The position numbers and the translations under genes were made by a program. Below, piece after piece: positions 1 through 64,000 of a stretch of DNA of 64,000 nucleotides. This DNA is from Clostridia bacterium. GTDB lineage: Bacteria; Bacillota; Clostridia; Oscillospirales; CAG-272. How positions within the stretch are numbered: the first letter of the stretch is position 1; every line of letters begins with the position of its first letter. Below the pieces are notes generated by a model that worked only from the letters and a program-made list of their open reading frames with translations, was not told the DNA's origin and ran no database searches. The stretch covers positions 10,463 through 74,462 of the forward strand of contig JAFTJZ010000085.1 of NCBI GenBank assembly GCA_017456145.1. The letters are read 5' to 3'.

Positions 1-2020
1 GAATCTCTGCCCAGACCTTTGCGGAGGTATCGGAGATATACTTGATCAGCTCGGTATCCAGTGTCTCAACATAATAGAATATCTCATCAGCATCCTCTGC
101 CATGGCATCCTCCTCCTCAGAGGTCAGCTCATTAGCAAAGCTAAAGCCCAGCAGCGGGTCGACCTGCGACTCTCTGTTCTGCTGCTTTGCATACTCCCAG
201 ACCTCGACGTTGGTGCCCTCGGGAACGTATGCGATAAACTCGTTACCGGTCTTGGCGATATCCATGTTATACGCATTGTTGGCGGTCATCTTTGCGGAGC
301 CATCCTCATTGAGCGTATAGTTAACACCCTCAATACCGTACTGGAACAGATTGCGGAACTCTGCATCGGTGTTCAAGAGAGTGATGACCTGCATACTTCT
401 GGAAAGATTGGAGGTGTAAGCGCTGATTGCGAACATATTCGCATAGATATCCTCATCGGCAGCCTTGGGGTAGTCAACGACGACAACGTAATTGTCATCC
501 TCATAGTCCTCAACCACGGACGCATCGCCGCTGACAAAGGAGATCGCGCTCTTCTGTCCCTCGGCGGGCGTACCGAAGTAGCCTGCAAACTCATACTCCT
601 TCAGGTTCATCAAGGACTCCACATAGCCATCGTCGGCAAGTAGGTTGGTGAACGTCATGGCGGTAGAACCGCGGGTAACGAGCTCATCCGGTGCATAAGC
701 GTGACCCAAAATGGAGAAGGTGCCGGGATTGATCGCAAGGGTGGCAGGATCGATCGACCAGTAGTGAGCGATCAGGCTCATACAATAGTCAACGTCACCG
801 TTGATGGGCAGAACGTCGGGCTCATAGGTTGCGATATCCTCGATAAAGGATGCAACGTCAACGATGCTGTGCACGTTCTCAACCGTACCGGTGTAGTAAT
901 ATTTATCGAACAGCTCCTTGTCGATGAGCATATAGGTGTACTCACCGATGACGTTGTTGTTCGGAATCGCATAGGTAGAACCGTCAACCTTGACTGCGTT
1001 GAGCAGAGAGGTGGAAACGTAGCTGCTGATCGCCTTGGAGCTGCCGGAAAGCTCGGAGTCCAGGGCAACAATCCACTCATTCTCAATGTATTCGGTGTAT
1101 TTGTCGTAGCCGGAGATATAAATGATGTCGACCTGATGATCCTCGACCTCGGGGTAAACGGTGGTATCCACGATCATGTTACCCTCTTCGTCACGGATGA
1201 TCTGATCTTCATCCTCTTCTTCCTCTTCCTCTTCCTCCTCGTCCTCTTCAGCCTCAATGAAGGAATCCTTATGCTCCTCGATCAGATCGAACAGTTGCTC
1301 CATGATGTCGATTGTAGATTGAGTCATATAGATGTAGTTCTTCTTGACATCGGTAGCCGCAGGGGGATTCTCCAGCTCGCTCCTCATGGTAGCGATCAGT
1401 GCGTCGCGGTCCTCAAGGAATGCGTCTGCCATCTCATACTCGACCAGCTGACCAACGACTTCGATCAGCATCTCCTCCAGCTCCTCATCGGAGACAGTGG
1501 TGCCCAGATAATCCTCGTTGGTGCTCGTGCCGGTGACGACGGAGTTGATCTCCTTGATCGCATCGATAAAATATGTAAAGAACAGCTCATCTCTGTCTGC
1601 CTCGGCAACCTCGCCGTTCTTGTATGCACCGGTTACATCGTTGCTTGCCTTCTTGGTAACCTTTGCAACTGCAGCTGCCAGCGTCTTGAGCGAGGCAAGG
1701 CGCTCGGTCTCGGCAATGGCTGCTTCCAGCTTTTCATAATATTCATCCATAGTCAGATAACGGATGACCAGATCCGTCTTATACTTGGACTTGGTGATCT
1801 CAGCCATGGCTTTTTGAACGTCGGCTGCCTGCTCGGGATCGGTTCCCTCCTCGGTAACCACCCACATCACAAGGGTGCTGGCCGCGTTAGCCTGTTCATC
1901 AAGGAGCTCCTGCTCGATCTCCTCGGCGCTCTTTTCCTGAGAACAACCGGTCAGCGCAACAGCGCATACAGAGAGCAGCATTGCCACGGTAAGCAACACA
2001 CTGACAATCTTGTTTTTCAT
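1..2020 (-). CDS. ABC-transporter substrate-binding lipoprotein (family-1 SBP with LipO/DUF3502-like C-terminal region). The 3' end lies beyond the window start.
   Basis: From my own minus-strand translation. ATG at 2018-2020 is preceded by GGAGGA, and the frame stays open to position 1; it is absent from the ORF track because it has no stop in the window. The N-terminus MKNKIVSVLLTVAMLLSVCAVALTGCSQ is a signal peptide plus lipobox Cys. The distal part (LFQYGIEGVNYTLNEDG...PLLGFSF) is typical of sugar-type SBPs. There is an internal acidic insert, EAEEDEEEEEEEEEDED. Confidence 0.75.
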   Translation of the reverse strand, partial: MKNKIVSVLLTVAMLLSVCAVALTGCSQEKSAEEIEQELLDEQANAASTLVMWVVTEEGTDPEQAADVQKAMAEITKSKYKTDLVIRYLTMDEYYEKLEAAIAETERLASLKTLAAAVAKVTKKASNDVTGAYKNGEVAEADRDELFFTYFIDAIKEINSVVTGTSTNEDYLGTTVSDEELEEMLIEVVGQLVEYEMADAFLEDRDALIATMRSELENPPAATDVKKNYIYMTQSTIDIMEQLFDLIEEHKDSFIEAEEDEEEEEEEEEDEDQIIRDEEGNMIVDTTVYPEVEDHQVDIIYISGYDKYTEYIENEWIVALDSELSGSSKAISSYVSTSLLNAVKVDGSTYAIPNNNVIGEYTYMLIDKELFDKYYYTGTVENVHSIVDVASFIEDIATYEPDVLPINGDVDYCMSLIAHYWSIDPATLAINPGTFSILGHAYAPDELVTRGSTAMTFTNLLADDGYVESLMNLKEYEFAGYFGTPAEGQKSAISFVSGDASVVEDYEDDNYVVVVDYPKAADEDIYANMFAISAYTSNLSRSMQVITLLNTDAEFRNLFQYGIEGVNYTLNEDGSAKMTANNAYNMDIAKTGNEFIAYVPEGTNVEVWEYAKQQNRESQVDPLLGFSFANELTSEEEDAMAEDADEIFYYVETLDTELIKYISDTSAKVWAEI

Positions 2021-2095
2021 AAATGTTCCTCCTATACGTTTCCCGTCACACCTCCATTTCGGGAGAGTGCACCGTGATACATCAATACTTATAAT

Positions 2096-2124
2096 ATTTT
2101 ACACGAAAAAAGTGTTTCTGTCAA
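2096..2124 (-). promoter_or_regulatory. Putative sigma-A promoter for the SBP lipoprotein gene
   Basis: On the minus strand: TTGACA (2119-2124), a 17-nt spacer, then TAAAAT (2096-2101), about 75 nt upstream of the ATG at 2020. Confidence 0.35.
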
Positions 2125-2391
2125 GAGATTTTTTTATTTCTGCCGAAACTCTTTTTGCAGAAACCGATTTTTTGGAAACAAAGCGTTAACAATTGAACAG
2201 CACTTTGCACAATTTTTGAAGGCATTTTTCTACACCCCATCCAAACAATTCAGCATCATGCACAAATATCCAACACGCTTTTTATGCATCATAAACAAAT
2301 AATTTTGAACTTTTTGAAAATTTTGCTTTTTTACATCTCCAAACCACAAATAAATGTTTCCGGGCGAAAAAAGGCGGTAATTTACGGGTGA

Positions 2392-3513
2392 TCAATCCAA
2401 AAATCCACGCAAATGACGAGCGCGGCTGGGGTGGCGGAGCTTACGCAGTGCCTTTGCCTCGATCTGTCGGATACGCTCACGGGTGATATCGAATTCCTTG
2501 CCGACCTCCTCCAGGGTTCTTGTGCCGCCGTCGTAAAGACCGAAACGCAGCTTGATGACGTGCTCCTCGCGCGGAGTCAGGGTATGCAGCTCGCGCTCGA
2601 TGACCTCACGTAAAATAGTCGCCGACGCAGCGTCCACGGGGGCGGGTGTATCGTCGTCGGGGATGAAGTCGCCAAGGTGGCTGTCCTCCTCCTCACCGAT
2701 GGGGGTCTCCAGCGAGACGGGGTCCTGCGCGATCTTCATGATCTCGCGCACCTTCTCGGCGCTCATGCCCATCTTCTCCCCGATCTCCTCGGCGGTTGCC
2801 TCGCGCCCCAGCTCCTGCAGCATCTGGCGGGAATAACGTGAAACCTTGTGGATGGTTTCCACCATGTGCACAGGGATACGAATGGTTCTCGCCTGATCAG
2901 CAATGGCGCGGGTGATCGCCTGACGGATCCACCACGTCGCGTAGGTGGAGAATTTATAGCCCTTGGTGTGATCGAACTTATCCACCGCCTTCATCAGGCC
3001 CAGATTACCCTCCTGAATCAGATCCAAAAAGTACATACCGCGGCCGACGTATCTTTTAGCGATAGAGACGACCAGTCTGAGGTTTGCCTCAACCAGCTCG
3101 TTTTTCGCGTCCTCATCGCCCTGTGCCATCAGCTCAGCCAGCTCATGCTCACGCTCGTTGGTCAAAAGCGGCACGCGGCCGATCTCCTTGAGATACATAC
3201 GCACGGGGTCATCGACCGCCAAGCCCTCCTGCTCCAGCAGAGATTTCATGCCCTCTCCCGAGCCGAACTGCTTGATTTCCTGCTCGATCTCGTTCATTTC
3301 GGCGCTGGAAATATCGCCCGGCAGCGGAATACCGTTGTTCTCCAGTGTCTCATAAAGTCTGTCAAGCGAGTCGATGTCATAGTCCATCGTCTCCAGCGCA
3401 GCATCCAGATCGCTCTCCGAGAGATCGCCCTTCTTCCCTTTGGCGATCAGCTCGTCCACGTCAAATTCAAGTCTTTCCTCGTCTGCACGAGATTTCATAC
3501 CGTCTTTTTTCAT
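2392..3513 (-). CDS. rpoD: RNA polymerase primary sigma factor (sigma-70/SigA)
   Basis: Sigma-70 motifs are present: [26 protein letters not shown], and region 4.2 [30 protein letters not shown] moved the start from 3528 to the ATG at 3511-3513 (MKKDGMK), which has AAAGGA about 7 nt upstream. It is the last gene of the conserved dgt-dnaG-rpoD order. Confidence 0.95.
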
Positions 3514-3570
3514 AAACAATCCTTTCATTTATGTATCATAATTTTCAACATCATTTATTCACATCCGCGC

Positions 3571-5373
3571 TCATTGTGCGGGAGTGTTCTTGGAATTTTT
3601 CACGGCTTTTCTTGCCAGAATGTCGGCAATGCTGGAGAGCACGTCCTCACTCGCCCGCCCGTCCGATCTCGCCTTGGCATCCTTGAGCGCCGCGGCACTC
3701 TGGCGGAACACCTCGGGGCCGTTGCGGCTCAACGCCCGCCTTTGCTGCTCCATCTGCTGCAGCCGCCCCATTTCCTCGGGACTAAAGTTCTGTCCGAGCA
3801 GAGCGTGGGCATACCCCGTGGGAGCCTTCTGCAGCTCCATAATGGCGGTAAAGGCGCGTTTCCCGAAGGCGGTGAAGAAATCATCCTCACATAGAGCAAC
3901 CTCTCCCGAGAGCACGGAGGAGCGATATTCATCAAATATCATCAGCAGCCCCAGCACGACGCTCTCTGCGCTTGATGCCTGCACGTTTTTGATGGTATCG
4001 GGGTTGATACGATCCCCCACACCGCGAATATCCGCCTGTGCGCGGCGGCTTTGCGCCTCTCGGCTCTCCTTGATCCGCTTGCGGAGCAGCTGATCGACCC
4101 GCCCCTTGAGCACGTCGGTGGAAAGATTGAGTCGCTGAGAGATCTGTCCGATATAGACCTCGCGCTCCACCCCCGAATTATATTCGCTGATCAGCTGGCA
4201 GCACTCTCCCGATGCAGCAATACGCCCCTCGGGGGTCTCAATATCATATTTTGCGAGGATCTGCTCGGATTTATACGCAAATCCCGTACGGCTGACCGAG
4301 AGCAGGCGTCTGAATTTATCCGCGCCGTAGAGCTTGATATATTCGTCCGGATCCTTGGCACCGTTCATCTGGAGCACGCGGACATCAATGCCCACCTCAC
4401 CCAGCTGTTGCATGGCGCGATTGGCGGCTCGTTGCCCCGCCTCGTCACTGTCGTAAGAAATGATGACTTTTTTGGTATACTTTGCAAAAATCCGTGCTTG
4501 CTCTGCCGTAATCGCCGTACCAAGCGTGGCAACGGCATTTTCAAAGCCTGCGGCGTGCAAAGCGATGACGTCCATATACCCCTCGCAAAGAATCATAAAT
4601 TCCTCACAATGATTTCTCGCGTAATTGAGCGCGAACAAATTGCGGCTCTTTTTGAAGGCAGGGGTATCGGAGGAGTTGAGGTATTTCGGCTTGGAATCGT
4701 CCATCACGCGTCCGCCGAAGGCGATGATATTGCCCGAGGTGTCGATGATGGGAAACATGACGCGGTTACGAAAATAATCGTACGCCCGCCCCGTTTTCTG
4801 ACTTTTCCCGCACAAAAAGGCGGTGATCAGCTCCTCATCGGTATATCCGAGCTTATGCATATAGTCGGTCAGCATACCGAAGGTGGCGGGAGCATAGCCC
4901 AGCCCGAAATGCTTGATGGTGGCACCGCTGAGCCGCCGTTGCTCGGATAGGTAGCGCATAGCCTCCCCACCGATGGCAGGGTCAAACAAGCATTGACGGA
5001 AGAACTTGGCGGCGGCAAGGTTCATCTCACAGACGCGGCGGCGGGTCAGCTCGTTTTTCCGGCCGGGGCCGCTCCCCTTGCCGTCCTGCGGAATATCAAT
5101 CCCTGCGCGGGCAGCCAGAAACTCCACCGCGCCGATATAGTCCAAATGCTCTGCCCGTTCAATAAAGGTGATCACGTCTCCCCCCGCACTGCAGCCAAAG
5201 CAATAAAAGCTCTGTGTGTTGGGGAATACGGTAAACGACGGGCTTTTCTCACTGTGGAAGGGGCAAAGTCCGTTCAGATTTGACCCTGCGCGCTTGAGCG
5301 TCACATACGAGCCGATCACCTGCTCGATCTCGCTGCGAGCCACGATATCCTCGATCACTTCTCTTGGGATCAT
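3571..5373 (-). CDS. dnaG: DNA primase
   Basis: CHC2 zinc-finger motif CPFHSEKSPSFTV...FYCFGC. TOPRIM motifs LCEGYMDVIAL and SYDSDEAGQRA. GGAGG lies about 6 nt upstream of the ATG. Confidence 0.95.
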   Translation of the reverse strand: MIPREVIEDIVARSEIEQVIGSYVTLKRAGSNLNGLCPFHSEKSPSFTVFPNTQSFYCFGCSAGGDVITFIERAEHLDYIGAVEFLAARAGIDIPQDGKGSGPGRKNELTRRRVCEMNLAAAKFFRQCLFDPAIGGEAMRYLSEQRRLSGATIKHFGLGYAPATFGMLTDYMHKLGYTDEELITAFLCGKSQKTGRAYDYFRNRVMFPIIDTSGNIIAFGGRVMDDSKPKYLNSSDTPAFKKSRNLFALNYARNHCEEFMILCEGYMDVIALHAAGFENAVATLGTAITAEQARIFAKYTKKVIISYDSDEAGQRAANRAMQQLGEVGIDVRVLQMNGAKDPDEYIKLYGADKFRRLLSVSRTGFAYKSEQILAKYDIETPEGRIAASGECCQLISEYNSGVEREVYIGQISQRLNLSTDVLKGRVDQLLRKRIKESREAQSRRAQADIRGVGDRINPDTIKNVQASSAESVVLGLLMIFDEYRSSVLSGEVALCEDDFFTAFGKRAFTAIMELQKAPTGYAHALLGQNFSPEEMGRLQQMEQQRRALSRNGPEVFRQSAAALKDAKARSDGRASEDVLSSIADILARKAVKNSKNTPAQ

Positions 5374-5430
5374 ATGCTCCCTCCTCTCTTCAACTTTTTC
5401 ACGTATTTTGATGTAAAAGGCGTTTCCCTC

Positions 5431-6444
5431 TCAATTTCCGATCCCACGCCAGACATTAGGAACGTAGAGTGCGCGATAGGTCTCAATGGCATAACGATCG
5501 GTCATACCCGAGAGAAAATCGCAAACGCAGCGTTCGACAGACTCCTCCTCCATATTCTTCCGATACAGGGCGGGCATCGCGTCGGGATGCTTGACATAGT
5601 GCTCAAACAGGCGGATCAGCAGCTCCTCGGATTTTTTCTCCTCACCCTTGGCAACAGGATTTTTATAAACCCGTTCGAATAGAAAATCTCGCAGCTGCAT
5701 GGTCGCATCCATGATGTGCGGCTCCATGGAAATGGCACTTTTGTCGGTGCTCGCGCGAATGATCGAGGTAACCATGGTGTTGATGCGCTCTCCATGCGAG
5801 TGCCCCAGCACCTCCCGCAAGCTTTCAGGAATATCGTCCGAGCGCAAAATCCCCGCACGGCAGGCGTCGTCAATGTCGTGATTGATGTAGGCAATGCGGT
5901 CGGCAAATTTGACCAGCACGCCCTCAAGCGTCGCTGCCATGCACTCGCCCGTGTGGTTGAGAATGCCGTCGCGCACCTCCCACGTCAGATTGAGTCCCTT
6001 GCCTCCCCGCTCCAGCTTTTCCACCACGCGCAAGCTTTGCTTGTAGTGGGCAAATTCGGGATCAAAGCACCGACGCATGGCAACCTCTCCCGCATGACCG
6101 AAGGGAGTATGCCCGAGATCGTGTCCAAGACCGATCGCCTCGGTCAGATCCTCATTGAGATGCAGCGCCCTTGCCAGCGTTCGTGCGATCTGGGTGACCT
6201 CCAGCGTGTGCGTCAGGCGGGTACGATAATGATCACCCACGGGGGCAAGGAAGACCTGCGTCTTGTTCATCAATCGGCGAAACGATTGACAATGAATGAT
6301 GCGGTCGCGGTCGCGCTGATACTCGGTGCGGATATCCCCCACCTCCAGCGGATCTTCGCGTCCGCGGCAATCGGCATTTTTCGCCGCATAGGGCGACAAA
6401 TAGCTATCCGCATGGCGGGCGTAATCGGCATACGACATCTCCAT
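5431..6444 (-). CDS. dgt: dGTP triphosphohydrolase-like HD-domain phosphohydrolase
   Basis: HD motifs TRLTHTLEVTQIAR and GLGHDLGHTPFGH. GGAGGAGG ribosome-binding site. It sits at the typical position upstream of dnaG. Confidence 0.85.
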   Translation of the reverse strand: MEMSYADYARHADSYLSPYAAKNADCRGREDPLEVGDIRTEYQRDRDRIIHCQSFRRLMNKTQVFLAPVGDHYRTRLTHTLEVTQIARTLARALHLNEDLTEAIGLGHDLGHTPFGHAGEVAMRRCFDPEFAHYKQSLRVVEKLERGGKGLNLTWEVRDGILNHTGECMAATLEGVLVKFADRIAYINHDIDDACRAGILRSDDIPESLREVLGHSHGERINTMVTSIIRASTDKSAISMEPHIMDATMQLRDFLFERVYKNPVAKGEEKKSEELLIRLFEHYVKHPDAMPALYRKNMEEESVERCVCDFLSGMTDRYAIETYRALYVPNVWRGIGN

Positions 6445-6570
6445 GAGCGTCCTCCTCCCGTATAGGTGTCCGCGCGCTTCGCATCATAACGGCGACGGCG
6501 TGCGGACACGGAGCATCGATCTTCACTTACTGTATATAATATACGCAAAAATTTTGAATTTTACTTTTTT

Positions 6571-6670
6571 TGCGACAATATTTTTTTGACTTTTCTGCGC
6601 GAAATTTGCGACCGACCGCGCCCACACATCCCATATTTCAACACAAACCGCGCCCACTTTCTGTTATACT
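6571..6670 (+). promoter_or_regulatory. Candidate spoIIG-type promoter region with Spo0A-box-like elements
   Basis: TATACT (6665-6670) lies 30 nt before the spoIIGA ATG. A weak -35-like TTCAAC (6637-6642) sits at an unusual 22-nt spacing. Two sites, at 6571-6577 and 6607-6613, read TGTCGCA and GGTCGCA on the minus strand, against the 0A-box consensus TGTCGAA. Confidence 0.3.
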
Positions 6671-6700
6671 GAGAGTACAACGAACAAAAGGGGGGGCGTC

Positions 6701-7594
6701 ATGGAGATCGAGGTCTACGGTGATCTGCTGTTTTTGGTCAATTTCAGCATGGACTTTCTCACGCTGTATCTGTGTGCACGACTGAGCGCACGTCCGCTGA
6801 GGCTGTGGCGGTCGTTGCTCTCCGCCGCATTGGGAGCGCTTTACGCGCTGGCTATTCTATTTCTCCCCGCAAAGCTGCCCACACTCCTCGGAATCGTTGC
6901 GGATGCTCTTGTCTGCATGCTGCTTTGCGCTGTCGGCCTCTATCAAAGGGGCGAGAGTCTGCGGGTGCTTTGGCGGCTGGGGGCGATCTACATACTGATC
7001 AGTGCATTGCTCGGCGGCATCATGACGGTGTTGTCCTCCGCGCTCAATCGCGTGGTCAGCCAAGATGCACTGCGCGCCGCACAGGGGGAGCAGGATGTAA
7101 GCTTTGCACTTTTTTCGGTGCTCGCGCCGCTTACCGCAGGACTTTGCTTGATTTTATGTCGGGCACATCGCCGCGCAGCAGCGAGAAGGACGGTTCTTCT
7201 GCATATCGTTCAGGGAGATCGGCAGTGCACCCTCAACGCACTGTGCGACAGCGGCAATCTGCTGCGCGATCCGATCAGCGCCCGCCCCGTCATCCCCGTG
7301 GATCTGGATGCGGCAGCGGCTTGTCTCCCCGCGCCGCTGACCGCCGCGCTGCGTGATGCGCACCCCATCGCCCGCACCGCCGCCCTCCCCGACACGCTGA
7401 TGCTGCGCACTCGTCTCATCCCCGCCAAAGGCGCGACAGGGGAGCAGATGCTGCTTGCCTATCAGGCAGATCACGTCTATCTGGACACAGGCAAGGGCGG
7501 GCGACGGGAGATCGTCGCCTACATTGCGCCCGTGCCTCTTCCCGACAAAAGCGAATACACCGCCATCCTCCCTGCCGAGCTGCTGACTCGCTGA
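6701..7594 (+). CDS. spoIIGA: Sigma-E processing aspartic peptidase SpoIIGA
   Basis: Multi-TM N-terminus VYGDLLFLVNFSMDFLTLYL. C-terminal motif LCDSGNLLRDPISARPV (DSGN active site). It lies directly upstream of sigE. Confidence 0.9.
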   Translation: MEIEVYGDLLFLVNFSMDFLTLYLCARLSARPLRLWRSLLSAALGALYALAILFLPAKLPTLLGIVADALVCMLLCAVGLYQRGESLRVLWRLGAIYILISALLGGIMTVLSSALNRVVSQDALRAAQGEQDVSFALFSVLAPLTAGLCLILCRAHRRAAARRTVLLHIVQGDRQCTLNALCDSGNLLRDPISARPVIPVDLDAAAACLPAPLTAALRDAHPIARTAALPDTLMLRTRLIPAKGATGEQMLLAYQADHVYLDTGKGGRREIVAYIAPVPLPDKSEYTAILPAELLTR

Positions 7595-7629
7595 CATCCG
7601 AACGATCAACCAACGAAAGGAAAAGAATC

Positions 7630-8346
7630 ATGAACCATTTCAAAGCCCGTCTCCGCGCTCTGTATCTGTCTGTTTGCCGTCTGCTTTACGGGCGGCGCAA
7701 GCAAGAGATTTTTTACATCAACGGTCCCGACACACTCCCCTCGCCGCTGTCTGCCGAGGAGGAAAAGGAGGCCATCGACCGTCTGCCGGACGACCCCTGT
7801 GCGCACGATCTTCTGGTGGAGCACAATCTGCGTCTGGTCGTCTTTATTGCCAAGCGGTTTGAAAACACGGGGGTCGGCATCGAGGATCTGATCTCCATCG
7901 GCACGGTGGGACTGATCAAAGCGATCAACACCTTCCGCACCGATAAAAATATCAAGCTGGCGACCTACGCCTCCCGCTGCATCGAAAACGAAATTTTGAT
8001 GTACATACGAAAAAACAGCGCCCTGCGCGGACAGCTGAGCATCGACGAGCCGCTGGGGGCTGACAAGGAGGGGGGCGAGCTGTATCTTTCGGATATTCTG
8101 AGCAGTGACGAGCAGGACATCGCCTCCGAGCTTGCCGAGCAGGAGGAACGGCAGGCCATTCGCGCGTGCGTGGACCGTCTGGACGACCGCGAGCGTCTGA
8201 TCATCGAGCTGCGATACGGGCTGCGAGACAACCGCGAGTTGACCCAGAAGGAGGTCGCCGACCTGCTCGGCATCTCCCAATCCTACATTTCGCGTCTGGA
8301 GAAAAAGATCCTGGCGCGAATGAAGGGGGAGTTGGAGAAATTATAA
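7630..8346 (+). CDS. sigE: Sporulation sigma factor SigE (pro-sigma-E)
   Basis: N-terminal pro-sequence followed by FYINGPDTLPSPLSAEEE. Region 2 HNLRLVVFIAKRF. Region 4.2 TQKEVADLLGISQSYISRLEKKIL. Confidence 0.93.
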   Translation: MNHFKARLRALYLSVCRLLYGRRKQEIFYINGPDTLPSPLSAEEEKEAIDRLPDDPCAHDLLVEHNLRLVVFIAKRFENTGVGIEDLISIGTVGLIKAINTFRTDKNIKLATYASRCIENEILMYIRKNSALRGQLSIDEPLGADKEGGELYLSDILSSDEQDIASELAEQEERQAIRACVDRLDDRERLIIELRYGLRDNRELTQKEVADLLGISQSYISRLEKKILARMKGELEKL

Positions 8347-8353
8347 AGCAATT

Positions 8354-8412
8354 GGGGCTGCGTCATTCGCGCAGCCCCGGCGTACAAAAAGCACCACCAC
8401 GGGTGCTTTTTT
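8354..8412. terminator. Bidirectional intrinsic terminator between sigE and the convergent MFS gene
   Basis: Hairpin GGGGCTGCG/CGCAGCCCC (8354-8378), then GCACC-ACCAC-GGGTGC followed by TTTTTT (8391-8412) and preceded by an A-run. Confidence 0.6.
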
Positions 8413-8414
8413 GT

Positions 8415-9707
8415 TTATTTCGCTATGATCGGCTTTTTCTCCAACACGAGCTTGGAAAAAAGGATGGCGCCGATCAGAATGAGCGCGGAGATGGCGGAGA
8501 GCAGCTGCTGCCCGTACATGGTCATGCCGAACAGTTGATTGCCGTTTGCCTGCACCGCGTCCAAAATCAAGCCGCCGAGAATTGAGGCGCCAAAGCCGCA
8601 AAGCCCCGAGATGCTGTTCTTGATCGCCGATGCCTCAACGAAATATTTACTGTCCACATAGCTGTAGACGATATTCATCATATTCTGCGCCGTGCCCGCA
8701 TAGGAGACGTTGATCACCAGCGTGAATATGATGACCAACCACCACAAGTGTGGTGTGGTAAACATATTGATGACAAAGGCAATAAGCGCGATGATCATTC
8801 CCAGGCGAATCCCCTTCACATAGGACCTCTTATCGGCATAAGCGGCAAAGGGCTTGGTCAAAAGGAACCGCGCCAGGCACCCGGCAATATTGATCAACTG
8901 CACCGCACCGACCGAAAGCAGAAGATCCTTGGTCTTATAGACCCCCATAAAGCCCATAGTCATGTATGTAGACGCTTGGATCAGTGTGCCGAGGATCACG
9001 ACACAGACAAAGCTCTTGTTGGTCAAAAGCTGCTTGACCACCTGCCAAAACGGTGTTACCTGCGCACGGTCAACGCGCTCGTGCGTCTGATTCTTCATCA
9101 GCATCAGGCATATGAAATCTCCCAGATTGAAGACAAGCATCATGCAGGCGATAAACAGGAATCCGCCCGTCACGTTGCCCGCCTCGGTAAAGCTGTCGAC
9201 CGCGTGGCCGACGCCAAGGCTGACCACCGTACCGGCAAGCAGCGAGATCATTTCTTTGGTACCCGCAAAATTCGCGCGCCGATTGGGATTCACAAAGGAA
9301 TTTCCCCACTTGAAGATGACCGAAACGACCAGATAATTACCGAAATAGCCGAACAGCACGCAAGCGATCACGGCGACCGTCCGCAGCTGCGCGGGAATAG
9401 GCAAAAACGGCAGAAGATACAAAAGCAGGAAAAACATCTGCCCGATGCAGTGGATCAGAATCGCGACCTTTTTGACGTTGGTAATGCGCTGTGCCACGAA
9501 AATGGCAGCAAGCTGAAACAAAAACGCCAGTGCGATCAGTGAGGAGATAATGCCGATGACCGCGTCCGGGATCTGCATATGCGAGAGCAGATTGGCAAGA
9601 AACGCATCGGCGACCATCAGTGCAACGAAATATTCAAACGCACATTCCAACGTATATGCCCACCGCGAGCGAGAGTAGTCGGGGGAGCGGAAGATCTGAT
9701 CGTTCAT
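8415..9707 (-). CDS. MFS-type transporter (GPH-like)
   Basis: A 430-aa polytopic hydrophobic protein with about 12 predicted helices by eye. No specific substrate motif recognised. Confidence 0.7.
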   Translation of the reverse strand: MNDQIFRSPDYSRSRWAYTLECAFEYFVALMVADAFLANLLSHMQIPDAVIGIISSLIALAFLFQLAAIFVAQRITNVKKVAILIHCIGQMFFLLLYLLPFLPIPAQLRTVAVIACVLFGYFGNYLVVSVIFKWGNSFVNPNRRANFAGTKEMISLLAGTVVSLGVGHAVDSFTEAGNVTGGFLFIACMMLVFNLGDFICLMLMKNQTHERVDRAQVTPFWQVVKQLLTNKSFVCVVILGTLIQASTYMTMGFMGVYKTKDLLLSVGAVQLINIAGCLARFLLTKPFAAYADKRSYVKGIRLGMIIALIAFVINMFTTPHLWWLVIIFTLVINVSYAGTAQNMMNIVYSYVDSKYFVEASAIKNSISGLCGFGASILGGLILDAVQANGNQLFGMTMYGQQLLSAISALILIGAILFSKLVLEKKPIIAK

Positions 9708-9817
9708 ATCATTTATTCCTTTCCGAAAGGTGATAAACTATTGAACATTGTATCACTCCGCGCAAGTTTTGTCAATGGTTGTTGTGAACAAAAACAGAAA
9801 AAAGTGAAACTGTAATT

Positions 9818-10381
9818 TCAGCAGCATTCCTGACGCACAAGCATGGGTGGCGACACGCCAAGGCACCGTGCCGCATCCTGTGCCGAGTGAACCCACGCGT
9901 CGGTCATCTCCCCCGTCAGCACCAGAGGCATACGATGATGCACGGGGAGAACGGATGCGTTGGCATCGGTGGTGAGAATGACAAAGCGCAGCCCTTCGTT
10001 CGTATGAGTCCAAAGCCCCGCAAGGCAAAACATGGGAGCGTCCGGCAGCCCGAAACGATACTTCACCTTCTGTCTCGACCACTCAAAATATCCCGTCGTC
10101 GGAACCAGACAGCGGCGATGGTAAAAGGCATCGCGAAAGCTGACCTTCTCCTGCACGCTCTCGGCGCGGGCGTTGATGATGACCCCCTTGCCGTCGTATT
10201 TTGGAAAGCCCCATGTCCCCGGCACGGGCGTCTTATCTCTCCCGCACAGCAGCGGCACCGTCTCGGTCGGATAGATTTCGCCCGACTTCAGTTGCACCTC
10301 GGGATAGCTCATGCGCAGCTCACGGTAAAGAGCCCGCATATCAATACTCGTATCTTCTTCGGCTGTGTAGCGTCCGCACAT
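9818..10381 (-). CDS. SOS-response-associated peptidase (SRAP/YedK/HMCES family) abasic-site processing protein
   Basis: N-terminal MCGRY (catalytic Cys2), TGYFEW, and HHRMPLVL motifs. Confidence 0.9.
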   Translation of the reverse strand: MCGRYTAEEDTSIDMRALYRELRMSYPEVQLKSGEIYPTETVPLLCGRDKTPVPGTWGFPKYDGKGVIINARAESVQEKVSFRDAFYHRRCLVPTTGYFEWSRQKVKYRFGLPDAPMFCLAGLWTHTNEGLRFVILTTDANASVLPVHHRMPLVLTGEMTDAWVHSAQDAARCLGVSPPMLVRQECC

Positions 10382-10574
10382 ATCAGGTCTCCTTCCTTCG
10401 TTAAGTTAATGTTGCGCACACGCAATCATTTTTTCTGCAATATTCTTGTATGATTCTCCATATGCGCTTTATAAAAATTGATTTTTTATCAACATGGGAT
10501 CAATGTTCATTCCTTGTGTGACAGCACAATTATAAACCTTTACGTAATGTTCAAGTCAATAGGTTTTTGAAAAA

Positions 10575-11081
10575 TTATTTCAAGAATTTTGAATTATGCT
10601 CCAAGCCGTGAAATTCATATCCCCGCTCTCGCAATGAATCGATCTTGAGCGCGACAAGATTGACGTCGGAGTGGAGCGCGTGGGCGGTCTGCGCCGCGTC
10701 GTACCGATATTGATAGATGCACTCCAGCACGTCCTCATCGGGCAACAGAATGGCCGCGGCAACCATGTTCGCCTCATATTCCATGCGGCTTGCCATGTTG
10801 TAGAGCATGATCTCGGACAGCCCGCTGTCCTTCGCCGCGTCACGGTGGAGACGATCGTGCCCGATCTCGTGCGCACAGACGATCCGCGCCGTGCTCTCGT
10901 CCAGATGCTTGTTGAGAAACAGACATCTGCGGCGATGGATGACGCGATACATCCCCTTCAGGCGCTTGAAATCCTCACGATAGACGCAGATCCCAAGCCC
11001 CTGCGCAATGACAAACGGATCACGCGTACCAAATCTGCGGACCAGACGCATCCCGATCTCATCATATTTCGTTTGTTTCAT
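10575..11081 (-). CDS. ImmA/IrrE-family (COG2856, M78) zinc metallopeptidase
   Basis: HEIGH zinc motif (CAHEIGHDRLH). 168 aa. It lies 16 nt downstream of the XRE repressor gene on the same strand. Confidence 0.85.
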   Translation of the reverse strand: MKQTKYDEIGMRLVRRFGTRDPFVIAQGLGICVYREDFKRLKGMYRVIHRRRCLFLNKHLDESTARIVCAHEIGHDRLHRDAAKDSGLSEIMLYNMASRMEYEANMVAAAILLPDEDVLECIYQYRYDAAQTAHALHSDVNLVALKIDSLRERGYEFHGLEHNSKFLK

Positions 11082-11096
11082 GAAACTCCGCGATCC

Positions 11097-11513
11097 TCAC
11101 TTGTTGTCGCGCGGCTTTTTGGGCGCGTATTTTTTGTTTTCCTCCTTGGCGTCCCAGTAAGCACGGTTGAGCGCTGCCATAATAGCATCCTTCTCATCCT
11201 CATCCAGCTCACCGCCCGCGAACAGCCCGCGGATCTCGCCGACCAGCGCCTCCACGTCCCTCGCCGCAGATGCGCCGCCGCGCTCATACGCATTGACCAC
11301 GTGTACCCCCTCACTGCCCAGCAGATATTCGGTCGTCGTGCCCAGCGCATCCGCCATTTTCTGTACGACCTCCATATGCTGCGGCTTTCGGCTGCCCAGC
11401 TCGTAATTCTGTACCGTGCGCAGCGTTACGCCGATCGCTGTCGCAAGTGCGCTCTGGCTCATCCCCGCCGCCGCGCGCCTTTCCTTTAGTCTGTCCTTAA
11501 ATTCCATATTCAT
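11097..11513 (-). CDS. XRE-family HTH repressor (ImmR-like)
   Basis: HTH_3 motif MSQSALATAIGVTLRTVQNYELG. It is paired with the ImmA-type protease and divergent from dinB. Confidence 0.85.
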   Translation of the reverse strand: MNMEFKDRLKERRAAAGMSQSALATAIGVTLRTVQNYELGSRKPQHMEVVQKMADALGTTTEYLLGSEGVHVVNAYERGGASAARDVEALVGEIRGLFAGGELDEDEKDAIMAALNRAYWDAKEENKKYAPKKPRDNK

Positions 11514-11625
11514 ACCTCCGTGTTCTCAAAGCTCTCCGAACAGCTTATTGATCTAACGCCCCTGCATCAAAGAACAGCGAGCTCTGCTTGCCATATGTAA
11601 GGCTTTCGTACACCTTTCACATTTA

Positions 11626-11639
11626 CGAACATATTTTCG
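11626..11639. promoter_or_regulatory. LexA/DinR-type SOS box candidate 1
   Basis: CGAACATATTTTCG matches the Firmicute consensus CGAACATATGTTCG at 13 of 14 positions. It ends 10 nt upstream of the -35 element. Confidence 0.5.
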
Positions 11640-11648
11640 CAAAACCAC

Positions 11649-11677
11649 TTGACAACGCAATTGTGTTCGTGTATAAT
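11649..11677 (+). promoter_or_regulatory. Consensus sigma-A promoter of dinB
   Basis: TTGACA (11649-11654), an exact 17-nt spacer, then TATAAT (11672-11677), about 90 nt upstream of the dinB ATG. Confidence 0.65.
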
Positions 11678-11685
11678 ATAAAGCA

Positions 11686-11699
11686 CGAAACATCGTTCG
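11686..11699. promoter_or_regulatory. LexA/DinR-type SOS box candidate 2
   Basis: CGAAACATCGTTCG (core GAAA-N4-GTTC, 7 of 8 positions) lies immediately downstream of the -10 element, near the expected +1. A weaker third site, CGAACAGCTTTGTC, is at 11718-11731. Confidence 0.45.
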
Positions 11700-11768
11700 T
11701 ATATATCATACCACATACGAACAGCTTTGTCAAGTCCCCGCCGTTAAAATATGTAAAAAAAGGAGTCG

Positions 11769-13004
11769 ATGCGTGTGAACCGTACCATTTTACATTGTGA
11801 CATGAACAACTTTTACGCCTCGGTAGAGTGCCATCTCAACCCCGCGCTCGCCCCGCACCCCATCGCCGTCTGTGGCGAGACCGAGGAGAGGCACGGCATC
11901 GTACTGGCAAAAAATTATCTTGCCAAGGATTACGGTGTGCGTACGGGAGAGGCCGTCTGGCAGGCAAAGCAAAAATGCCCCTCCCTTCTGATCGTGCCGC
12001 CCCACTATGAGGAATACGTCAAGGTTTCCCGCGCCGCACGGCAGATCTACTACGATTATACCGACACCATCGAGCCGATGGGGCTGGACGAATGTTGGCT
12101 GGACGTCACGGGCAGCCGCCGTTTCTTCGGAGAAGGAGAGACGCTCGCCCATACCATCCGTACTCGGATCAAAAGTGAGCTGGGAGTGACGGTCTCGATA
12201 GGAGTCTCCTTCAACAAGGTGTTTGCCAAGCTCGGCAGCGATCTCAAAAAGCCCGATGCCGTCACCGTCATCACCGCCGAAGACTTTCGGGCAAGAATTT
12301 GGAACCTCCCCGCCTCGGAAATGCTGGGCGTGGGATCTGCCACGGCAAAAAAGCTGCACGCCGTCGGGATCCACACCATCGGCGATCTTGCCCACTATCC
12401 CCGCGACTGCTTGCGCTATAAGCTGGGCAAGTGCGGGGACGATCTGTGGCGCTACGCCAACGGACTTGACACCTCTGCGGTCGTCACGCGGGAGATCGAG
12501 GATCTGGACAAGACGGCGGGACACGGCATCACAACGCGGGAGGATCTGGTCTCGGACGATGAGGTCTGGCGGGTCATGCTCTCGCTTGCCCAGAACGTCG
12601 GGCATCGGCTGCACGTCTACCAAAAGAAAGCCACCGGCGTCGCCATCGACGTACGGGACAACGCGCTCTTCTCCCGCATCTGGCAGTGTAAGCTCGCCTA
12701 CCCGACGCAAAGCGCCTTCCGCATCGCCGACACCTGCTTTTCCCTGTTTCAAAAAAGCTACGGCTGGGCGCGCCCCATCCGTTCACTGACTGTCCGTGCC
12801 ATCGGCCTGGTCGCGGAAAATCTTCCTTACCAATTCGACCTTTTTCATAACGCGGACAGCATCGAAAAGGAAGAGACCCTCGACCGTACCATCGAGCAGC
12901 TGCGGGAGCGATACGGCAGCAGCATCATCCGCAACGCCGTGCTTTTGCACAATCCCAAGATGCCGCGAAGCGACGTTCTGCTGCGCCATACCGCGACCAA
13001 ATAG
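11769..13004 (+). CDS. dinB: Y-family DNA polymerase IV
   Basis: Motifs LHCDMNNFYASVE, GLDECWLDVT and SIGVSFNKVFAKLGSDLKKPD. A GTG at 11775 is an alternative start. Confidence 0.92.
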   Translation: MRVNRTILHCDMNNFYASVECHLNPALAPHPIAVCGETEERHGIVLAKNYLAKDYGVRTGEAVWQAKQKCPSLLIVPPHYEEYVKVSRAARQIYYDYTDTIEPMGLDECWLDVTGSRRFFGEGETLAHTIRTRIKSELGVTVSIGVSFNKVFAKLGSDLKKPDAVTVITAEDFRARIWNLPASEMLGVGSATAKKLHAVGIHTIGDLAHYPRDCLRYKLGKCGDDLWRYANGLDTSAVVTREIEDLDKTAGHGITTREDLVSDDEVWRVMLSLAQNVGHRLHVYQKKATGVAIDVRDNALFSRIWQCKLAYPTQSAFRIADTCFSLFQKSYGWARPIRSLTVRAIGLVAENLPYQFDLFHNADSIEKEETLDRTIEQLRERYGSSIIRNAVLLHNPKMPRSDVLLRHTATK

Positions 13005-13030
13005 CCGTCCAAAACTCAACAACAGATTGT

Positions 13031-13059
13031 TTGATTTTAGTGAGGTAATATGATATAAT
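13031..13059 (+). promoter_or_regulatory. Putative extended -10 sigma-A promoter for the small XRE gene
   Basis: TTGATT (13031-13036), a 17-nt spacer ending in TGa, then TATAAT (13054-13059). Confidence 0.5.
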
Positions 13060-13136
13060 GATTTTGGTTTCCGTAAAAACAACAAATTCAGCAAAAAATT
13101 TCATGTTCGAGACAATCGGAAGGGGGAGAGCACCAT

Positions 13137-13370
13137 ATGAACCTGGACGCCATCGGTAAAAACATCGCCACCATACGAAAGGCAAATCACCTGACCCAGG
13201 TCGAGCTGGCATCGCGCCTGAACGTCACCCCACAGGCAGTGAGCAAATGGGAAAACGGCGTCAATCTTCCCGAGACCTCATTGCTGGTCGCACTGTCGCA
13301 GCTATTTCAGGTCACCATCGATGAGCTGCTGATGAACGATCCGTATAAAGGCAACAGGATCGACGGATAA
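13137..13370 (+). CDS. Small XRE-family HTH transcriptional regulator
   Basis: 77 aa. HTH_3 motif LTQVELASRLNVTPQAVSKWENG. GGGGGAG ribosome-binding site upstream. Confidence 0.85.
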   Translation: MNLDAIGKNIATIRKANHLTQVELASRLNVTPQAVSKWENGVNLPETSLLVALSQLFQVTIDELLMNDPYKGNRIDG

Positions 13371-13459
13371 AACGAAGAAACAATCCGCCGCGCGTGTCGG
13401 CCGGACGCAGGAGCGGTTGTTTATAAAACAGAAATAATGAAATGAGAGGAAATTTTATC

Positions 13460-13684
13460 ATGGCAGAAATGAAAAAAGTAAGAGTTTGCAAGCGTTGCTC
13501 GGGATTTGACGTCGCCGAGCTCAAGGGAAAGGTCAAGGTCAAGGACACCTCGACGGGCTGCATCGGCAAGTGCGCGAGAAATTGCCCCGAGCTTGCGGGA
13601 AAGGTCTACGGTTATCTTGACGGCGAGTTCGTCGTCTGTGATACCAAGGAGGAATTTTTTGAGAAGATTGCACAGATTGTCTGA
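13460..13684 (+). CDS. Small Cys-rich protein, DUF1450 (YuzB)-like
   Basis: 74 aa counted from MAEMKK, with GAGGAA upstream. The Cys pattern C-x2-C ... GC-x3-C-x3-C and the tail LDGEFVVCDTKEEFFEKI resemble YuzB-type proteins. The family assignment rests on memory only. Confidence 0.45.
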   Translation: MAEMKKVRVCKRCSGFDVAELKGKVKVKDTSTGCIGKCARNCPELAGKVYGYLDGEFVVCDTKEEFFEKIAQIV

Positions 13685-13699
13685 ATAAGGAGATCGAGG

Positions 13700-14785
13700 A
13701 TGAAAAAACTTAAACATGTCCCGTTTCCTATCGGAGCGGAATCCAACGGCTTTATTGCCGCACTGTCCAGCGCCGTCCTGCCTTGTTTAGGAATCACTGA
13801 AGATGCACCTTACTGGTGTGCACCTAAAGGCAGTTATTGCATCCACTGCAGCGACTGCAACACATTGCAAAAGCATCAGGAAATGCTTTATCACACTCTG
13901 CTGGCAGCAAGCGGATTGGCATTCACCTTTGATTATCCCGAAGACGATGATGTAGGGTTCCATACTTTGCCAAACGCGCCCATCGGTTGGCGCTGGGACG
14001 AGCCGTTCGTGGAAAATCTCATGGACTTCGCGGGACTGTCTTACAAACGGTTCACTAATAAATCCGTGACAGAAATGTACGAAATCATCCGACAGACCAT
14101 CGACGCAGGATATACCGCCATTTGCGCTGATACGCATAACATTTCCGAGAATATGGCGTGGTCTCGCTGCTGGAATGTGGTCATCGGATATACAGAGGAC
14201 GGCATCTGCACCATGCGACACGGTGGAGAGATCATCACCGAAAGCGATCGTACATACAGCGATTGGATCGTAATCACCGGCAAAACAGAGAGACGGCAGA
14301 CATATCGAGATGTACTGGAGCGGATTTATACTACGCTTACCGATCCCTCCCACGATGCACTTGAGCAGGAAATTAACAATGATCTTTCCCATATTACACC
14401 GGAAAATGCAGTCGGATTATCATACAAAATGATGGGTATCAACGGTGTTCCCATTGAAACTCGCTGGCACGCGGCGGAGGCATTCTGCTCATCGAATAAT
14501 CTATTATCTTCTTTGACAAACGACGACACCGTAAAGAGTAAATTGTGCGATCTATTCTTTGATCGATATATCGCCAATAATAATAACGAAACCCACGGTA
14601 TCGGCTGGAAGATATGGGGGGCGCTGCACGTCGGTCCTTCGACCGGATACATGCCTACAGATGAATCCTTTGCGCTGATACAGCAGCCACAGGTGCAGGA
14701 GGAACTGAAACGGTTATTTAAGATCGTATTCGACAATGACCGCGCGGTGGCAGCCGGAATATACGATATTTTGAAAACAATGTGA
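13700..14785 (+). CDS. Island family A1: uncharacterised protein, possibly BtrH_N/DUF4872-like (papain-fold)
   Basis: 361 aa with AAGGAGA upstream. It is a paralogue of 16777-17823, sharing the core I.xG...I...W..V[VI]IGY.ED. It has an A1-specific Cys cluster, C-x6-C-x2-C-x2-C. The function call is tentative. Confidence 0.4.
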   Translation: MKKLKHVPFPIGAESNGFIAALSSAVLPCLGITEDAPYWCAPKGSYCIHCSDCNTLQKHQEMLYHTLLAASGLAFTFDYPEDDDVGFHTLPNAPIGWRWDEPFVENLMDFAGLSYKRFTNKSVTEMYEIIRQTIDAGYTAICADTHNISENMAWSRCWNVVIGYTEDGICTMRHGGEIITESDRTYSDWIVITGKTERRQTYRDVLERIYTTLTDPSHDALEQEINNDLSHITPENAVGLSYKMMGINGVPIETRWHAAEAFCSSNNLLSSLTNDDTVKSKLCDLFFDRYIANNNNETHGIGWKIWGALHVGPSTGYMPTDESFALIQQPQVQEELKRLFKIVFDNDRAVAAGIYDILKTM

Positions 14786-14944
14786 AATCACCATTCTACA
14801 ATTGACAAATAAAATATCTGCAAATTGCAATAGCAAGTTGCAACAAAAAATAACCGCAAGGAATAATAAACCATGAACAAATCAATAGCAGAGAGCTTTG
14901 AATCAGTAAAACAATCCGATACGAATTTGGAAAAGGAGAATAAT

Positions 14945-15457
14945 ATGAAAGAATTTCAATGTGAATCATTTGAATATGTTAATACCGGCAAGTTACGATT
15001 TATAGGTATTGATGCATACTGTAAGTGCGATGATTGGAACGCTCATTGGGAACGCTCGTTGGAGCTTTTGCCTCAACTTGAAGCAATGCTCGACGAATAC
15101 GGAGCATTTGTTACTTATCCCAGCGCACTTATACATTCCGGCGGCAAAGAGGTCGGGATTGAGGAACATTTTTTGGCAGGTTATTTCTTCAAGCAAGGTA
15201 CACCCGTTCCGGAAGGATATGATTATTTCGATATTGATGCAGAAGTACTCGGATACGGCATTTATACTACAGATGATTTCCCCGGTGATATGGAATCGGT
15301 ATATGTCATGGCACGCGATAAGATATTGAATGATGGCTTTTTGATTCCGTATCCTCAAGGATATTGTCACGCGGAAATATACACCGACGGACGTGATTTT
15401 GAGGGTGCGTTGCGTATCGGGTATATGTTTCCGACGAACAGGGAAAGTAATATATGA
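14945..15457 (+). CDS. Island family B1: GyrI-like / AraC-effector-binding-type small-molecule-binding protein
   Basis: Start placed at MKEFQCE, with AAGGAGA upstream. It is a paralogue of 19521-20102 (RFIGID, GYFFK..TPVPEG, GYGIY, RDKIL.DG..PYP.GY). Its stop overlaps the C1 start (ATGA). Confidence 0.55.
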   Translation: MKEFQCESFEYVNTGKLRFIGIDAYCKCDDWNAHWERSLELLPQLEAMLDEYGAFVTYPSALIHSGGKEVGIEEHFLAGYFFKQGTPVPEGYDYFDIDAEVLGYGIYTTDDFPGDMESVYVMARDKILNDGFLIPYPQGYCHAEIYTDGRDFEGALRIGYMFPTNRESNI

Positions 15458-16638
15458 TTTTTGAAAAAAATGTTACTGAATTTTCCACCATGCTTCACCG
15501 GGATATTTATATGAGGGCGCTTCGACTTGTCCCGCCGGAGATATCTTTGGCAGAAATCGAAAAAGAAACTCCTGAAATGGCTGAAAGCGGACGGGAATTT
15601 TATCATTTCATGCTGGAACTGTACAGCGATATGTTTTGTAATCCCGAAATCTATGGCATGACGCCCGGGGCATATGAAGATATGGCACAGCATCGTAAGT
15701 GGAATTATATGCGTTTGCGTGTGAAAAACGTCGATGACTATTTTTGCTTATCCGAAACTCAAATTGCATCATATGTGCGTTTCATACATGAAATGGCATT
15801 ATTCTGTCATATTTCAGAGGGTTGCTGTTATCTGACATATGATGTTTTTGAAAAAGCGAAAGATCTGAAACGAGTCACACCTGTTAACAAGCAGAAGTTA
15901 TTGCTTCCGATCCAAATGGTTATGAAAAATCTGGAACGAGTAGGATTGGAGCTACAAGATGATGGTGAAAAAATTCAAGTTATATGTGAAAAATATCCCG
16001 ATATGTTTTTGGCTGCCTCTGCACTTAGAAAAACAGTAGAAGATACCATTCAAAACCCCGTATCCAAAAAGCTGAAATACTACTTTGGTGAATATATGGA
16101 TACCCTGGATTTTCGATTGCTGAAAGAGCCTTATTATCCTGATTTTGAGGATCACATACGTCATCTTTCCGATAAAGACCGCGAGGCGGTAATAACATTA
16201 GATGCACTGGCAAAAGAATACAAATGTAAATCTGATTATAAAAATTGTCTTGAATATAAGTACAAAGGCAAATATGTCATGAGTGTTTGGACACACGGAC
16301 TCTACCACGAGCCAACTCGCCAACACGATACCTGGCGTCGATACGTACGGTGTCGTGTGGCGGGAACGGTGAATTCGTCTTATCTTGAACAGGTGGAGAT
16401 AGAAGGGGACGATTTCAAACAATATTTTATGCGGCATTTGAATCGGTGCAGCGGATGTACCCCTGCTCATTTGAACAGTCAAAATGCGATTAAGAAGATT
16501 TTCGGAAGAAGTGTTCGTTTTTGTTCTATCAATATCGCCACTGAAATCGCCGGGCTTACCATAAACGATCTCCCGTATATCAGAAAGTTTATAGAAATGA
16601 GAATAAGGGAAATTGAAGGAGAGAAAAATTATGCATAA
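15454..16638 (+). CDS. Island family C1: hypothetical protein (no family recognised)
   Basis: 394 aa. It is a paralogue of 17854-18876 (LVP.EISL, [FL]YHF, KYP[DH]M, and the C-terminal motif HL..C..CTP...IFG....FC...DL..I...IE.R). Confidence 0.6.
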   Translation: MIFEKNVTEFSTMLHRDIYMRALRLVPPEISLAEIEKETPEMAESGREFYHFMLELYSDMFCNPEIYGMTPGAYEDMAQHRKWNYMRLRVKNVDDYFCLSETQIASYVRFIHEMALFCHISEGCCYLTYDVFEKAKDLKRVTPVNKQKLLLPIQMVMKNLERVGLELQDDGEKIQVICEKYPDMFLAASALRKTVEDTIQNPVSKKLKYYFGEYMDTLDFRLLKEPYYPDFEDHIRHLSDKDREAVITLDALAKEYKCKSDYKNCLEYKYKGKYVMSVWTHGLYHEPTRQHDTWRRYVRCRVAGTVNSSYLEQVEIEGDDFKQYFMRHLNRCSGCTPAHLNSQNAIKKIFGRSVRFCSINIATEIAGLTINDLPYIRKFIEMRIREIEGEKNYA

Positions 16639-16776
16639 ATGCCACAACCATTTCAAGCCATTTCCCATCGAGAATTGTGGGGATGTCAACTACACGTTAA
16701 TTGACGGCTGCTGATATTTATATTTCAACAAACAAATTTTATATTTTAGCAAACAAATATTGTACGGAGGACAAAC

Positions 16777-17823
16777 ATGAAAAAACAATTACAATATAAC
16801 TCGCCGTTTTGGATTTGGGGCGGCTTGGGCTTTTATAACTGCTATGCTTCGGTTTATATGCATATACAAAAGGAAAACGGATGTGCCGTGGCATCGGATC
16901 GACCGGAGGATTTTGTCGAAAATTTGAACAATTTGTTTGAAACCATGGCAGGTCAAACGCTGATGCGCTCTTCATGGTCAAAGGAACCCACAATCATGGA
17001 AAAGGAATTGGCTCTTCGGTTTGGAAATGGCAGCAATGCCACGGATGAGCTGGTGGATTTTATTGTGGGTTTCACCGGTTATGAATATAAAAAAATCACC
17101 GCTGACTTCAAGCAAACAGTGATGGATTCTATTAACACCGGCAAGCCGTTGATTGCCAAGCTGAAATCTGACGATTGGCAGTCGGGTCTGGGCAAGGGAT
17201 ATCGAGTGATTATCGGGTATGACGAGGATGCTTTGCTGGAACCGAGCTATGTTTTTGAGTCGAACACCACCCCGGCCAAAGCGGTCACTTATGATCAGAT
17301 AGAATGGCTCTATTTGTTTGGCGATAAAATCGCTCAAAAATATACCATGCTGGATGTTCTGAAACAGATGGAAGAAATTATGAACAGTGATTTTTCCCAA
17401 GGAATCTGGGTGGATTTTGCCTATCACTTCGATTTTGAACACGGGGATTGGGGCGAGAAGGTAGCGCAGGTAAAACAGCGGTTTGCACGTCTGGAAGATA
17501 TGGGCTGGGATCTTTCCTGCATGAGCCATTCTCTGCAAAACGCCACCGGCGACCGCGAGCTGCTGCAATCCTTGGGATTGGATGTAGAGCAGCACGATGA
17601 ATTGATTGACACTTTGGGTGAGCAAACCCACTTGCTGCATAATTTAGGATATCAGGCGAACGCCTTGAGAGAATCCGTCTTTGCATTTCAACTGAATGAC
17701 GAGCAGGAGTGGCCTTGGAATTTGAACGGTCTGATCACCTCGACGGCAATGATCTTTGACGCAGTGATGGAATGTGAAATGAAAATTTTATTGGCGATCA
17801 AAAAAGCCATTCGGAAATTTTAA
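16777..17823 (+). CDS. Island family A2: uncharacterised protein, paralogue of A1
   Basis: 348 aa with GGAGGA upstream. N-terminal GFYNCYASVYMHI plus the core GYRVIIGYDED. The C-terminal half is helical by eye. Confidence 0.4.
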   Translation: MKKQLQYNSPFWIWGGLGFYNCYASVYMHIQKENGCAVASDRPEDFVENLNNLFETMAGQTLMRSSWSKEPTIMEKELALRFGNGSNATDELVDFIVGFTGYEYKKITADFKQTVMDSINTGKPLIAKLKSDDWQSGLGKGYRVIIGYDEDALLEPSYVFESNTTPAKAVTYDQIEWLYLFGDKIAQKYTMLDVLKQMEEIMNSDFSQGIWVDFAYHFDFEHGDWGEKVAQVKQRFARLEDMGWDLSCMSHSLQNATGDRELLQSLGLDVEQHDELIDTLGEQTHLLHNLGYQANALRESVFAFQLNDEQEWPWNLNGLITSTAMIFDAVMECEMKILLAIKKAIRKF

Positions 17824-17853
17824 GAGAGACCATTGAAAAGGTGAAATACCGCT

Positions 17854-18876
17854 ATGATTGATAGAAACAAGCCCGATTATCAAACACCCACGCAGAAAGA
17901 AATCTGGAATGCAGCAACCAATCTTGTGCCACTCGAAATTTCTCTACCTGCGATCCCGATGGAATATCATCAATCCTGCCGTGATTTATATCACTTTTTT
18001 ACAGATATTCTGGAGGATATGTATATACATCCTGACCCTTATATGGCTCTGGGCGATGTACAGACCTATATTCGTTGGTTTTGGGTATTTCTTTATAAAG
18101 CATATGATTTTGAGGGTGGCGCATTTATCACGCCGATTGACAAACACAAGAAATTTGTTAAAAAAATGGGCGCGCCGCTATTGGATTTTCTGACAACCCG
18201 ATGGGGACTTCAAATCAAAAAGACAGATACGGAAGTGCGCATCTCCAACACAAAATATCCCCATATGCTGTCAGCGGTCTATAACACCTTGCAGGCTGCT
18301 TACAAAAATTATAACGTAAATTGCGGCGATTATCTGACCTTCTGCGATTTTCGCGCGTTGGTAAACTACAAACGAACCTACCATGATATGCTCGAACTTT
18401 TGAACCGCGAAGGACAAGCCATAGCGGAAAGCATATGTGAATTTGCACTGGCTCGTGGGATCAAGCCGGTCAAGTGTACGTATTTCAATCGCGTGGAATT
18501 TAAGAAAAAGGGAAAGATCGTCTTTATTCTGGACGTAGCAGAAGGTAAAAACCTCAAGATCAACATCGGATTTGCGGAGCTTGGCGGACAGGCGTTCCGA
18601 CGGATGTCGGACGCGATTGATGCTTATACGGACAAGGAGATATTTGTTCGTTACTTACGTAACCATCTAAAAAAATGCACCAATTGCACACCCGGGTGTC
18701 AAAAGCGAGCAAATCCCGTAGAAATTTTTGGCTTAAAAACGATCTTTTGTCAACCGTTTTTACGAATGTTCCAACCGCCCAAGACGGATCTGCACCACAT
18801 ATTTCGCTTGATCGAGCTCCGTGAAATGGTTGTGGATGCAGGCATTTCCGAGATATTTTATCCGGGAAATGGATGA
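17854..18876 (+). CDS. Island family C2: hypothetical protein, paralogue of C1
   Basis: 340 aa. It shares the N-terminal and C-terminal motifs of C1, including HLKKCTNCTP...IFGLKTIFC. Confidence 0.6.
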   Translation: MIDRNKPDYQTPTQKEIWNAATNLVPLEISLPAIPMEYHQSCRDLYHFFTDILEDMYIHPDPYMALGDVQTYIRWFWVFLYKAYDFEGGAFITPIDKHKKFVKKMGAPLLDFLTTRWGLQIKKTDTEVRISNTKYPHMLSAVYNTLQAAYKNYNVNCGDYLTFCDFRALVNYKRTYHDMLELLNREGQAIAESICEFALARGIKPVKCTYFNRVEFKKKGKIVFILDVAEGKNLKINIGFAELGGQAFRRMSDAIDAYTDKEIFVRYLRNHLKKCTNCTPGCQKRANPVEIFGLKTIFCQPFLRMFQPPKTDLHHIFRLIELREMVVDAGISEIFYPGNG

Positions 18877-18934
18877 ACGATTTGGTCGAAAAAACACACT
18901 GCAAATGCAAATACAAAAAGGAGAAGATTCAATC

Positions 18935-19468
18935 ATGATTTTAGAAACAGAACGCTTAATGATTCGCCATTTCAAGGAAGATGACTGGAAGGATTTTCAA
19001 GAGATAGCGATTTCTAAAGAACAATCCGCCTACGCATACGCGGATTTTACTTGGCCAACTGATGAAAACAGCGCTAAAAATTCTTGTTCATATATGGCCA
19101 CTGACAACGACATATGGGCAATCACTCGAAAAGAAGACGGCAAAGTGATCTGTTTCGTAAATTTCAATGGCATCAATGATGAACATATCCTTGACGTGGG
19201 TCATGTGATGAATATGGAATACGGAAAGCAAGGGTATGAGTTTGAAGGATTAAAACGCCTGTACGAATACGCCTTCGAGACGCTCGGCGTTGCAGGAATT
19301 AAGGCAAGCTGGGCAAAGGGAGATATCGAAAAACTGGAGCCGTTGGTATGTCTTGGCATGAAAACGATCGTCGAATGGGTTGGAGATGCTTTTGACAATT
19401 CAGGGAGAGCATATGAAGGTTGCACGATGATGATCACGCGCGATGAGTGGAAAAATAATATATTTTAA
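18935..19468 (+). CDS. GNAT-family N-acetyltransferase (RimJ/RimL-like)
   Basis: Start at MILETERLMIRHFKEDDW, with AAAGGAGAAG upstream. Acetyl-CoA-site-like motif GKQGYEFEGLKRLYEYAF. Confidence 0.75.
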   Translation: MILETERLMIRHFKEDDWKDFQEIAISKEQSAYAYADFTWPTDENSAKNSCSYMATDNDIWAITRKEDGKVICFVNFNGINDEHILDVGHVMNMEYGKQGYEFEGLKRLYEYAFETLGVAGIKASWAKGDIEKLEPLVCLGMKTIVEWVGDAFDNSGRAYEGCTMMITRDEWKNNIF

Positions 19469-19520
19469 GAAATCTATTTTATTGAAAAATAAACTAAGTG
19501 TAGGAGAAATAGAAGAATCG

Positions 19521-20102
19521 ATGAAAATCGAATGTTTTAATTATTACACCACCGGTAGAATGCGATTTATCGGTGTAGATACTAAAGCAGATGAGGAAGC
19601 CTTTGTCGTCTTAGACAACGCAGAAACCATGCAAACACTGGTGAACCGCTTGGAGCCCTTAAAGGCACAGCTGGAGCAGCTGCAAACAGAATACGGAACC
19701 GACATTCGGGAGCTTTGTTATGTCAATCACAGTTCCAATTTGGAGCTGTGCAATGATGACCGCCTTATGGTTGGATATTTCTTCAAGGCTGATACCCCCG
19801 TTCCCGAGGGTGCGTCTTATATTGACATACTTACCGATACCGTTGGTTACGGAATATATGTCACCCAAAATTTGAAAGATGATGAGGATAAAGCATATGT
19901 AACAACCCGCGATCGCATTTTGCATGATGGAAACATCGTACCCTATCCGGTAGGATATTGGACGGCAATGGTGTTTACCAACGGTCTGCCGCATGAGGGA
20001 AATTATCGCTTTGGTTATGTGTTTCCATCATTGGAAAAACCGTTATATGACGCACTGGTCGAGGAATATCATCAGATAACTTCAAACAGATGCATGAAAT
20101 AA
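19521..20102 (+). CDS. Island family B2: GyrI-like small-molecule-binding protein, paralogue of B1
   Basis: Start at MKIECFNYYTTGRMRFIGVD, with AGGAGA upstream. It shares all the B-family motifs. Confidence 0.55.
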   Translation: MKIECFNYYTTGRMRFIGVDTKADEEAFVVLDNAETMQTLVNRLEPLKAQLEQLQTEYGTDIRELCYVNHSSNLELCNDDRLMVGYFFKADTPVPEGASYIDILTDTVGYGIYVTQNLKDDEDKAYVTTRDRILHDGNIVPYPVGYWTAMVFTNGLPHEGNYRFGYVFPSLEKPLYDALVEEYHQITSNRCMK

Positions 20103-20172
20103 TTACGTATATACGCCCAGAGTTGAGTATTCATCATTACCGATAGGTTAAATAAAATTCCTCCACAAAAAA

Positions 20173-20212
20173 GTCGACGCCCATCCGTGCTTGCACGGAT
20201 GGCAACGTCGAC
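20173..20212. terminator. Bidirectional intrinsic terminator closing the island and yigZ
   Basis: Nested hairpin GTCGACG-CCATCCGTGC-TT-GCACGGATGG-CAA-CGTCGAC, flanked by AAAAAA on the 5' side and GTTTT on the 3' side. Confidence 0.65.
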
Positions 20213-20232
20213 CGTTTTCAATTTATAGCATA

Positions 20233-20910
20233 TCAGCGATAATCAAATCGTTCCCCGAGTCGCTGTGCAGAGAGCACTCCCGCGCTCATCTCGCGCAGCG
20301 CGGCATCCAGATCGGGGAGCACAGGCTCCTTGACAGCAAAGGTCACGCTGACCTCGTCCGCAAAGGCCACATCATCCACCACCGCGCCAAAGCGGGGCAG
20401 CATGGCGCTCAAGCGTTGATAATCGGAGTAAGAGCAACTCACACCCAGCACTGCATAGGTCTCATACGTAACGATCCCCGCCGCCTGTAGGGCAAGCGCA
20501 GCACTGTGCGCGTACGCACGAACCAAGCCACCCGCACCCAGCAGCGTTCCGCCGAAATAGCGGGTCACGATGACCAGCGCATCGTCCGCGCCCGACTGGC
20601 GGATGCTCTCCAGCACCGGCATCCCCGCCGTGCCCTGCGGCTCGCCGTCATCGCTGTAGCGGGCAAGAATACCGCCCTTCATGGTATATCCGTAAACATG
20701 ATGGGTCGCGTCGGGCATCTCTTTTTTCTTGGCACGGATGATCTCCAACGCAGCCTCCTCACTCTCCACGTGTGCGGCATAACCGAGAAAGACCGATTTT
20801 TTCTCAACAAATTCGATCTCCCCGATCCCCGCAAGCGTCGTATAGGTCACGGGGGCGGCAGGCACTGTGCCCGCCCCGATGCTTTTACTTTTTCCTTTAT
20901 CCTTCGCCAT
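20233..20910 (-). CDS. yigZ: YigZ/IMPACT-family protein
   Basis: Motif HHVYGYTMKGGILARYSDDGEPQGTAGMPVLE. Its ATG overlaps the hflX stop by 1 nt. Confidence 0.85.
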   Translation of the reverse strand: MAKDKGKSKSIGAGTVPAAPVTYTTLAGIGEIEFVEKKSVFLGYAAHVESEEAALEIIRAKKKEMPDATHHVYGYTMKGGILARYSDDGEPQGTAGMPVLESIRQSGADDALVIVTRYFGGTLLGAGGLVRAYAHSAALALQAAGIVTYETYAVLGVSCSYSDYQRLSAMLPRFGAVVDDVAFADEVSVTFAVKEPVLPDLDAALREMSAGVLSAQRLGERFDYR

Positions 20911-22232
20911 CAGTCATCCTCCCCGCGTGCGGGCGGTGCGCTGTCAAATTCACGCAGTCGACCACGCAGCTTATCGTCCACAATGGCGACCACGGTGATA
21001 TTCTCCGCGCCGTAGTCCACGCTCTCAATGGCCGCCCCCTCGGCATACAGACGGTTCAGCTCGCCTGCGCGGGCATTGGGAATGACGAAGGTGGCGCGGC
21101 TCTTGCCTGCGTGCAGCAGCTTTTGCAGCCCTTCCAGGAAATCGTCCATTCCCTCCCCCGTTCTGGCAGAGATGAACACCGTATTTTCGCTGAGCAGCGA
21201 ATGATCGGGCAAGGCAAATTGTGCCTTTGCCTCGGGCTTATCGCATTGATTGAAAACGTACAGTTTGGGCTTATCTCCCGCCCCCAGCTCACGCAACAGC
21301 TCCTCGGTGCATTCCAGCTGAGCGCGACACTCGGGATCGGAGGCATCAATGATGATCAAAAGCAGATCACACAGCACCGCCTCATCCAAGGTCGAGCGAA
21401 AGGCGCGAACCAGATGATGGGGCAGCTTGCGGATAAAGCCGACGGTGTCGGTCAGGAGCAGCTTGTCGCCCGACGGCAGCGTGTACTGCCGCGTCGTCGG
21501 GTCCAGCGTGGCAAACAGCTTGTTCTCTGCCAGAATGCCCGCGTCGGTCAGGCGGTTGAGCAGCGTGGATTTCCCCGCATTGGTATAACCGACAATGGCA
21601 GCCCGCGGGATGCCGCTGCGGTCGCGCGTCGCCCGCATGGTACGGCGGTTGCCGTCCATCTCGGCGAGCTGCGCCTCCAGCGCACGGATGCGGCGCTGAA
21701 TATGGCGGCGATCACTCTCCAGCTGCGACTCACCCGGTCCGCGGGTTCCGATGCCGCCGCCAAGTCGGCTCATATCCTTGCCTCGTCCCGTCAGGCGGGG
21801 AGCCGTATATTGGAGCTGCGCCAGCTCGACCTGCACCTTACCCTCCGCACTGGCGGCATGAAGGGCAAATATATCCAGGATCAGCATAGAGCGGTCCAAC
21901 ACGTGGACGTCATGCCCGATGTCATCCTCCAGATTGCGGATCTGAGACGGAGACAGCTCCATATCGAAAATGATCATACCGACCTCATTGTTCTCGCAAA
22001 GCGAGGCGATCTCGGCCACCTTACCCGAGCCGATGATGGTACGGGGATCGAAAGTATCTTTGTTCTGCGTCACACGGGCAAAGGTGCTGCCGCCCGCCGT
22101 GTCTAAAAGGCGGGAAAGCTCGTCCAGTCCCCGCTCAACCTCCTCGGGATCGTCGTCACGGGTGCAGACGCCGACTAAGATCGCCCGCCCGCGGATCTCT
22201 GTTTCCTTTGCGGAAAGTGTGGTATCATTCAT
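20910..22232 (-). CDS. hflX: GTPase HflX
   Basis: G1 motif GYTNAGKSTLLN, G3 motif DTVGF, and an HflX-type N-terminal domain (GKVQVELAQLQY...GPGESQLE). Confidence 0.92.
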   Translation of the reverse strand: MNDTTLSAKETEIRGRAILVGVCTRDDDPEEVERGLDELSRLLDTAGGSTFARVTQNKDTFDPRTIIGSGKVAEIASLCENNEVGMIIFDMELSPSQIRNLEDDIGHDVHVLDRSMLILDIFALHAASAEGKVQVELAQLQYTAPRLTGRGKDMSRLGGGIGTRGPGESQLESDRRHIQRRIRALEAQLAEMDGNRRTMRATRDRSGIPRAAIVGYTNAGKSTLLNRLTDAGILAENKLFATLDPTTRQYTLPSGDKLLLTDTVGFIRKLPHHLVRAFRSTLDEAVLCDLLLIIIDASDPECRAQLECTEELLRELGAGDKPKLYVFNQCDKPEAKAQFALPDHSLLSENTVFISARTGEGMDDFLEGLQKLLHAGKSRATFVIPNARAGELNRLYAEGAAIESVDYGAENITVVAIVDDKLRGRLREFDSAPPARGEDD

Positions 22233-22264
22233 ATATCATCCTCCTGTTTTACTGAAAAATCGAC

Positions 22265-22316
22265 ATAAAAAAGGGCAGAGCTCTCACGCCATCGAAGTAG
22301 CGCACAAACTCTGCCC
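22265..22316 (-). terminator. Possible rpmE terminator
   Basis: On the minus strand, GGGCAGAG...CTCTGCCC is followed by TTTTTT. The loop is long (about 28 nt), so confidence is only moderate. Confidence 0.4.
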
Positions 22317-22340
22317 GTTGTTTTGGTGGGTGCTGATGAA

Positions 22341-22559
22341 TTACTTACCGCTTGCTGCCAGTCTCTTCTTGAACTTGTCAACTCTACCGCCAGCATCAAC
22401 AAACTTCTGCTTACCGGTAAAGAAGGGATGGCACTTGGAGCAGATATCAACTCTCAGCTCACCGCCCTTGGTAGAACGGGTTACGACGCTCTCGCCGCAT
22501 GCGCACTTGATTACGACTTCTTCGTAATTGGGATGGATTCCGGACTTCATCTTACACAC
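22341..22559 (-). CDS. rpmE: 50S ribosomal protein L31
   Basis: [20 protein letters not shown]...[13 protein letters not shown], the Zn-ribbon type. Confidence 0.95.
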
Positions 22560-22687
22560 CTCACTTTACTGATCGTTATATGTCCACGAACGGAGATTAG
22601 TATACCACAAATCAAAGAAAATTGCAAGGGGTTTTTGAAAAAAAGTTTATATTTGAGCAAAATATTTTTCAAAAACGCCAAAAGTGC

Positions 22688-25051
22688 TCACCGTCCGAGG
22701 ACAAAACGGGAGGTAACGGCGGGAATTTGCAGCGTCACACGGGTATACGGACTGCCATGCCGCACCACACGCTCGTACGGCAACGGTTGCATCTGCCCCG
22801 TGTGCGGATCGCACAGCACCAGGCGGTCGTGCTCTCCGCGCAAAAGCACTTCTCCCATAAAATCACGATCGGCAGAGTTGCCGAAATAATATACGTCGCA
22901 CCCGTCCCGATGCTTGTGGATATGCTCGAGCATACCGCCGCCGGGGAGGATATGATCCAACCCCAGCGCCGCGAACTCGGGATACGGGTTTCCCAGCGCA
23001 CCTGTCGCTGCGTGGCGGGGCTTGGCGGGAATATACACGTCAAGCGGAAGATCAAAGCTGTACAGCGCCCGCGAGACCGTCACACTGTCCACCATCATCG
23101 AGCCGTCTGCCGCCGTCTTGCCGGGATAGAGCCAATAGGCCTCCCCGCCCGCCTCATTTTTGTGATAGAGATGCCCTGCGACAATATCGGGATCCAGCGC
23201 ATCCGCGCCAAACACGGCTCGCATATGCTCCGTCACCTCAGCATCCGCCTCCTTGGCCTCACGCAATGGGACAAAGGCATTTTCGGGCAGCCGTTCACCC
23301 GTGGCAATGACCTTGCCGCCCGCCTCATAAAAGCGCCGCACCATACGCAGAATCTGCGGGCTGATCAGCCGCGCAGAGGGAAGGATGAGCACACGGTAGC
23401 ACTCCTGCAAGCACTCATGCCGCAGGACCAAGGTGTTCTCCTCCACCGTGCAGTAGTCGCACATGGCGTCGGGATGCAGCAGCGTCACATCCTGCCCTGC
23501 ATAAAACGCCAAGGCGTTGATCAGCGTGGTGTAATCGGCATCCGCAGGGAGATCGGGATATTCAAAATCGCGTGCGGCTGCCTCGTAAAAGCTTACCGAG
23601 GCGTGCAGCGAATGGATGGGATAGAGCACCGCAATATCACTGACATGGCTGCCGCCCCGAAGGAGTGCCGACGCACGGGACACAAAGCGGGCATATTCCC
23701 GCCCACAGGGATCCTCCCCTGACGGTGTCTGAGGAAAGCCGTCCGTGTGTGCCATGAGCAGATTTGCTCCACGCCCGAGGGCGTTGATGGCATCTTTATA
23801 CAGCATCGACGGTTCCAGACGCACATAATCGCGGCACAGCTCACAGGAAACGATCTCCCGCCCAAAATTATATGCGCCCGCCGCTGCGATCTTCAGAGAG
23901 TTAAAGCCATACAGATAGGCACGATTGAGCACCGCGCCCGAGGCGATGGCACCGTTGCTCACCACGTCCCCCGCAATAGCAGAGGGGGCAGCGAGCTTGG
24001 GCTCCATGGCACAGCACAGCAGCTGCAGAGAATGCGCCGCAGCAAAGCTCTCCAGCGCCCGATAAAGGCCTTCGCGCAGCATAGCGGCGCGGCAGGAAAA
24101 CATCAGCGACTTCACGCGGGTGGTGTTACTGTCCTCCACGTCGTACAAATGCGGGTACCACGGTGCGGGATCGCAGCCGTGCGCCGCGTAAAATACATCG
24201 TTGAAATCGGGACTCCAGTTGCGGTGGTTGGGCGCATAAAAGCCGATATCCGATTGATACAGAGCCCCCAGCGCATCCTTGTATTTCCCCTCAAAAATAT
24301 CCGCAAGCAGGGCGTACGCAGCCTCAAGGCAGGCAAGGCTCGCCGTATAGCTCAGATAATTGGCATGGGGCTTGGGATCAAGGCGGCAGATAAATTCCTG
24401 TACGCACCAGTTTCCCGTCGGAACGTCCCAGCGCAAAAGGCTATTTTTGTCGACCATCTCCCGCAGATCCACCGTCTCCCCGTCGCGCAGATCGACCGCC
24501 ACGACCGAGAGCCGTTTGCCCTTGTCACAGAGCAGCACACTGACACTCTGCTCCTGATTGAGATAATATTCACGGCGGGTGAGCATATAAGCGCGCATTC
24601 CGCTCCCACGCGCGGCACGCACCACCATCTGCTCGATCGGCTGCTCGATATGAAAAGCGACCTTGATTTTGTGACGGTGTGCCGTTTCCATCAGCACGGC
24701 ATAAACGTGACGATAAAACGCCAGGGTCGCCCTGTCGTTCTCCTCTGCCCGCGTTGCCTCGGCGGCGCGCACGGCATCCTGCTGATCCGCTGCGATCGGC
24801 ACGTCGGGCAAAGGGGGAAGAAGACCGCGCTCCAGCGCGGGTGCGAGCCGCGGGACGATACAGCGAACTCCGCGCGCCGCCTGCGTACGGACAAAATCGG
24901 AGATCTCCCGCTCGCTCACCTGCATATCGGCAGGCGTATAAAAGAGATACAGCCCCGCATCCTCGGGCGGCTCGGTAAACCTCTGCAGCAGCGTGTCCGG
25001 CTCTCCCTCGTGCGGCATCCGTGCGCGTGTCTTAGCATCGGTGTGATTCAT
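22688..25051 (-). CDS. Large hypothetical protein, possibly an uncharacterised glycoside-hydrolase-like protein
   Basis: Long ORF. Its C-terminal pattern HKHRDGCDVYYFGNS...LCDPHTGQM...TLQIPAVTSRFVL resembles the C-terminal beta-sandwich of GH2/GH-like proteins. I chose the start at MNHTDAK (25049-25051) to avoid overlapping the HIT gene. Both the start and the function are uncertain. Confidence 0.4.
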   Translation of the reverse strand: MNHTDAKTRARMPHEGEPDTLLQRFTEPPEDAGLYLFYTPADMQVSEREISDFVRTQAARGVRCIVPRLAPALERGLLPPLPDVPIAADQQDAVRAAEATRAEENDRATLAFYRHVYAVLMETAHRHKIKVAFHIEQPIEQMVVRAARGSGMRAYMLTRREYYLNQEQSVSVLLCDKGKRLSVVAVDLRDGETVDLREMVDKNSLLRWDVPTGNWCVQEFICRLDPKPHANYLSYTASLACLEAAYALLADIFEGKYKDALGALYQSDIGFYAPNHRNWSPDFNDVFYAAHGCDPAPWYPHLYDVEDSNTTRVKSLMFSCRAAMLREGLYRALESFAAAHSLQLLCCAMEPKLAAPSAIAGDVVSNGAIASGAVLNRAYLYGFNSLKIAAAGAYNFGREIVSCELCRDYVRLEPSMLYKDAINALGRGANLLMAHTDGFPQTPSGEDPCGREYARFVSRASALLRGGSHVSDIAVLYPIHSLHASVSFYEAAARDFEYPDLPADADYTTLINALAFYAGQDVTLLHPDAMCDYCTVEENTLVLRHECLQECYRVLILPSARLISPQILRMVRRFYEAGGKVIATGERLPENAFVPLREAKEADAEVTEHMRAVFGADALDPDIVAGHLYHKNEAGGEAYWLYPGKTAADGSMMVDSVTVSRALYSFDLPLDVYIPAKPRHAATGALGNPYPEFAALGLDHILPGGGMLEHIHKHRDGCDVYYFGNSADRDFMGEVLLRGEHDRLVLCDPHTGQMQPLPYERVVRHGSPYTRVTLQIPAVTSRFVLGR

Positions 25052-25056
25052 ACGTA

Positions 25057-25401
25057 TCAGATCCCCATGTTCTCGGGCAGCTTGGCACCGCCGAGCAGAT
25101 GGAAGTGCAGATGCTTGACGCTCTGGCAACCGTTCTCTCCCACGTTGGTAATGACACGGTAACCGTCACCAAGCTCCAGCTTTTCCGCAATTTTGGGGAT
25201 GGCACAAAATACCGCCGAGACAGCCGCGGCGTTTTCGCCCTCACACACCTCATCCGCCGAGCCGAGATGCCGCTTGGGAATGACCAGAACGTGTACGGGC
25301 GCTTGGGGGTTGATATCATGAAAGGCATAAACCTTCTCATCCTCATATACGCATTTGGAGGGAATTTCTCCCTTGATGATCTTGCAAAACAAGCAATCCA
25401 T
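25057..25401 (-). CDS. HIT-family (histidine triad) nucleotide hydrolase
   Basis: MDCLFCKIIKGEIP... and the HLHFHLLGG triad. GGAGAG ribosome-binding site upstream of the ATG at 25399-25401. Confidence 0.9.
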   Translation of the reverse strand: MDCLFCKIIKGEIPSKCVYEDEKVYAFHDINPQAPVHVLVIPKRHLGSADEVCEGENAAAVSAVFCAIPKIAEKLELGDGYRVITNVGENGCQSVKHLHFHLLGGAKLPENMGI

Positions 25402-25560
25402 AATTTTTCTCTCCTTTTCGAAAGTATTTTTCACCACACTCTTGCACTTTTCGCCCGAATGTGGTATCATATCAAAAGTATAACACGCCGCGCCGCGTTT
25501 GTCAACCGAATTTTGTAAAAGTGCGGGCGCAGAATAAAATTTTCACAAACAAAAAAGAGT

Positions 25561-26664
25561 ATGGAGAACCGCATGAACAACATCATCTCATCCTTGCGTG
25601 CCGATCTCTGGGAAAGGCTGCAAGACACCAACAAGCAGATCCTTCTGTATGGCACGGGCAACGGCGCGGACAAGATCTGTGAGGTCTGCGCACACTACGG
25701 CATCCGTGTCGAGGGCTTTTTCGCCAGCGACGACTTTGTGCGCGGGCAAAGCTTTCGCGGCAAGACCGTGCTGCGCTTTTCCGAGGCTTGCGCGCGCTAC
25801 GGCGCGGACAACATTCTGGTTTTGGTCGCCTTTGCCTCTGCCCTTCCCGACGTTATGGCCAACGTCCAAGCGGTAGCAAGCGTATGCGAGACCTATATCC
25901 CCGAGGTGCCCGTGCGGGGCGATACACTGTTCACACGGGAGTATGCGCGCGCACATCTGGCAGAGCTTGAGGAGGTCTTTGCACTGCTTGCCGACGAGCG
26001 TTCACGGCAAGTGCTTTGCGACACCGTGCGTTTTCGGCTGACGGGAGAGCTATCCTTGCTCCGCGCGACCGAGGACGACAAACAGACCGTCATGACAACG
26101 ATATTACGCCCCGCAGATTACCGATCCTTTTGTGACGTGGGTGCTTACGACGGTGACACCATCCGCGAGCTGCTCGCCATATCCCCGCAGCTGACCCGTA
26201 TTCACGCCATTGAGCCCGACCGTCGCAATTATCGCAAGCTGCTTGCCGCCGTCGAAGGCTTGCCCCCCCATCTCAACGTCACGCTGCACAACTGTGCCGC
26301 ATGGGACAAGGAGGAGGCGCTGCTCTTTGACGACAGCGGCAACAGAAATGCGGGATACGACCCGACTGCCAAGCGGACCGCCGCCGTGCAGGGGAGACAG
26401 ATTGACGCGCTGCTTGATGGGGAGAGGGTGGATTACATCAAATACGACGTCGAGGGCAGCGATGCGCAGGCGCTTTGCGGCTCTGCGGCAACCATCCGCG
26501 CACAGCGCCCCGACCTTCTGCTTTCCCTGTACCATCGTACCGAGGACATTTTCGCCCTGCCGCTGCTGCTGCACGAAATATGCCCCGACTACAAGCTCCG
26601 TATGCGCCGATATCCTTACATCCCCGCGTGGGATCTGAATCTGTATGCCGTCACAAGAGGATGA
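25561..26664 (+). CDS. FkbM-family SAM-dependent methyltransferase
   Basis: Motifs FCDVGAYDGDTIREL and IKYDVEGSD. The alternative ATG at 25573 has the better ribosome-binding site (GGAGAA). Confidence 0.75.
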   Translation: MENRMNNIISSLRADLWERLQDTNKQILLYGTGNGADKICEVCAHYGIRVEGFFASDDFVRGQSFRGKTVLRFSEACARYGADNILVLVAFASALPDVMANVQAVASVCETYIPEVPVRGDTLFTREYARAHLAELEEVFALLADERSRQVLCDTVRFRLTGELSLLRATEDDKQTVMTTILRPADYRSFCDVGAYDGDTIRELLAISPQLTRIHAIEPDRRNYRKLLAAVEGLPPHLNVTLHNCAAWDKEEALLFDDSGNRNAGYDPTAKRTAAVQGRQIDALLDGERVDYIKYDVEGSDAQALCGSAATIRAQRPDLLLSLYHRTEDIFALPLLLHEICPDYKLRMRRYPYIPAWDLNLYAVTRG

Positions 26665-26680
26665 GCGGCACAGATAAGCG

Positions 26681-28198
26681 TCACCCCATCACAAAAAAGG
26701 CACAGCTTGCCCGCGGCAGGATCATGCATCCTGCCGCTTGTTTTATTGAGAGGAGTGGCGGGAGAGAGGCCTCCCCTTGCAGCCTCAGCTCGCTGCCGTT
26801 CAGCCGCATGGTCGGCGCCCGCAGGGATGCGGCATCCAGCACATAAGCATCCGCCTCCCGCGGCAGGGTAAGCGCAAGAGGTGCATCTGCCGATGGGTTG
26901 ATGACCAGCCAGACCACCCCTTCCTTGCCGTCGCGTCGGGAATGACAAAAGACACGGGCGCCGACGGTATCAATACCTTGACAATCGTAAACGGTCGTCC
27001 CCATCAGCGTGTTCCAGAGCAGAACGGCAAAATAGTTGGGGCGCGGCAAAAAGCTGCCGTGCTGCAAAAAGCCGTAATCGGAGGAGGCAAGGGTATTGTG
27101 AAAGATGATGCCGTCACTCAGGGTGTAAAAGCTACCGAGCTCATGGAGCGTACGAAATACGTCCAGATACGTGGATGCCCAGCTGTTGCCTCCGCCGCCT
27201 GCATCTCCCGATTCGGTCACCCACATCGGTCCGCCCGGCACATAACGGTCCCGCAGCGGCAGATACGTGCGCACGTTGGAGGGGGCGACGTCCAGATAAG
27301 CGTCACTCAAGGCATCCTCGCCCGACCAATGCCCCTCGGGCATGAGTGACGCCAGCCGCTCGGACACACCGTTATAATAATGGTAGCTGAACACGTCCAG
27401 CGGCACGCTTACTCCCTGCATCAGTGCGGGCGTTGCAGTGATCCGCGTCATACTGCCAATGCCCGCGCCACGCGTCCGGGCGTCGACCCTCCCCATCGTT
27501 CCGTCCCCCAGCGCGCAGGGACCGACGCACAGGCAGCGCGGATAATGCTCCCTGACCCACCCGAAGAAAATATCGTGATCACGCGCATACTCTTTTGCGG
27601 TATAGCCGCGCGGTGCGCCCGACATCTCCGACATATTCGGCTCGTTCATAAATTCCGCGGCATCGATATCCACACCGTAAGCGTGGCTGAAGTCAAAGAT
27701 CTTACGCGTCTGGGTCAGATCGAGCGGCCCGCCGTCGGGATGATCCCCCTCGCAATTGCTGACCGAGATCAACAGTTTGGCACCCACCGCACGGACAAAA
27801 TCCAACACGTCGCTCCACATCTCCCGCGTCAGAACGCTCTGATATCCCGCGGGCACCTTGCCGCCCGTCGTGCCGTCAAAATCATAATAAGTCTTGGTCG
27901 CCCAGGAGCCGGACACCCGCACCCAGCCCCCATCCAGCGCCCGCGCCAGGGTGCGCAGCCGCTCATTTTTAAGATCGATCGGAGGAAAATTTTGCATCAG
28001 CTCCTCCATCGCGGTAAAATTCTCCAATGGTTCACGCACAATAAACGGCTGTATCCCTGCGATCTGCTCCTTCGTGTATGCCTTCCAAAAGCTCCCCCCC
28101 GTCACCTCGGTCATCTCGATGTTGTAGGAGATCCGAGGATCCTTGACCGTGCGGATCCTCTTCAGGGAGTCAACCTCCAGCGTTATTCCGTTTTTCAT
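26681..28198 (-). CDS. Clan GH-A glycoside hydrolase (GH79/GH30-like)
   Basis: FMNEPN (acid/base Glu) and WVTESGD (nucleophile Glu) have TIM-barrel spacing. The start is set at the ATG at 28196-28198, directly after GGAGGTG; the ORF track begins at a GTG two codons upstream. Confidence 0.55.
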   Translation of the reverse strand: MKNGITLEVDSLKRIRTVKDPRISYNIEMTEVTGGSFWKAYTKEQIAGIQPFIVREPLENFTAMEELMQNFPPIDLKNERLRTLARALDGGWVRVSGSWATKTYYDFDGTTGGKVPAGYQSVLTREMWSDVLDFVRAVGAKLLISVSNCEGDHPDGGPLDLTQTRKIFDFSHAYGVDIDAAEFMNEPNMSEMSGAPRGYTAKEYARDHDIFFGWVREHYPRCLCVGPCALGDGTMGRVDARTRGAGIGSMTRITATPALMQGVSVPLDVFSYHYYNGVSERLASLMPEGHWSGEDALSDAYLDVAPSNVRTYLPLRDRYVPGGPMWVTESGDAGGGGNSWASTYLDVFRTLHELGSFYTLSDGIIFHNTLASSDYGFLQHGSFLPRPNYFAVLLWNTLMGTTVYDCQGIDTVGARVFCHSRRDGKEGVVWLVINPSADAPLALTLPREADAYVLDAASLRAPTMRLNGSELRLQGEASLPPLLSIKQAAGCMILPRASCAFFVMG

Positions 28199-28323
28199 AA
28201 TCACCTCCGACTGCTCCGATCATACCATCATTTCGATCGTGCAATAGGAATATTCCCGTATTGTCTCCAATTTATGTATATTATCATAAAAACGGGCTGC
28301 ACCATTGGCGCAGCCCGTGCGAA

Positions 28324-28460
28324 AAAAAGCCGACGGTGGGCTTTTTACCGCGCAGAATTTACTTTTCTTTCACCTGCAAAGCAGGCAAAAATTGCGGGAT
28401 TCAGCCCAAAAGACGACGGGGTGAGTTTCAAATGCATTTTTCGCATTTGACTCACCCCGT
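28324..28460 (-). repeat. Structured intergenic repeat, family 1, inverted copy
   Basis: It is the reverse complement of the 142-bp unit at 56803-57076 (shared CTGCAAAGCAGGCAAAAATTGCGG and TTCAAATGCATTTTTCGCATTTGA). It begins 33 nt after the cyclophilin stop in that gene's orientation. Confidence 0.8.
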
Positions 28461-28493
28461 TCAAATTTTCGGCATCCGCGCCCTCGGGATCGG

Positions 28494-29150
28494 TCAGTTG
28501 ACCGTGACAAAGCAAGCCCTCTCGATCACCACGTCGGTCAGGGGCTTATCGTCCGCGTTGACCGCAACACCTGCGATCTTATCCACCACGTCCATCCCGC
28601 TGACCACGTAGCCAAAGCCGGCATAGCTGCCGTTGAGCAAGGAGGTATTGGTATTGGATTTATGACAGATAAAAAACTGGGAGGAGGCGGAGTTCATATC
28701 GTCACCTCTGCGCGCCATGGAGATCACGCCGCGGATGTGCTTGAGGTTATTCTCAAAGCCGTTGAGACGAAATTCGCCGTAAATGTTCTGATCCGAACCG
28801 CCTTCGCCATTTGCATCGGGATCCCCCGTCTGAATGACAAAATTCTTAACAACGCGGTGGAAGGTCAGCCCATCGTAAAAGCTCTCGGCGACCAGGGACT
28901 GAAAATTTGCCACTGTCTCGGGTGCGACCTCGGGGTACAGGCGAAGAATGATGTCTCCGTAATGAACGACGGTGATCTTGACGTAGTCGGTCACAGCATC
29001 GCTCTCGGTCACGGCAGCGGGGTCGACCGCCGTAAAATCCAGATCAGCATGAGCGGGTGCGCTGCCCGATGCGCAGGCAGCCATCGACAGTGCGAGCATC
29101 AAAAGCGCAAGTGTCTTTGCAACACGGCGCAAAAGCAAATGACGTTTCAT
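28494..29150 (-). CDS. Cyclophilin-type peptidyl-prolyl cis-trans isomerase, lipoprotein
   Basis: Motifs FHRVVKNFVIQTGDP and SMARRGDDMNSASSQFFI. Signal peptide with lipobox LSMAAC. Confidence 0.9.
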   Translation of the reverse strand: MKRHLLLRRVAKTLALLMLALSMAACASGSAPAHADLDFTAVDPAAVTESDAVTDYVKITVVHYGDIILRLYPEVAPETVANFQSLVAESFYDGLTFHRVVKNFVIQTGDPDANGEGGSDQNIYGEFRLNGFENNLKHIRGVISMARRGDDMNSASSQFFICHKSNTNTSLLNGSYAGFGYVVSGMDVVDKIAGVAVNADDKPLTDVVIERACFVTVN

Positions 29151-29360
29151 AATCCTATCCTTTCAAAAAGCCCTCCGCATGACGGGCAATATATGATATA
29201 ATCATTTTAACAGATAAGTGCTCCTCTGTCAAGAGTCAAGGTGAAAAGTTCACATTCCATCCTCCGAAAATTTTCAAAAAGATCACGTGCGCGGAAATAT
29301 TTTGCATCAAAGGCGCACATAATGAAGGTAAAGGAAAAACAAGAAAAAAGGGGGAAGAAA

Positions 29361-30515
29361 ATGCTGCAGCAAAGCGATCACCACGATACACAGCACCATC
29401 CCCTCACGCAAAGCGAGGAACAAAAGCGGCGGATGGACACGATCTGGCAGGGGCGGGCGGCACGGTTGTTCTGCCTTTGCGCAGGCATTATTTTGGGCGT
29501 TCTTCTGATCCGATATGCATTGCCCTGTCTGACGCCGTTTTTGTTTGCGTGGTTGCTGTCCTTCCCCATTCGGCGGGGAGCGCTGACCATGCAAAAAAAA
29601 TTACACATCCCGCGGCGCGTGGGGGCGTGCATTTTACTGCTTGCGGTGCTTTTACCGCTGGGCAGTCTGACCGTGCTGCTCGGAGAGCGGCTGATTTTAG
29701 AGGCACAGCATCTGCTCGCCTCTCTGGGCAGCGGCGAGGATCTGGTCGTGGCACTGGAAGAGACCATTGACTTCTTCACGCGGATCACCTCGCACATCCC
29801 ACCCCTGACGGCACTGGTCGAGCAGCAATCGCTGGAGAGCTTTTGGCAGCAGGTGGACGCGACGGTGGCAACGCTGATCAGCGAGACGCTGACCCGCTGG
29901 AGTGCCAAGATTCCCGATGCGCTGACCTCCTTGGTGCGCGCCTTTCCCTCTGCGCTGATCTTTTTTCTGACCTTTCTTGTAACCGTGTTTTATTGCTGCA
30001 CCGATGACGGGCGGATCTCGCAATTTTTACACGACATCATCCCCGCCTTGTGGCGCCCCCGCTGGGAGCGGCTGCGCAGGCAGCTGGTGGGCGTGGGAGC
30101 GCGGTATCTGCGTGCCTATTTTCTCTTGTTTCTTCTGACCTTTGTGCAGCTCTTTGCGGGATTTTCGATTCTGCGCCTGCCTTATATCTTTCTCCCCGCG
30201 CTGCTCATCGCGCTGGTGGACATTCTTCCCATTCTCGGAGCGGGCATGGTGCTCCTTCCGTGGGGAATCCTTTCCCTTTTGCAGGGAGAAACGGCAGTGG
30301 GGACGGGACTTCTGATCTTATTTGCGGTGATCCTATTGACACGGCAGATCCTGGAACCGCGGATCATCGGCGGGAGTCTTGGGCTCCATCCGTTGGCATC
30401 GCTCCTTGCGGTCTACGCAGGGCTGCGACTTGGCGGCGTGCTTGGCATGATCCTCGCCCCCGCCGTGGCGCTGCTGATCAAAAGCATATGGGAAAAAGAG
30501 CCGCTCGGCAGGTGA
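29361..30515 (+). CDS. ytvI: AI-2E/PerM-family membrane protein, YtvI-like sporulation membrane protein
   Basis: Start at MLQQSDH, with GGGGGA upstream. Polytopic. The C-terminal motif ILPILGAGMVLLPWG...LEPRIIG is typical of the AI-2E family. Confidence 0.7.
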   Translation: MLQQSDHHDTQHHPLTQSEEQKRRMDTIWQGRAARLFCLCAGIILGVLLIRYALPCLTPFLFAWLLSFPIRRGALTMQKKLHIPRRVGACILLLAVLLPLGSLTVLLGERLILEAQHLLASLGSGEDLVVALEETIDFFTRITSHIPPLTALVEQQSLESFWQQVDATVATLISETLTRWSAKIPDALTSLVRAFPSALIFFLTFLVTVFYCCTDDGRISQFLHDIIPALWRPRWERLRRQLVGVGARYLRAYFLLFLLTFVQLFAGFSILRLPYIFLPALLIALVDILPILGAGMVLLPWGILSLLQGETAVGTGLLILFAVILLTRQILEPRIIGGSLGLHPLASLLAVYAGLRLGGVLGMILAPAVALLIKSIWEKEPLGR

Positions 30516-30535
30516 GCGGCTCCTTTGTCTTATCG
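30498..30535 (+). terminator. Possible terminator overlapping the ytvI stop
   Basis: GAGCCGCTC-ggcaggt-GAGCGGCTC followed by the T-rich CTTTGTCTT. Confidence 0.35.
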
Positions 30536-30653
30536 CTTGTCGTTATTCAACGGCAGAATATTCTTCCGCATCCAACACCGTGAAGGCAGACACTCATCTG
30601 ATCCCCGGCGACTGTCCGTATTGGGCATTTTATATATCCGCGGATCGTCAGAA

Positions 30654-32432
30654 TTATGATTTTCCTATTCTCTCCCGCAGCGCGGCGACCTTGTCCGCGT
30701 CGGGAGTAACGTAGGCGGTCCAGTTGGTGTGGTAGATGACCAAGCCCGGCTTTCCCTGCGCGGGTTTTTTGACGTTGCGTACCTTGGTGTAGTCCACGGG
30801 GACGTTCTGTCCGCCCGCCGCCTTGGAATACTGCGCGGCGATCTCGGCTGCCTGAGTGAAATCGATCTCAGGCGGCTCCTCCCCGCCGCATACCAGCACG
30901 ACGTGCGAGCCGGGCACGCCCTTGGCGTGGAACCAGTAGTCGTTGCGGTCGGCAAGACGGTGAGTAATGTGCTCATTCTGCACGTTATTCTTCCCGCACA
31001 GCACGGTGTAACCGTTGGCGGTCACAAAGCGCATGATCTTGGGTGTGGCAGCTTTTTTGGCAACGAAATTTTTCATCCGCGACGCGTAGCCGCTGCGATA
31101 AAGCTCCTCGCGGATCTCAGACAGATCGGCGTCCGTTTCGGCGTGGGTCAGCGCGTCAAGCACGCTGTAAATATAGGTCAGCTCACTCTCGCCCAGCGCG
31201 ATCTGTCGCGTCAGCTCGATCTTTGCCGTCTTACTCTTAGCATATTTTTTGAAATATCTCTGAGCGTTCGCCGCGGGAGTCAACCGCTCGTCCAGCTGCA
31301 CGGTACACTCGCCGTAGCTGCCGTCCTCCTCATGATAATCCTCATAATCGGTCAGTGTGGCTGATTTCATCCCCCGCTCCAGAAGGTACATATTGGCGGT
31401 GATCAGATCTCCCGCCTTTTTATATTCCACCGCGCGTTCACAATCGGCAAGCTCACCGCGTTGGATATCCAGCTTTTTATGGATACGCGCCTCGGCTGCC
31501 GTCAGGATCCTCAGTACGTCACCCGCCCTCTGGCGCACACGGTTCTCGCGGTCGCGGGTGGCAAAGTAACGGTCCATGACCTCGCCCGCCGCACCATCCA
31601 CTCTCTGCCATGCGCTGCCGTACTGCCGCAGCGGGAGAAAGGCATATTCGACGGGGCGCTCTCCATCCATCAGAACGCAAGGGGCGAAATTTTTCTCGCG
31701 GATCATCTCCATGACCGCGGCAAAATGACTCCAGAGCAGGCTGAGATCACATTGCCGCAGTGTGCTCTCCGAAGAACCGGACGCGCGGTAGACGATCTCC
31801 CGCGCCACGGTGGAGGACAGCCCGCAAAAGCTGCCCGTCAACCACTTTGCCGCCTCTCGCTCGGCAGGGGCAAGCTCCCAGAGCGCGGTAAACGCCGCCT
31901 TGTCGGTCGTTGTCGGATCAACCTTCTCACTTTGTACGGGCGGCAGCTCGTAGGTCATGCCCGGCAATACCTGACGGCGGGAGCTGGTGGTAAAATCCAC
32001 GGGCCGCAGGACGGCAAGGATCTTGTCCTTCTCATCGGTGAAGATCAGGTTGCTGTAGCGTCCCATGACCTCGGCGATCAGATGGCGCGCGGCAAGAAAT
32101 CCCATCTCATCGCGTGTCTGGAAGGTCAGCCGCGCCACCCGCTCAAAGCCGATCTGCTCTACCGAGAGCAGATGCGCCCCCGACAGATGCTTGCGCAGCA
32201 GCATACAGAACATGGGGGGGCTGGCGGGATTTTCTCTTGTTGCGGCAGAAAACCCAATGCGCGGGGTGTTGGAGCCCGCATCGATCAGAAGGCGCCGCCC
32301 GCCGTCATGTGAGCGCATCTGCAGCACGATCTGATCCTTTTCGGGTTGGGTGATCTTCTCAATTCGAGCTCCCTGCGCCGCGGCATGGATCTCGGCAATT
32401 GCCGCGGCCATCATACCGGCATCATACGCCAT
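30654..32432 (-). CDS. rqcH: Ribosome quality-control protein RqcH (NFACT / fibronectin-binding protein A family)
   Basis: NFACT-N motif IEKITQPEKDQIVLQMR, a central coiled coil, and NFACT-R motif WFHAKGVPGSHVVL. Confidence 0.88.
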   Translation of the reverse strand: MAYDAGMMAAAIAEIHAAAQGARIEKITQPEKDQIVLQMRSHDGGRRLLIDAGSNTPRIGFSAATRENPASPPMFCMLLRKHLSGAHLLSVEQIGFERVARLTFQTRDEMGFLAARHLIAEVMGRYSNLIFTDEKDKILAVLRPVDFTTSSRRQVLPGMTYELPPVQSEKVDPTTTDKAAFTALWELAPAEREAAKWLTGSFCGLSSTVAREIVYRASGSSESTLRQCDLSLLWSHFAAVMEMIREKNFAPCVLMDGERPVEYAFLPLRQYGSAWQRVDGAAGEVMDRYFATRDRENRVRQRAGDVLRILTAAEARIHKKLDIQRGELADCERAVEYKKAGDLITANMYLLERGMKSATLTDYEDYHEEDGSYGECTVQLDERLTPAANAQRYFKKYAKSKTAKIELTRQIALGESELTYIYSVLDALTHAETDADLSEIREELYRSGYASRMKNFVAKKAATPKIMRFVTANGYTVLCGKNNVQNEHITHRLADRNDYWFHAKGVPGSHVVLVCGGEEPPEIDFTQAAEIAAQYSKAAGGQNVPVDYTKVRNVKKPAQGKPGLVIYHTNWTAYVTPDADKVAALRERIGKS

Positions 32433-33267
32433 CGTTCACGTCCTCCGTTTCATGTTCGTTCAATGCATCCAGCAGAGGGCCGAAATCGGGCAGGATAACG
32501 TCGGGCTTGTCCGCATCGTCTGCCGCGAGCGCCGTCTGCTCACTCGTCTCGCCCGTCAGCATCAAAACGGCAAGCACGCCGCCCCGCTTGCCAAAGGCAA
32601 TATCGGTATACAGTCGGTCGCCGAACATACACATTTCATGTGCGCCATATCCCGTCCGCGCCGAGATCGCCGCAATGGCACCGCCGTAAGGCTTGCCGAA
32701 ATACGTTGGCTTGACCCCCGTGGATGCCGTCACTGCAGCGGCAATCGCCCCGCTGTCGGGGATAAAGCCGTCCTCGGTGGGACAGTTGAAATCGGGGTGT
32801 GTGCAAAGATACTCCGCGCCGCGACGGATGCAACGGCAGGCTGCATCCAGCTTTTCGTAAGTCAACGTCGTATCAAAGCTGGTGACCACAATATCGGCAT
32901 CGGGCACATCGTGGGGTAAAGGGTCAATCCCCGCCGCACGGAATTGCGCCTCAAGATCGGGCGTTCCCATCAGATAAACCGACTTCCCTGCCCGCTCGCG
33001 CAAAAGAAAATCCACCGTCACCTCACCCGCCGTCAGAATTTCCTCGGGGGTTGGCTCAAAGCCCAGACGGGACAGGCGCTCCACGTAGCGCACCGGGGAG
33101 CGGCTGGCGTTGTTGGTATAAAAAATGACCCGCTTGCCCATGCGCCGCAAGCGGCGGATCAATGACAATGCCTTAGGAAAAACGCGTTCACCAAGATAGA
33201 TGGTACCATCCATATCAAAAATAAAGCATTTTTTCTCACAAATGCGTGATAATTCTCGATTTTTCAT
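32422..33267 (-). CDS. HAD-IIA family phosphatase (NagD-like)
   Basis: Motif I FIFDMDGTIYLG and motif IV MFGDRLYTDI. It overlaps the rqcH start by 11 nt. Confidence 0.8.
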   Translation of the reverse strand: MKNRELSRICEKKCFIFDMDGTIYLGERVFPKALSLIRRLRRMGKRVIFYTNNASRSPVRYVERLSRLGFEPTPEEILTAGEVTVDFLLRERAGKSVYLMGTPDLEAQFRAAGIDPLPHDVPDADIVVTSFDTTLTYEKLDAACRCIRRGAEYLCTHPDFNCPTEDGFIPDSGAIAAAVTASTGVKPTYFGKPYGGAIAAISARTGYGAHEMCMFGDRLYTDIAFGKRGGVLAVLMLTGETSEQTALAADDADKPDVILPDFGPLLDALNEHETEDVNDGV

Positions 33268-33316
33268 GACAAAACCCTCTTTTGAAAAAATATCTGCTTA
33301 TATTATACTCATAAAC

Positions 33317-33345
33317 TTGCATTTTTGTCAAGAGTGTGTTATAAT
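33317..33345 (+). promoter_or_regulatory. Putative extended -10 sigma-A promoter upstream of the pantothenate kinase gene
   Basis: TTGCAT (33317-33322), a 17-nt spacer ending in TGt, then TATAAT (33340-33345). This leaves a leader of about 150 nt. Confidence 0.45.
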
Positions 33346-33497
33346 AAAAGTCAAATCAGCGAAACATTTCTTTTTTTGTATTTACATACCACCACCTCCG
33401 CCGTGGGTGTTTTTCGCCACGACATTCTCAAAAAGACAAATTCGGAGTGCAAGCAGCCCTCCGATCAAAATCCTTCCGACATAAAGGAGACCAGACC

Positions 33498-34379
33498 ATG
33501 AAAGAAACCGTAATCGGCATCGATGTCGGTGGCAGCACCACCAAGATCGTGGGCTTTCACTTATCCGAGCATCGCAAGCCGCAGCTGATCACCCCCCTGT
33601 TCGTTCGCGCAACCGACCCTGTCACCGCCATGTACGGCGCCTTCGGCCGTTTCACCGCAGAGAACGGCATCGCGCTCTCCGACATTGACCGCGTCATGAC
33701 CACGGGCGTGGGTTCTACCTTTATGCAGCAGCCGATCTACGGTCTGGCTTGCCACGCTGTCCCCGAGTTCACAAGCATCGGGCTTGGCGGCCTGTATCTC
33801 TCGGGGCTTTCCGAGGCGATCGTAGTCAGCATGGGCACAGGTACGGCACTGATCCACGCCAAGGCAGAGACCGACACCGACGGCTCCCCTTTGGTCGGCG
33901 GCGAGTATGATACTCTGATCGAATCTCTCGGCGGTACGGGTATGGGCGGCGGCACCATGCTGGGACTGACCAAGCTGCTCACGGGCGTGGGCACCATCGA
34001 CCATATCGTGCAGCTGTGCGAGAGCGGCAACCTTGCCAACATTGATCTGCGGGTCGGAGACATCTCCAAAAAATCCTTCCGCGAGATGAGCGACAATCTG
34101 ACCGCCTCCAACTTCGGTAAGGTGAGTGATCTCGCTACCCCCAACGACCTGACGCTGGGTGTCGCCAATATGGTCGCCGAGACCATTGCCATGATGTCCA
34201 TCTTCGCCGCACGCTCCTTCGGACTGCGCGACATTGTGCTGATCGGCAATCTGTCCTCCATCGCTCCGGTGCGCCGCGTCTTTGAGGATCTCGGCCCCAC
34301 CTTCGGCGTCAATTTCATCATCCCCGAAAATTCCCAGTTCGGCACCGTCATCGGCGCGGCACTGCACCGCGCAGAGTGA
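33498..34379 (+). CDS. coaW: Type II pantothenate kinase
   Basis: IGIDVGGSTTKIVGF (ASKHA phosphate-1) and SLGGTGMGGGTMLGL (type II PanK GGGT motif). AAGGAGA ribosome-binding site. Confidence 0.72.
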   Translation: MKETVIGIDVGGSTTKIVGFHLSEHRKPQLITPLFVRATDPVTAMYGAFGRFTAENGIALSDIDRVMTTGVGSTFMQQPIYGLACHAVPEFTSIGLGGLYLSGLSEAIVVSMGTGTALIHAKAETDTDGSPLVGGEYDTLIESLGGTGMGGGTMLGLTKLLTGVGTIDHIVQLCESGNLANIDLRVGDISKKSFREMSDNLTASNFGKVSDLATPNDLTLGVANMVAETIAMMSIFAARSFGLRDIVLIGNLSSIAPVRRVFEDLGPTFGVNFIIPENSQFGTVIGAALHRAE

Positions 34380-34438
34380 CCAGCGACATCCAAAAATATA
34401 TTTACGGAATATAAAAATCAAGAAGTGAGGTAATCACC

Positions 34439-35515
34439 ATGAGCAACGCAAGCAAGGTCAAGGTCGCCGTCATCGGCTGTGGTACCATTGCCAACAGCGC
34501 GCACATCCCCTCCTACAAGAACAACCCCGACGTTGAGATCGCATATTTCTGCGACATCATCCCCGAGCGAGCCGATGCCGCCGTAGAAAAGTACGGCTGC
34601 GGCAAGGCGGTCTATGACTACCGCGAGGTTCTCGCCGATCCCGAGGTCGAGGCCATCTCGGTCTGTACACCCAACAATATGCACCCCGTCATCACCATTG
34701 ACGCGCTTCGCGCGGGCAAGCACGTGCTCTGCGAAAAGCCCGCCGCCCGCACCTATGCCGAGGCGCTGGAGATGCAGAAGGTACAACACGAAACGGGAAA
34801 AACGCTCAACATCGGCGTGGTCAACCGTTTCAACACCGCCGTCAATCTCATCCGTGATAAAATTGCGGCGGGCGAGCTTGGCGAGGTCTATCACATTTAC
34901 GTTTCCTTCCGTGCGCAGCGCTCCATACCCGGGCTGGGCGGTGCGTTTACGACCAAGGCCATCGCCGGCGGCGGTGCTCTCATTGACTGGGGCGTACATT
35001 ATCTGGACATCGTCATGTACTGCACGGGTGACCCCAAGCCCTTGAGTGTTTCGGGCAAGGCGTTCTGCCGTCTTGGCGTGGATATGCCCAACTACGTCTA
35101 CGAAGGAATGTGGTCGGAGAACACCAAGGATCTGAACGGCACCTATGACGTGGATGATTTCGTCACCGGCTTTATCCGTACCGAGGGTCCCACCATCTCA
35201 CTCAACGGTGCGTGGGCACAGAACATCGGCGTGGGCGACCGTTACATCGACTTCATGGGAGACAAGGCGGGCATCCGTCTGCAGTACGGCGGCAACTTCA
35301 CCATATACGGTACCAAGGACGGCAAGCTGTGGCAACAAACGCCTGAATATCAAAGCGTTAATATGTTCCAGAACGAGATCGACAGCTTTGTCCGCTGCGT
35401 TCGCACGGGCGAAAAGCTCCCCTCTCATATCGACAATGTCGTCATCACCGCCCGTATGATGCAAGCCATCTACGATTCCTCCGAGCAAAACGAGGAAATC
35501 AAGCTGGAGTGGTAA
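34439..35515 (+). CDS. Gfo/Idh/MocA-family NAD(P)-dependent oxidoreductase
   Basis: Rossmann motif KVAVIGCGTIANSAHIPSY and the VLCEKP motif. Confidence 0.85.
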   Translation: MSNASKVKVAVIGCGTIANSAHIPSYKNNPDVEIAYFCDIIPERADAAVEKYGCGKAVYDYREVLADPEVEAISVCTPNNMHPVITIDALRAGKHVLCEKPAARTYAEALEMQKVQHETGKTLNIGVVNRFNTAVNLIRDKIAAGELGEVYHIYVSFRAQRSIPGLGGAFTTKAIAGGGALIDWGVHYLDIVMYCTGDPKPLSVSGKAFCRLGVDMPNYVYEGMWSENTKDLNGTYDVDDFVTGFIRTEGPTISLNGAWAQNIGVGDRYIDFMGDKAGIRLQYGGNFTIYGTKDGKLWQQTPEYQSVNMFQNEIDSFVRCVRTGEKLPSHIDNVVITARMMQAIYDSSEQNEEIKLEW

Positions 35516-35530
35516 GGAAGTAAATACAAT

Positions 35531-35585
35531 GCGAGGGGGAACTTTTGTGTACAAAAGTTCCCCCTCGCGCTCCCCCTCAAAAAAC
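35531..35585 (+). repeat. Structured intergenic repeat, family 2, copy a
   Basis: GCGAGGGGGAACTTTTGT-GT-ACAAAAGTTCCCCCTCGC, a perfect 18-bp-arm hairpin, followed by GCTCCCCCTCAAAAAACTT. By eye about 53 of 57 positions are identical to 49039-49095. It starts 16 nt after the oxidoreductase stop. Confidence 0.8.
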
Positions 35586-35622
35586 TTTATCATAAAAAAT
35601 TTTATTAAAGTTTTTGAAAGTT

Positions 35623-35677
35623 CCAAGAAAACTTTTTTCAAAAAGTTTTCTTGGCGGGGCTTGGGGCAGCGCCCCAA
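35623..35677. repeat. Two further palindromic units in the same spacer
   Basis: CCAAGAAAACTTTTT-TC-AAAAAGTTTTCTTGG (35623-35654) and TTGGGGC-AGC-GCCCCAA (35661-35677). Confidence 0.6.
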
Positions 35678-35684
35678 AGATATC

Positions 35685-35718
35685 GAGGCCCCCACCGTCG
35701 GCGGGAGCCTCTTTTTTT
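35685..35718 (+). terminator. Intrinsic terminator, possibly bidirectional
   Basis: Imperfect GC-rich hairpin GAGGCCCCCACCG...CGGGAGCCTC followed by TTTTTTT. It ends 3 nt before the convergent DUF4340 stop. Confidence 0.55.
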
Positions 35719-35720
35719 AT

Positions 35721-36764
35721 TTATTCCGCAAGTGCAAGGATTGCCGAGAGATCCAGCGCGTAGACGCCCGTCGCATCGGACAGGCGCACGTAGGTCAGAC
35801 CGTCCTCGGTCGTCTCACCCAGCAGCAGCTTGTAGATTCCCTGCAGCTCGGTGGAGGTCGTCAGCCCCGTTTCGGTGTTCTCAAACGAATGAGTGTAGGT
35901 GTAATAGACCGACAGCGTGTTCTTCGTGTCGTCCTGCACCCCGTACTGCGCGTAGTATTCGGGATCAAAGGTCGCAGCGTCATCCAGCGTCCAGCCCATG
36001 ACCACCTCGATCAGCGCATCTCTTTTGGCAGTGTCAAGCACGGTGCCGTCATCGTTGTTTTTATAAAGCGTCAGCTGCTTTTCATCGTCAGCCGAAGTCT
36101 GCTCGCCGACATAATCATAGTCGCACAGGTAGCTGTTCTCGCCAAGCTGCAGCTGAAAGCCGCAGAATTGCGTCTTGTTATAGCTTGGCAGCTCGTCGTC
36201 CTCAACCATGTTGGTGGGCAGAATGGTAAAGTAAGGCGGAATGCCCGAGGAAACTGTATAGACCGTGGAAGGATCTGAGACCAGGCTGCAATAGGTCATG
36301 CCGATAAAGGAATTGATCTTTCCGAAGATCAAGCCTTCACTTGTTCCGTCATTGAGCGTAAAGATCACGCGCTGCGCTCCCTCGCAAAGTCCGTAGTCGG
36401 CAAGCTTATCGGCATCAACATCGGTATATCGGTACTCCGAGGAAAGTGAGAGCACGGCGTTGATCATCAGCGTGATCTGCCCGTTGCTCAACGGCAGCGT
36501 GGGATCGGCGTCCCAGTGCCAGCTTGTCGCATCCTCCGAGAGCGTCAATGCGTACTCGTTTCCGTCATACATATAGGTGAACGCCGTCAGCTTGTCTGCA
36601 TTCAGGCTGAAAAAGTCGTACGTTTCGGTCTGCTCGGTGTTCTCAAGTCCGGACATCTCTCCGTCACCTTCTCCGTCACCCCGCGGGATACTGACAACGG
36701 CGTAAACGCCAATCAGCACCACCAGAATACCGAGAAGAAGAATCAGTTTTTTACTTTTCGTCAC
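35721..36764 (-). CDS. DUF4340-like membrane-anchored protein (4th gene of the ABC-2/GldG operon)
   Basis: N-terminal TM KKLILLLGILVVLIGVYAVV and a large extracytoplasmic domain. The call rests on operon context. Confidence 0.55.
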   Translation of the reverse strand: MTKSKKLILLLGILVVLIGVYAVVSIPRGDGEGDGEMSGLENTEQTETYDFFSLNADKLTAFTYMYDGNEYALTLSEDATSWHWDADPTLPLSNGQITLMINAVLSLSSEYRYTDVDADKLADYGLCEGAQRVIFTLNDGTSEGLIFGKINSFIGMTYCSLVSDPSTVYTVSSGIPPYFTILPTNMVEDDELPSYNKTQFCGFQLQLGENSYLCDYDYVGEQTSADDEKQLTLYKNNDDGTVLDTAKRDALIEVVMGWTLDDAATFDPEYYAQYGVQDDTKNTLSVYYTYTHSFENTETGLTTSTELQGIYKLLLGETTEDGLTYVRLSDATGVYALDLSAILALAE

Positions 36765-36800
36765 GTTTTATGCGTCCTTTCCGTATTTAGCACCGACGCA

Positions 36801-38324
36801 TCAGCGTCTTCTGCGTCTGATCCAAACAATCAGACCGCCCAAGATCAAGCCGAACGGCAAAACCGCGATCAGAATACCTCCCAGCCACAAGGTGGCTCCG
36901 GCAGAAACCGTCAGCGGTTGCTCGGTCACATCCAGCGCCTCAATGGCGGTCAGCGTCGATGCATATCCGTCGTTGAGCAGATTGGTCGCAATGGTGAAAT
37001 AGTAGGTCGCGCCCATACCGTACGTGGATACCGCACTGTCGCTGAAGGCATCCAGAGAGGCAAACCATACCACCTTGGAGCCGGTGTTGGCGTTGTCCAG
37101 AATAACACCCGTGGCGACAGCCCCCCAATCGGTCTCGCTGCCGTCTGCCGCTACCGTATACGCATCGGTTGCCGAAAACAGCGTGGTGGCAGTCATACCA
37201 TCGGGCAGCGTTTCCTCGAGCAGAATGCCGTGTGCGCGGGGCATGATCATGGAGTAACCGCTTGAATAAACGGTATAAGTGATATCATGCTGGGTATTGA
37301 CCGTTGCATTGAGAACATACGGTGAGCTGACGTACTTATTGGCATTTCCCTCATACAGCATTCCTCCCGTGGTGGGCGTCGCGCCAAGGTCAGCCATAAG
37401 ACTCATCAGATTGGGCATTTCGGTATTGGCGGGAGCCGTCGTCAGAATAACGTTGCCGCCCTGCTCTATATAGTTGGCGAGCGCTGCGGTCGCCGCGGTC
37501 GTCAGATCGTGCTGCGGTGCGTTGATGATCACGCAGGAGGCATCCTCGGGAACGGCATTTCCCTCTCCCAGATGGAGCTCCTCATATTCCATCAGCACCA
37601 TATCAAACATATCGGTCATCGTGGTGGAAAGCGCGCCCTCACCGTTGCCGGAAAGAACGTAAATGTGAGGCATATCTTCGGTCACGACATATTCGATCGC
37701 CGAGGTAATGGCCTGCTCTCCGCCGAAGTAATAGGTGGCATTGTTCAGATCGACGCCGTATTGCGCATAATACTGGACGTAGGTGGTGTTATTGATCAGC
37801 TCCTGATAGGTTGCCGTATCAATAGAGGTGTCAAGATCGGCAAGATAAACGTAGTTGAGCGAATCAACGCTGACGACCGTATAGCGCAGATCACTTTCAA
37901 CAATGATATAATTGCCGGAGGTGGTGATCTCACTGTATTTTTCCAAAAATGTCGGATCTGCTACAGGGTCTACGGTTTTAATTCTGATATGGCTGTTCAA
38001 TGCCGTGTAGCGCTCCAAAAATGCCTCCAGCGTCGGTGTCATGGTGCCACCGGACAAGACTGCAAGCATATTTACGTCGCGATCGATCCCCTTGACGTAT
38101 TTTTCGGTCGTGGCGCTGATGGTAAAGAGCTTGGTCGAGGTCGTGTCCAGCTTGGTGACCGACGTTGGCAATGCGCCCACCAGCAAATTGATCACAACCA
38201 GAACAGCGAGCACGATCAACGTCATGGCTACCGTCCAGCTGCCCACGCGGGTCGCTCTGTTCAATCCGAGCAGACCGGTCGCCCCGCTCGTTTTTTTATT
38301 TTCATTTTGATTCATTTGTATCAT
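36801..38324 (-). CDS. GldG-like ABC-transporter auxiliary protein (Gldg family)
   Basis: N- and C-terminal TM anchors bracket a large external domain. It lies immediately downstream of an ABC-2 permease. Confidence 0.6.
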   Translation of the reverse strand: MIQMNQNENKKTSGATGLLGLNRATRVGSWTVAMTLIVLAVLVVINLLVGALPTSVTKLDTTSTKLFTISATTEKYVKGIDRDVNMLAVLSGGTMTPTLEAFLERYTALNSHIRIKTVDPVADPTFLEKYSEITTSGNYIIVESDLRYTVVSVDSLNYVYLADLDTSIDTATYQELINNTTYVQYYAQYGVDLNNATYYFGGEQAITSAIEYVVTEDMPHIYVLSGNGEGALSTTMTDMFDMVLMEYEELHLGEGNAVPEDASCVIINAPQHDLTTAATAALANYIEQGGNVILTTAPANTEMPNLMSLMADLGATPTTGGMLYEGNANKYVSSPYVLNATVNTQHDITYTVYSSGYSMIMPRAHGILLEETLPDGMTATTLFSATDAYTVAADGSETDWGAVATGVILDNANTGSKVVWFASLDAFSDSAVSTYGMGATYYFTIATNLLNDGYASTLTAIEALDVTEQPLTVSAGATLWLGGILIAVLPFGLILGGLIVWIRRRRR

Positions 38325-38338
38325 CCTCCCCTCTCACA

Positions 38339-39202
38339 TCAGGACCAGCGTTTCTTCTCCAGCACCTGATAGGTCAGGTAAAGGAAGAACGCGATAAAGG
38401 AAAGATTATAAACGATCGTTCCGATGTCAAAGATGCCGTAATTGAAGTTGGAAAAGCGTCCGAACAAGGACACGCCCGTGAGCACCTCACGGAACATTCC
38501 CTCATAGATCGAGCTGTCCACAAAGAAGATGACCAGCATCGAACCGATCACCACGGCGGCCACCAGTGCACTGATGCGGATATTCTTGGTCAGCGCCCAG
38601 AGCAAGAGCAACGCCAGCAGTGCCAGCACCAGCATCGCGACAAAGGAAACCGTCGCACCGGTGGGGACCAGCAGGGCAATGCTGTCCATCAGATACAGCA
38701 GCAGCACACCGCCGACGCCGATGACCGCAGCTATGATCTGGCTCTCGGTCAACGAGGACAGGAACATACACAGCGCCAGCAGCGCCGCCCCCAGAAGGAA
38801 GAAGGCGAACAAGGAGCAATACGCTGTTGCAAGGTTGACCGTACCGAAAATACTCAGGATCAGCGGATAGATTGCGATCACGCCGCAAGAGATGCCGAAT
38901 ACGGCAAGCATGGCAAGATATTTACCAAGCACGACCTGCGACAGGCTCATCGGAAGAGAATACAGCAGCTGGTCCACGCGACTGCGCTTATCCTCAGCCA
39001 GCGAGCGCATGGCAAGGATCGGCACGGCAAGGATCAGAACGATCTGCATATCTCCCAATGAATACTCAAAATTGGAATACATCAGCAGCAGGTTGTCGAG
39101 TGTATAGAAAATACCCTCAAACAGCAAGATCATGGCAATGAACAGCGGTCCTGTCACATTGCGCATATAAGAAGAAAACTCACGCTTGAAGATCGCACTC
39201 AT
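38339..39202 (-). CDS. ABC-2 type transporter permease
   Basis: A 287-aa protein with six helices. It overlaps the ATPase gene by 4 nt. Confidence 0.8.
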   Translation of the reverse strand: MSAIFKREFSSYMRNVTGPLFIAMILLFEGIFYTLDNLLLMYSNFEYSLGDMQIVLILAVPILAMRSLAEDKRSRVDQLLYSLPMSLSQVVLGKYLAMLAVFGISCGVIAIYPLILSIFGTVNLATAYCSLFAFFLLGAALLALCMFLSSLTESQIIAAVIGVGGVLLLYLMDSIALLVPTGATVSFVAMLVLALLALLLLWALTKNIRISALVAAVVIGSMLVIFFVDSSIYEGMFREVLTGVSLFGRFSNFNYGIFDIGTIVYNLSFIAFFLYLTYQVLEKKRWS

Positions 39203-40227
39203 ACCGTTTCATCCTCCTCACTCTGCTCGTTTTGTGCTGCCTCGGGCTCTGGAGCAGGCATCTGTTCATCACTCGGTGTCTCCTGTGCCTTAGCCGAATC
39301 GGCATCAGTCAGCGTCAGGAAGATTTTCTCCAGCGATTGCTCCTCCAGCTCCATGGTCAGCACCGCATACTTGTGCTCTGCCATGGCAAAGAAGATGGCG
39401 TCACGCAACCCGTCGTTCTCCACACCAACGTCCACGGCGACCTGTCCCTGGGCAGGGGAAGGCAGCAGCTGTACGTTTTGTGCACCCTCGATCTCGGAAA
39501 GTACGGAAAGCACGCCCTCCTCGTCTCCGCGGATGACCAGATGCAACAGCTTTCCCTGTCCCATTCTTTCCTGCAGCTCCTCCTGCGTGCCCGAGGCGAT
39601 CAGCTCGCCCCCGGCAATGACTAAAATTTCGTCGCAGATCTCGCTGATCTCCGAGAGAATATGGCTGGAGATAATGACCGTGCGGCTGTGCCCCAGATGA
39701 CGGATCAGGTCGCGGATCTCGATGATCTGCTTGGGGTCAAGGCCGACCGTCGGCTCGTCCAGAATAATGATCTCGGGATTGCCGAGCATGGCCTGCGCGA
39801 TGCCGACTCTTTGCTTATACCCCTTGGAGAGATTGCGGATCAGGCGATCCTTCATATCCTCAATGCGGGTCAGCTCCATGACCTCTCTGACCTGCCGCGA
39901 TGCGCGATTATGCGCAACGCCCTTGGCCTGTGCGACAAAGGTAAGGTATTCCTCAGGGGTCATCTCGGTGTAAAGAGGCGGCTGCTCGGGCAGATACCCA
40001 ATGCATTTTTTCGCCTCTACGGGGTTGTCGTAAATATCAAAGCCGTTGATGTTGACCGTACCTGCGGTCGGGGCCAGACAGCCCGTCATCATGTTCATGG
40101 TGGTGGATTTTCCCGCGCCGTTCGGGCCGAGCAATCCGTAGATCTTTCCGTTGACGATCTTGAAATTCAAATTCTTGACAGCGTCATGATCGCCATACCG
40201 TTTGGTCAGATTTTTGACCTCAATCAA
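39199..40227 (-). CDS. ABC transporter ATP-binding protein
   Basis: Walker A GLLGPNGAGKST, signature LSKGYKQRV, Walker B IIILDEPTVGLD. Acidic C-terminal tail. Confidence 0.92.
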   Translation of the reverse strand: MIEVKNLTKRYGDHDAVKNLNFKIVNGKIYGLLGPNGAGKSTTMNMMTGCLAPTAGTVNINGFDIYDNPVEAKKCIGYLPEQPPLYTEMTPEEYLTFVAQAKGVAHNRASRQVREVMELTRIEDMKDRLIRNLSKGYKQRVGIAQAMLGNPEIIILDEPTVGLDPKQIIEIRDLIRHLGHSRTVIISSHILSEISEICDEILVIAGGELIASGTQEELQERMGQGKLLHLVIRGDEEGVLSVLSEIEGAQNVQLLPSPAQGQVAVDVGVENDGLRDAIFFAMAEHKYAVLTMELEEQSLEKIFLTLTDADSAKAQETPSDEQMPAPEPEAAQNEQSEEDETV

Positions 40228-40570
40228 AATAATCCCTCCGTTCCGTCATAAAAATGTCGCGCGTTATCCGTCGTTTTGGAACGAACCCGCAACATACCAT
40301 GATAATAATACATGGAAGTTGTGTCATGGATTTGACCTAATTATGAACGTTTGCTGATTTTTGTTCACATTTTTCGATTTTTTTGTGTCCGCATTGTCAA
40401 AGACGCTCACATCGGGCATTTTTTCTGCCGCTATGCGCAGTTTTCGTGTATTTTTTCGTCACTTTAGCGTTATGATAGATAAAGCAGCCTCAAAATCCGC
40501 GTCATACGAGGGTGTTTTGTGAAAAACGTAAAATTGTTTATAAAAATTCCACAAAGTGAGCAAATATCTC

Positions 40571-40599
40571 TTGATTTATCTTAAAAAAAGTGATAGAAT
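40571..40599 (+). promoter_or_regulatory. Putative extended -10 promoter of the glycogen operon
   Basis: TTGATT (40571-40576), a 17-nt spacer ending in TGa, then TAGAAT (40594-40599), 88 nt upstream of glgB. Confidence 0.45.
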
Positions 40600-40687
40600 A
40601 TAATATATATATTATATTTAATGCAAAACGGCGCCGTATCGTGGCGTCGGTCACATCTTTTTCACCGTGAAAGGATGACTTTCCCAT

Positions 40688-42718
40688 ATGAAAACAACCC
40701 ACCAAGAAGGCGAGCTTGCGCCTTATCTGTTCCATCAAGGAACCAACTTCACCGCCTACAGCTACCTCGGCGTTCACCCGTTGTCGGACGGCAGCACGGT
40801 CTTTCGCGTCTGGGCACCCAATGCCGACAGTGTCAGTGTCGTCGGTGATTTCTGCGATTGGAATGTTGGAATCCCAATGTCCCGCATCACCGAGCGCGGC
40901 ATCTGGGAGGTCACAGTAACCTCGGGGCGCCTCCACGCAGGACAGCCTTATAAATACCGTATTCAGAACGGCGGCAAAATTTTACTCAAGGCAGACCCAT
41001 ACGCGAGAGCGACCGAGCTCCCGCCCGCCACAGCCTCCAAGATCCCCGACGAAACGCCTTACGTCTGGCGTGACGACGGTTGGATGGCATATCGCGCCCG
41101 CACCATATCGGACGGCGGGTATTACAAGCAGCCCATCAATATTTATGAGCTGCATCCGCTCTCATGGAAGCTCCATGAGGACGGCTCGTATCTTACCTGG
41201 ATCGAGCTTGCCGAAGAGCTGGCGCCATACGTCAAGCGCATGGGCTACACGCACATTGAGCTGATGCCCGTGATGGAGCATCCCTATGACGGATCATGGG
41301 GCTATCAGGTCTGCTCTTACTTCGCCCCCACCGCGCGACTGGGCTCACCGAACGATTTTCGCGCCTTTATCGACATGATGCATGAGGCCGGGATCGGTGT
41401 CATCCTTGACTGGGTCCCCGCCCACTTCCCCAAGGATGCTCACGGGCTGTATGAGTTCGACGGGCAGCTTTTGTACGAATATCAGGGCGAAGATCGCATG
41501 GAGCACAGCGGCTGGGGCACCCGCTGCTTTGACGTGGGACGGCAGGAGGTACAATCCTTCCTGATCTCCAGCGCCACCTATTGGATCGAGGAATTTCATG
41601 CCGACGGTCTGCGGGTCGACGCAGTAGCATCCATGCTGTATCTGGACTACGACCGCGAGCCCGGCAAGTGGCACCCCAACGTCTACGGCAACAACCGCAA
41701 TCTGGAGGCGATCGCCTTCTTCCAAAAGCTCAACGCCCATCTGCACGGTGCTTATCCCGACGTGCTGACCATCGCCGAGGAATCGGGCGATTTCGGTGGC
41801 GTGACGAGCAGCACGGGGGGCGGTCTGGGCTTTTCGATGAAATGGAACATGGGCTGGATGAACGATACGCTGGCTTATGCCGAGCTGGATCCCATCTACC
41901 GCAAATATCATCACAATAAAACGACGTTTTCTCTGACCTACAGCTTTCACGAGAAATACGTTCTCCCCATTTCGCATGACGAGGTGGTGCACGGAAAGAA
42001 ATCCTTTCTTGACCGTATGCCCGGCACCTATGAGCAAAAGTTTGCGGGGCAGCGCGTCTTCTACGCGTGGCAGATGACCCACCCCGGTAAAAAGCTGACC
42101 TTTATGAGCTCGGAGATCGGACAGTTCCGCGAGTGGGACTACGCGGGCAGCGTCGAGTGGTTTATGACCGATTATCCGATGCACGCCGCAATGCAGCAGT
42201 ATTTCGCAGCCATCAACGCCTTTTATCTGCAAAACCCCGCCCTCTGGCAAAGAGACGACGGCTGGGACGGCTTTGCGTGGGTGGATGCGGATGATGCCGA
42301 GCGCAGCATTCTCTCCTTCCGTCGCAACGGCGACAATGGTGCGGACGAGCTGCTTATCCTGCTCAATTTCACCCCTGTTTTCCGGGAGAACTTCGGGGTC
42401 AACGTACCGCATCCCGGAGAATGGGAGATCGTATTCTGCTCGGACGAACAGCGCTTCGGCGGTCTTGGGCTGTGCCCCATGGAGACCCACACCGCACTGC
42501 CCGCCGCTCCCGACAGCGAGCAGCATTATATCACACTGCCTTTGCCCCCCTTAAGCGCCGTCATTCTTCGCTCTGTACCGACGCCCAAAAAGGCGACGCG
42601 CCGTGCGCCGCGCAAAACAAGCAAAACGGCAGACAGCGCCCCCGCCAAGGCGCAAACCAAGTCACCCCCCGAGGCTGCCACGTCTCGGAGTAGCAATAGA
42701 AAAACAAAACAATCATGA
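40688..42718 (+). CDS. glgB: 1,4-alpha-glucan branching enzyme
   Basis: GH13 motifs [30 protein letters not shown] and SHDEVVHGK. There is an extra Lys/Arg/Ala/Pro-rich C-terminal tail of about 47 aa. Confidence 0.93.
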
Positions 42719-42734
42719 TACGGGAGGTATTACC

Positions 42735-43919
42735 ATGAATCAGAAAAAGGAATGTGTTGCCATGCTGCTCGCAGGCGGTCAGGGCAGCCGACTCTACGCA
42801 CTCACCAAGAAAACAGCCAAGCCCGCCGTCCGTTTCGGCGGCAAATACCGCATCATCGACTTCCCTCTTTCCAACTGCATCAACTCCGACATCGATACGG
42901 TCGGTGTGCTGACCCAATATCAGCCCTTGGTGCTCAATGAATATATCGGCAACGGTCTGCCGTGGGATCTGGACCGCAACATCGGCGGTGTCAAGATCCT
43001 TCCCCCCTATCAAGGACAGAACGGCGCGGATTGGTACAAGGGCACCGCCAACGCCATCTATCAGAACATGGAGTTCATCGAGCAGTATAACTGCGACTAC
43101 GTTCTGATCCTTTCGGGCGACCACATCTATAAGATGGACTACGCCAAGATGCTGGATTATCACAAGGCAAAGGGGGCGGACTGCACCATCGCCGTGCTGG
43201 ACGTTCCGCTGGAGGAGGCCAGCCGTTTCGGCATCATGAGCGCCTATGACGACGGCACCATCTACAAGTTCACCGAAAAGCCCAAAAATCCCGACTCCAC
43301 CAAGGCGTCCATGGGCATTTACATCTTCAACAAGAAAAAGCTGTTCGACTATCTGATCGCCGACGAGGCCGACCCGAACAGTGCCAACGACTTCGGCAAG
43401 AATATCATCCCCAATATGCTCGCAGCCGGCGAGAAGATGTTCGCCTACTCCTTTGAGGGGTACTGGAAGGACGTCGGAACCATCTCCTCTCTGTGGGAGG
43501 CCAACATGGATCTGCTCGGCGAAAATCCCGTGCTCGACGTGACCGACACAGACTGGCGCATCTACGCCCGCCATCAGGCCGACGAGCCCCAGATGGTCGG
43601 CAATACCGCCACCATTGACAACGCCTCCATCACCGAGGGCTGCGAGATCTACGGCACGGTCAAAAACAGTGTGCTCGGCTCGGGTGTCAAGGTCATGTAC
43701 GGCGCCTACGTCAAGGACAGCGTCATCATGGGCAACACAACCATCGGTGAGGGTGCTACCGTCAACTACACCATTCTGGACGAGGGTGTGGATATCGGCG
43801 CAGGTGCCAAGATCGGCGAATCTCGTGAGAGCGCAAAAGATATTACCGTCATCGGCACGGGCGTGAAGGTTCCCTCGGGCACCGTCATCCCCGCGGGCGA
43901 GATGATTTCCGAACTGTAA
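42735..43919 (+). CDS. glgC: Glucose-1-phosphate adenylyltransferase
   Basis: [37 protein letters not shown]. Start at MNQKKE, with GGGAGG upstream. The ORF-track N-terminal extension overlaps glgB. Confidence 0.93.
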
Positions 43920-43934
43920 GGAGGACACACAGCT

Positions 43935-45071
43935 ATGAGTACCGCAGGATTGATTTTTTCCAACTTGAATCAGAATAAGCTCGCCGAGATGACCCGCCAG
44001 AGAGTGCTGGCAAGCGTTCCCTTCGGCTGCCGTTATCGCCTCATCGACTTCCCGTTGTCCAACATGGTCAACGCGGGCATCACCAACATCGGCATCGTCA
44101 CCGGCTACAACTATCAGTCGCTGCTCGACCATCTGGGCAACGGCAAGGACTGGGATCTTGCCCGCCGCTCGGGCGGTATCCGCATGATCCCTCCCTACAT
44201 CTCTGCATATGAAAATCCCGCACTGCACAAGATGTACATCTCGCGTCTTGAGGCTATGCTCTCTGCAGCCTCCTTTATCCGCCACTGTCCCGAGGACCAT
44301 ATCGTCATCTCCGACTGTGACGTTGTTTGTAACATTGATATCAGTGCGCTGGTTGACGAGCATAAGAAGAGCGGAGCGCAGATCACCTTCCTCGCCAAGA
44401 CCATGGACGTGCAGCCCGGTCAGATGGATGCGATCGATTTCGTGCTGGAATCCGATGACAACGGCAAAGTCACCCACTTTACCCACTATAAGCCCGGCAC
44501 GACCGGCAAGATGAACGTCTTCGCACAGGTCATGGTTATGGATACCGACTTCCTTCGCAGCATCGTTGATGAGGCGACCGCACAGGGCTTTACCAGCTTT
44601 TACAACGACATCATCCGTCCCAATGCCGACAAGCTGCATATGCACGCCGTTTATACCGACAATTGGTTCGCACAGATGCACTCTCTGGAGCAATATTTCC
44701 GCTATTCCATGCAGCTGCTCGACAATGACGTACGTGCGGATCTGTTCAAGCGTGAGAATCTGCCCGTGCTGACCAAGGTCCGCAACAGCCCTCCCACCCG
44801 TTATCTGCCCGGCGCCAAGGTCTCAGGCTCCCTGATCGCCGACGGCTGTGTCATCGAAGGCACGGTCGAGAATTCCATCCTCTTCCGCGGCGTTCACGTC
44901 GGTCGCGGTGTCGTCATCCGCAACTCCATTCTGATGCAAGGCACCTACGTCGGGGATCATGCGTCGCTGCAGTGCGTCGTTACCGACAAAAACGTGCTCA
45001 TCGGCAACGGCAGAACCCTCTCGGGTCATGAATCCATGCCCTTCTATATCGCCAAGGGCGCACACGTTTGA
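43935..45071 (+). CDS. glgD: Glucose-1-phosphate adenylyltransferase regulatory subunit GlgD
   Basis: A GlgC paralogue lacking the G-rich motif (GLIFSN...VPFGCRYRLIDFPLSNMVNAG). It occupies the Firmicute glgC-glgD position. Confidence 0.88.
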   Translation: MSTAGLIFSNLNQNKLAEMTRQRVLASVPFGCRYRLIDFPLSNMVNAGITNIGIVTGYNYQSLLDHLGNGKDWDLARRSGGIRMIPPYISAYENPALHKMYISRLEAMLSAASFIRHCPEDHIVISDCDVVCNIDISALVDEHKKSGAQITFLAKTMDVQPGQMDAIDFVLESDDNGKVTHFTHYKPGTTGKMNVFAQVMVMDTDFLRSIVDEATAQGFTSFYNDIIRPNADKLHMHAVYTDNWFAQMHSLEQYFRYSMQLLDNDVRADLFKRENLPVLTKVRNSPPTRYLPGAKVSGSLIADGCVIEGTVENSILFRGVHVGRGVVIRNSILMQGTYVGDHASLQCVVTDKNVLIGNGRTLSGHESMPFYIAKGAHV

Positions 45072-45088
45072 TATAAGGAGGTCTCCCC

Positions 45089-46543
45089 ATGGCAAAAGCA
45101 AAAAAGCAAAAAATTCTGTTTGTCGGCGGAGAGGCACTCCCCTTCGCCGCAACGGGCGGTTTGGGTGACGTACTGGGCTCGCTGCCCGCTGCCGTCGCCG
45201 CCGCTGCCCCCGAAAATGACGTCCGTGTGGTCATGCCTCTGTACGCACAGATCGGCAAGATCTGGCGCGAGCAGATGAAGGAAGAGGCCATCTTTACCGT
45301 TCAGCTCGCATGGCGCAACCAGTATTGCGGCGTTTATTCGCTCGTAAAGGACGGCGTAACCTACTACTTTATCGACAACGAATATTACTTCAAGCGCGAC
45401 ACGCTCTACGGCTGCTTTGACGACGGCGAGAGATATGCCTATTTCTGTAAGGCGGTCATGGATATGATGCCCGAGATCAAATTCTATCCGGATGTTCTCC
45501 ATGCACACGACTGGCAGGCAGCACTCTCGGTGGTCTACCTCCACACGCTCTACCGCCGTGCTCCCGGTTATGAGAATATGCGCTCGGTGTTTACCATCCA
45601 CAACATTGAGTATCAGGGAAAATACGATTTCGGCATCCTGCAGGATGTTTTTGCCCTGAACTTTGAGCAATATTCCCTGATGAACTACGGCGGCTGCATC
45701 AATCTGATGAAGGGAGCCATCCAATCGGCGGACATTGTCTCGACCGTCTCTCCCCGCTACGCCGAGGAGATCTGCACGCCCGAATATTCCCACGGTCTGT
45801 ATCATTGTCTGTGCGACAACGCCTATAAGCTGCGCGGCATCCTCAACGGCATCGATTATACCTATTATAATCCCGCCATCGATTCCGTCATCGAGAAGAA
45901 CTTTGACGTAAAGACCATCAAGGGCAAATACGCCAACAAAACCGCCCTTCAGGAAAAGCTCGGGCTGCCCACCGACGAAAAAATTCCTATGCTGGCAATT
46001 ATTTCTCGCCTGGCAGCACACAAAGGTCTTGACTTGATCTCCGAAATCGCGTATAATTTAATGGAGAACAACGACGCGCAGCTGGTGGTGCTGGGCAAGG
46101 GCGAGGCAAGATACGAGCAGTTCTTCCTCTCTCTGCAGCAGCAGTTCCCCGGCAAGGTGCGTGCGCTGATCGAATACGACCGCGACCTCTCCAAGCGCAT
46201 CTACGCCGCCTGCGACATCTTCCTGATGCCCTCCAAGAGCGAGCCTTGCGGACTTTCACAGATGATCGCCTCCCGCTATGGTGCCATTCCCGTCACTCGC
46301 GAAACGGGCGGTCTGTACGACTCCATCAAGGGCTATTATGAGGCGGACGGCGAGGTCATCGGCAACGGCTTTACCTTTGCCAATTACTCGGCAGATGAAT
46401 TGCGCGAGAGATGCGAGGCAGCCATCGCTCTGTATCATCGCCCCCGCAAGCGCCGTGCGCTGATCGAGAAAATCATGAATACCGACTTCTCCTGGAACGT
46501 CTCGGCCAACAGCTATCTCGATATGTATCGAACGCTCCTGTAA
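45089..46543 (+). CDS. glgA: Glycogen synthase (ADP-glucose type)
   Basis: ILFVGGEALPFAATGGLGDV and HAHDWQAAL, with a GT5 C-terminal domain. Confidence 0.93.
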   Translation: MAKAKKQKILFVGGEALPFAATGGLGDVLGSLPAAVAAAAPENDVRVVMPLYAQIGKIWREQMKEEAIFTVQLAWRNQYCGVYSLVKDGVTYYFIDNEYYFKRDTLYGCFDDGERYAYFCKAVMDMMPEIKFYPDVLHAHDWQAALSVVYLHTLYRRAPGYENMRSVFTIHNIEYQGKYDFGILQDVFALNFEQYSLMNYGGCINLMKGAIQSADIVSTVSPRYAEEICTPEYSHGLYHCLCDNAYKLRGILNGIDYTYYNPAIDSVIEKNFDVKTIKGKYANKTALQEKLGLPTDEKIPMLAIISRLAAHKGLDLISEIAYNLMENNDAQLVVLGKGEARYEQFFLSLQQQFPGKVRALIEYDRDLSKRIYAACDIFLMPSKSEPCGLSQMIASRYGAIPVTRETGGLYDSIKGYYEADGEVIGNGFTFANYSADELRERCEAAIALYHRPRKRRALIEKIMNTDFSWNVSANSYLDMYRTLL

Positions 46544-46595
46544 GCATCAATTACGTCACTATTTTTCACCCCATATAAGAAAGGTTATTATCTCA

Positions 46596-49028
46596 ATGAA
46601 CAGCAACTCCCAAAGTGCCAACGAAATCAAAAAGAATTTAGAGGATAAGCTCTCCCGCTACTTCGGCTGCACCGCATCCGAGGCAACCCGCGAGCAGATG
46701 TACAAAGCCACCGCCATGACCGTGCGCGATATGCTCACAGCCAAGCGCGGAGATTACAAAAAGAAGGTCAACCGCGCAGGCGGAAAGCGCGTGTACTATA
46801 TGTGCATGGAATTTCTGCTGGGGCGCTCACTGCGCACCAATCTGTGTAACTTAGGTCTTGACAAGGATTACGCCCTGGCGCTCTCCTCGCTCGGCTTTGC
46901 GCTGGACGATCTGTATGAGTGTGAGCCCGACGCAGGTCTTGGCAACGGCGGACTTGGTCGTCTTGCCGCCTGCTTTATGGACTCCCTGTCCTCTCTTGAC
47001 TACCCCGCGACCGGCTTTTCCATCTGTTATGAGTACGGTCTGTTCCGCCAGAAGATCATTGACGGTACCCAGCTTGAGATGCCCGACGTCTGGCTGCCCG
47101 GTGGCGAGGTCTGGCTGACCCCCCGCACCGACCGCATCTTCAAGGTCCGTTTTGGCGGTCACATCAAGGAAGTCTGGAAGGACGGACACCTTGAGATTCT
47201 TTACGAGGACTGCGAGGAGATCGAGGCTGTTCCCTACGACATGATGATCTCCGGCGCGGACAGTGAGGCAGTCAGTCAGCTGAGACTGTGGCGCGCGCGC
47301 GACATTCAGAACTTCAACATGAGCCTGTTCACGCAGGGTCAGTACACACGTGCACTGGAGGAGGCGACCAACGCCGAGGTCATTTGCAAGGTGCTCTACC
47401 CCTCCGACAACCACGTGGAAGGCAAGCTGCTCCGTCTGACGCAGCAGTATTTCCTTGTCAGCGCCTCCTGCCAGAGCATCATCCGCGACCACATGGCGGT
47501 CTATGGAACGCTGGAGAATCTGCCCGACAAGGTCGCCATCCATATCAACGACACCCATCCCGCACTCTGCATCCCCGAGCTGATGCGCATTTTCATCGAC
47601 GATTACTTCTATTCTTGGGATAAGGCGTGGAGCATGGTACAGCGCATCGTGTCCTATACCAACCACACCGTCATGCCTGAGGCACTGGAAACCTGGAGTG
47701 AGGATCTGTTTGGTCTGCGTCTGCCCCGTATTCATTCCATTGTCAAGGAGATCAACGAGAGATTCTGCCGCGAGGCTTGGCAGGCGTTCCCCGGCAACTG
47801 GGATCGCATCTCCAAGATGAGCGTCATCGGCTACGGTCAGGTGCGTATGGCAAATCTGTCTGTGATCGGCTCCCATTCGATCAACGGCGTTTCCAAGCTG
47901 CATTCCTCCATTCTCAAGGATTCTACCTTCCGCGATTTCTATCGGATGTATCCCACCCGCTTTGACAACGTCACCAACGGCATCGCACATCGCCGCTGGC
48001 TGTGCTACTCCAACCCCGCGCTTGCCGGTCTGATCGAGGATTGCATCGGCGACGATTATCGCAAGCAACCCGAAAAACTGGAAGAGCTTGCCGCCTTTGC
48101 CGACAATGCCGAGGTGCTGGAGAGATTGCGCGGCATCAAGCATCAGAACAAGATTAATTTCTCCAACCTTCTTTACCGCAAGACAGGTCAGCGCATCGAC
48201 ACCCACTCGGTCTTTGACGTGCAGATCAAGAGATTGCACGAATACAAGCGTCAGCTGCTCAATGCACTCAATATCATTGGTCTGTATCTCAAGCTGCGGG
48301 ATGACCCCGACATGGAGATGCAGCCGCAGACCTTCCTCTTCGGTGCCAAGGCTGCTCCCGGCTACACCATGGCAAAGCAGATCATCAAGCTGCTGTGCTA
48401 TATCAGCCGCGACATTGAGCAGCATCCCCGCATCCGCGAAAAGCTCAACGTCATCTTCCTTGAGGATTACAACGTCAGCTTGGCAGAGGCGCTCATCCCC
48501 AGTGCCGAGATCAGCGAGCAGATCTCGCTGGCGGGCAAGGAGGCAAGCGGCACCGGCTGCATGAAACTGATGATGAACGGTGCCTTGACCATCGGTACGC
48601 TGGACGGTGCCAACGTCGAGATGCAGGCAGCCGCAGGTGCGGACAATATGTTCATCTTCGGTCTGACGGCACAGGAGGTCGACAACCTTTGGCTGCGCGG
48701 CTATCGCTCCGCAGAATTCTATGCCAACAACAATCTGCTCACCCGTATCGTCAATCAGCTCAACGTGGGCTTTGCGGGCGAGTCGTTTGCGGATATCGCA
48801 TCGTATCTGCTCTCGGGTGAACGCGGCATCGCCGATCCCTTTATGTGCCTTGCCGACTTTGAGTCCTACCGCATGACGCATCAGAGCATGATCGACGCCT
48901 ACGCCGACAAGACACACTGGAACCGTATGTCTCTGCTCAACATCGCCGCCTCGGGACAGTTCGCCGCCGACCGCAGCATCGAGGAGTACGCACAACGCAT
49001 CTGGAATCTGAAGAAGATTTCGAAGTAA
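46596..49028 (+). CDS. glgP: Glycogen/maltodextrin phosphorylase
   Basis: PLP-site motif ISLAGKEASGTGCMKLMMNGALTIGTLDGANVE. 810 aa. Confidence 0.93.
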   Translation: MNSNSQSANEIKKNLEDKLSRYFGCTASEATREQMYKATAMTVRDMLTAKRGDYKKKVNRAGGKRVYYMCMEFLLGRSLRTNLCNLGLDKDYALALSSLGFALDDLYECEPDAGLGNGGLGRLAACFMDSLSSLDYPATGFSICYEYGLFRQKIIDGTQLEMPDVWLPGGEVWLTPRTDRIFKVRFGGHIKEVWKDGHLEILYEDCEEIEAVPYDMMISGADSEAVSQLRLWRARDIQNFNMSLFTQGQYTRALEEATNAEVICKVLYPSDNHVEGKLLRLTQQYFLVSASCQSIIRDHMAVYGTLENLPDKVAIHINDTHPALCIPELMRIFIDDYFYSWDKAWSMVQRIVSYTNHTVMPEALETWSEDLFGLRLPRIHSIVKEINERFCREAWQAFPGNWDRISKMSVIGYGQVRMANLSVIGSHSINGVSKLHSSILKDSTFRDFYRMYPTRFDNVTNGIAHRRWLCYSNPALAGLIEDCIGDDYRKQPEKLEELAAFADNAEVLERLRGIKHQNKINFSNLLYRKTGQRIDTHSVFDVQIKRLHEYKRQLLNALNIIGLYLKLRDDPDMEMQPQTFLFGAKAAPGYTMAKQIIKLLCYISRDIEQHPRIREKLNVIFLEDYNVSLAEALIPSAEISEQISLAGKEASGTGCMKLMMNGALTIGTLDGANVEMQAAAGADNMFIFGLTAQEVDNLWLRGYRSAEFYANNNLLTRIVNQLNVGFAGESFADIASYLLSGERGIADPFMCLADFESYRMTHQSMIDAYADKTHWNRMSLLNIAASGQFAADRSIEEYAQRIWNLKKISK

Positions 49029-49038
49029 TGGAAGTTTT

Positions 49039-49095
49039 GCGAGAGGAAACTTTTGTGTACAAAAGTTTCCCCTCGCGCTCCCCTTCAAAAAACTT
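49039..49095 (+). repeat. Structured intergenic repeat, family 2, copy b
   Basis: GCGAGAGGAAACTTTTGT-GT-ACAAAAGTTTCCCCTCGC followed by GCTCCCCTTCAAAAAACTT. It starts 11 nt after the glgP stop. Relative to copy a it has one compensatory G:C to A:T stem change. Confidence 0.8.
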
Positions 49096-49280
49096 AAAAA
49101 AATTTCAGGCAAAATTCGATGCTTTTGCATCCTATATAAGCATATAAGCATAGAAAAAACCCATGTGGGGCCCCTCCCCCACAAGATAACAAAATTATGC
49201 TGAATAAAGGAATAGCAGCGAAGCGTACGTACTGAAAAATCCAGTCCCACACGTGCAGAATACGCACAAACCGGGGGATA

Positions 49281-49348
49281 CCTAAGGGGAGTGGACTCCC
49301 CTTAGGCACGTTTTCTTTGGTTCGTTTCTTTGGGGTGAGCCAAAGAAA
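49281..49348. repeat. Additional palindromic units in the glgP-GH13 spacer
   Basis: CCTAAGGGGAGT-GG-ACTCCCCTTAGG (49281-49306) and TTTCTTTGG-ggtgag-CCAAAGAAA (49325-49348). Confidence 0.6.
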
Positions 49349-49500
49349 TGAACAATAACCCATTTATAGTTAGAAAGTTTTGTTCGCACATACTTCATTC
49401 AACCTCCCCCCTCGCACCCAACGGACAGTTAAAAACGCCTGTCCCTACAAAACATACAAAACTTTGTTCGCACCATCCAAATCCCATACAAGGAACGCCT

Positions 49501-51498
49501 ATGTTACCAAAATTTCATTCCGACTGCGACCTTGCCGCCTGTGCGGTACAGATCCACAAACGTGTACAGGGAGAGGACGCATCCAATCTGGGTGCGTTCT
49601 CTTTTGGGACGGTTATCGAGCTTTCCGTGCACGTGCCGCGTGCACTCGGCAGCCGTGCCGTTGTGCTGCGCCTGATCCCCGACGACCTGCCCTGCGAGCT
49701 GCCAAAGGGAGAGACACCTCTGAGAAACGAGGAGGATGCCCCTTATACGGATTATCCGTTGACCTTTGCGGGAACAGAGGCTGCCGTGGACGAATACACC
49801 CTCACTCTTGACACCGCGACCCTTTGCGGCGACAGACAATGGGGGCTGTATTATTACGAGTTTCTCTTTTTGCGCGGGGCCGATACCCTGTTCACCGACA
49901 GCATCAATAACGTAGATTTTACCCTCTCGCGCGAGAGCGCGTCGCGTTTTCGCCTGCTCATCTGGGAGCCGACGTTTGACACACCGCATTGGTTCCGCGG
50001 CGGGGTGATGTACCATATTTTTGTCGATCGCTTTTGCCGCGGCGCAGGTCCCGTGACACTGCGCCGGGGCAGTGAGCTGGACGAGGATTGGGACGGCGGA
50101 AACGTCCAATACAACGCCTATCCCGGGGCACCACTGGCCAACAACCGATTCTTCGGCGGCAACCTGTGGGGCATAATCGAAAAGCTGGACATTTTGCAAG
50201 AGCGCGGCATAACGACACTCTACTTAAGCCCGATCTTTGATGCAGCCTCCAATCACAAATACGACACCGGCGACTATGAGACGGTCGATCCTTTCTTTGG
50301 CGGTGAGGCTGCGCTCAAGGCACTGCTGGCGGCGACGCGCAAGCGGGGGATGCACGTTATCCTTGACGGTGTCTTCAACCACACGGGCGATGACAGCCGT
50401 TATTTCAACCGCTACGGTCATTACAACGACCTGGGAGCCTACCAATCCCCGATGTCCAAATACGCGGATTGGTACTCCTTTTACAATTATCCCGACGAAT
50501 ATGAGTGCTGGTGGAACATTCCCATTCTCCCACGCCTTGACGGGAGAAAAGCCTCCGTGCGCGACTATTTCACCGCCGAGGGAGGCATCGCGCCTGCGCG
50601 GGTACGACAAGGCGTCTCGGGGTGGCGATTGGATGTTGCGGACGAGCTGACGGGAGATTTTCTCGATCAGCTGCGAGAGAACACCCACAAAGCCGGTATC
50701 TCCCGCGGCGAGCAGCCACTCCTGATCGGAGAAGTATGGGAAAATGCCGCGGACAAGGTCGCTTACGGCAAGCGCCGCCGCTACTTTGGCGGGCGACAGC
50801 TGGACAGCGTGATGAACTACCCCCTGCGCCAAGGAATCATCGCCCTCGCCCGTGATGGAGATGCGTCGCTGCTGTATAACACGCTGACAGAGCTGTACAG
50901 CTCCTACCCCACCCCCGTTTGTCACTGCTTGATGAACCTGCTCGGCACGCATGACACCGAGCGCATCATCACCGTGCTGGGCGACCCCGACGTAGGCGAT
51001 GACCGCACCAACGAGCAGCTGTCTGTCGCAAGATTGACCGAGGCACAATATGCTCTTGCCCGCGCGCGACTCAAGCTGGCAGCCACCGTGCTCTACACTG
51101 TTTTCGGTGTTCCCTCGGTTTTTTACGGAGACGAGGCAGGGCTGCAGGGGCATCATGATCCCTTCTGCCGTCTGCCCTACCCTTGGGGGCGAGAGGATGC
51201 CGAGCTGCTCGCACACTTCACGCATCTCGGTCAGCTGCGCGCTGAGCACTCCGTCTTTGCCGACGGAAATTTCCGCATTCTTTTCCACACCGACACAGCA
51301 CTTTTGTATGAACGCAGTAACCAACGTGAACGGATTCTTGTCGCGGTGAACGGCGCAGCGACTGCGCTCCACCTTCCCGCGGAATATACGACACCGTACA
51401 CGCTCTTATTCCCCTCCCGGAGGCCGGCAGCCCCCACGGAGGAACTGACCGTCCCCGCAGGTGAGGCTGTCATTCTCTTACGCGGAGGTACCTTATGA
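49501..51498 (+). CDS. GH13 alpha-amylase-family enzyme (neopullulanase/cyclomaltodextrinase-like)
   Basis: GH13 regions I-IV: VILDGVFNHTG, GWRLDVADEL, LIGEVWE and NLLGTHDTER. I chose the start at MLPKFHS (49501); the upstream extension runs through the repeat region. Confidence 0.85.
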   Translation: MLPKFHSDCDLAACAVQIHKRVQGEDASNLGAFSFGTVIELSVHVPRALGSRAVVLRLIPDDLPCELPKGETPLRNEEDAPYTDYPLTFAGTEAAVDEYTLTLDTATLCGDRQWGLYYYEFLFLRGADTLFTDSINNVDFTLSRESASRFRLLIWEPTFDTPHWFRGGVMYHIFVDRFCRGAGPVTLRRGSELDEDWDGGNVQYNAYPGAPLANNRFFGGNLWGIIEKLDILQERGITTLYLSPIFDAASNHKYDTGDYETVDPFFGGEAALKALLAATRKRGMHVILDGVFNHTGDDSRYFNRYGHYNDLGAYQSPMSKYADWYSFYNYPDEYECWWNIPILPRLDGRKASVRDYFTAEGGIAPARVRQGVSGWRLDVADELTGDFLDQLRENTHKAGISRGEQPLLIGEVWENAADKVAYGKRRRYFGGRQLDSVMNYPLRQGIIALARDGDASLLYNTLTELYSSYPTPVCHCLMNLLGTHDTERIITVLGDPDVGDDRTNEQLSVARLTEAQYALARARLKLAATVLYTVFGVPSVFYGDEAGLQGHHDPFCRLPYPWGREDAELLAHFTHLGQLRAEHSVFADGNFRILFHTDTALLYERSNQRERILVAVNGAATALHLPAEYTTPYTLLFPSRRPAAPTEELTVPAGEAVILLRGGTL

Positions 51499-52751
51499 CC
51501 TATCTGCACGCATTACAATATCTGGACGGGCAAGGGATGGAAGATCCTCCCGAGAATACGGGCAAGCCCCCCCGACGTTATGATCAGGGGGCATATACCA
51601 CTTATCGCAGCACTCTTTGCGCCACCGAGCCGCGGTTTCTTTATCTTCTGTTTGCCGCCGATCACCAAGGATTCCTATGTGCCGCCTACTGCCGCAGTGC
51701 TCTGATGGCGGCGGGGATCTGCGTCGGTGAGATCGGCGACCGTTCGTCGGGAGAGCTGTCCGAGGTACTGCGCATCAACGGTGCTCCCGTCTCTCCTGCC
51801 GTGCTGCGTGAGCTCTGTCACACCGCCCGCGCCACCGAGCAACGAATTTTGCGCAGTGCTGCCAAGGCTGCCGCCCTGCAGGAGAGCAACGATACTCCCA
51901 CCCACAGTGCCATCTTTCCCTTTGACGGTGCTCAGCGCTGCGCTGCGGTGCTCCCCCGTCTGTTTGCCGATGCGGGCTGCCGCGTGATCCTTCTCATCGG
52001 TAAGGTCACCGACCCACGGCTCCGCAGCCTTGCAAGCACCGCACCCGCCTGCGCGGTTGCGGTCCTGAGCGCAAGTGAGCACAAGCCGCTGCAAAAGTTC
52101 CCCGCTCAGATCGGAGAGGTCATCTGCCCCACCTGCAGCAGCACCGTCTTTCGGCGCGTGACCGACGCGTGCGCTCGCGCGGGCAGCCGCCTGACCCTGA
52201 CCGCCACCTCACATCTGAAACGAGAGCCCCCCTCTCCCTTTTCCCAGACCTTCTCTTATCGAACGCTTTCCTCTTGTACGCTGCGCTGCGGCACCACGCA
52301 CGCACTGCGTACCGCCATGCTGGCGATGGAGGCCTTGCGCTCGCTGGAGCGTCTTGGCTGCGCAGTCTCCCCACAAGCCATGCGCCAAGGGTTCGGTTCG
52401 GTCAGCCTGCCCTTGCTCTTCTCCCCGCTCTCCATCCGCCCCTTGCTGATCGCCCATGCGATTCATGATGAGGATGATATCGACACACTGCAGCAAACGT
52501 TGGAGGAATTTGACCATGCTCTTCCCCACCCGCGAATGCTGTTGTGCGACGAATCCTTGTCCGATGCCGAGTGTGATCGTCTTGCCGCGCTCGGTACACC
52601 GATCTCGCTGCGCGAGTCGGCCTTGCCGGATGCGCTGATCCCCCGAGACATCACAGACGGTGCGCCGACACCGACCTACATTTTGCTGGGAAAACAGCAC
52701 GCGCTGGAGCGCAGAATCGCGCTGTGGGAGCAAAAACTTCGCCCGCTTTGA
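51495..52751 (+). CDS. FolC/Mur-ligase-fold protein with degenerate nucleotide-binding motifs
   Basis: The N-terminus MTYLHALQYL and the stretch AAGICVGEIGDRSSGELSEVLRINGAPVSPAVL align by eye with the FolC pattern AGY.VG.YTSPHL..F.ERI.ING.PIS...L. However, the P-loop GTNGKGS is replaced by AADHQGF and DGAHN by AHAIHD. Its ATG overlaps the GH13 stop (ATGA). Confidence 0.45.
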   Translation: MTYLHALQYLDGQGMEDPPENTGKPPRRYDQGAYTTYRSTLCATEPRFLYLLFAADHQGFLCAAYCRSALMAAGICVGEIGDRSSGELSEVLRINGAPVSPAVLRELCHTARATEQRILRSAAKAAALQESNDTPTHSAIFPFDGAQRCAAVLPRLFADAGCRVILLIGKVTDPRLRSLASTAPACAVAVLSASEHKPLQKFPAQIGEVICPTCSSTVFRRVTDACARAGSRLTLTATSHLKREPPSPFSQTFSYRTLSSCTLRCGTTHALRTAMLAMEALRSLERLGCAVSPQAMRQGFGSVSLPLLFSPLSIRPLLIAHAIHDEDDIDTLQQTLEEFDHALPHPRMLLCDESLSDAECDRLAALGTPISLRESALPDALIPRDITDGAPTPTYILLGKQHALERRIALWEQKLRPL

Positions 52752-52956
52752 TAAAAGATCCTTCTTTTTTCCAAAAATAAGCGCCAAAATGCGAGAAAAA
52801 CGTAATTTTTCTGTAAATTTTTCGATTTTTTTGCATAAAACCCTTTTCTTTTGCAGAGTTTTAGTATATAATAGAAGGTAGAGAGGGCAGAGTGTGCCGT
52901 GATTTGCGGCAGTGCGCTGTCTCATTCATGAAATTTTGATATGGAGGAAGTTACGT

Positions 52957-53604
52957 ATGCAAAAGTATAAGTTGTCCATAGCTGACCTTGACATCAACGT
53001 CAGCACCACCGAGGCTCCTGATATGGTACATACCCTTGAGGGTATGGTCGACCGCCGTATCCGCGAGATCGTTTCCAAAAGCCCCCGCTGCTCCAAGAGT
53101 GAGGCAGCAATCCTCTGCGCACTGGATTACTGCGCCGACAGCATCAAAGGCGAGACCAAGACTCGCGATATGGAGCATGAGTATGTAAGAATGTCTCGCT
53201 CTTTGGAAGAGCTGAAAAAGGAATACGAGGCCATGAGTGCCGAGCTCGAAAAGCTCCGCCGTGAGAACGCCGTCATGAGCGACATTCTCTCTAAGGCTGC
53301 AGCACCCGCCACCGATACCGCGCAGACCCCCGCCGAGGAGCCCGCGGCCGCCAAGGCTGAGGGAATCGGCGAGCAGATCGCGCTGGATCTTCCCACCCCC
53401 GATACCGAGAGCACCGAGAGCAGCGCGACAGAGGACGTCACACCGCCCGCTGCAACCGAGGTCATGTTTGAAGGCGAGCACACCGAGGAATCTGCCAAGC
53501 CCGCCAAGAAGACCACCCGTCGTTCGGGGCGTTCCAAGGTGACTGCAACCAGCAAAAGCAAGGTCGGCGATATGTTCGATATGCTGACCTTCAAGGATGT
53601 CTGA
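52957..53604 (+). CDS. zapA: Cell division protein ZapA with a long low-complexity C-terminal extension
   Basis: YKLSIADLDINVSTTEAPDMVHTLEGMVDRRIREI, then a coiled coil (LEELKKEYEAMSAELEKLRREN). GGAGGA ribosome-binding site at 52943. Confidence 0.75.
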   Translation: MQKYKLSIADLDINVSTTEAPDMVHTLEGMVDRRIREIVSKSPRCSKSEAAILCALDYCADSIKGETKTRDMEHEYVRMSRSLEELKKEYEAMSAELEKLRRENAVMSDILSKAAAPATDTAQTPAEEPAAAKAEGIGEQIALDLPTPDTESTESSATEDVTPPAATEVMFEGEHTEESAKPAKKTTRRSGRSKVTATSKSKVGDMFDMLTFKDV

Positions 53605-55720
53605 TACGTTACGTGTCGCCTCCCCAAATACCATCGTTTCCGACGCAGAACGCTCGGCACCACAGCTGCCCGAGCTGCTCTGCCCCGTCGGCTCTCCTTT
53701 TGCGCTTGACGCGGCGATCGAAGGGGGAGCCGACGCGCTTTATCTGGGAGGCAGCACGTTCAACGCGCGCATGAATGCCGCCAATTTTGACGACGGACAG
53801 CTCAAGGATGCCGTTCGCCGCGCCCATGCTTATGGGGTCAAGGTCTACCAGACCATGAATACACTTGTGTACGATCGCGAGCGCAAGGAATATCTGCGTG
53901 CGGCCGAGATGGCTGCCAAGATTGGCGTGGACGCACTGATCTTGGCGGATCTCGGCGGTGCTGCCGAGATCCATCGTGCGCTCCCCGAGCTTACCCTACA
54001 CGCCTCGACGCAGATGAGCGCTCATAATGCCGATGCGGGCTTTCGCTTAGCCGAGCTGGGCTTTAGCCGCATGGTCGTGGCGCGAGAGCTATGCCGCGAG
54101 GATCTGACCCGCATCGTTGCCCGCTCTCCGATCGAGATCGAGGCGTTTATTCACGGTGCGCTGTGCGTTTGCCACTCGGGGCAGTGCTTGTTTTCTTCGC
54201 TGGTCGGCGGTCGCAGCGGCAACCGAGGAGAATGTGCCCAGCCCTGCCGACTGCCTTACCGCGCCGCGGCAGGCAGCAAGGAGAGCTACCCGCTCTCGCT
54301 CAAGGATCTGTCGCTCGCTGCCCACGTGCCCGCACTGCTGGAAACGGGAGTTGCATCCCTGAAGATCGAAGGTCGCATGAAATCGCCCGCTTACGTTCTG
54401 ACCGTTACCCGCATCTGGCGGCGCCTTCTGGACGAGCGCCGCGCTGCCACCGAGGACGAAATGCGCGCGCTTGCCGACGCCTTCTCCCGCGGAGGCTTTA
54501 CCGATGGCTATTTTACCCGTCGCCTTGGCCACTCCATGCTGGGCGTACGCTCGGCGCAGGATAAAATGCAAAGCGCACAAAGCGCTCCTGCTTTTGATAA
54601 GATCACCCGCACCGTCCCGATGGAGCTTTCGGTAAGCATCCGCGCAAGGGTGCCTATGTGTGCCACGGCAAGTGCGGCAGGGCGCACGGTCACGGTCACG
54701 GGCGCCGTTCCCGAGGTGGCAAGGACCGCACCAACCACAAAAGAATTGCTGCTGCGCCAGTTTTCCAAGCTCGGCGGCACCCCATACACGCTGCATCACG
54801 CTGAATTTGATCTGGAGGACGGTGTCATGGTTCCCGTCGGCGCGCTCAACGAGCTGCGCCGTGCCACGGTCGATGCGCTGATGGCAGAGCCTCCCCGCCC
54901 TGCCACCCCCGCTACGCCCACACCGCCGCTGCCGCAGCCCACACAAGGGCGCGCTGATGTCCTCCAAGAGCGCACGGCGCGATTTGCCCGCGCCGCACAG
55001 ATCACAGATCATGCATTGCACACGTTCGATATTTGTTATCTGCCGCTGCATCTGCTCATTGCATCTCCCGACCTGATTGGGCGTGCCGAGGCGGTAGGTA
55101 AGCCGCTCGGTGTCCTCTTGCCCGAGGTCATTACCGAGTGCGAGCTGCCCATCGTTGCGGCTATGCTTGACAAGGCGCGTGCGCTCGGTGTCTGTCGTGC
55201 CATGGTCGGCAATCTCGGACATCTGCACCTTGCGCAGGAGCGCGGCATGATCGCAGACGGTGATTTCCGTCTCAACGTAACCAATACGCAAAGCGCGGCG
55301 GTGCTGCACGACATGGGGCTATCCACGCTGCTGCTCTCACCCGAGCTGACGCTGCCGCAGATCCGCGATATCCGCGGGGCGGTGCGAACCATCGTATATG
55401 GCCGCATTCCGCTGATGATCCTTGAAAAATGCGCCACGCACGAGCTGTATTCCTGCAAGGTGTGCGACGCGGGAGATGCCGTCCTGATTGACCGCAGGGG
55501 AGTACAGTTTCCCCTTGGTCGTGCCTACGATCACCGGACCCTGATCTATAATTCCACCCCGACTTATATGGCAGACCGCGCCGATGCGATGGAAAAATAT
55601 CGGATCGGCGGTCAGCATTTTCTCTTCACCACGGAAACGCCCGGCGAGGTCGATGCAATTCTGCGCGCTTATGAGAAAAAAGCACCTGCTACCGTTCCCA
55701 TTCGCAGGATCGGCATATAA
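53597..55720 (+). CDS. U32-family peptidase (long form)
   Basis: PELLCPVGSPFALDAAIEGGADALYLGG and the U32 signature EAFIHGALCVCHSGQCLFSS...GNRGECAQPCR. It overlaps the zapA stop. Confidence 0.88.
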   Translation: MSDTLRVASPNTIVSDAERSAPQLPELLCPVGSPFALDAAIEGGADALYLGGSTFNARMNAANFDDGQLKDAVRRAHAYGVKVYQTMNTLVYDRERKEYLRAAEMAAKIGVDALILADLGGAAEIHRALPELTLHASTQMSAHNADAGFRLAELGFSRMVVARELCREDLTRIVARSPIEIEAFIHGALCVCHSGQCLFSSLVGGRSGNRGECAQPCRLPYRAAAGSKESYPLSLKDLSLAAHVPALLETGVASLKIEGRMKSPAYVLTVTRIWRRLLDERRAATEDEMRALADAFSRGGFTDGYFTRRLGHSMLGVRSAQDKMQSAQSAPAFDKITRTVPMELSVSIRARVPMCATASAAGRTVTVTGAVPEVARTAPTTKELLLRQFSKLGGTPYTLHHAEFDLEDGVMVPVGALNELRRATVDALMAEPPRPATPATPTPPLPQPTQGRADVLQERTARFARAAQITDHALHTFDICYLPLHLLIASPDLIGRAEAVGKPLGVLLPEVITECELPIVAAMLDKARALGVCRAMVGNLGHLHLAQERGMIADGDFRLNVTNTQSAAVLHDMGLSTLLLSPELTLPQIRDIRGAVRTIVYGRIPLMILEKCATHELYSCKVCDAGDAVLIDRRGVQFPLGRAYDHRTLIYNSTPTYMADRADAMEKYRIGGQHFLFTTETPGEVDAILRAYEKKAPATVPIRRIGI

Positions 55721-55965
55721 AGGCAGCCTCCAATGTTATATCCGGTCGTGCGCCTGAACCGCATTTCCGATGACGTTGCCGCACGCTTTTTCGCGCTGTG
55801 CGACACGCTCTGTTCCGGGATTTCCATACCCTGCACCTGCTGACTCCGACACGCTCACATCGTAAGCATGCATAAATTTTATAAAAATTTTTCTCCCGCT
55901 GTATAAATCCCGCTCTCATGGCAAAAATAGTAACAAAGCCCAATGAGAAAAGGAGCAAAAAAATT

Positions 55966-56781
55966 ATGTGGGAAAAATTCAAAAACAGCCGTTTTGTCAT
56001 GCACGTGCGGAATTCACGTGCCGTCTACGTCACCATTCTGACGCTCATCCTCGCTCTGTCGGTGCTCGTCACCGTAACTGCCATCTCAAACCGCGCTAAA
56101 AAAGATCAGGCGCAGGACGGCACGAACAATGCACAGGATGCCGAGCAGGACAATGACAACACCAACTCCGGAAGCAATCAAAACAGCACCGGCGGCCCCT
56201 CTGCTGTCCTGCCCGACAACCCTGACGGCAAGGATCAGAATACGCAGGGCGGCAGCGAGCAGACCGGGGGCGACAGCTCCTCGGCAGATGCGGCAAATTC
56301 CGTTCCCGAAATGGCTCTGCCTGTCTCAGGCATTGTCGCCAAGGGATATGATTCCACGCTGCAGGTCTACTCCACCACCATGGGGGATTACCGCATCCAT
56401 CTGGGTCTGGATATGACCACCGCGGATGCTGCCCCCGTTCTGGCAGCTGCTGACGGCGTAGTGTCGCAGATCTGGGACGATACGATGATGGGAAAGTGTG
56501 TTGCCATTTCACACACCGGCGATTGCTATACCATCTACAAGAATCTCAACCCCACGCTGCCTGAGGACATTGCCGTGGGCAGTGAGATCAGCGCGGGCGA
56601 TTGCATCGGCTACGTGGGACAGAGTGCTGTGCTGGAGCTGGCCGAGGAGCCGCACCTGCACTTTGAAATGACGGTCGGCGGCCTTTCCGTGGATCCGCTG
56701 GAATATTTCAGTGAGCAGGCCATGACAGAGCTCTCCGCTGCTGAGGATGCAACGGAGACCTCGGCTACCCCCGTCGAATAA
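55966..56781 (+). CDS. M23/LytM-family metallopeptidase with N-terminal TM anchor (possibly SpoIIQ-like)
   Basis: HLGLDM (HxxxD) and HLHFEM (HxH) motifs. One TM segment (VYVTILTLILALSVLVTV) followed by a low-complexity linker. AAAGGAG ribosome-binding site. Confidence 0.8.
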   Translation: MWEKFKNSRFVMHVRNSRAVYVTILTLILALSVLVTVTAISNRAKKDQAQDGTNNAQDAEQDNDNTNSGSNQNSTGGPSAVLPDNPDGKDQNTQGGSEQTGGDSSSADAANSVPEMALPVSGIVAKGYDSTLQVYSTTMGDYRIHLGLDMTTADAAPVLAAADGVVSQIWDDTMMGKCVAISHTGDCYTIYKNLNPTLPEDIAVGSEISAGDCIGYVGQSAVLELAEEPHLHFEMTVGGLSVDPLEYFSEQAMTELSAAEDATETSATPVE

Positions 56782-56793
56782 TCGGCGCAAAGA

Positions 56794-57076
56794 CCGGGTA
56801 GATTCAAATGCGAAAAATGCATTTGAATCTACCCGGCGTTTTTGCTTTGCGGCTGAACACCGCAATTTTTGCCTGCTTTGCAGGCAAAAAACGCAAATTC
56901 CGCACGGTAAAAAGCTTACCGCCGGCTTTTTGCGCAGGGGGAGTTTCAAATGCGAAAAATGCATTTGAATCTACCCGGCGTTTTTACTTTGCGGCTGAAC
57001 ACCGCAATTTTTGCCTGCTTTGCAGGCAAAAAACGCAAATTCCGCACGGTAAAAAAGTCTACCACCGGCTTTTTTT
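56794..57076 (+). repeat. Structured intergenic repeat, family 1, two tandem 142-bp units
   Basis: Direct repeat with period 142 (TTCAAATGCGAAAAATGC at 56803 and 56945). Each unit has three hairpins: CCGGGTAGATTCAAATGC/GCATTTGAATCTACCCGG followed by a T-run, TTTTGCCTGC/GCAGGCAAAA, and GGTAA/TTACC. It starts 13 nt after the M23 stop. Confidence 0.85.
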
Positions 57077-57187
57077 CGCAGTGGCTGCGCGAATGACGCG
57101 GCTCCGTTTTTTTTCAAAACCCCGTTGCATTTTCGGCTGTGTTGTGCTATAATAGGGAAAATATTTCAGCACAGGAGGCCGTTGCCC

Positions 57188-58438
57188 ATGAGTACGCCTA
57201 ACTTCAAGCGAACCAAATACGCCTGTTATTTTGCCTATCTTGCCATGTCCTCGGTATTCAGTCTGCCGCCCATACTCTTTATGACCTTCCGAGAGATGTA
57301 CGGCATCTCTTACACCTTGCTTGGCACGCTGGTTTTAGTCAATTTCACGACCCAGTTGACCGTCGATCTGATCTTCACCTTTTTCTCCAAGCATTTCAAC
57401 ATAAAAAAGGTGATTCGCGTCATGCCGCTGATCACCAGCACGGGACTTTTGATCTACGCGCTGATCCCCACCATTTTTCCGCAATATGCATACGCCGGGC
57501 TGGTCGCGGGAACCTTCGTCTTTTCGATTGCCGCCGGTCTTAGCGAGGTGTTACTCAGCCCCGTGATCGCCGCTCTCCCGTCCGATAATCCCGAGAGAGA
57601 TATGAGCATGCTGCACTCGCTCTACGCTTACGGTGTTCTGATGGTGGTCTGTGTCAGCACTGCCTTTTTGTGGCTCTTCGGCAACGAAAATTGGATGTAC
57701 ATTACCTTGTTCTGGGCAGCACTTCCCATCGTTTGCAGCGTTCTGTTTTTCCTCTCCCCCATTCCCGACATGAATCTTTCCCACGAAAGCACCACCCCCG
57801 ACACCGCCAAAAAGCGCACCTTCGCGCTGTTTTTATGTGTAATGTGCATTTTCCTTGGCAGCGCCGCCGAAAACGCCATGACCAACTGGATCTCGGGCTT
57901 TGTCGAAAGTGCGCTGCAGATCCCCAAGGTGTGGGGAGATATTTTGGGACTTGCGCTGTTTGCCGTACTGCTGGGGCTGACCCGTACATGGTACGCAAAA
58001 TACGGAAAGAACATCACCACTGTGCTGCTATTGGGCATGATCGGGGCGACCTGCTGTTATTTGGTGGCGGGACTTTCCAACACCCCCATTCTCTCATTGA
58101 TCGCCTGTATTCTGACGGGTATTTTCACCTCGATGCTCTGGCCCGGTACGCTGATCATGATGGAAGAAAACATTCCCCACGTTGCCGTAACCGCATATGC
58201 GCTGATGGCAGCGGGCGGCGATTTCGGCGCATCGGTCGCACCGCAGATGCTGGGAATTGTGGTAGACCATGTGGCTGTCTCCGATTGGGCAGCGCAGATG
58301 AGTGCCACGCTTTCGATCACACCGGAGCAATTCGGGCTGAAGGTTGGTATGCTGACTGCGGTGATCTTCCCGCTGCTCGGTACGTTCCTTTTGATCTATG
58401 TCAAGAGATATTTCAAAAAGCAAAAGCAGATGCAATAA
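57188..58438 (+). CDS. MFS transporter
   Basis: Start at MSTPNFKRTKY, with GGAGG upstream. About 12 hydrophobic helices. Confidence 0.75.
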   Translation: MSTPNFKRTKYACYFAYLAMSSVFSLPPILFMTFREMYGISYTLLGTLVLVNFTTQLTVDLIFTFFSKHFNIKKVIRVMPLITSTGLLIYALIPTIFPQYAYAGLVAGTFVFSIAAGLSEVLLSPVIAALPSDNPERDMSMLHSLYAYGVLMVVCVSTAFLWLFGNENWMYITLFWAALPIVCSVLFFLSPIPDMNLSHESTTPDTAKKRTFALFLCVMCIFLGSAAENAMTNWISGFVESALQIPKVWGDILGLALFAVLLGLTRTWYAKYGKNITTVLLLGMIGATCCYLVAGLSNTPILSLIACILTGIFTSMLWPGTLIMMEENIPHVAVTAYALMAAGGDFGASVAPQMLGIVVDHVAVSDWAAQMSATLSITPEQFGLKVGMLTAVIFPLLGTFLLIYVKRYFKKQKQMQ

Positions 58439-58443
58439 AAAAG

Positions 58444-58483
58444 AACCGATGGACGCTCTGATATGAGAGTCCGTCGGTTTTTG
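58444..58483 (+). terminator. Intrinsic terminator of the MFS gene
   Basis: AACCGATGGAC...GTCCGTCGGTT (11-bp stem with one G-U pair) followed by TTTT. Confidence 0.6.
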
Positions 58484-58606
58484 CCGGGGAGATGAATTTG
58501 ATTGTGTAAAACTTTCTAACTATTGTTGATTTTTTTATTTCTTTGTCACACGGCAAAGAAATAGGCAAGAGGCAGCGTGGTTTCACCTTGCATTCAACGC
58601 GGTCGA

Positions 58607-59734
58607 TCAATGTGCCTCGTTGAAGTCACGCACGGCGCGGCACATCGCGTGGACGTTTTCCTCTTTGGTCTCATAGAACAGATAGTCACTGGCGGCGAGA
58701 ACGTGCTTTCTTCCCATGCGGTGCGCGGTCTCCAGAATATGCCAGCTCTGCTTGTAAATTTCCTCGGGCGTGCAGTTCAGCAAGCGGTCAAGACCGATAT
58801 TGCCTCTCGTGCAGATGCCGGGATCAAGCTTTTGGAAGGCGTCCTCAATGCTCTTGACATTACCCACGGGTGCCTCGGAGAGCGTTTCAAACAAGTCGAT
58901 GCCCATCTGATTGTAATAGCCCTTGGTCAGCATCGGCTCAATGGGCGAACACATATGCGTGTAAACCAGCATACCGCTCTTGTGTACCATATCGGTCACC
59001 TGCTTGGAATAGGGAACGAGAAAATCCTCATAATATTTGGGGGAGATCATCTCGGAGCCCGGGCCGCCAAGGAACACGAAATCCGCGCCGCCCGCAGCGA
59101 CCGCCTCGATCAGCTTTTCGTCCAGCTGCAGGATCTTGTCCATCAGATCGTAGAAACGCTCACGGCAATCGAGGGCAAGCAGCGCTGTGTCCATGGTGCT
59201 GGGAAAGCCGAGCAGCTCATAGGGCTGCATTGCCCACTGAATATCCAGCGCGTTGTCACCCACAATGTTTCTCACGTTGCGAATGTGCGCGGTGATGGGC
59301 GAGAAATCCTTGACCTCCAAAAGGCGATCAAGATAATATTCCAGCACGTCCAGCTCGTCCTCATCGGTGATCAGCGCCTTGGTCGGGCAGGTGCCCCGCA
59401 GCTCATCTTCAATGGTCGTGTTGAACAGCGTACCGACAGGCGTGACGAAGTTGGAGCGATAGGTGCGGCGTCCCGTTTCGCTGATCTCCACGGGGCACCC
59501 CTCCCAGTGAATATCGGGTGTCAGCTGCGTCAGATCAGGCAAGCCGAAATTATAAAGCGGCACCATATCAAACTGCTCACATGCGTGCATGGTGTCCTCA
59601 TAGGTCGTCTGGCTGAACCATGTCTTGCCTGCCAGCTTGGTATCAAAGCCGGCACCTGCACCGATCTGCGGCGAGCAAATGAACTTGTCCCCACCGTTTT
59701 TCACATAATGGATATAAAGCTCTCTGTTTGTCAT
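58607..59734 (-). CDS. Uroporphyrinogen-decarboxylase-like (URO-D/MtaA-type) family protein
   Basis: Start at MTNRELY (59732-59734), with GGAG upstream. About 375 aa. The overall pattern (GADFVFLGGPGSEMISPKYYEDFLVPY...) resembles the URO-D_like TIM barrel. The long ORF-track N-terminal extension overlaps the upstream gene. Confidence 0.5.
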   Translation of the reverse strand: MTNRELYIHYVKNGGDKFICSPQIGAGAGFDTKLAGKTWFSQTTYEDTMHACEQFDMVPLYNFGLPDLTQLTPDIHWEGCPVEISETGRRTYRSNFVTPVGTLFNTTIEDELRGTCPTKALITDEDELDVLEYYLDRLLEVKDFSPITAHIRNVRNIVGDNALDIQWAMQPYELLGFPSTMDTALLALDCRERFYDLMDKILQLDEKLIEAVAAGGADFVFLGGPGSEMISPKYYEDFLVPYSKQVTDMVHKSGMLVYTHMCSPIEPMLTKGYYNQMGIDLFETLSEAPVGNVKSIEDAFQKLDPGICTRGNIGLDRLLNCTPEEIYKQSWHILETAHRMGRKHVLAASDYLFYETKEENVHAMCRAVRDFNEAH

Positions 59735-59768
59735 GATAATGATCTCCGTTTCCTTTTTTATATTTATT

Positions 59769-61406
59769 TTATACTTCGATACTCTGCACAAGACCGCCCG
59801 TTTGCCACAAAAACGTCGCGCGATCATTGACCTCTTTTTCATAGGCAGATACATCTGCCATGGTGCTGAGAACTGGTGCGAAGGGGCCAAAGCGCACGCG
59901 CATGGTCGTGATCTTTTTTCCCGCCGTCTCGTCCGCAAGCAAGCGCACGGTACAGAGCCGCGCCCATCTTTCATGCTTGTATTCCAGATGGATGCGATGG
60001 ATTGTACCGTCGCTGTCCACCACGGGATACTCACAAAGCTCCATTTCATCCCACTTCCAAGGCAGACGGGGCTTGACGATCAGCACGCCGTCCTTCATTG
60101 ACACACCCGCCACGATGGCCAGTGTTTTAAGCGTTTCGCAGGACTGCACCAAATTGCCTTCGTCACCGGGATTGTCCATCACTCCCTGATCGGGTACGGC
60201 AACCTTGCCGAAGGTGTGATCCAGCGCCTTTTCATAATTGTCATATTCAAAGCATTCGTGCATGACAAAGGGATTCATTTCAAACGTCGCCGGCTCAATG
60301 ACATCTCCGTCGTAAGCCAGACGCGCCACGCCCTCCAGGGCCTTCCCGTAAGTATTGACGTCGTCAACCAGCAGTGATGCCTGTGTGAAATAGTTTTGTC
60401 CGTAGCCGCACATGGTATCGTCGTGACGACCGCCTGCACCGCCCCAGCAGGTATTGCTGACAAAGCCGTAACGTCGGAAGTAATATCCCTTCGCCATCGC
60501 ATGCCGCAGATAGGCGTAGGAGCGCAGATGCACGTCTTTGGCATCGTCATCATACAGACCGCTCACACCGGCATCATAATTCTGAATATACGGTGCTTGT
60601 CTTGTCCAGCAGTGGATGTTGAAATGTGCACCGAAGAAAGCGGTTTCGTACGGCCTTCCGTCCACGGTACGGCCGTTGAGCCAGACACCGCCCGGTACGC
60701 GCGTGTCGGAAACGTCTCCGTTTGAGATCAGCAACCGCTCCACGCTTGCCATCAATTTTTGAGCAAGTGCAGCATAATCCTTGGCGATCTCATGCTCCCC
60801 GCAAAAAGCGGCAAGATCGGCAAAATTTTGCACAGCCACGTAAGCGCCGTAGTTGGGATAGATGGCATAAACCGGCTCACCAATGCAGGGATTGCCCGAG
60901 AGCTCGCTGATACAAGGGAGGAGATCTCCAATGGGACACGCCTCCATGCAGCGGGCAAACCAAGCAAAAACATCCGCCGTCTGCTTGAGGTAATATCGGC
61001 CAAGAGTAATGTCCTTCCCCGCCGCCCGCCAGGTCTGGGCAATGGCGTTGAGGATATGGGTATTGCCGTCAAGCTCGTAATCCTCCCCGATATGACGGTC
61101 GATGATGCGCCCCCAGTGATCCCCGAAATTTTTGTTGGCGAGGAAATATTCCACCACCATCCTTGCTTGTTCAACAAAGCCGTAGCGTGCCATCTCTTGC
61201 ACACCGCGCCCGGCGTCGCGCGCCCAGACCTGATCATAATAACAGGTTCCCGCGTGGGGAATGGTGGAGGTATGCATAAAGCCGCGGGGAAAGGTTCCAC
61301 CGCCGTCATCAACCTTGGCAAGCAGATCTGCCAAGTTCTCGGCAAAGATGCGCCCCATGTCGTGCGCATATTCGCAGCCTTCAAATCGTATTTTGGGTAT
61401 CTTCAT
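59769..61406 (-). CDS. Hypothetical protein, possibly (alpha/alpha)6 six-hairpin glycosidase-like
   Basis: 545 aa with a GGGAGG ribosome-binding site. The YYDQVWARDAG motif is reminiscent of GH15-type toroids. The function is not established. Confidence 0.35.
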   Translation of the reverse strand: MKIPKIRFEGCEYAHDMGRIFAENLADLLAKVDDGGGTFPRGFMHTSTIPHAGTCYYDQVWARDAGRGVQEMARYGFVEQARMVVEYFLANKNFGDHWGRIIDRHIGEDYELDGNTHILNAIAQTWRAAGKDITLGRYYLKQTADVFAWFARCMEACPIGDLLPCISELSGNPCIGEPVYAIYPNYGAYVAVQNFADLAAFCGEHEIAKDYAALAQKLMASVERLLISNGDVSDTRVPGGVWLNGRTVDGRPYETAFFGAHFNIHCWTRQAPYIQNYDAGVSGLYDDDAKDVHLRSYAYLRHAMAKGYYFRRYGFVSNTCWGGAGGRHDDTMCGYGQNYFTQASLLVDDVNTYGKALEGVARLAYDGDVIEPATFEMNPFVMHECFEYDNYEKALDHTFGKVAVPDQGVMDNPGDEGNLVQSCETLKTLAIVAGVSMKDGVLIVKPRLPWKWDEMELCEYPVVDSDGTIHRIHLEYKHERWARLCTVRLLADETAGKKITTMRVRFGPFAPVLSTMADVSAYEKEVNDRATFLWQTGGLVQSIEV

Positions 61407-61543
61407 CGTAGCCTCCCCGTATGAAATAATGGTCCGCCCCTATGGGCAAAACGCAGCGCTCCTACCGCAAGGAAAGCTTGCGGGAATATATCTGCATTAT
61501 ACCATGCATCGGAATCATTGTCAAGAAAATTCCAAAAACTTTC

Positions 61544-61572
61544 TTGACTTTTCTTTTGGATTATGTTATAAT
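61544..61572 (+). promoter_or_regulatory. Putative extended -10 sigma-A promoter
   Basis: TTGACT (61544-61549), a 17-nt spacer ending in TGt, then TATAAT (61567-61572), 34 nt upstream of the methyltransferase ATG. Confidence 0.55.
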
Positions 61573-61605
61573 GTACGCCCATTACTAAGAAACGAGGTGA
61601 TTTAC

Positions 61606-62502
61606 ATGAATACGATCTGGTCAAAACACGTACAAGGCATACACACCCTGTACAGCTCTCGTACGCTGCGCTTTAACGATTTTTTTGCTCCCCAATACCT
61701 CCCGCTCTTCGCACTGGATGGAGACAAGCCGCTGAAAATCTTGGAGATCGGCTGCGGTCCCGGTGCGCTTGCAGCAGCGCTGCACCGCTGGTACCCGCAA
61801 GCAGAGATCACGGCGCTGGATCGCGACAGTGAATTTATCCGTTTCGCCCGCAAAAACGTGCCGGGCGTGACCTTTCTTGAAGGCGATGCAACCGCACTCC
61901 CCTTCCCTGACGGTACTTTTGACGTGACCATCTCCAACACGGTTGCCGAGCATATCGAGCCGTCTGCCTTTTACGGTGAGCAGCGTCGCGTGCTGAGAGA
62001 CGGCGGCGTATGCCTTGTCCTCTCCGGCCGCCGCGGACTTCATGCCTACCCCGAGGTCAAGCAAAGCGATTTTGAGCAAGCCTTTTGGAACAAGGTTGCA
62101 CAGCATGATGACTCTCTGGAGCGTTATGCGGTCTGCAAATACCCCATGAGCGAGATGGAAATGCCGCACGCCATGACGCAGCACGGCTTTTCCGCGGTAC
62201 GGACCGGTTATGCGATTATCGATCTGACACCCGACGATCCCAAATATCCCGCCGCCATGGCGCACGCCATGATCGACGCAAGGCGCCACAACGATCTTGA
62301 CGCCATCGCCTCGGCGCGCCGATCCTTCCCCGATCACGTCAGCGAGGAGGAGGCTGCCGAGATGAGTCGCATTGTCAACGAGCGATACGATGCGCGCATT
62401 GCACAATACCATCGCGGCGAGAAGGTCTGGGACACCGGCGTTTCCATCACCATGATCGTGCGCGGCGTCAAAGGCGGAAACGGAGGTAAGTCGTCATGCT
62501 GA
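61606..62502 (+). CDS. Class I SAM-dependent methyltransferase
   Basis: Start at MNTIWSK, with GAGGTG upstream. Motif I ILEIGCGPGALAAAL, post-I motif ALDRD, and FDVTISNTVAEHI. Confidence 0.82.
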   Translation: MNTIWSKHVQGIHTLYSSRTLRFNDFFAPQYLPLFALDGDKPLKILEIGCGPGALAAALHRWYPQAEITALDRDSEFIRFARKNVPGVTFLEGDATALPFPDGTFDVTISNTVAEHIEPSAFYGEQRRVLRDGGVCLVLSGRRGLHAYPEVKQSDFEQAFWNKVAQHDDSLERYAVCKYPMSEMEMPHAMTQHGFSAVRTGYAIIDLTPDDPKYPAAMAHAMIDARRHNDLDAIASARRSFPDHVSEEEAAEMSRIVNERYDARIAQYHRGEKVWDTGVSITMIVRGVKGGNGGKSSC

Positions 62503-63296
62503 AATTCGGAATGCCGACACTGATCGAATCCGCGACTCTTGAAGAGTGCGCCGCGCTTTGTCGCACGCTCGGCTTGGATTTTATCGAGCTGAATATGAAT
62601 CTGCCGCAGTATCAGCCCGACACCATAGACATTGAACGTTTTCGCCGCATCGCCAAAGAAAACGGCATCTTCTACACCATCCATCTGGACGAAAATCTCA
62701 ATGTCAGCGATTTCAACCCCTATGTCGCCGACGCCTATCTGCGCACGGTCAAGGAGAGCATCGCGCTGGCAAAGCAGTTGGAGGCTCCGCTGCTCAATAT
62801 GCATCTGTCCCGCGGCGTTTATTTCACGCTGCCCGAGCGAAAGGTCTATCTGTTTTCTGAATACCGTGAGCAGTACCTACGCACCATCGCCGCGTTTCGC
62901 GATGTATGCGAGAAGACCATCGGCGATGCGGGCATCAGGATCAGCGTAGAGAATTGCAGCGGCTGGCAGGATTTTCAAAAGGAGGCACTGGAGCTGCTGT
63001 TGGCATCTCCCGTCTTTTCTCTGACGCTGGACATCGGGCACAACCACGGCAGCGGCGGCGCGGACGAGACCTTCATCCTCGCGCACCGCGATCGTCTTTG
63101 CCATATGCATATGCACGACGCGCTGGGGAAAAAGGATCACATGGCACTTGGCACAGGCGAGCTGGAGCTCTCCCGCTATCTCGCTCTGGCACAAGAGAGC
63201 TGCCGCACCGTCGTGCTGGAAACCAAAACGGTGGCAGGGCTCTGTGCGTCGGTAGCGTGGTTGCGTACGCATCATCCGCACTCAACCGTCTGTTGA
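62496..63296 (+). CDS. Xylose-isomerase-like TIM-barrel protein (sugar phosphate isomerase/epimerase family)
   Basis: Metal-ligand-like motifs ISVEN, LDIGH and HMHMHDA. It overlaps the methyltransferase stop. GGAGG ribosome-binding site. Confidence 0.75.
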   Translation: MLKFGMPTLIESATLEECAALCRTLGLDFIELNMNLPQYQPDTIDIERFRRIAKENGIFYTIHLDENLNVSDFNPYVADAYLRTVKESIALAKQLEAPLLNMHLSRGVYFTLPERKVYLFSEYREQYLRTIAAFRDVCEKTIGDAGIRISVENCSGWQDFQKEALELLLASPVFSLTLDIGHNHGSGGADETFILAHRDRLCHMHMHDALGKKDHMALGTGELELSRYLALAQESCRTVVLETKTVAGLCASVAWLRTHHPHSTVC

Positions 63297-63357
63297 GCTG
63301 CTAAAACTCAACTGTCCGTTAACCTCTGTGTCTTGTATCCGAGACGGAACAATCTTG

Positions 63358-63395
63358 ATAACCGCTCCAACTAAACCGAGCGGTTATTGATTTTT
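63358..63395 (+). terminator. Intrinsic terminator
   Basis: ATAACCGCTC-caactaaacc-GAGCGGTTAT followed by TGATTTTT. Confidence 0.65.
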
Positions 63396-63599
63396 GTTCA
63401 TCCTTCTGTTATAATAATATAGCAGATGGGCTGTCGTGGGCGCCAGCCCCTACCGGCTCAGGTTCGTGTGAGAAAATTGAAAAAGTCCCCCTTGATAAAG
63501 GTTTTCGCGCAGGGGCGCAGGGGACGGTGCCTTTCAAAAGGCATCTCCCCGCCAAACGCAAAGCCACACACAAACACAAACAAAAGGAGATGATCTACC

Positions 63600-64000
63600 A
63601 TGCTCAACAACAAAGAATTTGGCGCACTGATTGCCACACGACGCAAAGAGATCGGGCTGACGCAGGATGCCTTTGCCGCTATGCTCGGCATCACGCCGCA
63701 AGCCATCTCCAAATGGGAAAACGGTGTCGGTTACCCTGACGTGACCCTTTTTCCGCATATTGCGCATGCGCTGAACATCTCGCTGGATGCTTTGTTCGGC
63801 ACGGAGAGCGAAAACGACGATAATATCGCAGACGCCCACAGGAGTACGCAAGAAGAACCAAGCACACCGCCCACAATTCCCGGCGCTCCGACAACGTTTT
63901 GCTCCCTGCCTCCCGTCGCGGCGGGCAGCCACTTCATTTGCTATTCCGACAAAGCGCTCGCAGCGGCAGCGCAGCGCAGCGACCTTGTGGAATTTACGGA
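63600..64000 (+). CDS. XRE-family HTH protein with a Pro-rich linker. The 3' end lies beyond the window.
   Basis: From my own translation: ATG at 63600 after AAGGAGA; MLNNKEFGALIATRRKEIGLTQDAFAAMLGITPQAISKWENG. The frame is open to the window end, so it is not in the ORF track. Confidence 0.75.
   Translation, partial: MLNNKEFGALIATRRKEIGLTQDAFAAMLGITPQAISKWENGVGYPDVTLFPHIAHALNISLDALFGTESENDDNIADAHRSTQEEPSTPPTIPGAPTTFCSLPPVAAGSHFICYSDKALAAAAQRSDLVEFT

Follow-up and report, generated by a model that had tools for sequence, protein, structure and literature searches.

A compact, accessory dinB module with a predicted XRE/M78 repressor-protease switch in a Clostridia genome

Introduction

Stress-induced mutation, the emergence of antibiotic resistance included, is driven by error-prone DNA polymerases. 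Little is known of how such polymerases are switched on in the many gut Firmicutes that have no LexA or depart from the LexA paradigm. The locus described here, in which a Y-family polymerase gene is transcribed divergently from a repressor and metallopeptidase gene pair, raises this question in a concrete form. It lies in a stretch of 64,000 nucleotides, referred to in its entirety as the window, of a Clostridia draft genome (95% complete, with 7.5% contamination). An initial annotation had proposed that the pair is of the ImmR/ImmA kind and has been domesticated as a host regulator of DNA-damage genes, acting in parallel with LexA or instead of it. Here, we have asked what the pair is likely to control, how far its control extends in the genome, and where it came from.

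Results

Gene content and intactness of the cassette

All four open reading frames of the initial annotation, divergent dinB included, were recovered with matches to their expected families. In order of transcription, the minus strand encodes an XRE-family repressor (11097..11513), an M78 (COG2856) zinc metallopeptidase of the ImmA/CapP/IrrE type (10575..11081; 168 amino acids), and SRAP (9818..10381; 187 amino acids), a YedK/HMCES-type abasic-site shielding protein that starts with MCGRY, while dinB (11769..13004), on the plus strand, encodes a Y-family DNA polymerase IV of 411 amino acids. The repressor matched HTH_3 (PF01381, E 1.5e-13) and carries a helical C-terminal domain with an LFAGG motif; M78 matched PF06114 (E 7e-19), SRAP matched PF02586 (E 1e-36), and DinB matched NF002848 (E 3e-102) with IMS, IMS_HHH and IMS_C domains, also scoring 270.6 bits against NF002677, for which the cut-off is 256. 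Homologues and the spacing of the ribosome-binding site suggest that the true start of XRE is probably the third codon (ATG 11507), which would give a product of 136 amino acids. SRAP retains the Cys2 nucleophile and the conserved Glu and His (FEW at residue 99 and HHRMP at 148), and the catalytic carboxylates of DinB are present as D11 in DMNNFYASVE and D107-E108 in DECWLD. The dN/dS ratios of the four genes were 0.07-0.30 (0.12-0.30 for SRAP alone), with the active sites intact; all four are under purifying selection.

XRE and M78 are separated by only 15 bp, whereas SRAP, the final gene of the repressor-side transcription unit, follows M78 after a spacer of 193 bp (10382..10574, minus strand), compared with about 15-60 bp in relatives. 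A search of the minus strand of this spacer revealed no consensus promoter, the best candidate found by eye having a 19-nt spacer. SRAP is probably transcribed by read-through from the repressor promoter, or else from a weak promoter of its own, and its co-transcription with the repressor operon is uncertain because of the 193-bp separation. On the other side, dinB is followed by a gene for a small stand-alone HTH_3 protein (13137..13370, plus strand; 77 amino acids, E 1e-15), which has a promoter-like site of its own at 13031-13059. A gene of 43% identity occupies the same position after dinB in another genome of the genus (G011; locus L108, 6567-6761), and the protein is possibly part of the module within this sub-lineage.

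Relationships of the repressor and the peptidase

The closest solved relative of XRE by sequence was the N-domain of ICEBs1 ImmR (7t8i, E 3e-10), which it also matched in fold (TM 0.87, normalised to the target), in line with an N-terminal Cro/C1 (HTH_3) domain; the full-length protein was best matched in fold by DdrO (6jq1). The L-F-A-G-G residues of the C-terminal domain are invariant across 55 homologues, and are located where a long helix ends, in a part of the structure model that has lower confidence. M78, encoded directly after the repressor, contains the HEXXH motif (HEIGH at residue 71) and, further downstream, a Glu ligand (EYEAN at 101), H71, E72, H75 and E101 being invariant across 48 homologues, and is also matched by the phrog_87 metallo-protease profile (E 7e-21). 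Among the PADLOC profiles, XRE was matched by capH (E 2e-10) and M78 by capP (E 7.5e-12); no defence-system match was obtained with the cassette proteins beyond these capH/capP-like and RmrA-like HTH or M78 matches. The AlphaFold2 model of M78 (pLDDT 85) had its best fold matches in PprI/IrrE (8sln, E 1e-5, TM 0.60; also 3dti) and CapP (7t5t), in alignments limited to some 155 residues out of PprI and CapP chains of 240-280 residues. No GAF domain was found in the 168 residues of M78, the model stopping after the helical middle domain. Since the GAF domain provides the single-stranded DNA (ssDNA) groove of CapP and IrrE, the sensing step in the cassette may differ, or may need a partner.

Predicted promoters and operators

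The intergenic control region between dinB and XRE is 255 bp long; in it, two consensus promoters face each other, and there are three inverted repeats. The predicted dinB promoter, P_dinB (11649..11677, plus strand), matches the consensus at 12 of 12 positions (TTGACA at 11649-54, a 17-nt spacer, and TATAAT at 11672-77), with a predicted start at ~11684. Facing it, P_xre (11705..11733, minus strand) is directed leftward into XRE-M78(-SRAP) and matches at 11 of 12 positions (TTGACA at 11733-28, a 17-nt spacer, and TATGAT at 11710-05, preceded by TG), with a predicted start at ~11698. The repeats, here called predicted operators, are each 16 bp long and are spaced exactly 30 bp apart: O3 (ACGAACATATTTTCGC, 11625..11640) lies just upstream of the -35 box of P_dinB; O2 (ACGCAATTGTGTTCGT, 11655..11670) lies within the P_dinB spacer; and O1 (ACGAAACATCGTTCGT, 11685..11700), a perfect ACGAA-N6-TTCGT, lies between the two -10 boxes and over both predicted transcription starts. 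Collectively, they cover the dinB promoter and both starts.

This layout was found well beyond the window. P_dinB was kept in all 24 dinB-linked intergenic regions examined, and the face-to-face arrangement of promoters was seen in the same 24 as well as in 30/30 element-borne regions. Three repeats at fixed positions are shared by the window and 23 related dinB loci, although the sequence of the repeat varies by locus. GAAC-N4-GTTC in particular is not conserved in the orthologous promoters, 16 of the 24 loci having unrelated palindromes at those positions, such as CACAC..GTGTG, TACGCA..TGCGTA and GGTGAAAC..TTTCACC in sister loci, which cannot be LexA boxes. Repeats were more similar within a locus than between loci, and the observed value was reached in none of 2000 permutations. 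The recognition-helix residues of XRE change along with the repeat type, a co-variation that is confounded by shared ancestry. Because the repeats vary by locus together with the recognition helix, the LexA-looking boxes of the window are most likely the operators of the XRE repressor itself. The predicted control-region layout, with its two promoters and three repeats 30 bp apart, and the locus-specific repeats of the 23 related dinB loci are new here.

Genomic setting and extent of control

The cassette lies in a strain-specific block of 11.9 kb (8347..20232), located between sigE and an inverted yigZ-hflX, which also contains an MFS transporter gene and an AT-rich island; in all seven informative genomes of the same genus, sigE is directly followed by hflX-yigZ. 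The GC content is 40-45% between 14 and 20 kb of the window, as compared to 52-60% elsewhere. One relative in the genus has the cassette at a different site, and the present genome has another Y-family polymerase gene, of 33% identity, elsewhere (C23:67304-68479). The cassette is accessory, and its dinB is an extra, second Y-family polymerase gene. In the whole genome (2.9 Mb), 64 operator-like sites were counted against ~80 expected, their sole cluster being at the cassette, and the two other perfect matches are both inside genes. Domestication as a host regulator of damage genes, as initially proposed, does not agree with operator-like sites that cluster only at the cassette, a strain-specific insertion, and an extra copy of dinB. 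The absence of neighboring mobile genes was borne out, as tblastn with recombinase sets and inspection for integrase, excisionase, Xis, conjugation and phage genes gave none in the 11.9-kb block or the window. The sole recombinase-set match was a tyrosine-integrase-like fragment outside the window, at positions 23-883 of the contig, and sigA, dnaG, spoIIGA and sigE stand between this fragment and the cassette.

Related loci and ancestry of the switch

Of 80 loci fetched with XRE alone, 22 had a divergent dinB (at least 47% identity) just upstream of the pair, and 11 had SRAP directly after M78; the linkage of these genes is not due to chance. Two more families of this order have the pair-dinB arrangement as well (L015, L017), SRAP is usually within the repressor operon, and relatives of the repressor number at least about 400 across Clostridia species genomes. 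Thus, the functional tie of an ImmR/ImmA-like pair to dinB and SRAP, which the initial annotation had suggested, gained support from recurrent synteny, from three cognate predicted operators over the dinB promoter, and from the usual position of SRAP. The four-gene unit recurs in many genomes amid ordinary chromosomal genes with no shared flanks, and mobile-element genes are absent from the 10 kb around most dinB-linked copies. The expectation of conservation without integrative-element or phage genes is therefore correct for most copies, but not for the 3 of 25 dinB-linked loci that reside on elements with serine or tyrosine recombinases (L032, L048, L017), nor for the wider family. For the 122 ORFs that flank 22 dinB-linked loci, the 25 families listed as most frequent included no mobile-element families other than serine recombinases, and the gene maps assign these to L032 and L048. 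The dinB-less XRE/M78 relatives are immunity modules of integrative elements, either Tn916-type (Xis, integrase) or with serine recombinases, and all 30 element-borne relatives have the same predicted promoter design; where dinB would lie, they have an early operon that runs into Xis and integrase. As judged by these comparisons, the switch is shown to descend from integrative-element immunity modules.

Discussion

Proposed mechanism and its alternatives

In the characterised precedents, ImmA cleaves ImmR, IrrE cleaves DdrO, and CapP, activated by ssDNA, cleaves CapH, the pair being divergent from its cargo (PMC8072749; 10.1101/2022.04.27.489752). By extension, we consider it reasonably probable that the cassette is a compact translesion-synthesis module that regulates itself through an XRE/M78 switch and is exchanged horizontally. 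We infer that an oligomer of XRE, a protein of the ImmR/CapH/DdrO type, would bind the three repeats, O3 and O2 flanking and filling the dinB promoter and O1 sitting over both predicted starts, such that dinB would be tightly off at rest and the xre-M78(-SRAP) operon would restrain its own expression. Upon damage, signalled by ssDNA or the RecA filament if the analogy holds (RecA is encoded in the genome), M78 would cut XRE within the C-terminal region responsible for oligomerisation, with the invariant LFAGG as the candidate site. This would free P_dinB and P_xre, and DinB and SRAP would rise together.

The two LexA-like boxes invite a different reading, namely that CGAAC-N4-GTTCG-like sequences are ordinary LexA (Cheo) boxes and dinB a classical SOS gene, with XRE/M78 a mere neighbor or a second lock. 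Two of the three boxes differ by one mismatch from the Firmicute LexA consensus and lie on either side of a consensus promoter, the operators of this sub-lineage could also be bound by an unrecognised LexA-like protein, and the LexA-positive genomes L085 and L099 carry an additional CGAACATATTTTCG next to the ribosome-binding site of dinB, a position not covered by the three-operator frame. However, canonical LexA (winged-helix N-domain plus S24) was not detected in the genome, which is 95% complete; the best match to TIGR00498 scored 82 bits against a cut-off of 111, and consisted of S24 only, with an HTH_3 N-terminus. None of 12 same-genus genomes reached this cut-off either, their S24 matches being HTH_3+S24 proteins. 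Moreover, no operator or LexA-like box was found at recA, such boxes are enriched neither in the window (3 found, 2.6 expected) nor genome-wide, and the sister loci hold their non-LexA palindromes at the same three positions. Overall, control by LexA appears very unlikely. Since the operator cluster is unique in the genome, LexA was not detected and recA has no box, the switch is apparently local rather than a regulon. The initial suggestion that it acts instead of LexA may thus apply in this genome and genus, but not as a rule, as LexA is present in 14 of the 21 other genomes with dinB-linked cassettes, which also lends the LexA reading some support.

The remaining alternatives concern function. 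The pair could be a relic of a decayed integrative element, with dinB as former cargo and the switch of no use to the host; the wider family resides on elements (with Xis and integrase of Tn916 type, or with serine recombinases), three dinB cassettes adjoin recombinases, and the window copy sits within a strain-specific insertion at a rearranged site. Yet four intact genes under purifying selection with both promoters intact, and recurrence among ordinary chromosomal genes with unshared flanks, speak against decay, which would also leave the upkeep of three operators unexplained, and we regard this reading as quite improbable. Somewhat less improbable, though still unlikely, is that the trigger is not damage but, for instance, phage infection, redox or zinc, or a peptide or partner protein as in the case of RapI, or that the pair serves mainly as an addiction module of toxin-antitoxin-like type for the island. 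RapI is a further signal to which ImmA responds, and M78 has no ssDNA-sensing GAF domain. Zinc and redox signalling have been linked to IrrE (PMC7907104), and an earlier proposal cast COG2856/Xre pairs as toxin-antitoxin-like (PMC2701414). Nonetheless, the cargo consists of two DNA-damage-tolerance genes, and the cassette has no toxin-like partner. In genome G017, moreover, the operon of the dinB orthologue (58% identity) has a LexA-like wHTH+S24 repressor ahead of it in place of XRE and M78, this LexA paralogue, dinB and c6 following one another on a serine-recombinase element; the replacement of the pair by a LexA-type autoprotease implies equivalent, damage-responsive roles. A bolder version of the XRE/M78 switch, which we hold to be rather improbable, is that the cassettes are mutually 'heteroimmune', exchangeable mutagenesis modules, each with its own repressor-operator specificity, in which the GAF-less M78 would sense damage by a new route, e.g., through SRAP bound or cross-linked at abasic sites in ssDNA, making SRAP both sensor and effector, or through the RecA filament directly. 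If so, gut Clostridia, LexA-less lineages included, would gain a private damage-inducible error-prone polymerase.

The cassette is a small accessory unit that recurs in many gut Clostridia, and does not take the place of the general response of the cell to DNA damage. Its movement between genomes and elements also shows that inducible mutagenesis is something that can be gained by horizontal transfer. The compact and fully predicted control region, with two promoters, three operators and several specificities, is easily testable, and might furnish a set of orthogonal damage-inducible switches.

Comparison with known systems

ImmR/ImmA, DdrO/IrrE and CapH/CapP are already characterised, and the cassette is a further example of this kind of switch. 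It resembles ImmR/ImmA of Bacillus subtilis ICEBs1 and the repressor/ImmA pair of phi105 in having an HTH_3 repressor and, in the same operon, a HEXXH protease of ~170 amino acids without GAF, the pair facing the operon that it controls or, here, is predicted to control, as the dinB-less relatives face Xis/integrase operons. It differs in that the gene under predicted control is a translesion polymerase and not excision or transfer genes, element genes being absent from the window, in that the XRE C-terminal domain has its own invariant LFAGG...YWDAK..NKKY signature, and in that the promoters are face-to-face, whereas PimmR and Pxis of ICEBs1 are back-to-back. Y-family polymerases are carried with their own cleavable repressor in mobile cassettes under LexA or HdiR, as in G017; comparable cases are rumAB on SXT/R391, the Tn5252 UV-resistance operon and the streptococcal hdiR-umuC cassette. 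Those repressors, however, are self-cleaving S24 proteins stimulated by RecA, while here repressor and protease are separate polypeptides, and the protease is of a different clan.

The metallopeptidase in question belongs to PF06114, of which DUF955 is the former name. A link to DinB has been known since 2013, when neighborhoods of DUF955 metallopeptidase and DinB/ImuB-C were described (Aravind, Anand & Iyer, PMC3765255); that account had no repressor partner, operators, mechanism, mobility analysis or experiment, and the details are added here in silico. CapH/CapP provided the best PADLOC matches of the pair, and shares with it a location upstream of a cargo operon that is not mobile and is encoded on the other strand (10.1101/2022.04.27.489752), as well as a repressor C-terminal domain that is the expected target of cleavage. 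CapP, however, has ~290 amino acids with a GAF domain and holds ssDNA in the inter-domain groove, in contrast to the 168 residues of the GAF-less M78, and the cargo here is dinB and DNA-damage tolerance rather than anti-phage defence. DdrO/IrrE (PprI), of the radiation-desiccation response of Deinococcus, gave the best fold matches for both proteins, and has a protease-cleaved XRE repressor placed over DNA-repair genes independently of LexA, as is proposed for the cassette. Nonetheless, IrrE has a GAF domain, DdrO governs a genome-wide regulon of ~20 dispersed sites while the predicted sites here cluster at the cassette only, and the Deinococcus genes are chromosomal core rather than a portable cassette. 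To mobile-element induction and anti-phage defence, the two earlier classes of cargo of the repressor/M78-protease switch, the module would add a third.

The dinB cassette and its control region

All four open reading frames claimed by the initial annotation were indeed found at their respective positions, with family matches and intact catalytic motifs. On the minus strand, these are SRAP (9818-10381; PF02586, E = 1e-36; Cys2, FEW and HHRMP motifs), the M78 peptidase (10575-11081; PF06114, E = 7e-19; HEIGH and EYEAN) and the XRE repressor (11097-11513; HTH_3, E = 1.5e-13); on the plus strand, it is dinB (11769-13004; NF002848, E = 3e-102; DMNNFYASVE and DECWLD). Homologues and ribosome-binding-site spacing place the true XRE start probably at the third codon, ATG 11507, for a protein of 136 aa. 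The dN/dS against the closest relatives was 0.07-0.30 across all four genes. One flank of the cassette consists of dnaG, dGTPase, spoIIGA, sigE and an MFS transporter gene, the other of a small HTH gene, a block of AT-rich DNA with unknown genes and then yigZ-hflX; no tRNA gene was found within the window, and no consensus site for an SRAP promoter in the 193-bp M78-SRAP gap.

A 77-aa stand-alone HTH_3 protein is encoded after dinB (13137-13370, plus strand), with a promoter-like site of its own (13031-13059); its equivalent in the same-genus genome G011 (L108 6567-6761; 43% identity) also comes after dinB, with different flanks. It may act with the switch as a Cro-like partner, or it may regulate the neighboring AT-rich island. 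That island (13442-20102; 40-45% GC) holds paralogous ORFs without a Pfam family and one GNAT gene, and belongs to the 11.9-kb strain-specific insertion that carries the cassette.

The control region between XRE and dinB constitutes the main new result of this analysis. Two predicted promoters, P_dinB (plus strand; TTGACA 11649-54, 17 nt, TATAAT 11672-77) and P_xre (minus strand; TTGACA 11733-28, 17 nt, TATGAT 11710-05), stand face-to-face with their -10 boxes 27 nt apart and predicted starts near 11684 (plus) and 11698 (minus), so that the predicted transcripts overlap by ~14 nt. The region also contains three 16-bp inverted repeats spaced by exactly 30 bp, i.e., O3 (11625-40) just past the P_dinB -35, O2 (11655-70) within the P_dinB spacer, and O1 (11685-11700) between the -10 boxes, covering both predicted starts. 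Each of the 23 other extractable dinB-linked intergenic regions has this layout, with repeats of differing sequence: ACGAAC..TTCGT in the window and in loci L020-24, L028, L032 and L017; CACAC..GTGTG in L040, L046 and L050; ACGCAA..GGGTGT in L042, L047 and L049; TACGCA-N6-TGCGTA in L085 and L099; and GGTGAAAC..TTTCACC in L015. Repeats were more similar within a locus than between loci, the observed value being reached by none of 2000 shuffles, and the recognition-helix residues of the HTH varied with repeat type, a correlation confounded by shared ancestry. Because of this locus-specific similarity and the accompanying change in the recognition helix, the repeats are most likely the operators of each locus's own XRE.

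Recurrence of dinB with the XRE-M78 pair

Relatives were sought by an XRE-only scan (three-sequence alignment A3) of one genome per species, which yielded at least 407, and 80 loci were kept for comparison. About 70 of the 80 had M78 directly downstream of XRE, several of those without it ending at a contig boundary; a divergent dinB (47-77% identity) was found immediately upstream of XRE in 22, and SRAP within tens of bases after M78 in 11. Two further dinB-linked copies, L015 and L017, came from other families of the window's order. Based on these occurrences, dinB and XRE-M78, with or without SRAP, form a recurrent unit. On the XRE tree, dinB linkage was strongly clustered (6-7 changes versus ~17 expected), yet not in a single clade, with weak branch support; the linkage may thus have had one origin or several.

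A nested XRE/M78 group was observed with a distantly related Y-family polymerase (IMS domains; 21-28% identical to the window's dinB), which lies on the same strand, downstream of M78, rather than divergently upstream (L025 12104-13528; L033 2979-4295; L036 11031-12400; L089 2809-4155). In many cassettes dinB is directly followed by c6, a family of 80-100-aa proteins with the pattern KVYV..PR.I.W.DG..Y.IDRI...KVGG.GIRYTV.I.G...RWFVE (L042 8380-8637; L044 3453-3692; L048 8275-8580; L050 6927-7172; L109 7302-7559; L017 604-870), and a c6 protein also occurs beside the XRE/M78 pair where the Y-family polymerase is a different one. Pfam and PHROG searches gave no match for c6, and the window's genome lacks the gene; c6 might correspond to the ImuB-C-like stand-alone partner reported in 2013.

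Accessory status and origin of the switch

In all seven informative same-genus genomes, FkbM-spoIIGA-sigE-hflX-yigZ-(..)-dGTPase-dnaG-sigA lie in one line. The window instead has a block of 11.9 kb (8347-20232) between sigE and an inverted yigZ-hflX, the sigA-dnaG block being inverted as well. Comparison of window positions 1-8346 and 20233-26664 with the seven genomes showed sigA-dnaG-dGTPase and yigZ-hflX inverted and FkbM moved; the cassette-bearing insertion thus sits at a rearrangement breakpoint. The genome has a second Y-family polymerase on contig C23, with 33% identity to the cassette dinB, and in G001, which the identity of the flanking genes marks as a close relative within the genus, the only Y-family copy has 34% identity. 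In G011, the cassette (dinB 77%, XRE 83%) occupies a different site, beside ABC-transporter genes. DNA similarity to the closest relatives was confined to the four cassette genes, and a search on either side of the cassette and of the 11.9-kb block found no att-like direct repeats or shared flanks. In L099 (8502-19685), from a distant Clostridiales with XRE 44% identical, the cassette lies ~3.7 kb from yigZ-hflX-sigE-spoIIGA, as in the window's neighborhood, which could reflect coincidence or a preferred site.

The initial annotation had envisaged a possibly domesticated cassette, an interpretation that was supported in part. Recombinases were found within a few kb of the cassette in 3 of 25 dinB-linked loci, namely tandem serine recombinases in L032 and L048 and a tyrosine integrase in L017; apart from these, the frequent families in the flanks of 22 dinB-linked loci (122 ORFs) were ordinary chromosomal genes. 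The dinB-less relatives are regulatory modules of integrative elements, accompanied by Tn916-type Xis and integrase, large serine recombinases, sigma-region-4 proteins and MazF, and the face-to-face promoter design was present in 30 of 30 distinct regions of these element-borne relatives. Since the promoter design is identical, dinB occupies the slot of an element's early operon, and the switch derives from the immunity regions of such elements. In G017, the orthologous dinB operon resides in a serine-recombinase element, with a LexA-like wHTH+S24 repressor upstream in the place of XRE+M78 (L109, on G017:C26, 7302-9773: LexA paralogue of 205 aa, 115 bits, then dinB of 58% identity, then c6); this swap argues that the two kinds of repressor module do an equivalent job. 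A second, longer M78-like gene (~245-280 aa, HExxH) was also seen adjoining dinB where the cassette is carried on an element with recombinases, and in some loci that lack dinB (L032 7328-8173; L048 7547-8308; L035 8811-9572; L017 3330-4064).

Relationship to LexA

The window's operators are one mismatch off the Firmicute LexA box. A LexA-box reading of their CGAAC motifs was nonetheless rejected for this genome, in which neither a canonical LexA nor such a box at recA was found, and in view of the non-LexA palindromes in sister loci. LexA above the family cut-off was found in 0 of 12 same-genus genomes and is present in other genera of the family; the only S24 proteins in the window's draft genome have HTH_3 N-termini, and no Cheo-type (Firmicute LexA-type) box was found at recA (C18:6415). 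Elsewhere, LexA coexists with the cassette in 14 of 21 genomes. Two loci, L085 and L099, whose genomes encode LexA, have an extra true Cheo-type box, CGAACATATTTTCG, outside the three TACGCA-type operators; it adjoins the ribosome-binding site of dinB, ~30 nt from where the intergenic region ends at dinB. The box has the same sequence as the Cheo-like core in O3 of the window, and it suggests optional double control by LexA. LexA was encoded in 2 of 8 genomes with Cheo-like operator types versus 12 of 16 with others (Fisher p = 0.03, ancestry ignored), a mere hint that the Cheo-like types tend toward LexA-less genomes. Operator-like sites showed no genome-wide enrichment, the cassette being their sole cluster; a wider XRE regulon was rejected, as the genome scan gave no second one.

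The recA region (C18:5950-12300) has a different palindrome, GTCACGC..GCGTGAC, right after the -10 box of recA, and encodes an HTH_3+S24 protein of ~207 aa ~4.5 kb from recA, with an upstream region that also contains face-to-face consensus promoters. A similar protein of ~212 aa is encoded by all 12 same-genus genomes, in which canonical LexA is absent.

Overall, the cassette would work without LexA in the window's genome and is not its replacement as global regulator. Of the switch proposed to act in parallel with LexA or instead of it, the absence of canonical LexA and the recurrent synteny tying the pair to dinB and SRAP stand; its reach does not, as the cassette is accessory and local, with one operator cluster, and not a damage regulon. 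It is probably a local, portable, self-regulated translesion unit that uses a repressor/M78-protease switch.

Proposed mechanism and comparison with known systems

By analogy with characterized pairs, XRE oligomers on O1-O3 would block P_dinB at its -35, spacer and start site, and XRE at O1 would autoregulate P_xre. A damage signal would activate M78, which would cut XRE in its C-terminal domain; both promoters would then fire, DinB and SRAP would rise together, and newly made repressor and protease would reset the switch. The facing promoters, with their overlapping starts, should interfere mutually and sharpen the response.

The best solved relative of XRE by sequence was the N-domain of ICEBs1 ImmR (7t8i, E = 3e-10), followed by CapH; among PADLOC profiles it matched capH (E = 2e-10). 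Its AlphaFold2 model (pLDDT 82) has an HTH domain, a long helix and a C-terminal helix, and matched DdrO (6jq1) best over the full-length fold. CapH is cut at F82|R83, with Phe at P1; the ImmR site, F95|M96, resembles it, and DdrO is cut after Leu, at L106|R107. Given these similar sites and an L-F-A-G-G (residues 97-101) invariant across 55 XRE homologues, which falls where the long helix ends and the model is less confident, F98-A99 would be a reasonable candidate cleavage site. M78 matched CapP (PADLOC capP, E = 7.5e-12), also among its best fold matches, as well as the phrog_87 metallo-protease; the best fold match of its model (pLDDT 85) was PprI/IrrE (8sln, E = 1e-5, TM 0.60). The PprI/IrrE and CapP fold matches are limited to the protease domain and the helical middle domain, M78 having no GAF domain.

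A literature search found no paper characterizing an XRE/M78 switch on dinB; the association of metallopeptidase and DinB genes was already noted in 2013 (PMC3765255). ImmR/ImmA, DdrO/IrrE and CapH/CapP are characterized damage-responsive repressor/protease pairs (PMC8072749; 10.1101/2022.04.27.489752). The CapH/CapP pair lies opposite its cargo, listed as defence-related with polymerases not mentioned, and the cassette in the window has this same geometry of pair opposite cargo (10.1101/2022.04.27.489752).

Follow-up and report, generated by a model that had tools for sequence, protein, structure and literature searches.

A compositionally foreign Clostridia gene island pairs three little-studied protein families and may capture and acetylate small molecules

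In Clostridia, the stand-alone GyrI-like protein CtaZ provides antibiotic resistance by binding the drug (PMC9545259). In the closthioamide locus, this protein is paired with CtaG, a carrier-protein-dependent peptide ligase whose fold is also present in BtrH and AsbE. Enzymes of the CtaG/BtrH type are defined by a Cys-His-Asp triad. The locus described here encodes putative relatives of both proteins; however, the triad is not conserved in its CtaG-like member, A1, and, unlike the CtaZ-type cassette, the island contains no transporter.

The window, a stretch of 64,000 nucleotides from contig JAFTJZ010000085.1 of a Clostridia bacterium (GCA_017456145.1), holds an island of seven genes at 13700-20102. 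All lie on the + strand between core genes, with rpoD, dnaG, spoIIGA, sigE, and dinB on one side and yigZ, hflX, and L31 on the other. All seven are intact: families A, B, and C contribute one paralogous pair each, and a GNAT completes the set (Table 1). Genes called independently on an identical contig from a metagenome (L108) have the same lengths, and the reading frames and three-family layout of the original prediction were confirmed. The island is also foreign in composition. Its G+C content is 0.427 (42.7%), compared with 0.554 (55.4%) for the rest of the window, and lies 8.6 SD below that of equal-length windows elsewhere (0.556 ± 0.015, minimum 0.528), while its tetranucleotide L1 distance reaches 0.453 against 0.137 ± 0.014 elsewhere (maximum 0.163). 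The AT-rich outlier that had been proposed from spot counts is therefore real. Equally in line with that proposal, a tRNA scan of 10000-24000 was empty, the island ORFs gave no match to integrase or transposase families, and a repeat search revealed no convincing flanking repeats. None of the island proteins displays a transmembrane-like segment (maximum KD19 1.4).

Table 1. Features of the island and its surroundings (coordinates refer to the window)
Feature	Position	Strand	Basis
Promoter-like site, TTGATT-17-TATAAT with extended TG, possible operon start	13031..13059	+	10/12 matches, consensus only
XRE-type HTH_3 regulator, 77 aa, candidate operon regulator	13137..13370	+	Pfam HTH_3, 1.2e-15
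Small Cys-rich protein, 74 aa, weakly DUF1450-like	13460..13684	+	Pfam DUF1450, 0.0021, below threshold
A1, 361 aa, CtaG/BtrH-fold protein with predicted papain-like N-domain and helical C-domain	13700..14785	+	AlphaFold pLDDT 91.3, Foldseek
Palindromic octamers ATTGCAAT (14824-14831) and GTTGCAAC (14837-14844), candidate operator	14824..14844	.	A1-B1 spacer
B1, 170 aa, divergent GyrI-like/Cass2-type putative ligand-binding protein	14945..15457	+	PDB profile match, fusion
C1, 394 aa, uncharacterised multidomain protein	15454..16638	+	Model pLDDT 87.5
Tandem 21-nt direct repeat TTTATATTTCAACAAACAAAT, two copies, 90% identical	16717..16758	+	Repeat search
A2, 348 aa, second A-superfamily member	16777..17823	+	hhalign vs A1 family, probability 98.3%
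C2, 340 aa, shorter C-family paralogue with the same Cys motif	17854..18876	+	BLASTP vs C1, 8e-17; C-family alignment
GNAT N-acetyltransferase, Acetyltransf_3 type, 177 aa	18935..19468	+	Pfam 2.5e-12, above threshold
B2, 193 aa, second B-family protein	19521..20102	+	40% identical to B1, 2e-41
G+C-rich hairpin, A-run before and T-run after	20173..20212	.	Read from sequence

The operon probably starts not with A1 but upstream, at the promoter-like site that precedes the XRE HTH gene and the Cys-rich gene. This site scores best on the + strand of the region, where promoter-like sites are no more frequent than in shuffles. The XRE HTH gene has a G+C content near the host value; it accompanies the island on L108 as well, and XRE HTH genes occur in the related clusters L002, L007, L092, and L102. 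The Cys-rich gene, called as 74 aa on L108, has an alternative start at 13442 (80 aa), and in L033 a 79% identical copy precedes a GNAT and an A1 homologue by ~1 kb. Within the operon, the two palindromes anticipated in the A1-B1 spacer were found; they overlap a -35-like TTGCAA, and a promoter-like site occupies 14838-14867. TTGCAA is rarer than expected in the window (13 vs 24.8), and two copies lie 13 nt apart in this spacer. An AAGGAG ribosome-binding site precedes B1, whose stop overlaps the C1 start (ATGA) as had been read originally. The repeat TTTATATTTCAACAAACAAAT, directly upstream of A2 and accompanied by promoter-like sites at 16717-16745 and 16768-16795, is possibly a regulator site or internal promoter. 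As for the bidirectional terminator that had been called downstream, the hairpin and its A- and T-runs are present, but it is absent from the consensus scan list; it is best described as terminator-like and bidirectional, separating the island from the convergent yigZ.

The three pairs are genuinely paralogous, though the original prediction that they had duplicated in situ is not sustained. Identity is 40% between B1 and B2, 24% between C1 and C2, and 21% over 114 aa between A1 and A2 (3e-4), whose families are nevertheless clearly related at profile level (E 1.7e-14, 219 columns). Orthologues elsewhere are far closer: 89% for C1, 85-86% for B1, 81% for A2, and 77% for A1. The pairs are therefore ancient, and the island combines anciently diverged lineages.

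Family A had been likened to the BtrH_N/DUF4872 papain-fold proteins, and the fold is the part of that comparison that stands. The A1 model is confident and has the two-domain CtaG/BtrH papain-like ligase fold, with CtaG structures (9qvk, 9qvs, and 9qvj) as best Foldseek matches (E 3e-3, probability 0.99-1.00), and its predicted layout agrees with the description of the CtaG crystal structure (PMC12865890). On the other hand, A1 has no Pfam match, and A2 has only a weak one to Peptidase_C39_2 (0.032). Helix 1 of A1 begins with E-S-D/N, position 21 being Ala, and at the strand start where motif analogy places the triad His, Trp158 is invariant and the next residue variable. In A2, Cys22 is replaced by Ser or Arg in relatives, and their alignment contains no conserved His in or beside the ‘RVIIGYD’ strand motif. 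A1 carries a conserved four-Cys insert (C40, C47, C50, and C53), which A2 lacks although its relatives possess it. Since the A1 family (229 clusters) retains many invariant His, Asp, Glu, Arg, and Trp residues, A1 could be another kind of enzyme and not a binder.

Several weak signals converge on family B (24 clusters) being a very divergent GyrI-like/Cass2-type domain, as had been suspected. The B profile matched the GyrI-like domain of BrlR in the PDB (E 0.0085), 3/17 members gave Cass2/GyrI matches, and in L092 (6555-7490) an AraC HTH domain is fused to B, which fills the effector position of the regulator and so supports the GyrI-like assignment of B1. Against this, all the Cass2/GyrI matches are sub-threshold, B had no Pfam match, and an hhalign comparison with AraC-linked GyrI domains aligned ad hoc found nothing.

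Family C, for which no relationship had been recognized, proved equally novel to systematic searches. Its 109 members had no Pfam match, NCBIfam, PADLOC, and PHROGs gave none either, and the C1 model, although confident, had no structural match in the PDB or BFVD at E<0.001. The family comprises 289 representative clusters in 1.84 billion. C1 contains the motif H328-x3-C332-x2-C335...C357, in which the three Cys are near-invariant across the family. A 346-aa C protein of L102 resembles C2 in length and C-terminal ending (YYPGSG vs FYPGNG). The GNAT call was upheld; the closest solved structure is 3fbu, an uncharacterised GNAT, and C-containing clusters L003-L007 encode GNATs 40-41% identical to that of the island.

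Neighborhoods and fusions in other genomes link the three families to each other and to AraC- and MerR-type regulators. The co-occurrence that the original prediction had asked about was found in ~12/14 independent C contexts, where A and/or B/GyrI-like genes are present; five of these contexts, the window included, hold a GNAT. Around A1 homologues (four genes either side, 77 loci, genomes of 79 species), AraC proteins with a GyrI/Cass2 domain appear in 16 loci, 11 of which have them immediately upstream, along with MerR fusion proteins (15), ABC exporters (16), and MATE pumps (6). A separate profile count placed an AraC-linked GyrI domain within 5 kb in 14/76 loci. Within the same distance, C occurs in 4/76 loci and B in 1/76, so the A-B-C trio is not obligatory. 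Fusions join GyrI/Cass2 to A1 (P0126 and L034), B to A2 (L109, 709 aa), a P-loop kinase (CPT/zeta-like) to A1 (P0136), and, in one member, C to Flavodoxin_2; a 630-aa protein of L077 combines the C-terminal domain of C with a weak, sub-threshold Cass2-like stretch. Diverged paralogues stand in tandem in L102 and L109, with array sizes reaching six or more, and the C/A2 array of L102 also carries a glyoxalase/bleomycin-resistance-type gene and a GNAT. One C homologue (L001) belongs to a cluster that also encodes radical-SAM, B12-radical-SAM, SPASM, aminotransferase, carbamoyltransferase, and BtrH_N proteins, a setting equally compatible with biosynthesis and with resistance or regulation.

These associations could also be read as those of a ligand-sensing module, in which A, B, and C serve as sensing partners, co-regulators, or anti-regulators with HTH proteins and activate further genes, efflux pumps for instance, instead of neutralizing a compound. 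The fusions of A-like and B-like domains to AraC and MerR DNA-binding domains, the regulators directly adjoining A1 homologues, the XRE HTH gene heading the operon and its counterparts in related clusters, and the candidate operator palindromes and tandem repeat all accord with this reading. C might itself bind DNA, as the C1 model locally resembles the winged-helix proteins SSV1 F-93 and MarR, but with Foldseek probabilities of at most 0.38 and E about 1 or above, this likeness is not significant. No recognized DNA-binding domain is present in A, B, or C as encoded in the island, and the GNAT and diverged paralogue arrays are more typical of effector or binding proteins than of regulators. 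A regulatory role is unlikely. Improbable, in turn, is a biosynthetic cassette in which A acts as a transacylase or ligase of the CtaG/BtrH type and joins the GNAT, an acyltransferase, in building or decorating a secondary metabolite while B provides self-resistance. The CtaG fold, the pairing of CtaG with CtaZ, and the L001 cluster speak for it; nonetheless, neither A1 nor A2 conserves the triad, the island proteins gave no matches to carrier-protein, adenylation, ATP-grasp, PKS/NRPS, or radical-SAM families, and the genes that recur most often beside A1 homologues encode regulators and efflux pumps and not biosynthetic functions.

Diverged tandem paralogues in AT-rich accessory loci (the window, L102, L109, L003, L007, and L111), sometimes beside transposases, and small, soluble proteins without recognizable catalytic motifs are also what an array of orphan immunity genes against proteinaceous interbacterial toxins would look like. 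Yet toxin, secretion-system, and LXG/Rhs-type genes were not recognized in the loci examined, the GNAT is a conserved member, the families fuse with regulators of the small-molecule sensor type, and A1 homologues adjoin efflux pumps; this role appears quite improbable. Anti-phage defense, which a foreign accessory island of unknown genes and the LexA-like HTH plus S24-type protein of L102 (assigned by sequence features and HTH match) might evoke, is very improbable: PADLOC searches (E<=0.1) matched no island protein, nuclease, ATPase, TIR, SIR2, and similar effector families were likewise unmatched, known plasmids gave no match, and the GNAT produced the only PHROGs match of note.

Because the three families keep occurring together and are fused to drug-sensing regulators in other genomes, small-molecule capture and modification is the explanation favored here. 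Soluble cytosolic proteins would bind, sequester, and N-acetylate antibiotics, genotoxins, or other xenobiotics. B, as a GyrI-like protein, and A, with a papain fold devoid of the triad and a putative four-Cys metal site, would act as ligand-capture proteins, comparable to CtaZ, SbmC, and TipAS with their ligands, and may represent stand-alone counterparts of the sensor domains fused elsewhere to AraC/MerR DNA-binding domains. C, with its putative Cys metal motif and probable translational coupling to B1, would partner B and A, the GNAT would acetylate an amine on the captured compound, and the upstream XRE HTH protein would control expression, possibly via the palindromes and 21-nt repeats. 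We assign a probability of about 0.4 to this reading taken jointly with horizontal acquisition. A, B, and C are almost unstudied protein families, and their two copies each in this island would form part of a chromosomal accessory operon of ~13.03-20.21 kb, acquired by a gut, spore-forming Clostridia genome and dedicated to the binding, sequestration, and acetylation of xenobiotics or antibiotics.

Seven plus-strand open reading frames occupy positions 13700-20102, as the original prediction had it, and an independent gene call on a metagenome contig identical to this region (L108) returns the same products, of 361, 170, 394, 348, 340, 177 and 193 aa, in the order A1, B1, C1, A2, C2, GNAT (an acetyltransferase) and B2. 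The segment had also been taken for an AT-rich accessory island, and its composition bears this out: the island has 42.7% G+C against 55.4% in the remaining window, while equal-length windows elsewhere have 55.6 ± 1.5% (minimum 52.8%), which places the island about 8.6 SD below them. In tetranucleotide usage the island lies at an L1 distance of 0.453 from the rest, compared with 0.137 ± 0.014 (maximum 0.163) for other windows. Positions 13700-20102 thus have the atypical composition by which genomic islands are recognised. Core chromosomal genes flank the island on both sides, with rpoD, dnaG, an HD phosphohydrolase, spoIIGA, sigE, an MFS transporter, an SRAP protein, an IrrE/ImmA-type peptidase with its HTH partner and dinB on one, and yigZ (IMPACT family), hflX and L31 on the other. 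Two other 1-kb windows are low in G+C, one (0.456) spanning 40228-40687, a spacer of about 460 nt between putative ABC ATPase and glycogen-branching-enzyme-like genes assigned from sequence features, the other at 1501-2500 (0.463); neither resembles the island.

The finer features that had been described are likewise present (see table). B1 ends and C1 begins within a shared ATGA, both palindromic octamers are found in the A1-B1 spacer, with TTGCAA otherwise under-represented, and the hairpin is visible in the sequence. Hallmarks of mobility are missing as claimed: there is no tRNA nearby, no integrase- or transposase-family ORF in the island and no convincing or significant flanking repeat. 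Related clusters in the relatives' loci L003-6, L007 and L111 adjoin transposases, unlike the island. An island-free strain was sought through the exact YigZ protein, which returned only the same arrangement and no empty site; C1 and A1 had no tblastn match among 72,556 plasmids, and no Rfam family matched in 12800-20400 at E<=0.1.

Features in and directly upstream of the island
Feature	Positions	Strand	Remark
SRAP (YedK-like) protein	9818-10381	-	
IrrE/ImmA-type M78 peptidase	10575-11081	-	
XRE HTH partner of M78 peptidase	11097-11513	-	
dinB	11769-13004	+	divergent
Promoter-like site, strong	13031-13059	+	precedes A1
XRE HTH gene	13137-13370	+	precedes A1, kept with A1 in L108
Small Cys-rich gene (74 aa)	13460-13684	+	precedes A1, kept with A1 in L108
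Palindromic octamers	14824-14831, 14837-14844		A1-B1 spacer
Tandem repeat, two 21-nt copies	16717-16758		C1-A2 spacer
GNAT	18935-19468	+	
Hairpin	20173-20212		between A-run and T-run

The transcription unit probably starts near 13.03 kb, because the promoter-like site and the XRE HTH and Cys-rich genes precede A1 on the same strand and are retained in L108. The Cys-rich protein shows a weak DUF1450 match and a very weak FeoC/Fe-S repressor-type similarity (E ~0.4). Since a 79%-identical copy in a Clostridiaceae MAG (L033:8698-8922) also lies upstream, by about 1 kb, of a GNAT and an A1 homologue, this protein may be part of the same functional unit, possibly as a partner with a role related to metal or redox chemistry. 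Within the unit, the tandem copies of the C1-A2 spacer (TTTATATTTCAACAAACAAAT / TTTATATTTTAGCAAACAAAT) overlap promoter-like hexamers and suggest a candidate internal promoter or regulator site for the second half of the operon. Directly 5' of the island, window positions 9818-13004 hold a compact DNA-damage-type cluster of host-like G+C.

The proposal that the gene set duplicated in situ was not borne out and is rejected. Identity between island partners is 40% for B1/B2 (2e-41), 24% for C1/C2 (8e-17) and 21% over 114 residues for A1/A2 (3e-4), whereas the closest relatives outside the island reach 89% for C1 (P0002), 85-86% for B1, 77% for A1 and 81% for A2 (L109:4580-5629). Comparison of A1-family and A2-family profiles gives 98.3% probability (E 1.7e-14, 219 columns). 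Because each copy has much closer relatives elsewhere than beside it, the island, on sequence comparison, unites lineages of ancient divergence.

Scans of all island proteins with Pfam, NCBIfam, PADLOC and PHROGs return nothing for A, B or C. Family C had been described earlier as matching nothing recognisable, which is supported. Close C clusters number just 28 among 5.8 billion proteins, and an exhaustive profile search of 1.84 billion representatives yields 289 at E<=0.001. Across 109 C members, Pfam gives no significant domain; a weak DUF3788 match (0.0013) occurs in one member, and one other case is a fusion with Flavodoxin_2. C1 was modelled with confidence (pLDDT 87.5, pTM 0.87), and Foldseek finds nothing for it in PDB or BFVD at E<0.001, with only local resemblances to winged-helix proteins and a YdhG-like protein; PDB searches with the C1 sequence and with the C superfamily profile gave no significant match. 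Three cysteines are near-invariant in the superfamily (C332 in 107/109, C335 in 105/109, C357 in 98/109), and the close family carries the motif H-L-x2-C-x2-C-x-P-x-H...C, which suggests a putative metal site.

The nearest system to part of C is, loosely, that of the YdhG-like/DUF1801/DUF3788 (+DUF3795) proteins. The C-terminal alpha+beta part has a local fold likeness to YdhG-like 9t2w_B that is not significant (TM-score on target 0.56, probability 0.35, E 4.4); in L007 the gene immediately preceding C encodes DUF3788+DUF3795, and in L109 there is a DUF3795 gene near C. In contrast to these proteins, C is 340-400 aa long, has additional helical and winged-helix-like parts at its N-terminus and carries a C-x2-C...C motif of its own, and hhalign of the C superfamily against one DUF3788+DUF3795 protein (from L007) found nothing. 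The C-terminal ~150 residues of C also exist as stand-alone proteins. Six such paralogues with the Cys motif (146-182 aa, none with a Pfam match) stand in tandem in L102:316-7278 (Ga0082212_10007709). Interspersed among them are a C2-type protein and a GNAT, a protein of LexA-like HTH plus S24 type, one of glyoxalase/bleomycin-resistance type and an A2 homologue.

Family A is larger, with 229 clusters at E<=0.001 for A1, none with a Pfam domain, and 79 recovered genome loci whose annotation is Clostridia in nearly every case (Lachnospiraceae, Oscillospiraceae, Acetatifactor and others). The earlier guess that A is BtrH-like holds at the level of fold and fails at those of Pfam membership and catalytic residues. 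The AlphaFold model of A1 (26-sequence alignment; pLDDT 91.3, pTM 0.90) has a papain-like alpha/beta N-domain and an all-helical C-domain, and its sole probable Foldseek matches in the PDB are three CtaG entries, 9qvk, 9qvs and 9qvj (E ~3e-3, probability 0.99-1.00, TM-scores just 0.37-0.42). CtaG, a papain-like, carrier-protein-dependent ligase of closthioamide biosynthesis, is bipartite too; its triad is Cys11-His128-Asp144, and its structural homologues include BtrH and AsbE (PMC12865890). The A1 model shares with this group (PDB 9QVJ; Pfam BtrH_N) the papain-like N-domain followed by a helical bundle. At the sequence level, A1 has no Pfam match at E<=0.1, BtrH_N and DUF4872 (PF14399, PF16169) included, and A2 reaches only Peptidase_C39_2 at 0.032, below the cut-off. 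PDB sequence searches with the A1-family profile and the A2 sequence gave no significant match, and hhalign of the A2 family with one BtrH_N protein was negative.

Triad positions in A, mapped by motifs and secondary structure rather than by 3D superposition, are conserved in neither the A1 nor the A2 family. In the A1 family, helix 1 begins with E14-S15-D/N16, Ala21 is invariant, and Trp158, invariant as well, opens the strand to which motif analogy assigns the His, with position 159 variable; the Ser of the helix-1 motif is also replaced in a paralogous A subfamily. In the relatives' alignment of the A2 family, no conserved His lies within or beside the 'RVIIGYD' strand motif. Cys22 of A2 was rejected as a nucleophile because it is Ser in the 81%-identical orthologue; it is Arg in another relative. 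A role for A as an active Cys-protease-like transacylase was rejected as well, since the triad appears not to be conserved. What A1 has beyond CtaG, BtrH and AsbE is a conserved insert with four Cys (C40 in 26/26, C47 and C50 in 25/26 each, C53 in 22/26), which suggests a putative metal site. His88, Asp188, His218, His257 and His299 are invariant in A1, which also carries the motif IEARWHAAE. A similar Cys cluster is found in A2 relatives and is lost from the window's A2.

Family B is small (24 clusters). Its proposed GyrI-like nature is favoured by several weak signals, but curated Pfam thresholds are not reached: B1 and B2 have no match at those of PF06445 and PF14526, and among 17 family members the best scores are Cass2 at 0.017 (two members) and GyrI-like at 0.01 (one), all below the cut-off. 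With the B profile, the three best PDB matches are all to BrlR, in its GyrI-like domain (E 0.0085-0.011), and extend across some 90 positions that include the conserved aGyf..vPeG stretch; CtaZ (7ZHE) is not matched at E<=1, and hhalign with an improvised AraC-GyrI alignment was negative, for which the poor alignment is a possible cause. In L092:6555-7490 (311 aa), an AraC HTH_18/HTH_AraC domain at residues 22-113 is followed by a B-family domain (6e-68), the C-terminal position that effector domains take on AraC or MerR HTH proteins, and in L008 the AraC HTH and the B domain are adjacent genes. Small GyrI-like genes also occur in C clusters, one above threshold (L003, 181 aa, 3.3e-6) and two weak (L109, 174 and 184 aa). 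Since these four weak signals converge (the BrlR match, three of 17 members with sub-threshold scores, the AraC HTH with B and the GyrI-like genes in C clusters), B is a probable GyrI-like/Cass2 domain. The GNAT was called correctly, with PF13302 (Acetyltransf_3, RimJ/RimL-like) at 2.5e-12 (48.1 bits against a 25.4 cut-off), a PHROG acetyltransferase at 2e-9 and the PDB GNAT 3fbu at 3e-5; it alone among the island proteins has recognised catalytic machinery.

Homologues of A, B and C co-occur across genomes, as expected of the ensemble that had been proposed: A and/or GyrI-like genes accompany C in about 12 of its 14 independent contexts. The converse fails, with the C superfamily within 5 kb of A1 homologues at 4/76 loci and the B family at 1/76.

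Gene contexts of C in relatives' loci
Loci	Genes
L109	A2, B, A2, A2, 709-aa B+A2 fusion, DUF3795, B, C
L008-10, L092-93	AraC-HTH/B immediately 5' of C
L007	DUF3788+DUF3795, C, B, GNAT
L003-6, L096	RidA, C, GNAT, GyrI-like gene, transposase
L002, L111	AraC-GyrI, long A-like protein (~590-600 aa), C
L001	C within radical-SAM, B12-radical-SAM, SPASM, aminotransferase, BtrH_N, carbamoyltransferase cluster; AraC-GyrI and long A-like protein at edge
L069	C adjoins A1
L032, L034	C, GNAT, Fpg-like gene, GyrI+A1 fusion
L077	B-like, fusion of C C-terminal domain and weak Cass2-like stretch, A1, A2
L102	C2-type, GNAT, LexA-like gene, VOC/glyoxalase gene, C-domain paralogues, A2

Counted among four genes either side at 77 loci, the recurrent neighbours of A1 homologues are AraC+GyrI/Cass2 regulators at 16 (directly upstream in 11), 874-aa MerR fusion proteins at 15, ABC exporters at 16 and MATE pumps at 6. 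Other fusion partners of A1 are GyrI/Cass2 (P0126) and a P-loop kinase of CPT/zeta type (P0136), and its joining to Acetyltransf_4 (P0122) is either a true fusion or an assembly artefact. Overall, three kinds of domain (A, B and the C-terminal domain of C) occur in combination with one another. Those of A-like and B-like type are also combined with the DNA-binding domains of AraC or MerR, on which GyrI-like domains that sense drugs are classically found, for example in Rob, BmrR and BrlR. The ~874-aa proteins (L019:11337-13961 and 14 other loci beside A1 homologues) have a MerR HTH at the N-terminus (Pfam 2e-14); by eye, their middle segment is like the C-terminal segment of the 590-600-aa A-like proteins ('VTWIVGQKHLAVIINGEIRYCGTDFPYM' vs 'ISWIVHSNFMAVIVNGEVRHYGVNYPYM') and their C-terminal part appears A-like ('NGSAAYVMECLG...VLVGYEEYG').

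Several of these loci deserve description in their own right. On the L109 contig (L109:1-12704, Logan SRR25400511), whose C1 orthologue is 87% identical, the array is more extensive and amounts to an enlarged island, with three A2-type, several B/GyrI-like, the B+A2 fusion, PNPOx-like and DUF3795 genes, almost all unannotated. In L001:1-21161 (GCA_054268455.1, JAZLTW010000016.1), a 44%-identical C homologue sits in an apparent biosynthetic gene cluster with two BtrH_N proteins, four radical-SAM proteins (one B12-binding, one SPASM), a class III aminotransferase and a TobZ-type carbamoyltransferase, edged by the AraC-GyrI, the long A-like protein and an ABC/beta-lactamase fusion; this may be an aminoglycoside-like or other tailored metabolite pathway of an anaerobe. 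In Lachnospiraceae bacterium CE91-St56 (AP025576.1), an Fpg/Nei-like protein (L032:8554-9531 / L034:8611-9531) is encoded 3' of the C-superfamily gene, between the GNAT and the GyrI+A1 fusion, with H2TH at 7.8e-8 (32.6 bits, just under the 34.7-bit cut-off) and zf-FPG_IleRS at threshold; seen in just two related loci, it is a hint of some connection with DNA damage.

What was found on folds and linkage is solid; the function of the set is not established. From the folds, conservation, neighbourhoods and fusions that were directly observed we infer binding, ligand, metals, complex formation and regulation. The main reading, to which we assign a probability of roughly 0.4, is that the island encodes proteins that capture a ligand as free-standing units (B and A), together with C as their metal-dependent partner and an N-acetyltransferase, under the control of an XRE-type regulator. 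B and A would capture the ligand, perhaps as CtaZ binds its drug; C, judging by its motif, would be their metal-dependent partner; the GNAT would supply the N-acetyltransferase step, and the XRE-type HTH protein would regulate the module. The closest systems are CtaG/BtrH/AsbE for A (fold only), CtaZ/SbmC/Cass2 for B, and Rob/BmrR/TipA-type sensors for the domain logic. B is small, soluble and stand-alone, like CtaZ (closthioamide), SbmC/GyrI, Cass2 and the YtkR7/C10R6 cyclopropanoid hydrolases. CtaZ, a stand-alone GyrI-like protein, protects Clostridia by binding the antibiotic, and a cassette of a regulator and two transporters surrounds 96% of ctaZ homologues (PMC9545259); the stand-alone YtkR7 and C10R6 are reported to hydrolyse the drug (PMC5684135). 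Unlike the CtaZ-type cassette of a regulator, GyrI-like protein and two transporters, the island has no transporters adjoining B, its proteins are without transmembrane-like segments, and no membrane protein is encoded between 13137 and 20102 (maximum KD19 1.4; Pfam).

A purely sensory or regulatory role is unlikely, though it is the strongest of the rivals. The one-component multidrug sensors, AraC-GyrI (Rob type), MerR-GyrI (BmrR, BrlR, EcmrR) and TipAL/TipAS, are built from the same domain families, in that GyrI-like, B and A-like domains occur on AraC/MerR HTH beside A1 homologues; the island, in contrast, has free-standing forms, as TipAS is of TipAL, with A, B and C devoid of a DNA-binding domain, a separate 77-aa XRE protein as the sole HTH and no efflux pump. 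That the set makes or tailors a metabolite, a role to which the CtaG-like build of A1 might point, is improbable: the missing triad counts against it, as do the missing carrier proteins, with no PP-binding or related PCP/ACP domain in the unit's nine proteins. The ensemble has no triad, carrier protein, transporter or Pfam-level membership of the kind that defines the enzymatic and cassette families. An immunity array against protein toxins we consider more improbable still, and phage defence a very slight chance, with none of the PADLOC anti-phage defence models matching the eight proteins scanned at E<=0.1.

Ligand capture by a free-standing module remains the preferred reading, and the gene set appears to be a kind of small-molecule binding/modification accessory module drawn partly from two undescribed families; no published description of an A/B/C gene set was found in a literature search. 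Tentatively, and with the odds against it, A, B and C may form a previously undescribed modular system by which gut Clostridia sense and neutralise natural products, possibly genotoxic or gyrase-targeting ones. Such a system would comprise two new domain families, namely a CtaG/BtrH-fold protein that has lost its triad and gained a four-Cys metal site and a metal-motif protein, C, with a fold absent from the PDB, together with a divergent GyrI-like domain. These modules would act as sensors when fused to AraC/MerR DNA-binding domains and as capture proteins when free-standing in diversifying tandem arrays, with the GNAT completing inactivation. Thin hints of DNA-damaging ligands come from the SRAP-IrrE-HTH-DinB cluster beside the island and from the Fpg-like glycosylase, LexA-like regulator and bleomycin-resistance-type VOC protein in related loci.

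Gut Clostridia carry many unannotated accessory genes. Here, three dark families (A with about 229 clusters, B with about 24, C with about 289 representatives) are joined by neighbourhood and fusion into one network, which has ties to AraC-type and MerR-type regulators and to drug-binding domains of the GyrI-like type; in the A1 family these ties extend to efflux pumps. C1 and A1 model confidently and are therefore directly usable in experiments. Even if the families prove regulatory or biosynthetic, the network would still give each a testable partner. If A, B and C prove to be drug-capturing or drug-modifying, they would be unrecognised determinants of the gut resistome that current databases miss, and would offer new scaffolds for ligand binding, one a papain fold that has a metal site in place of the triad, the other a fold unmatched in the PDB.
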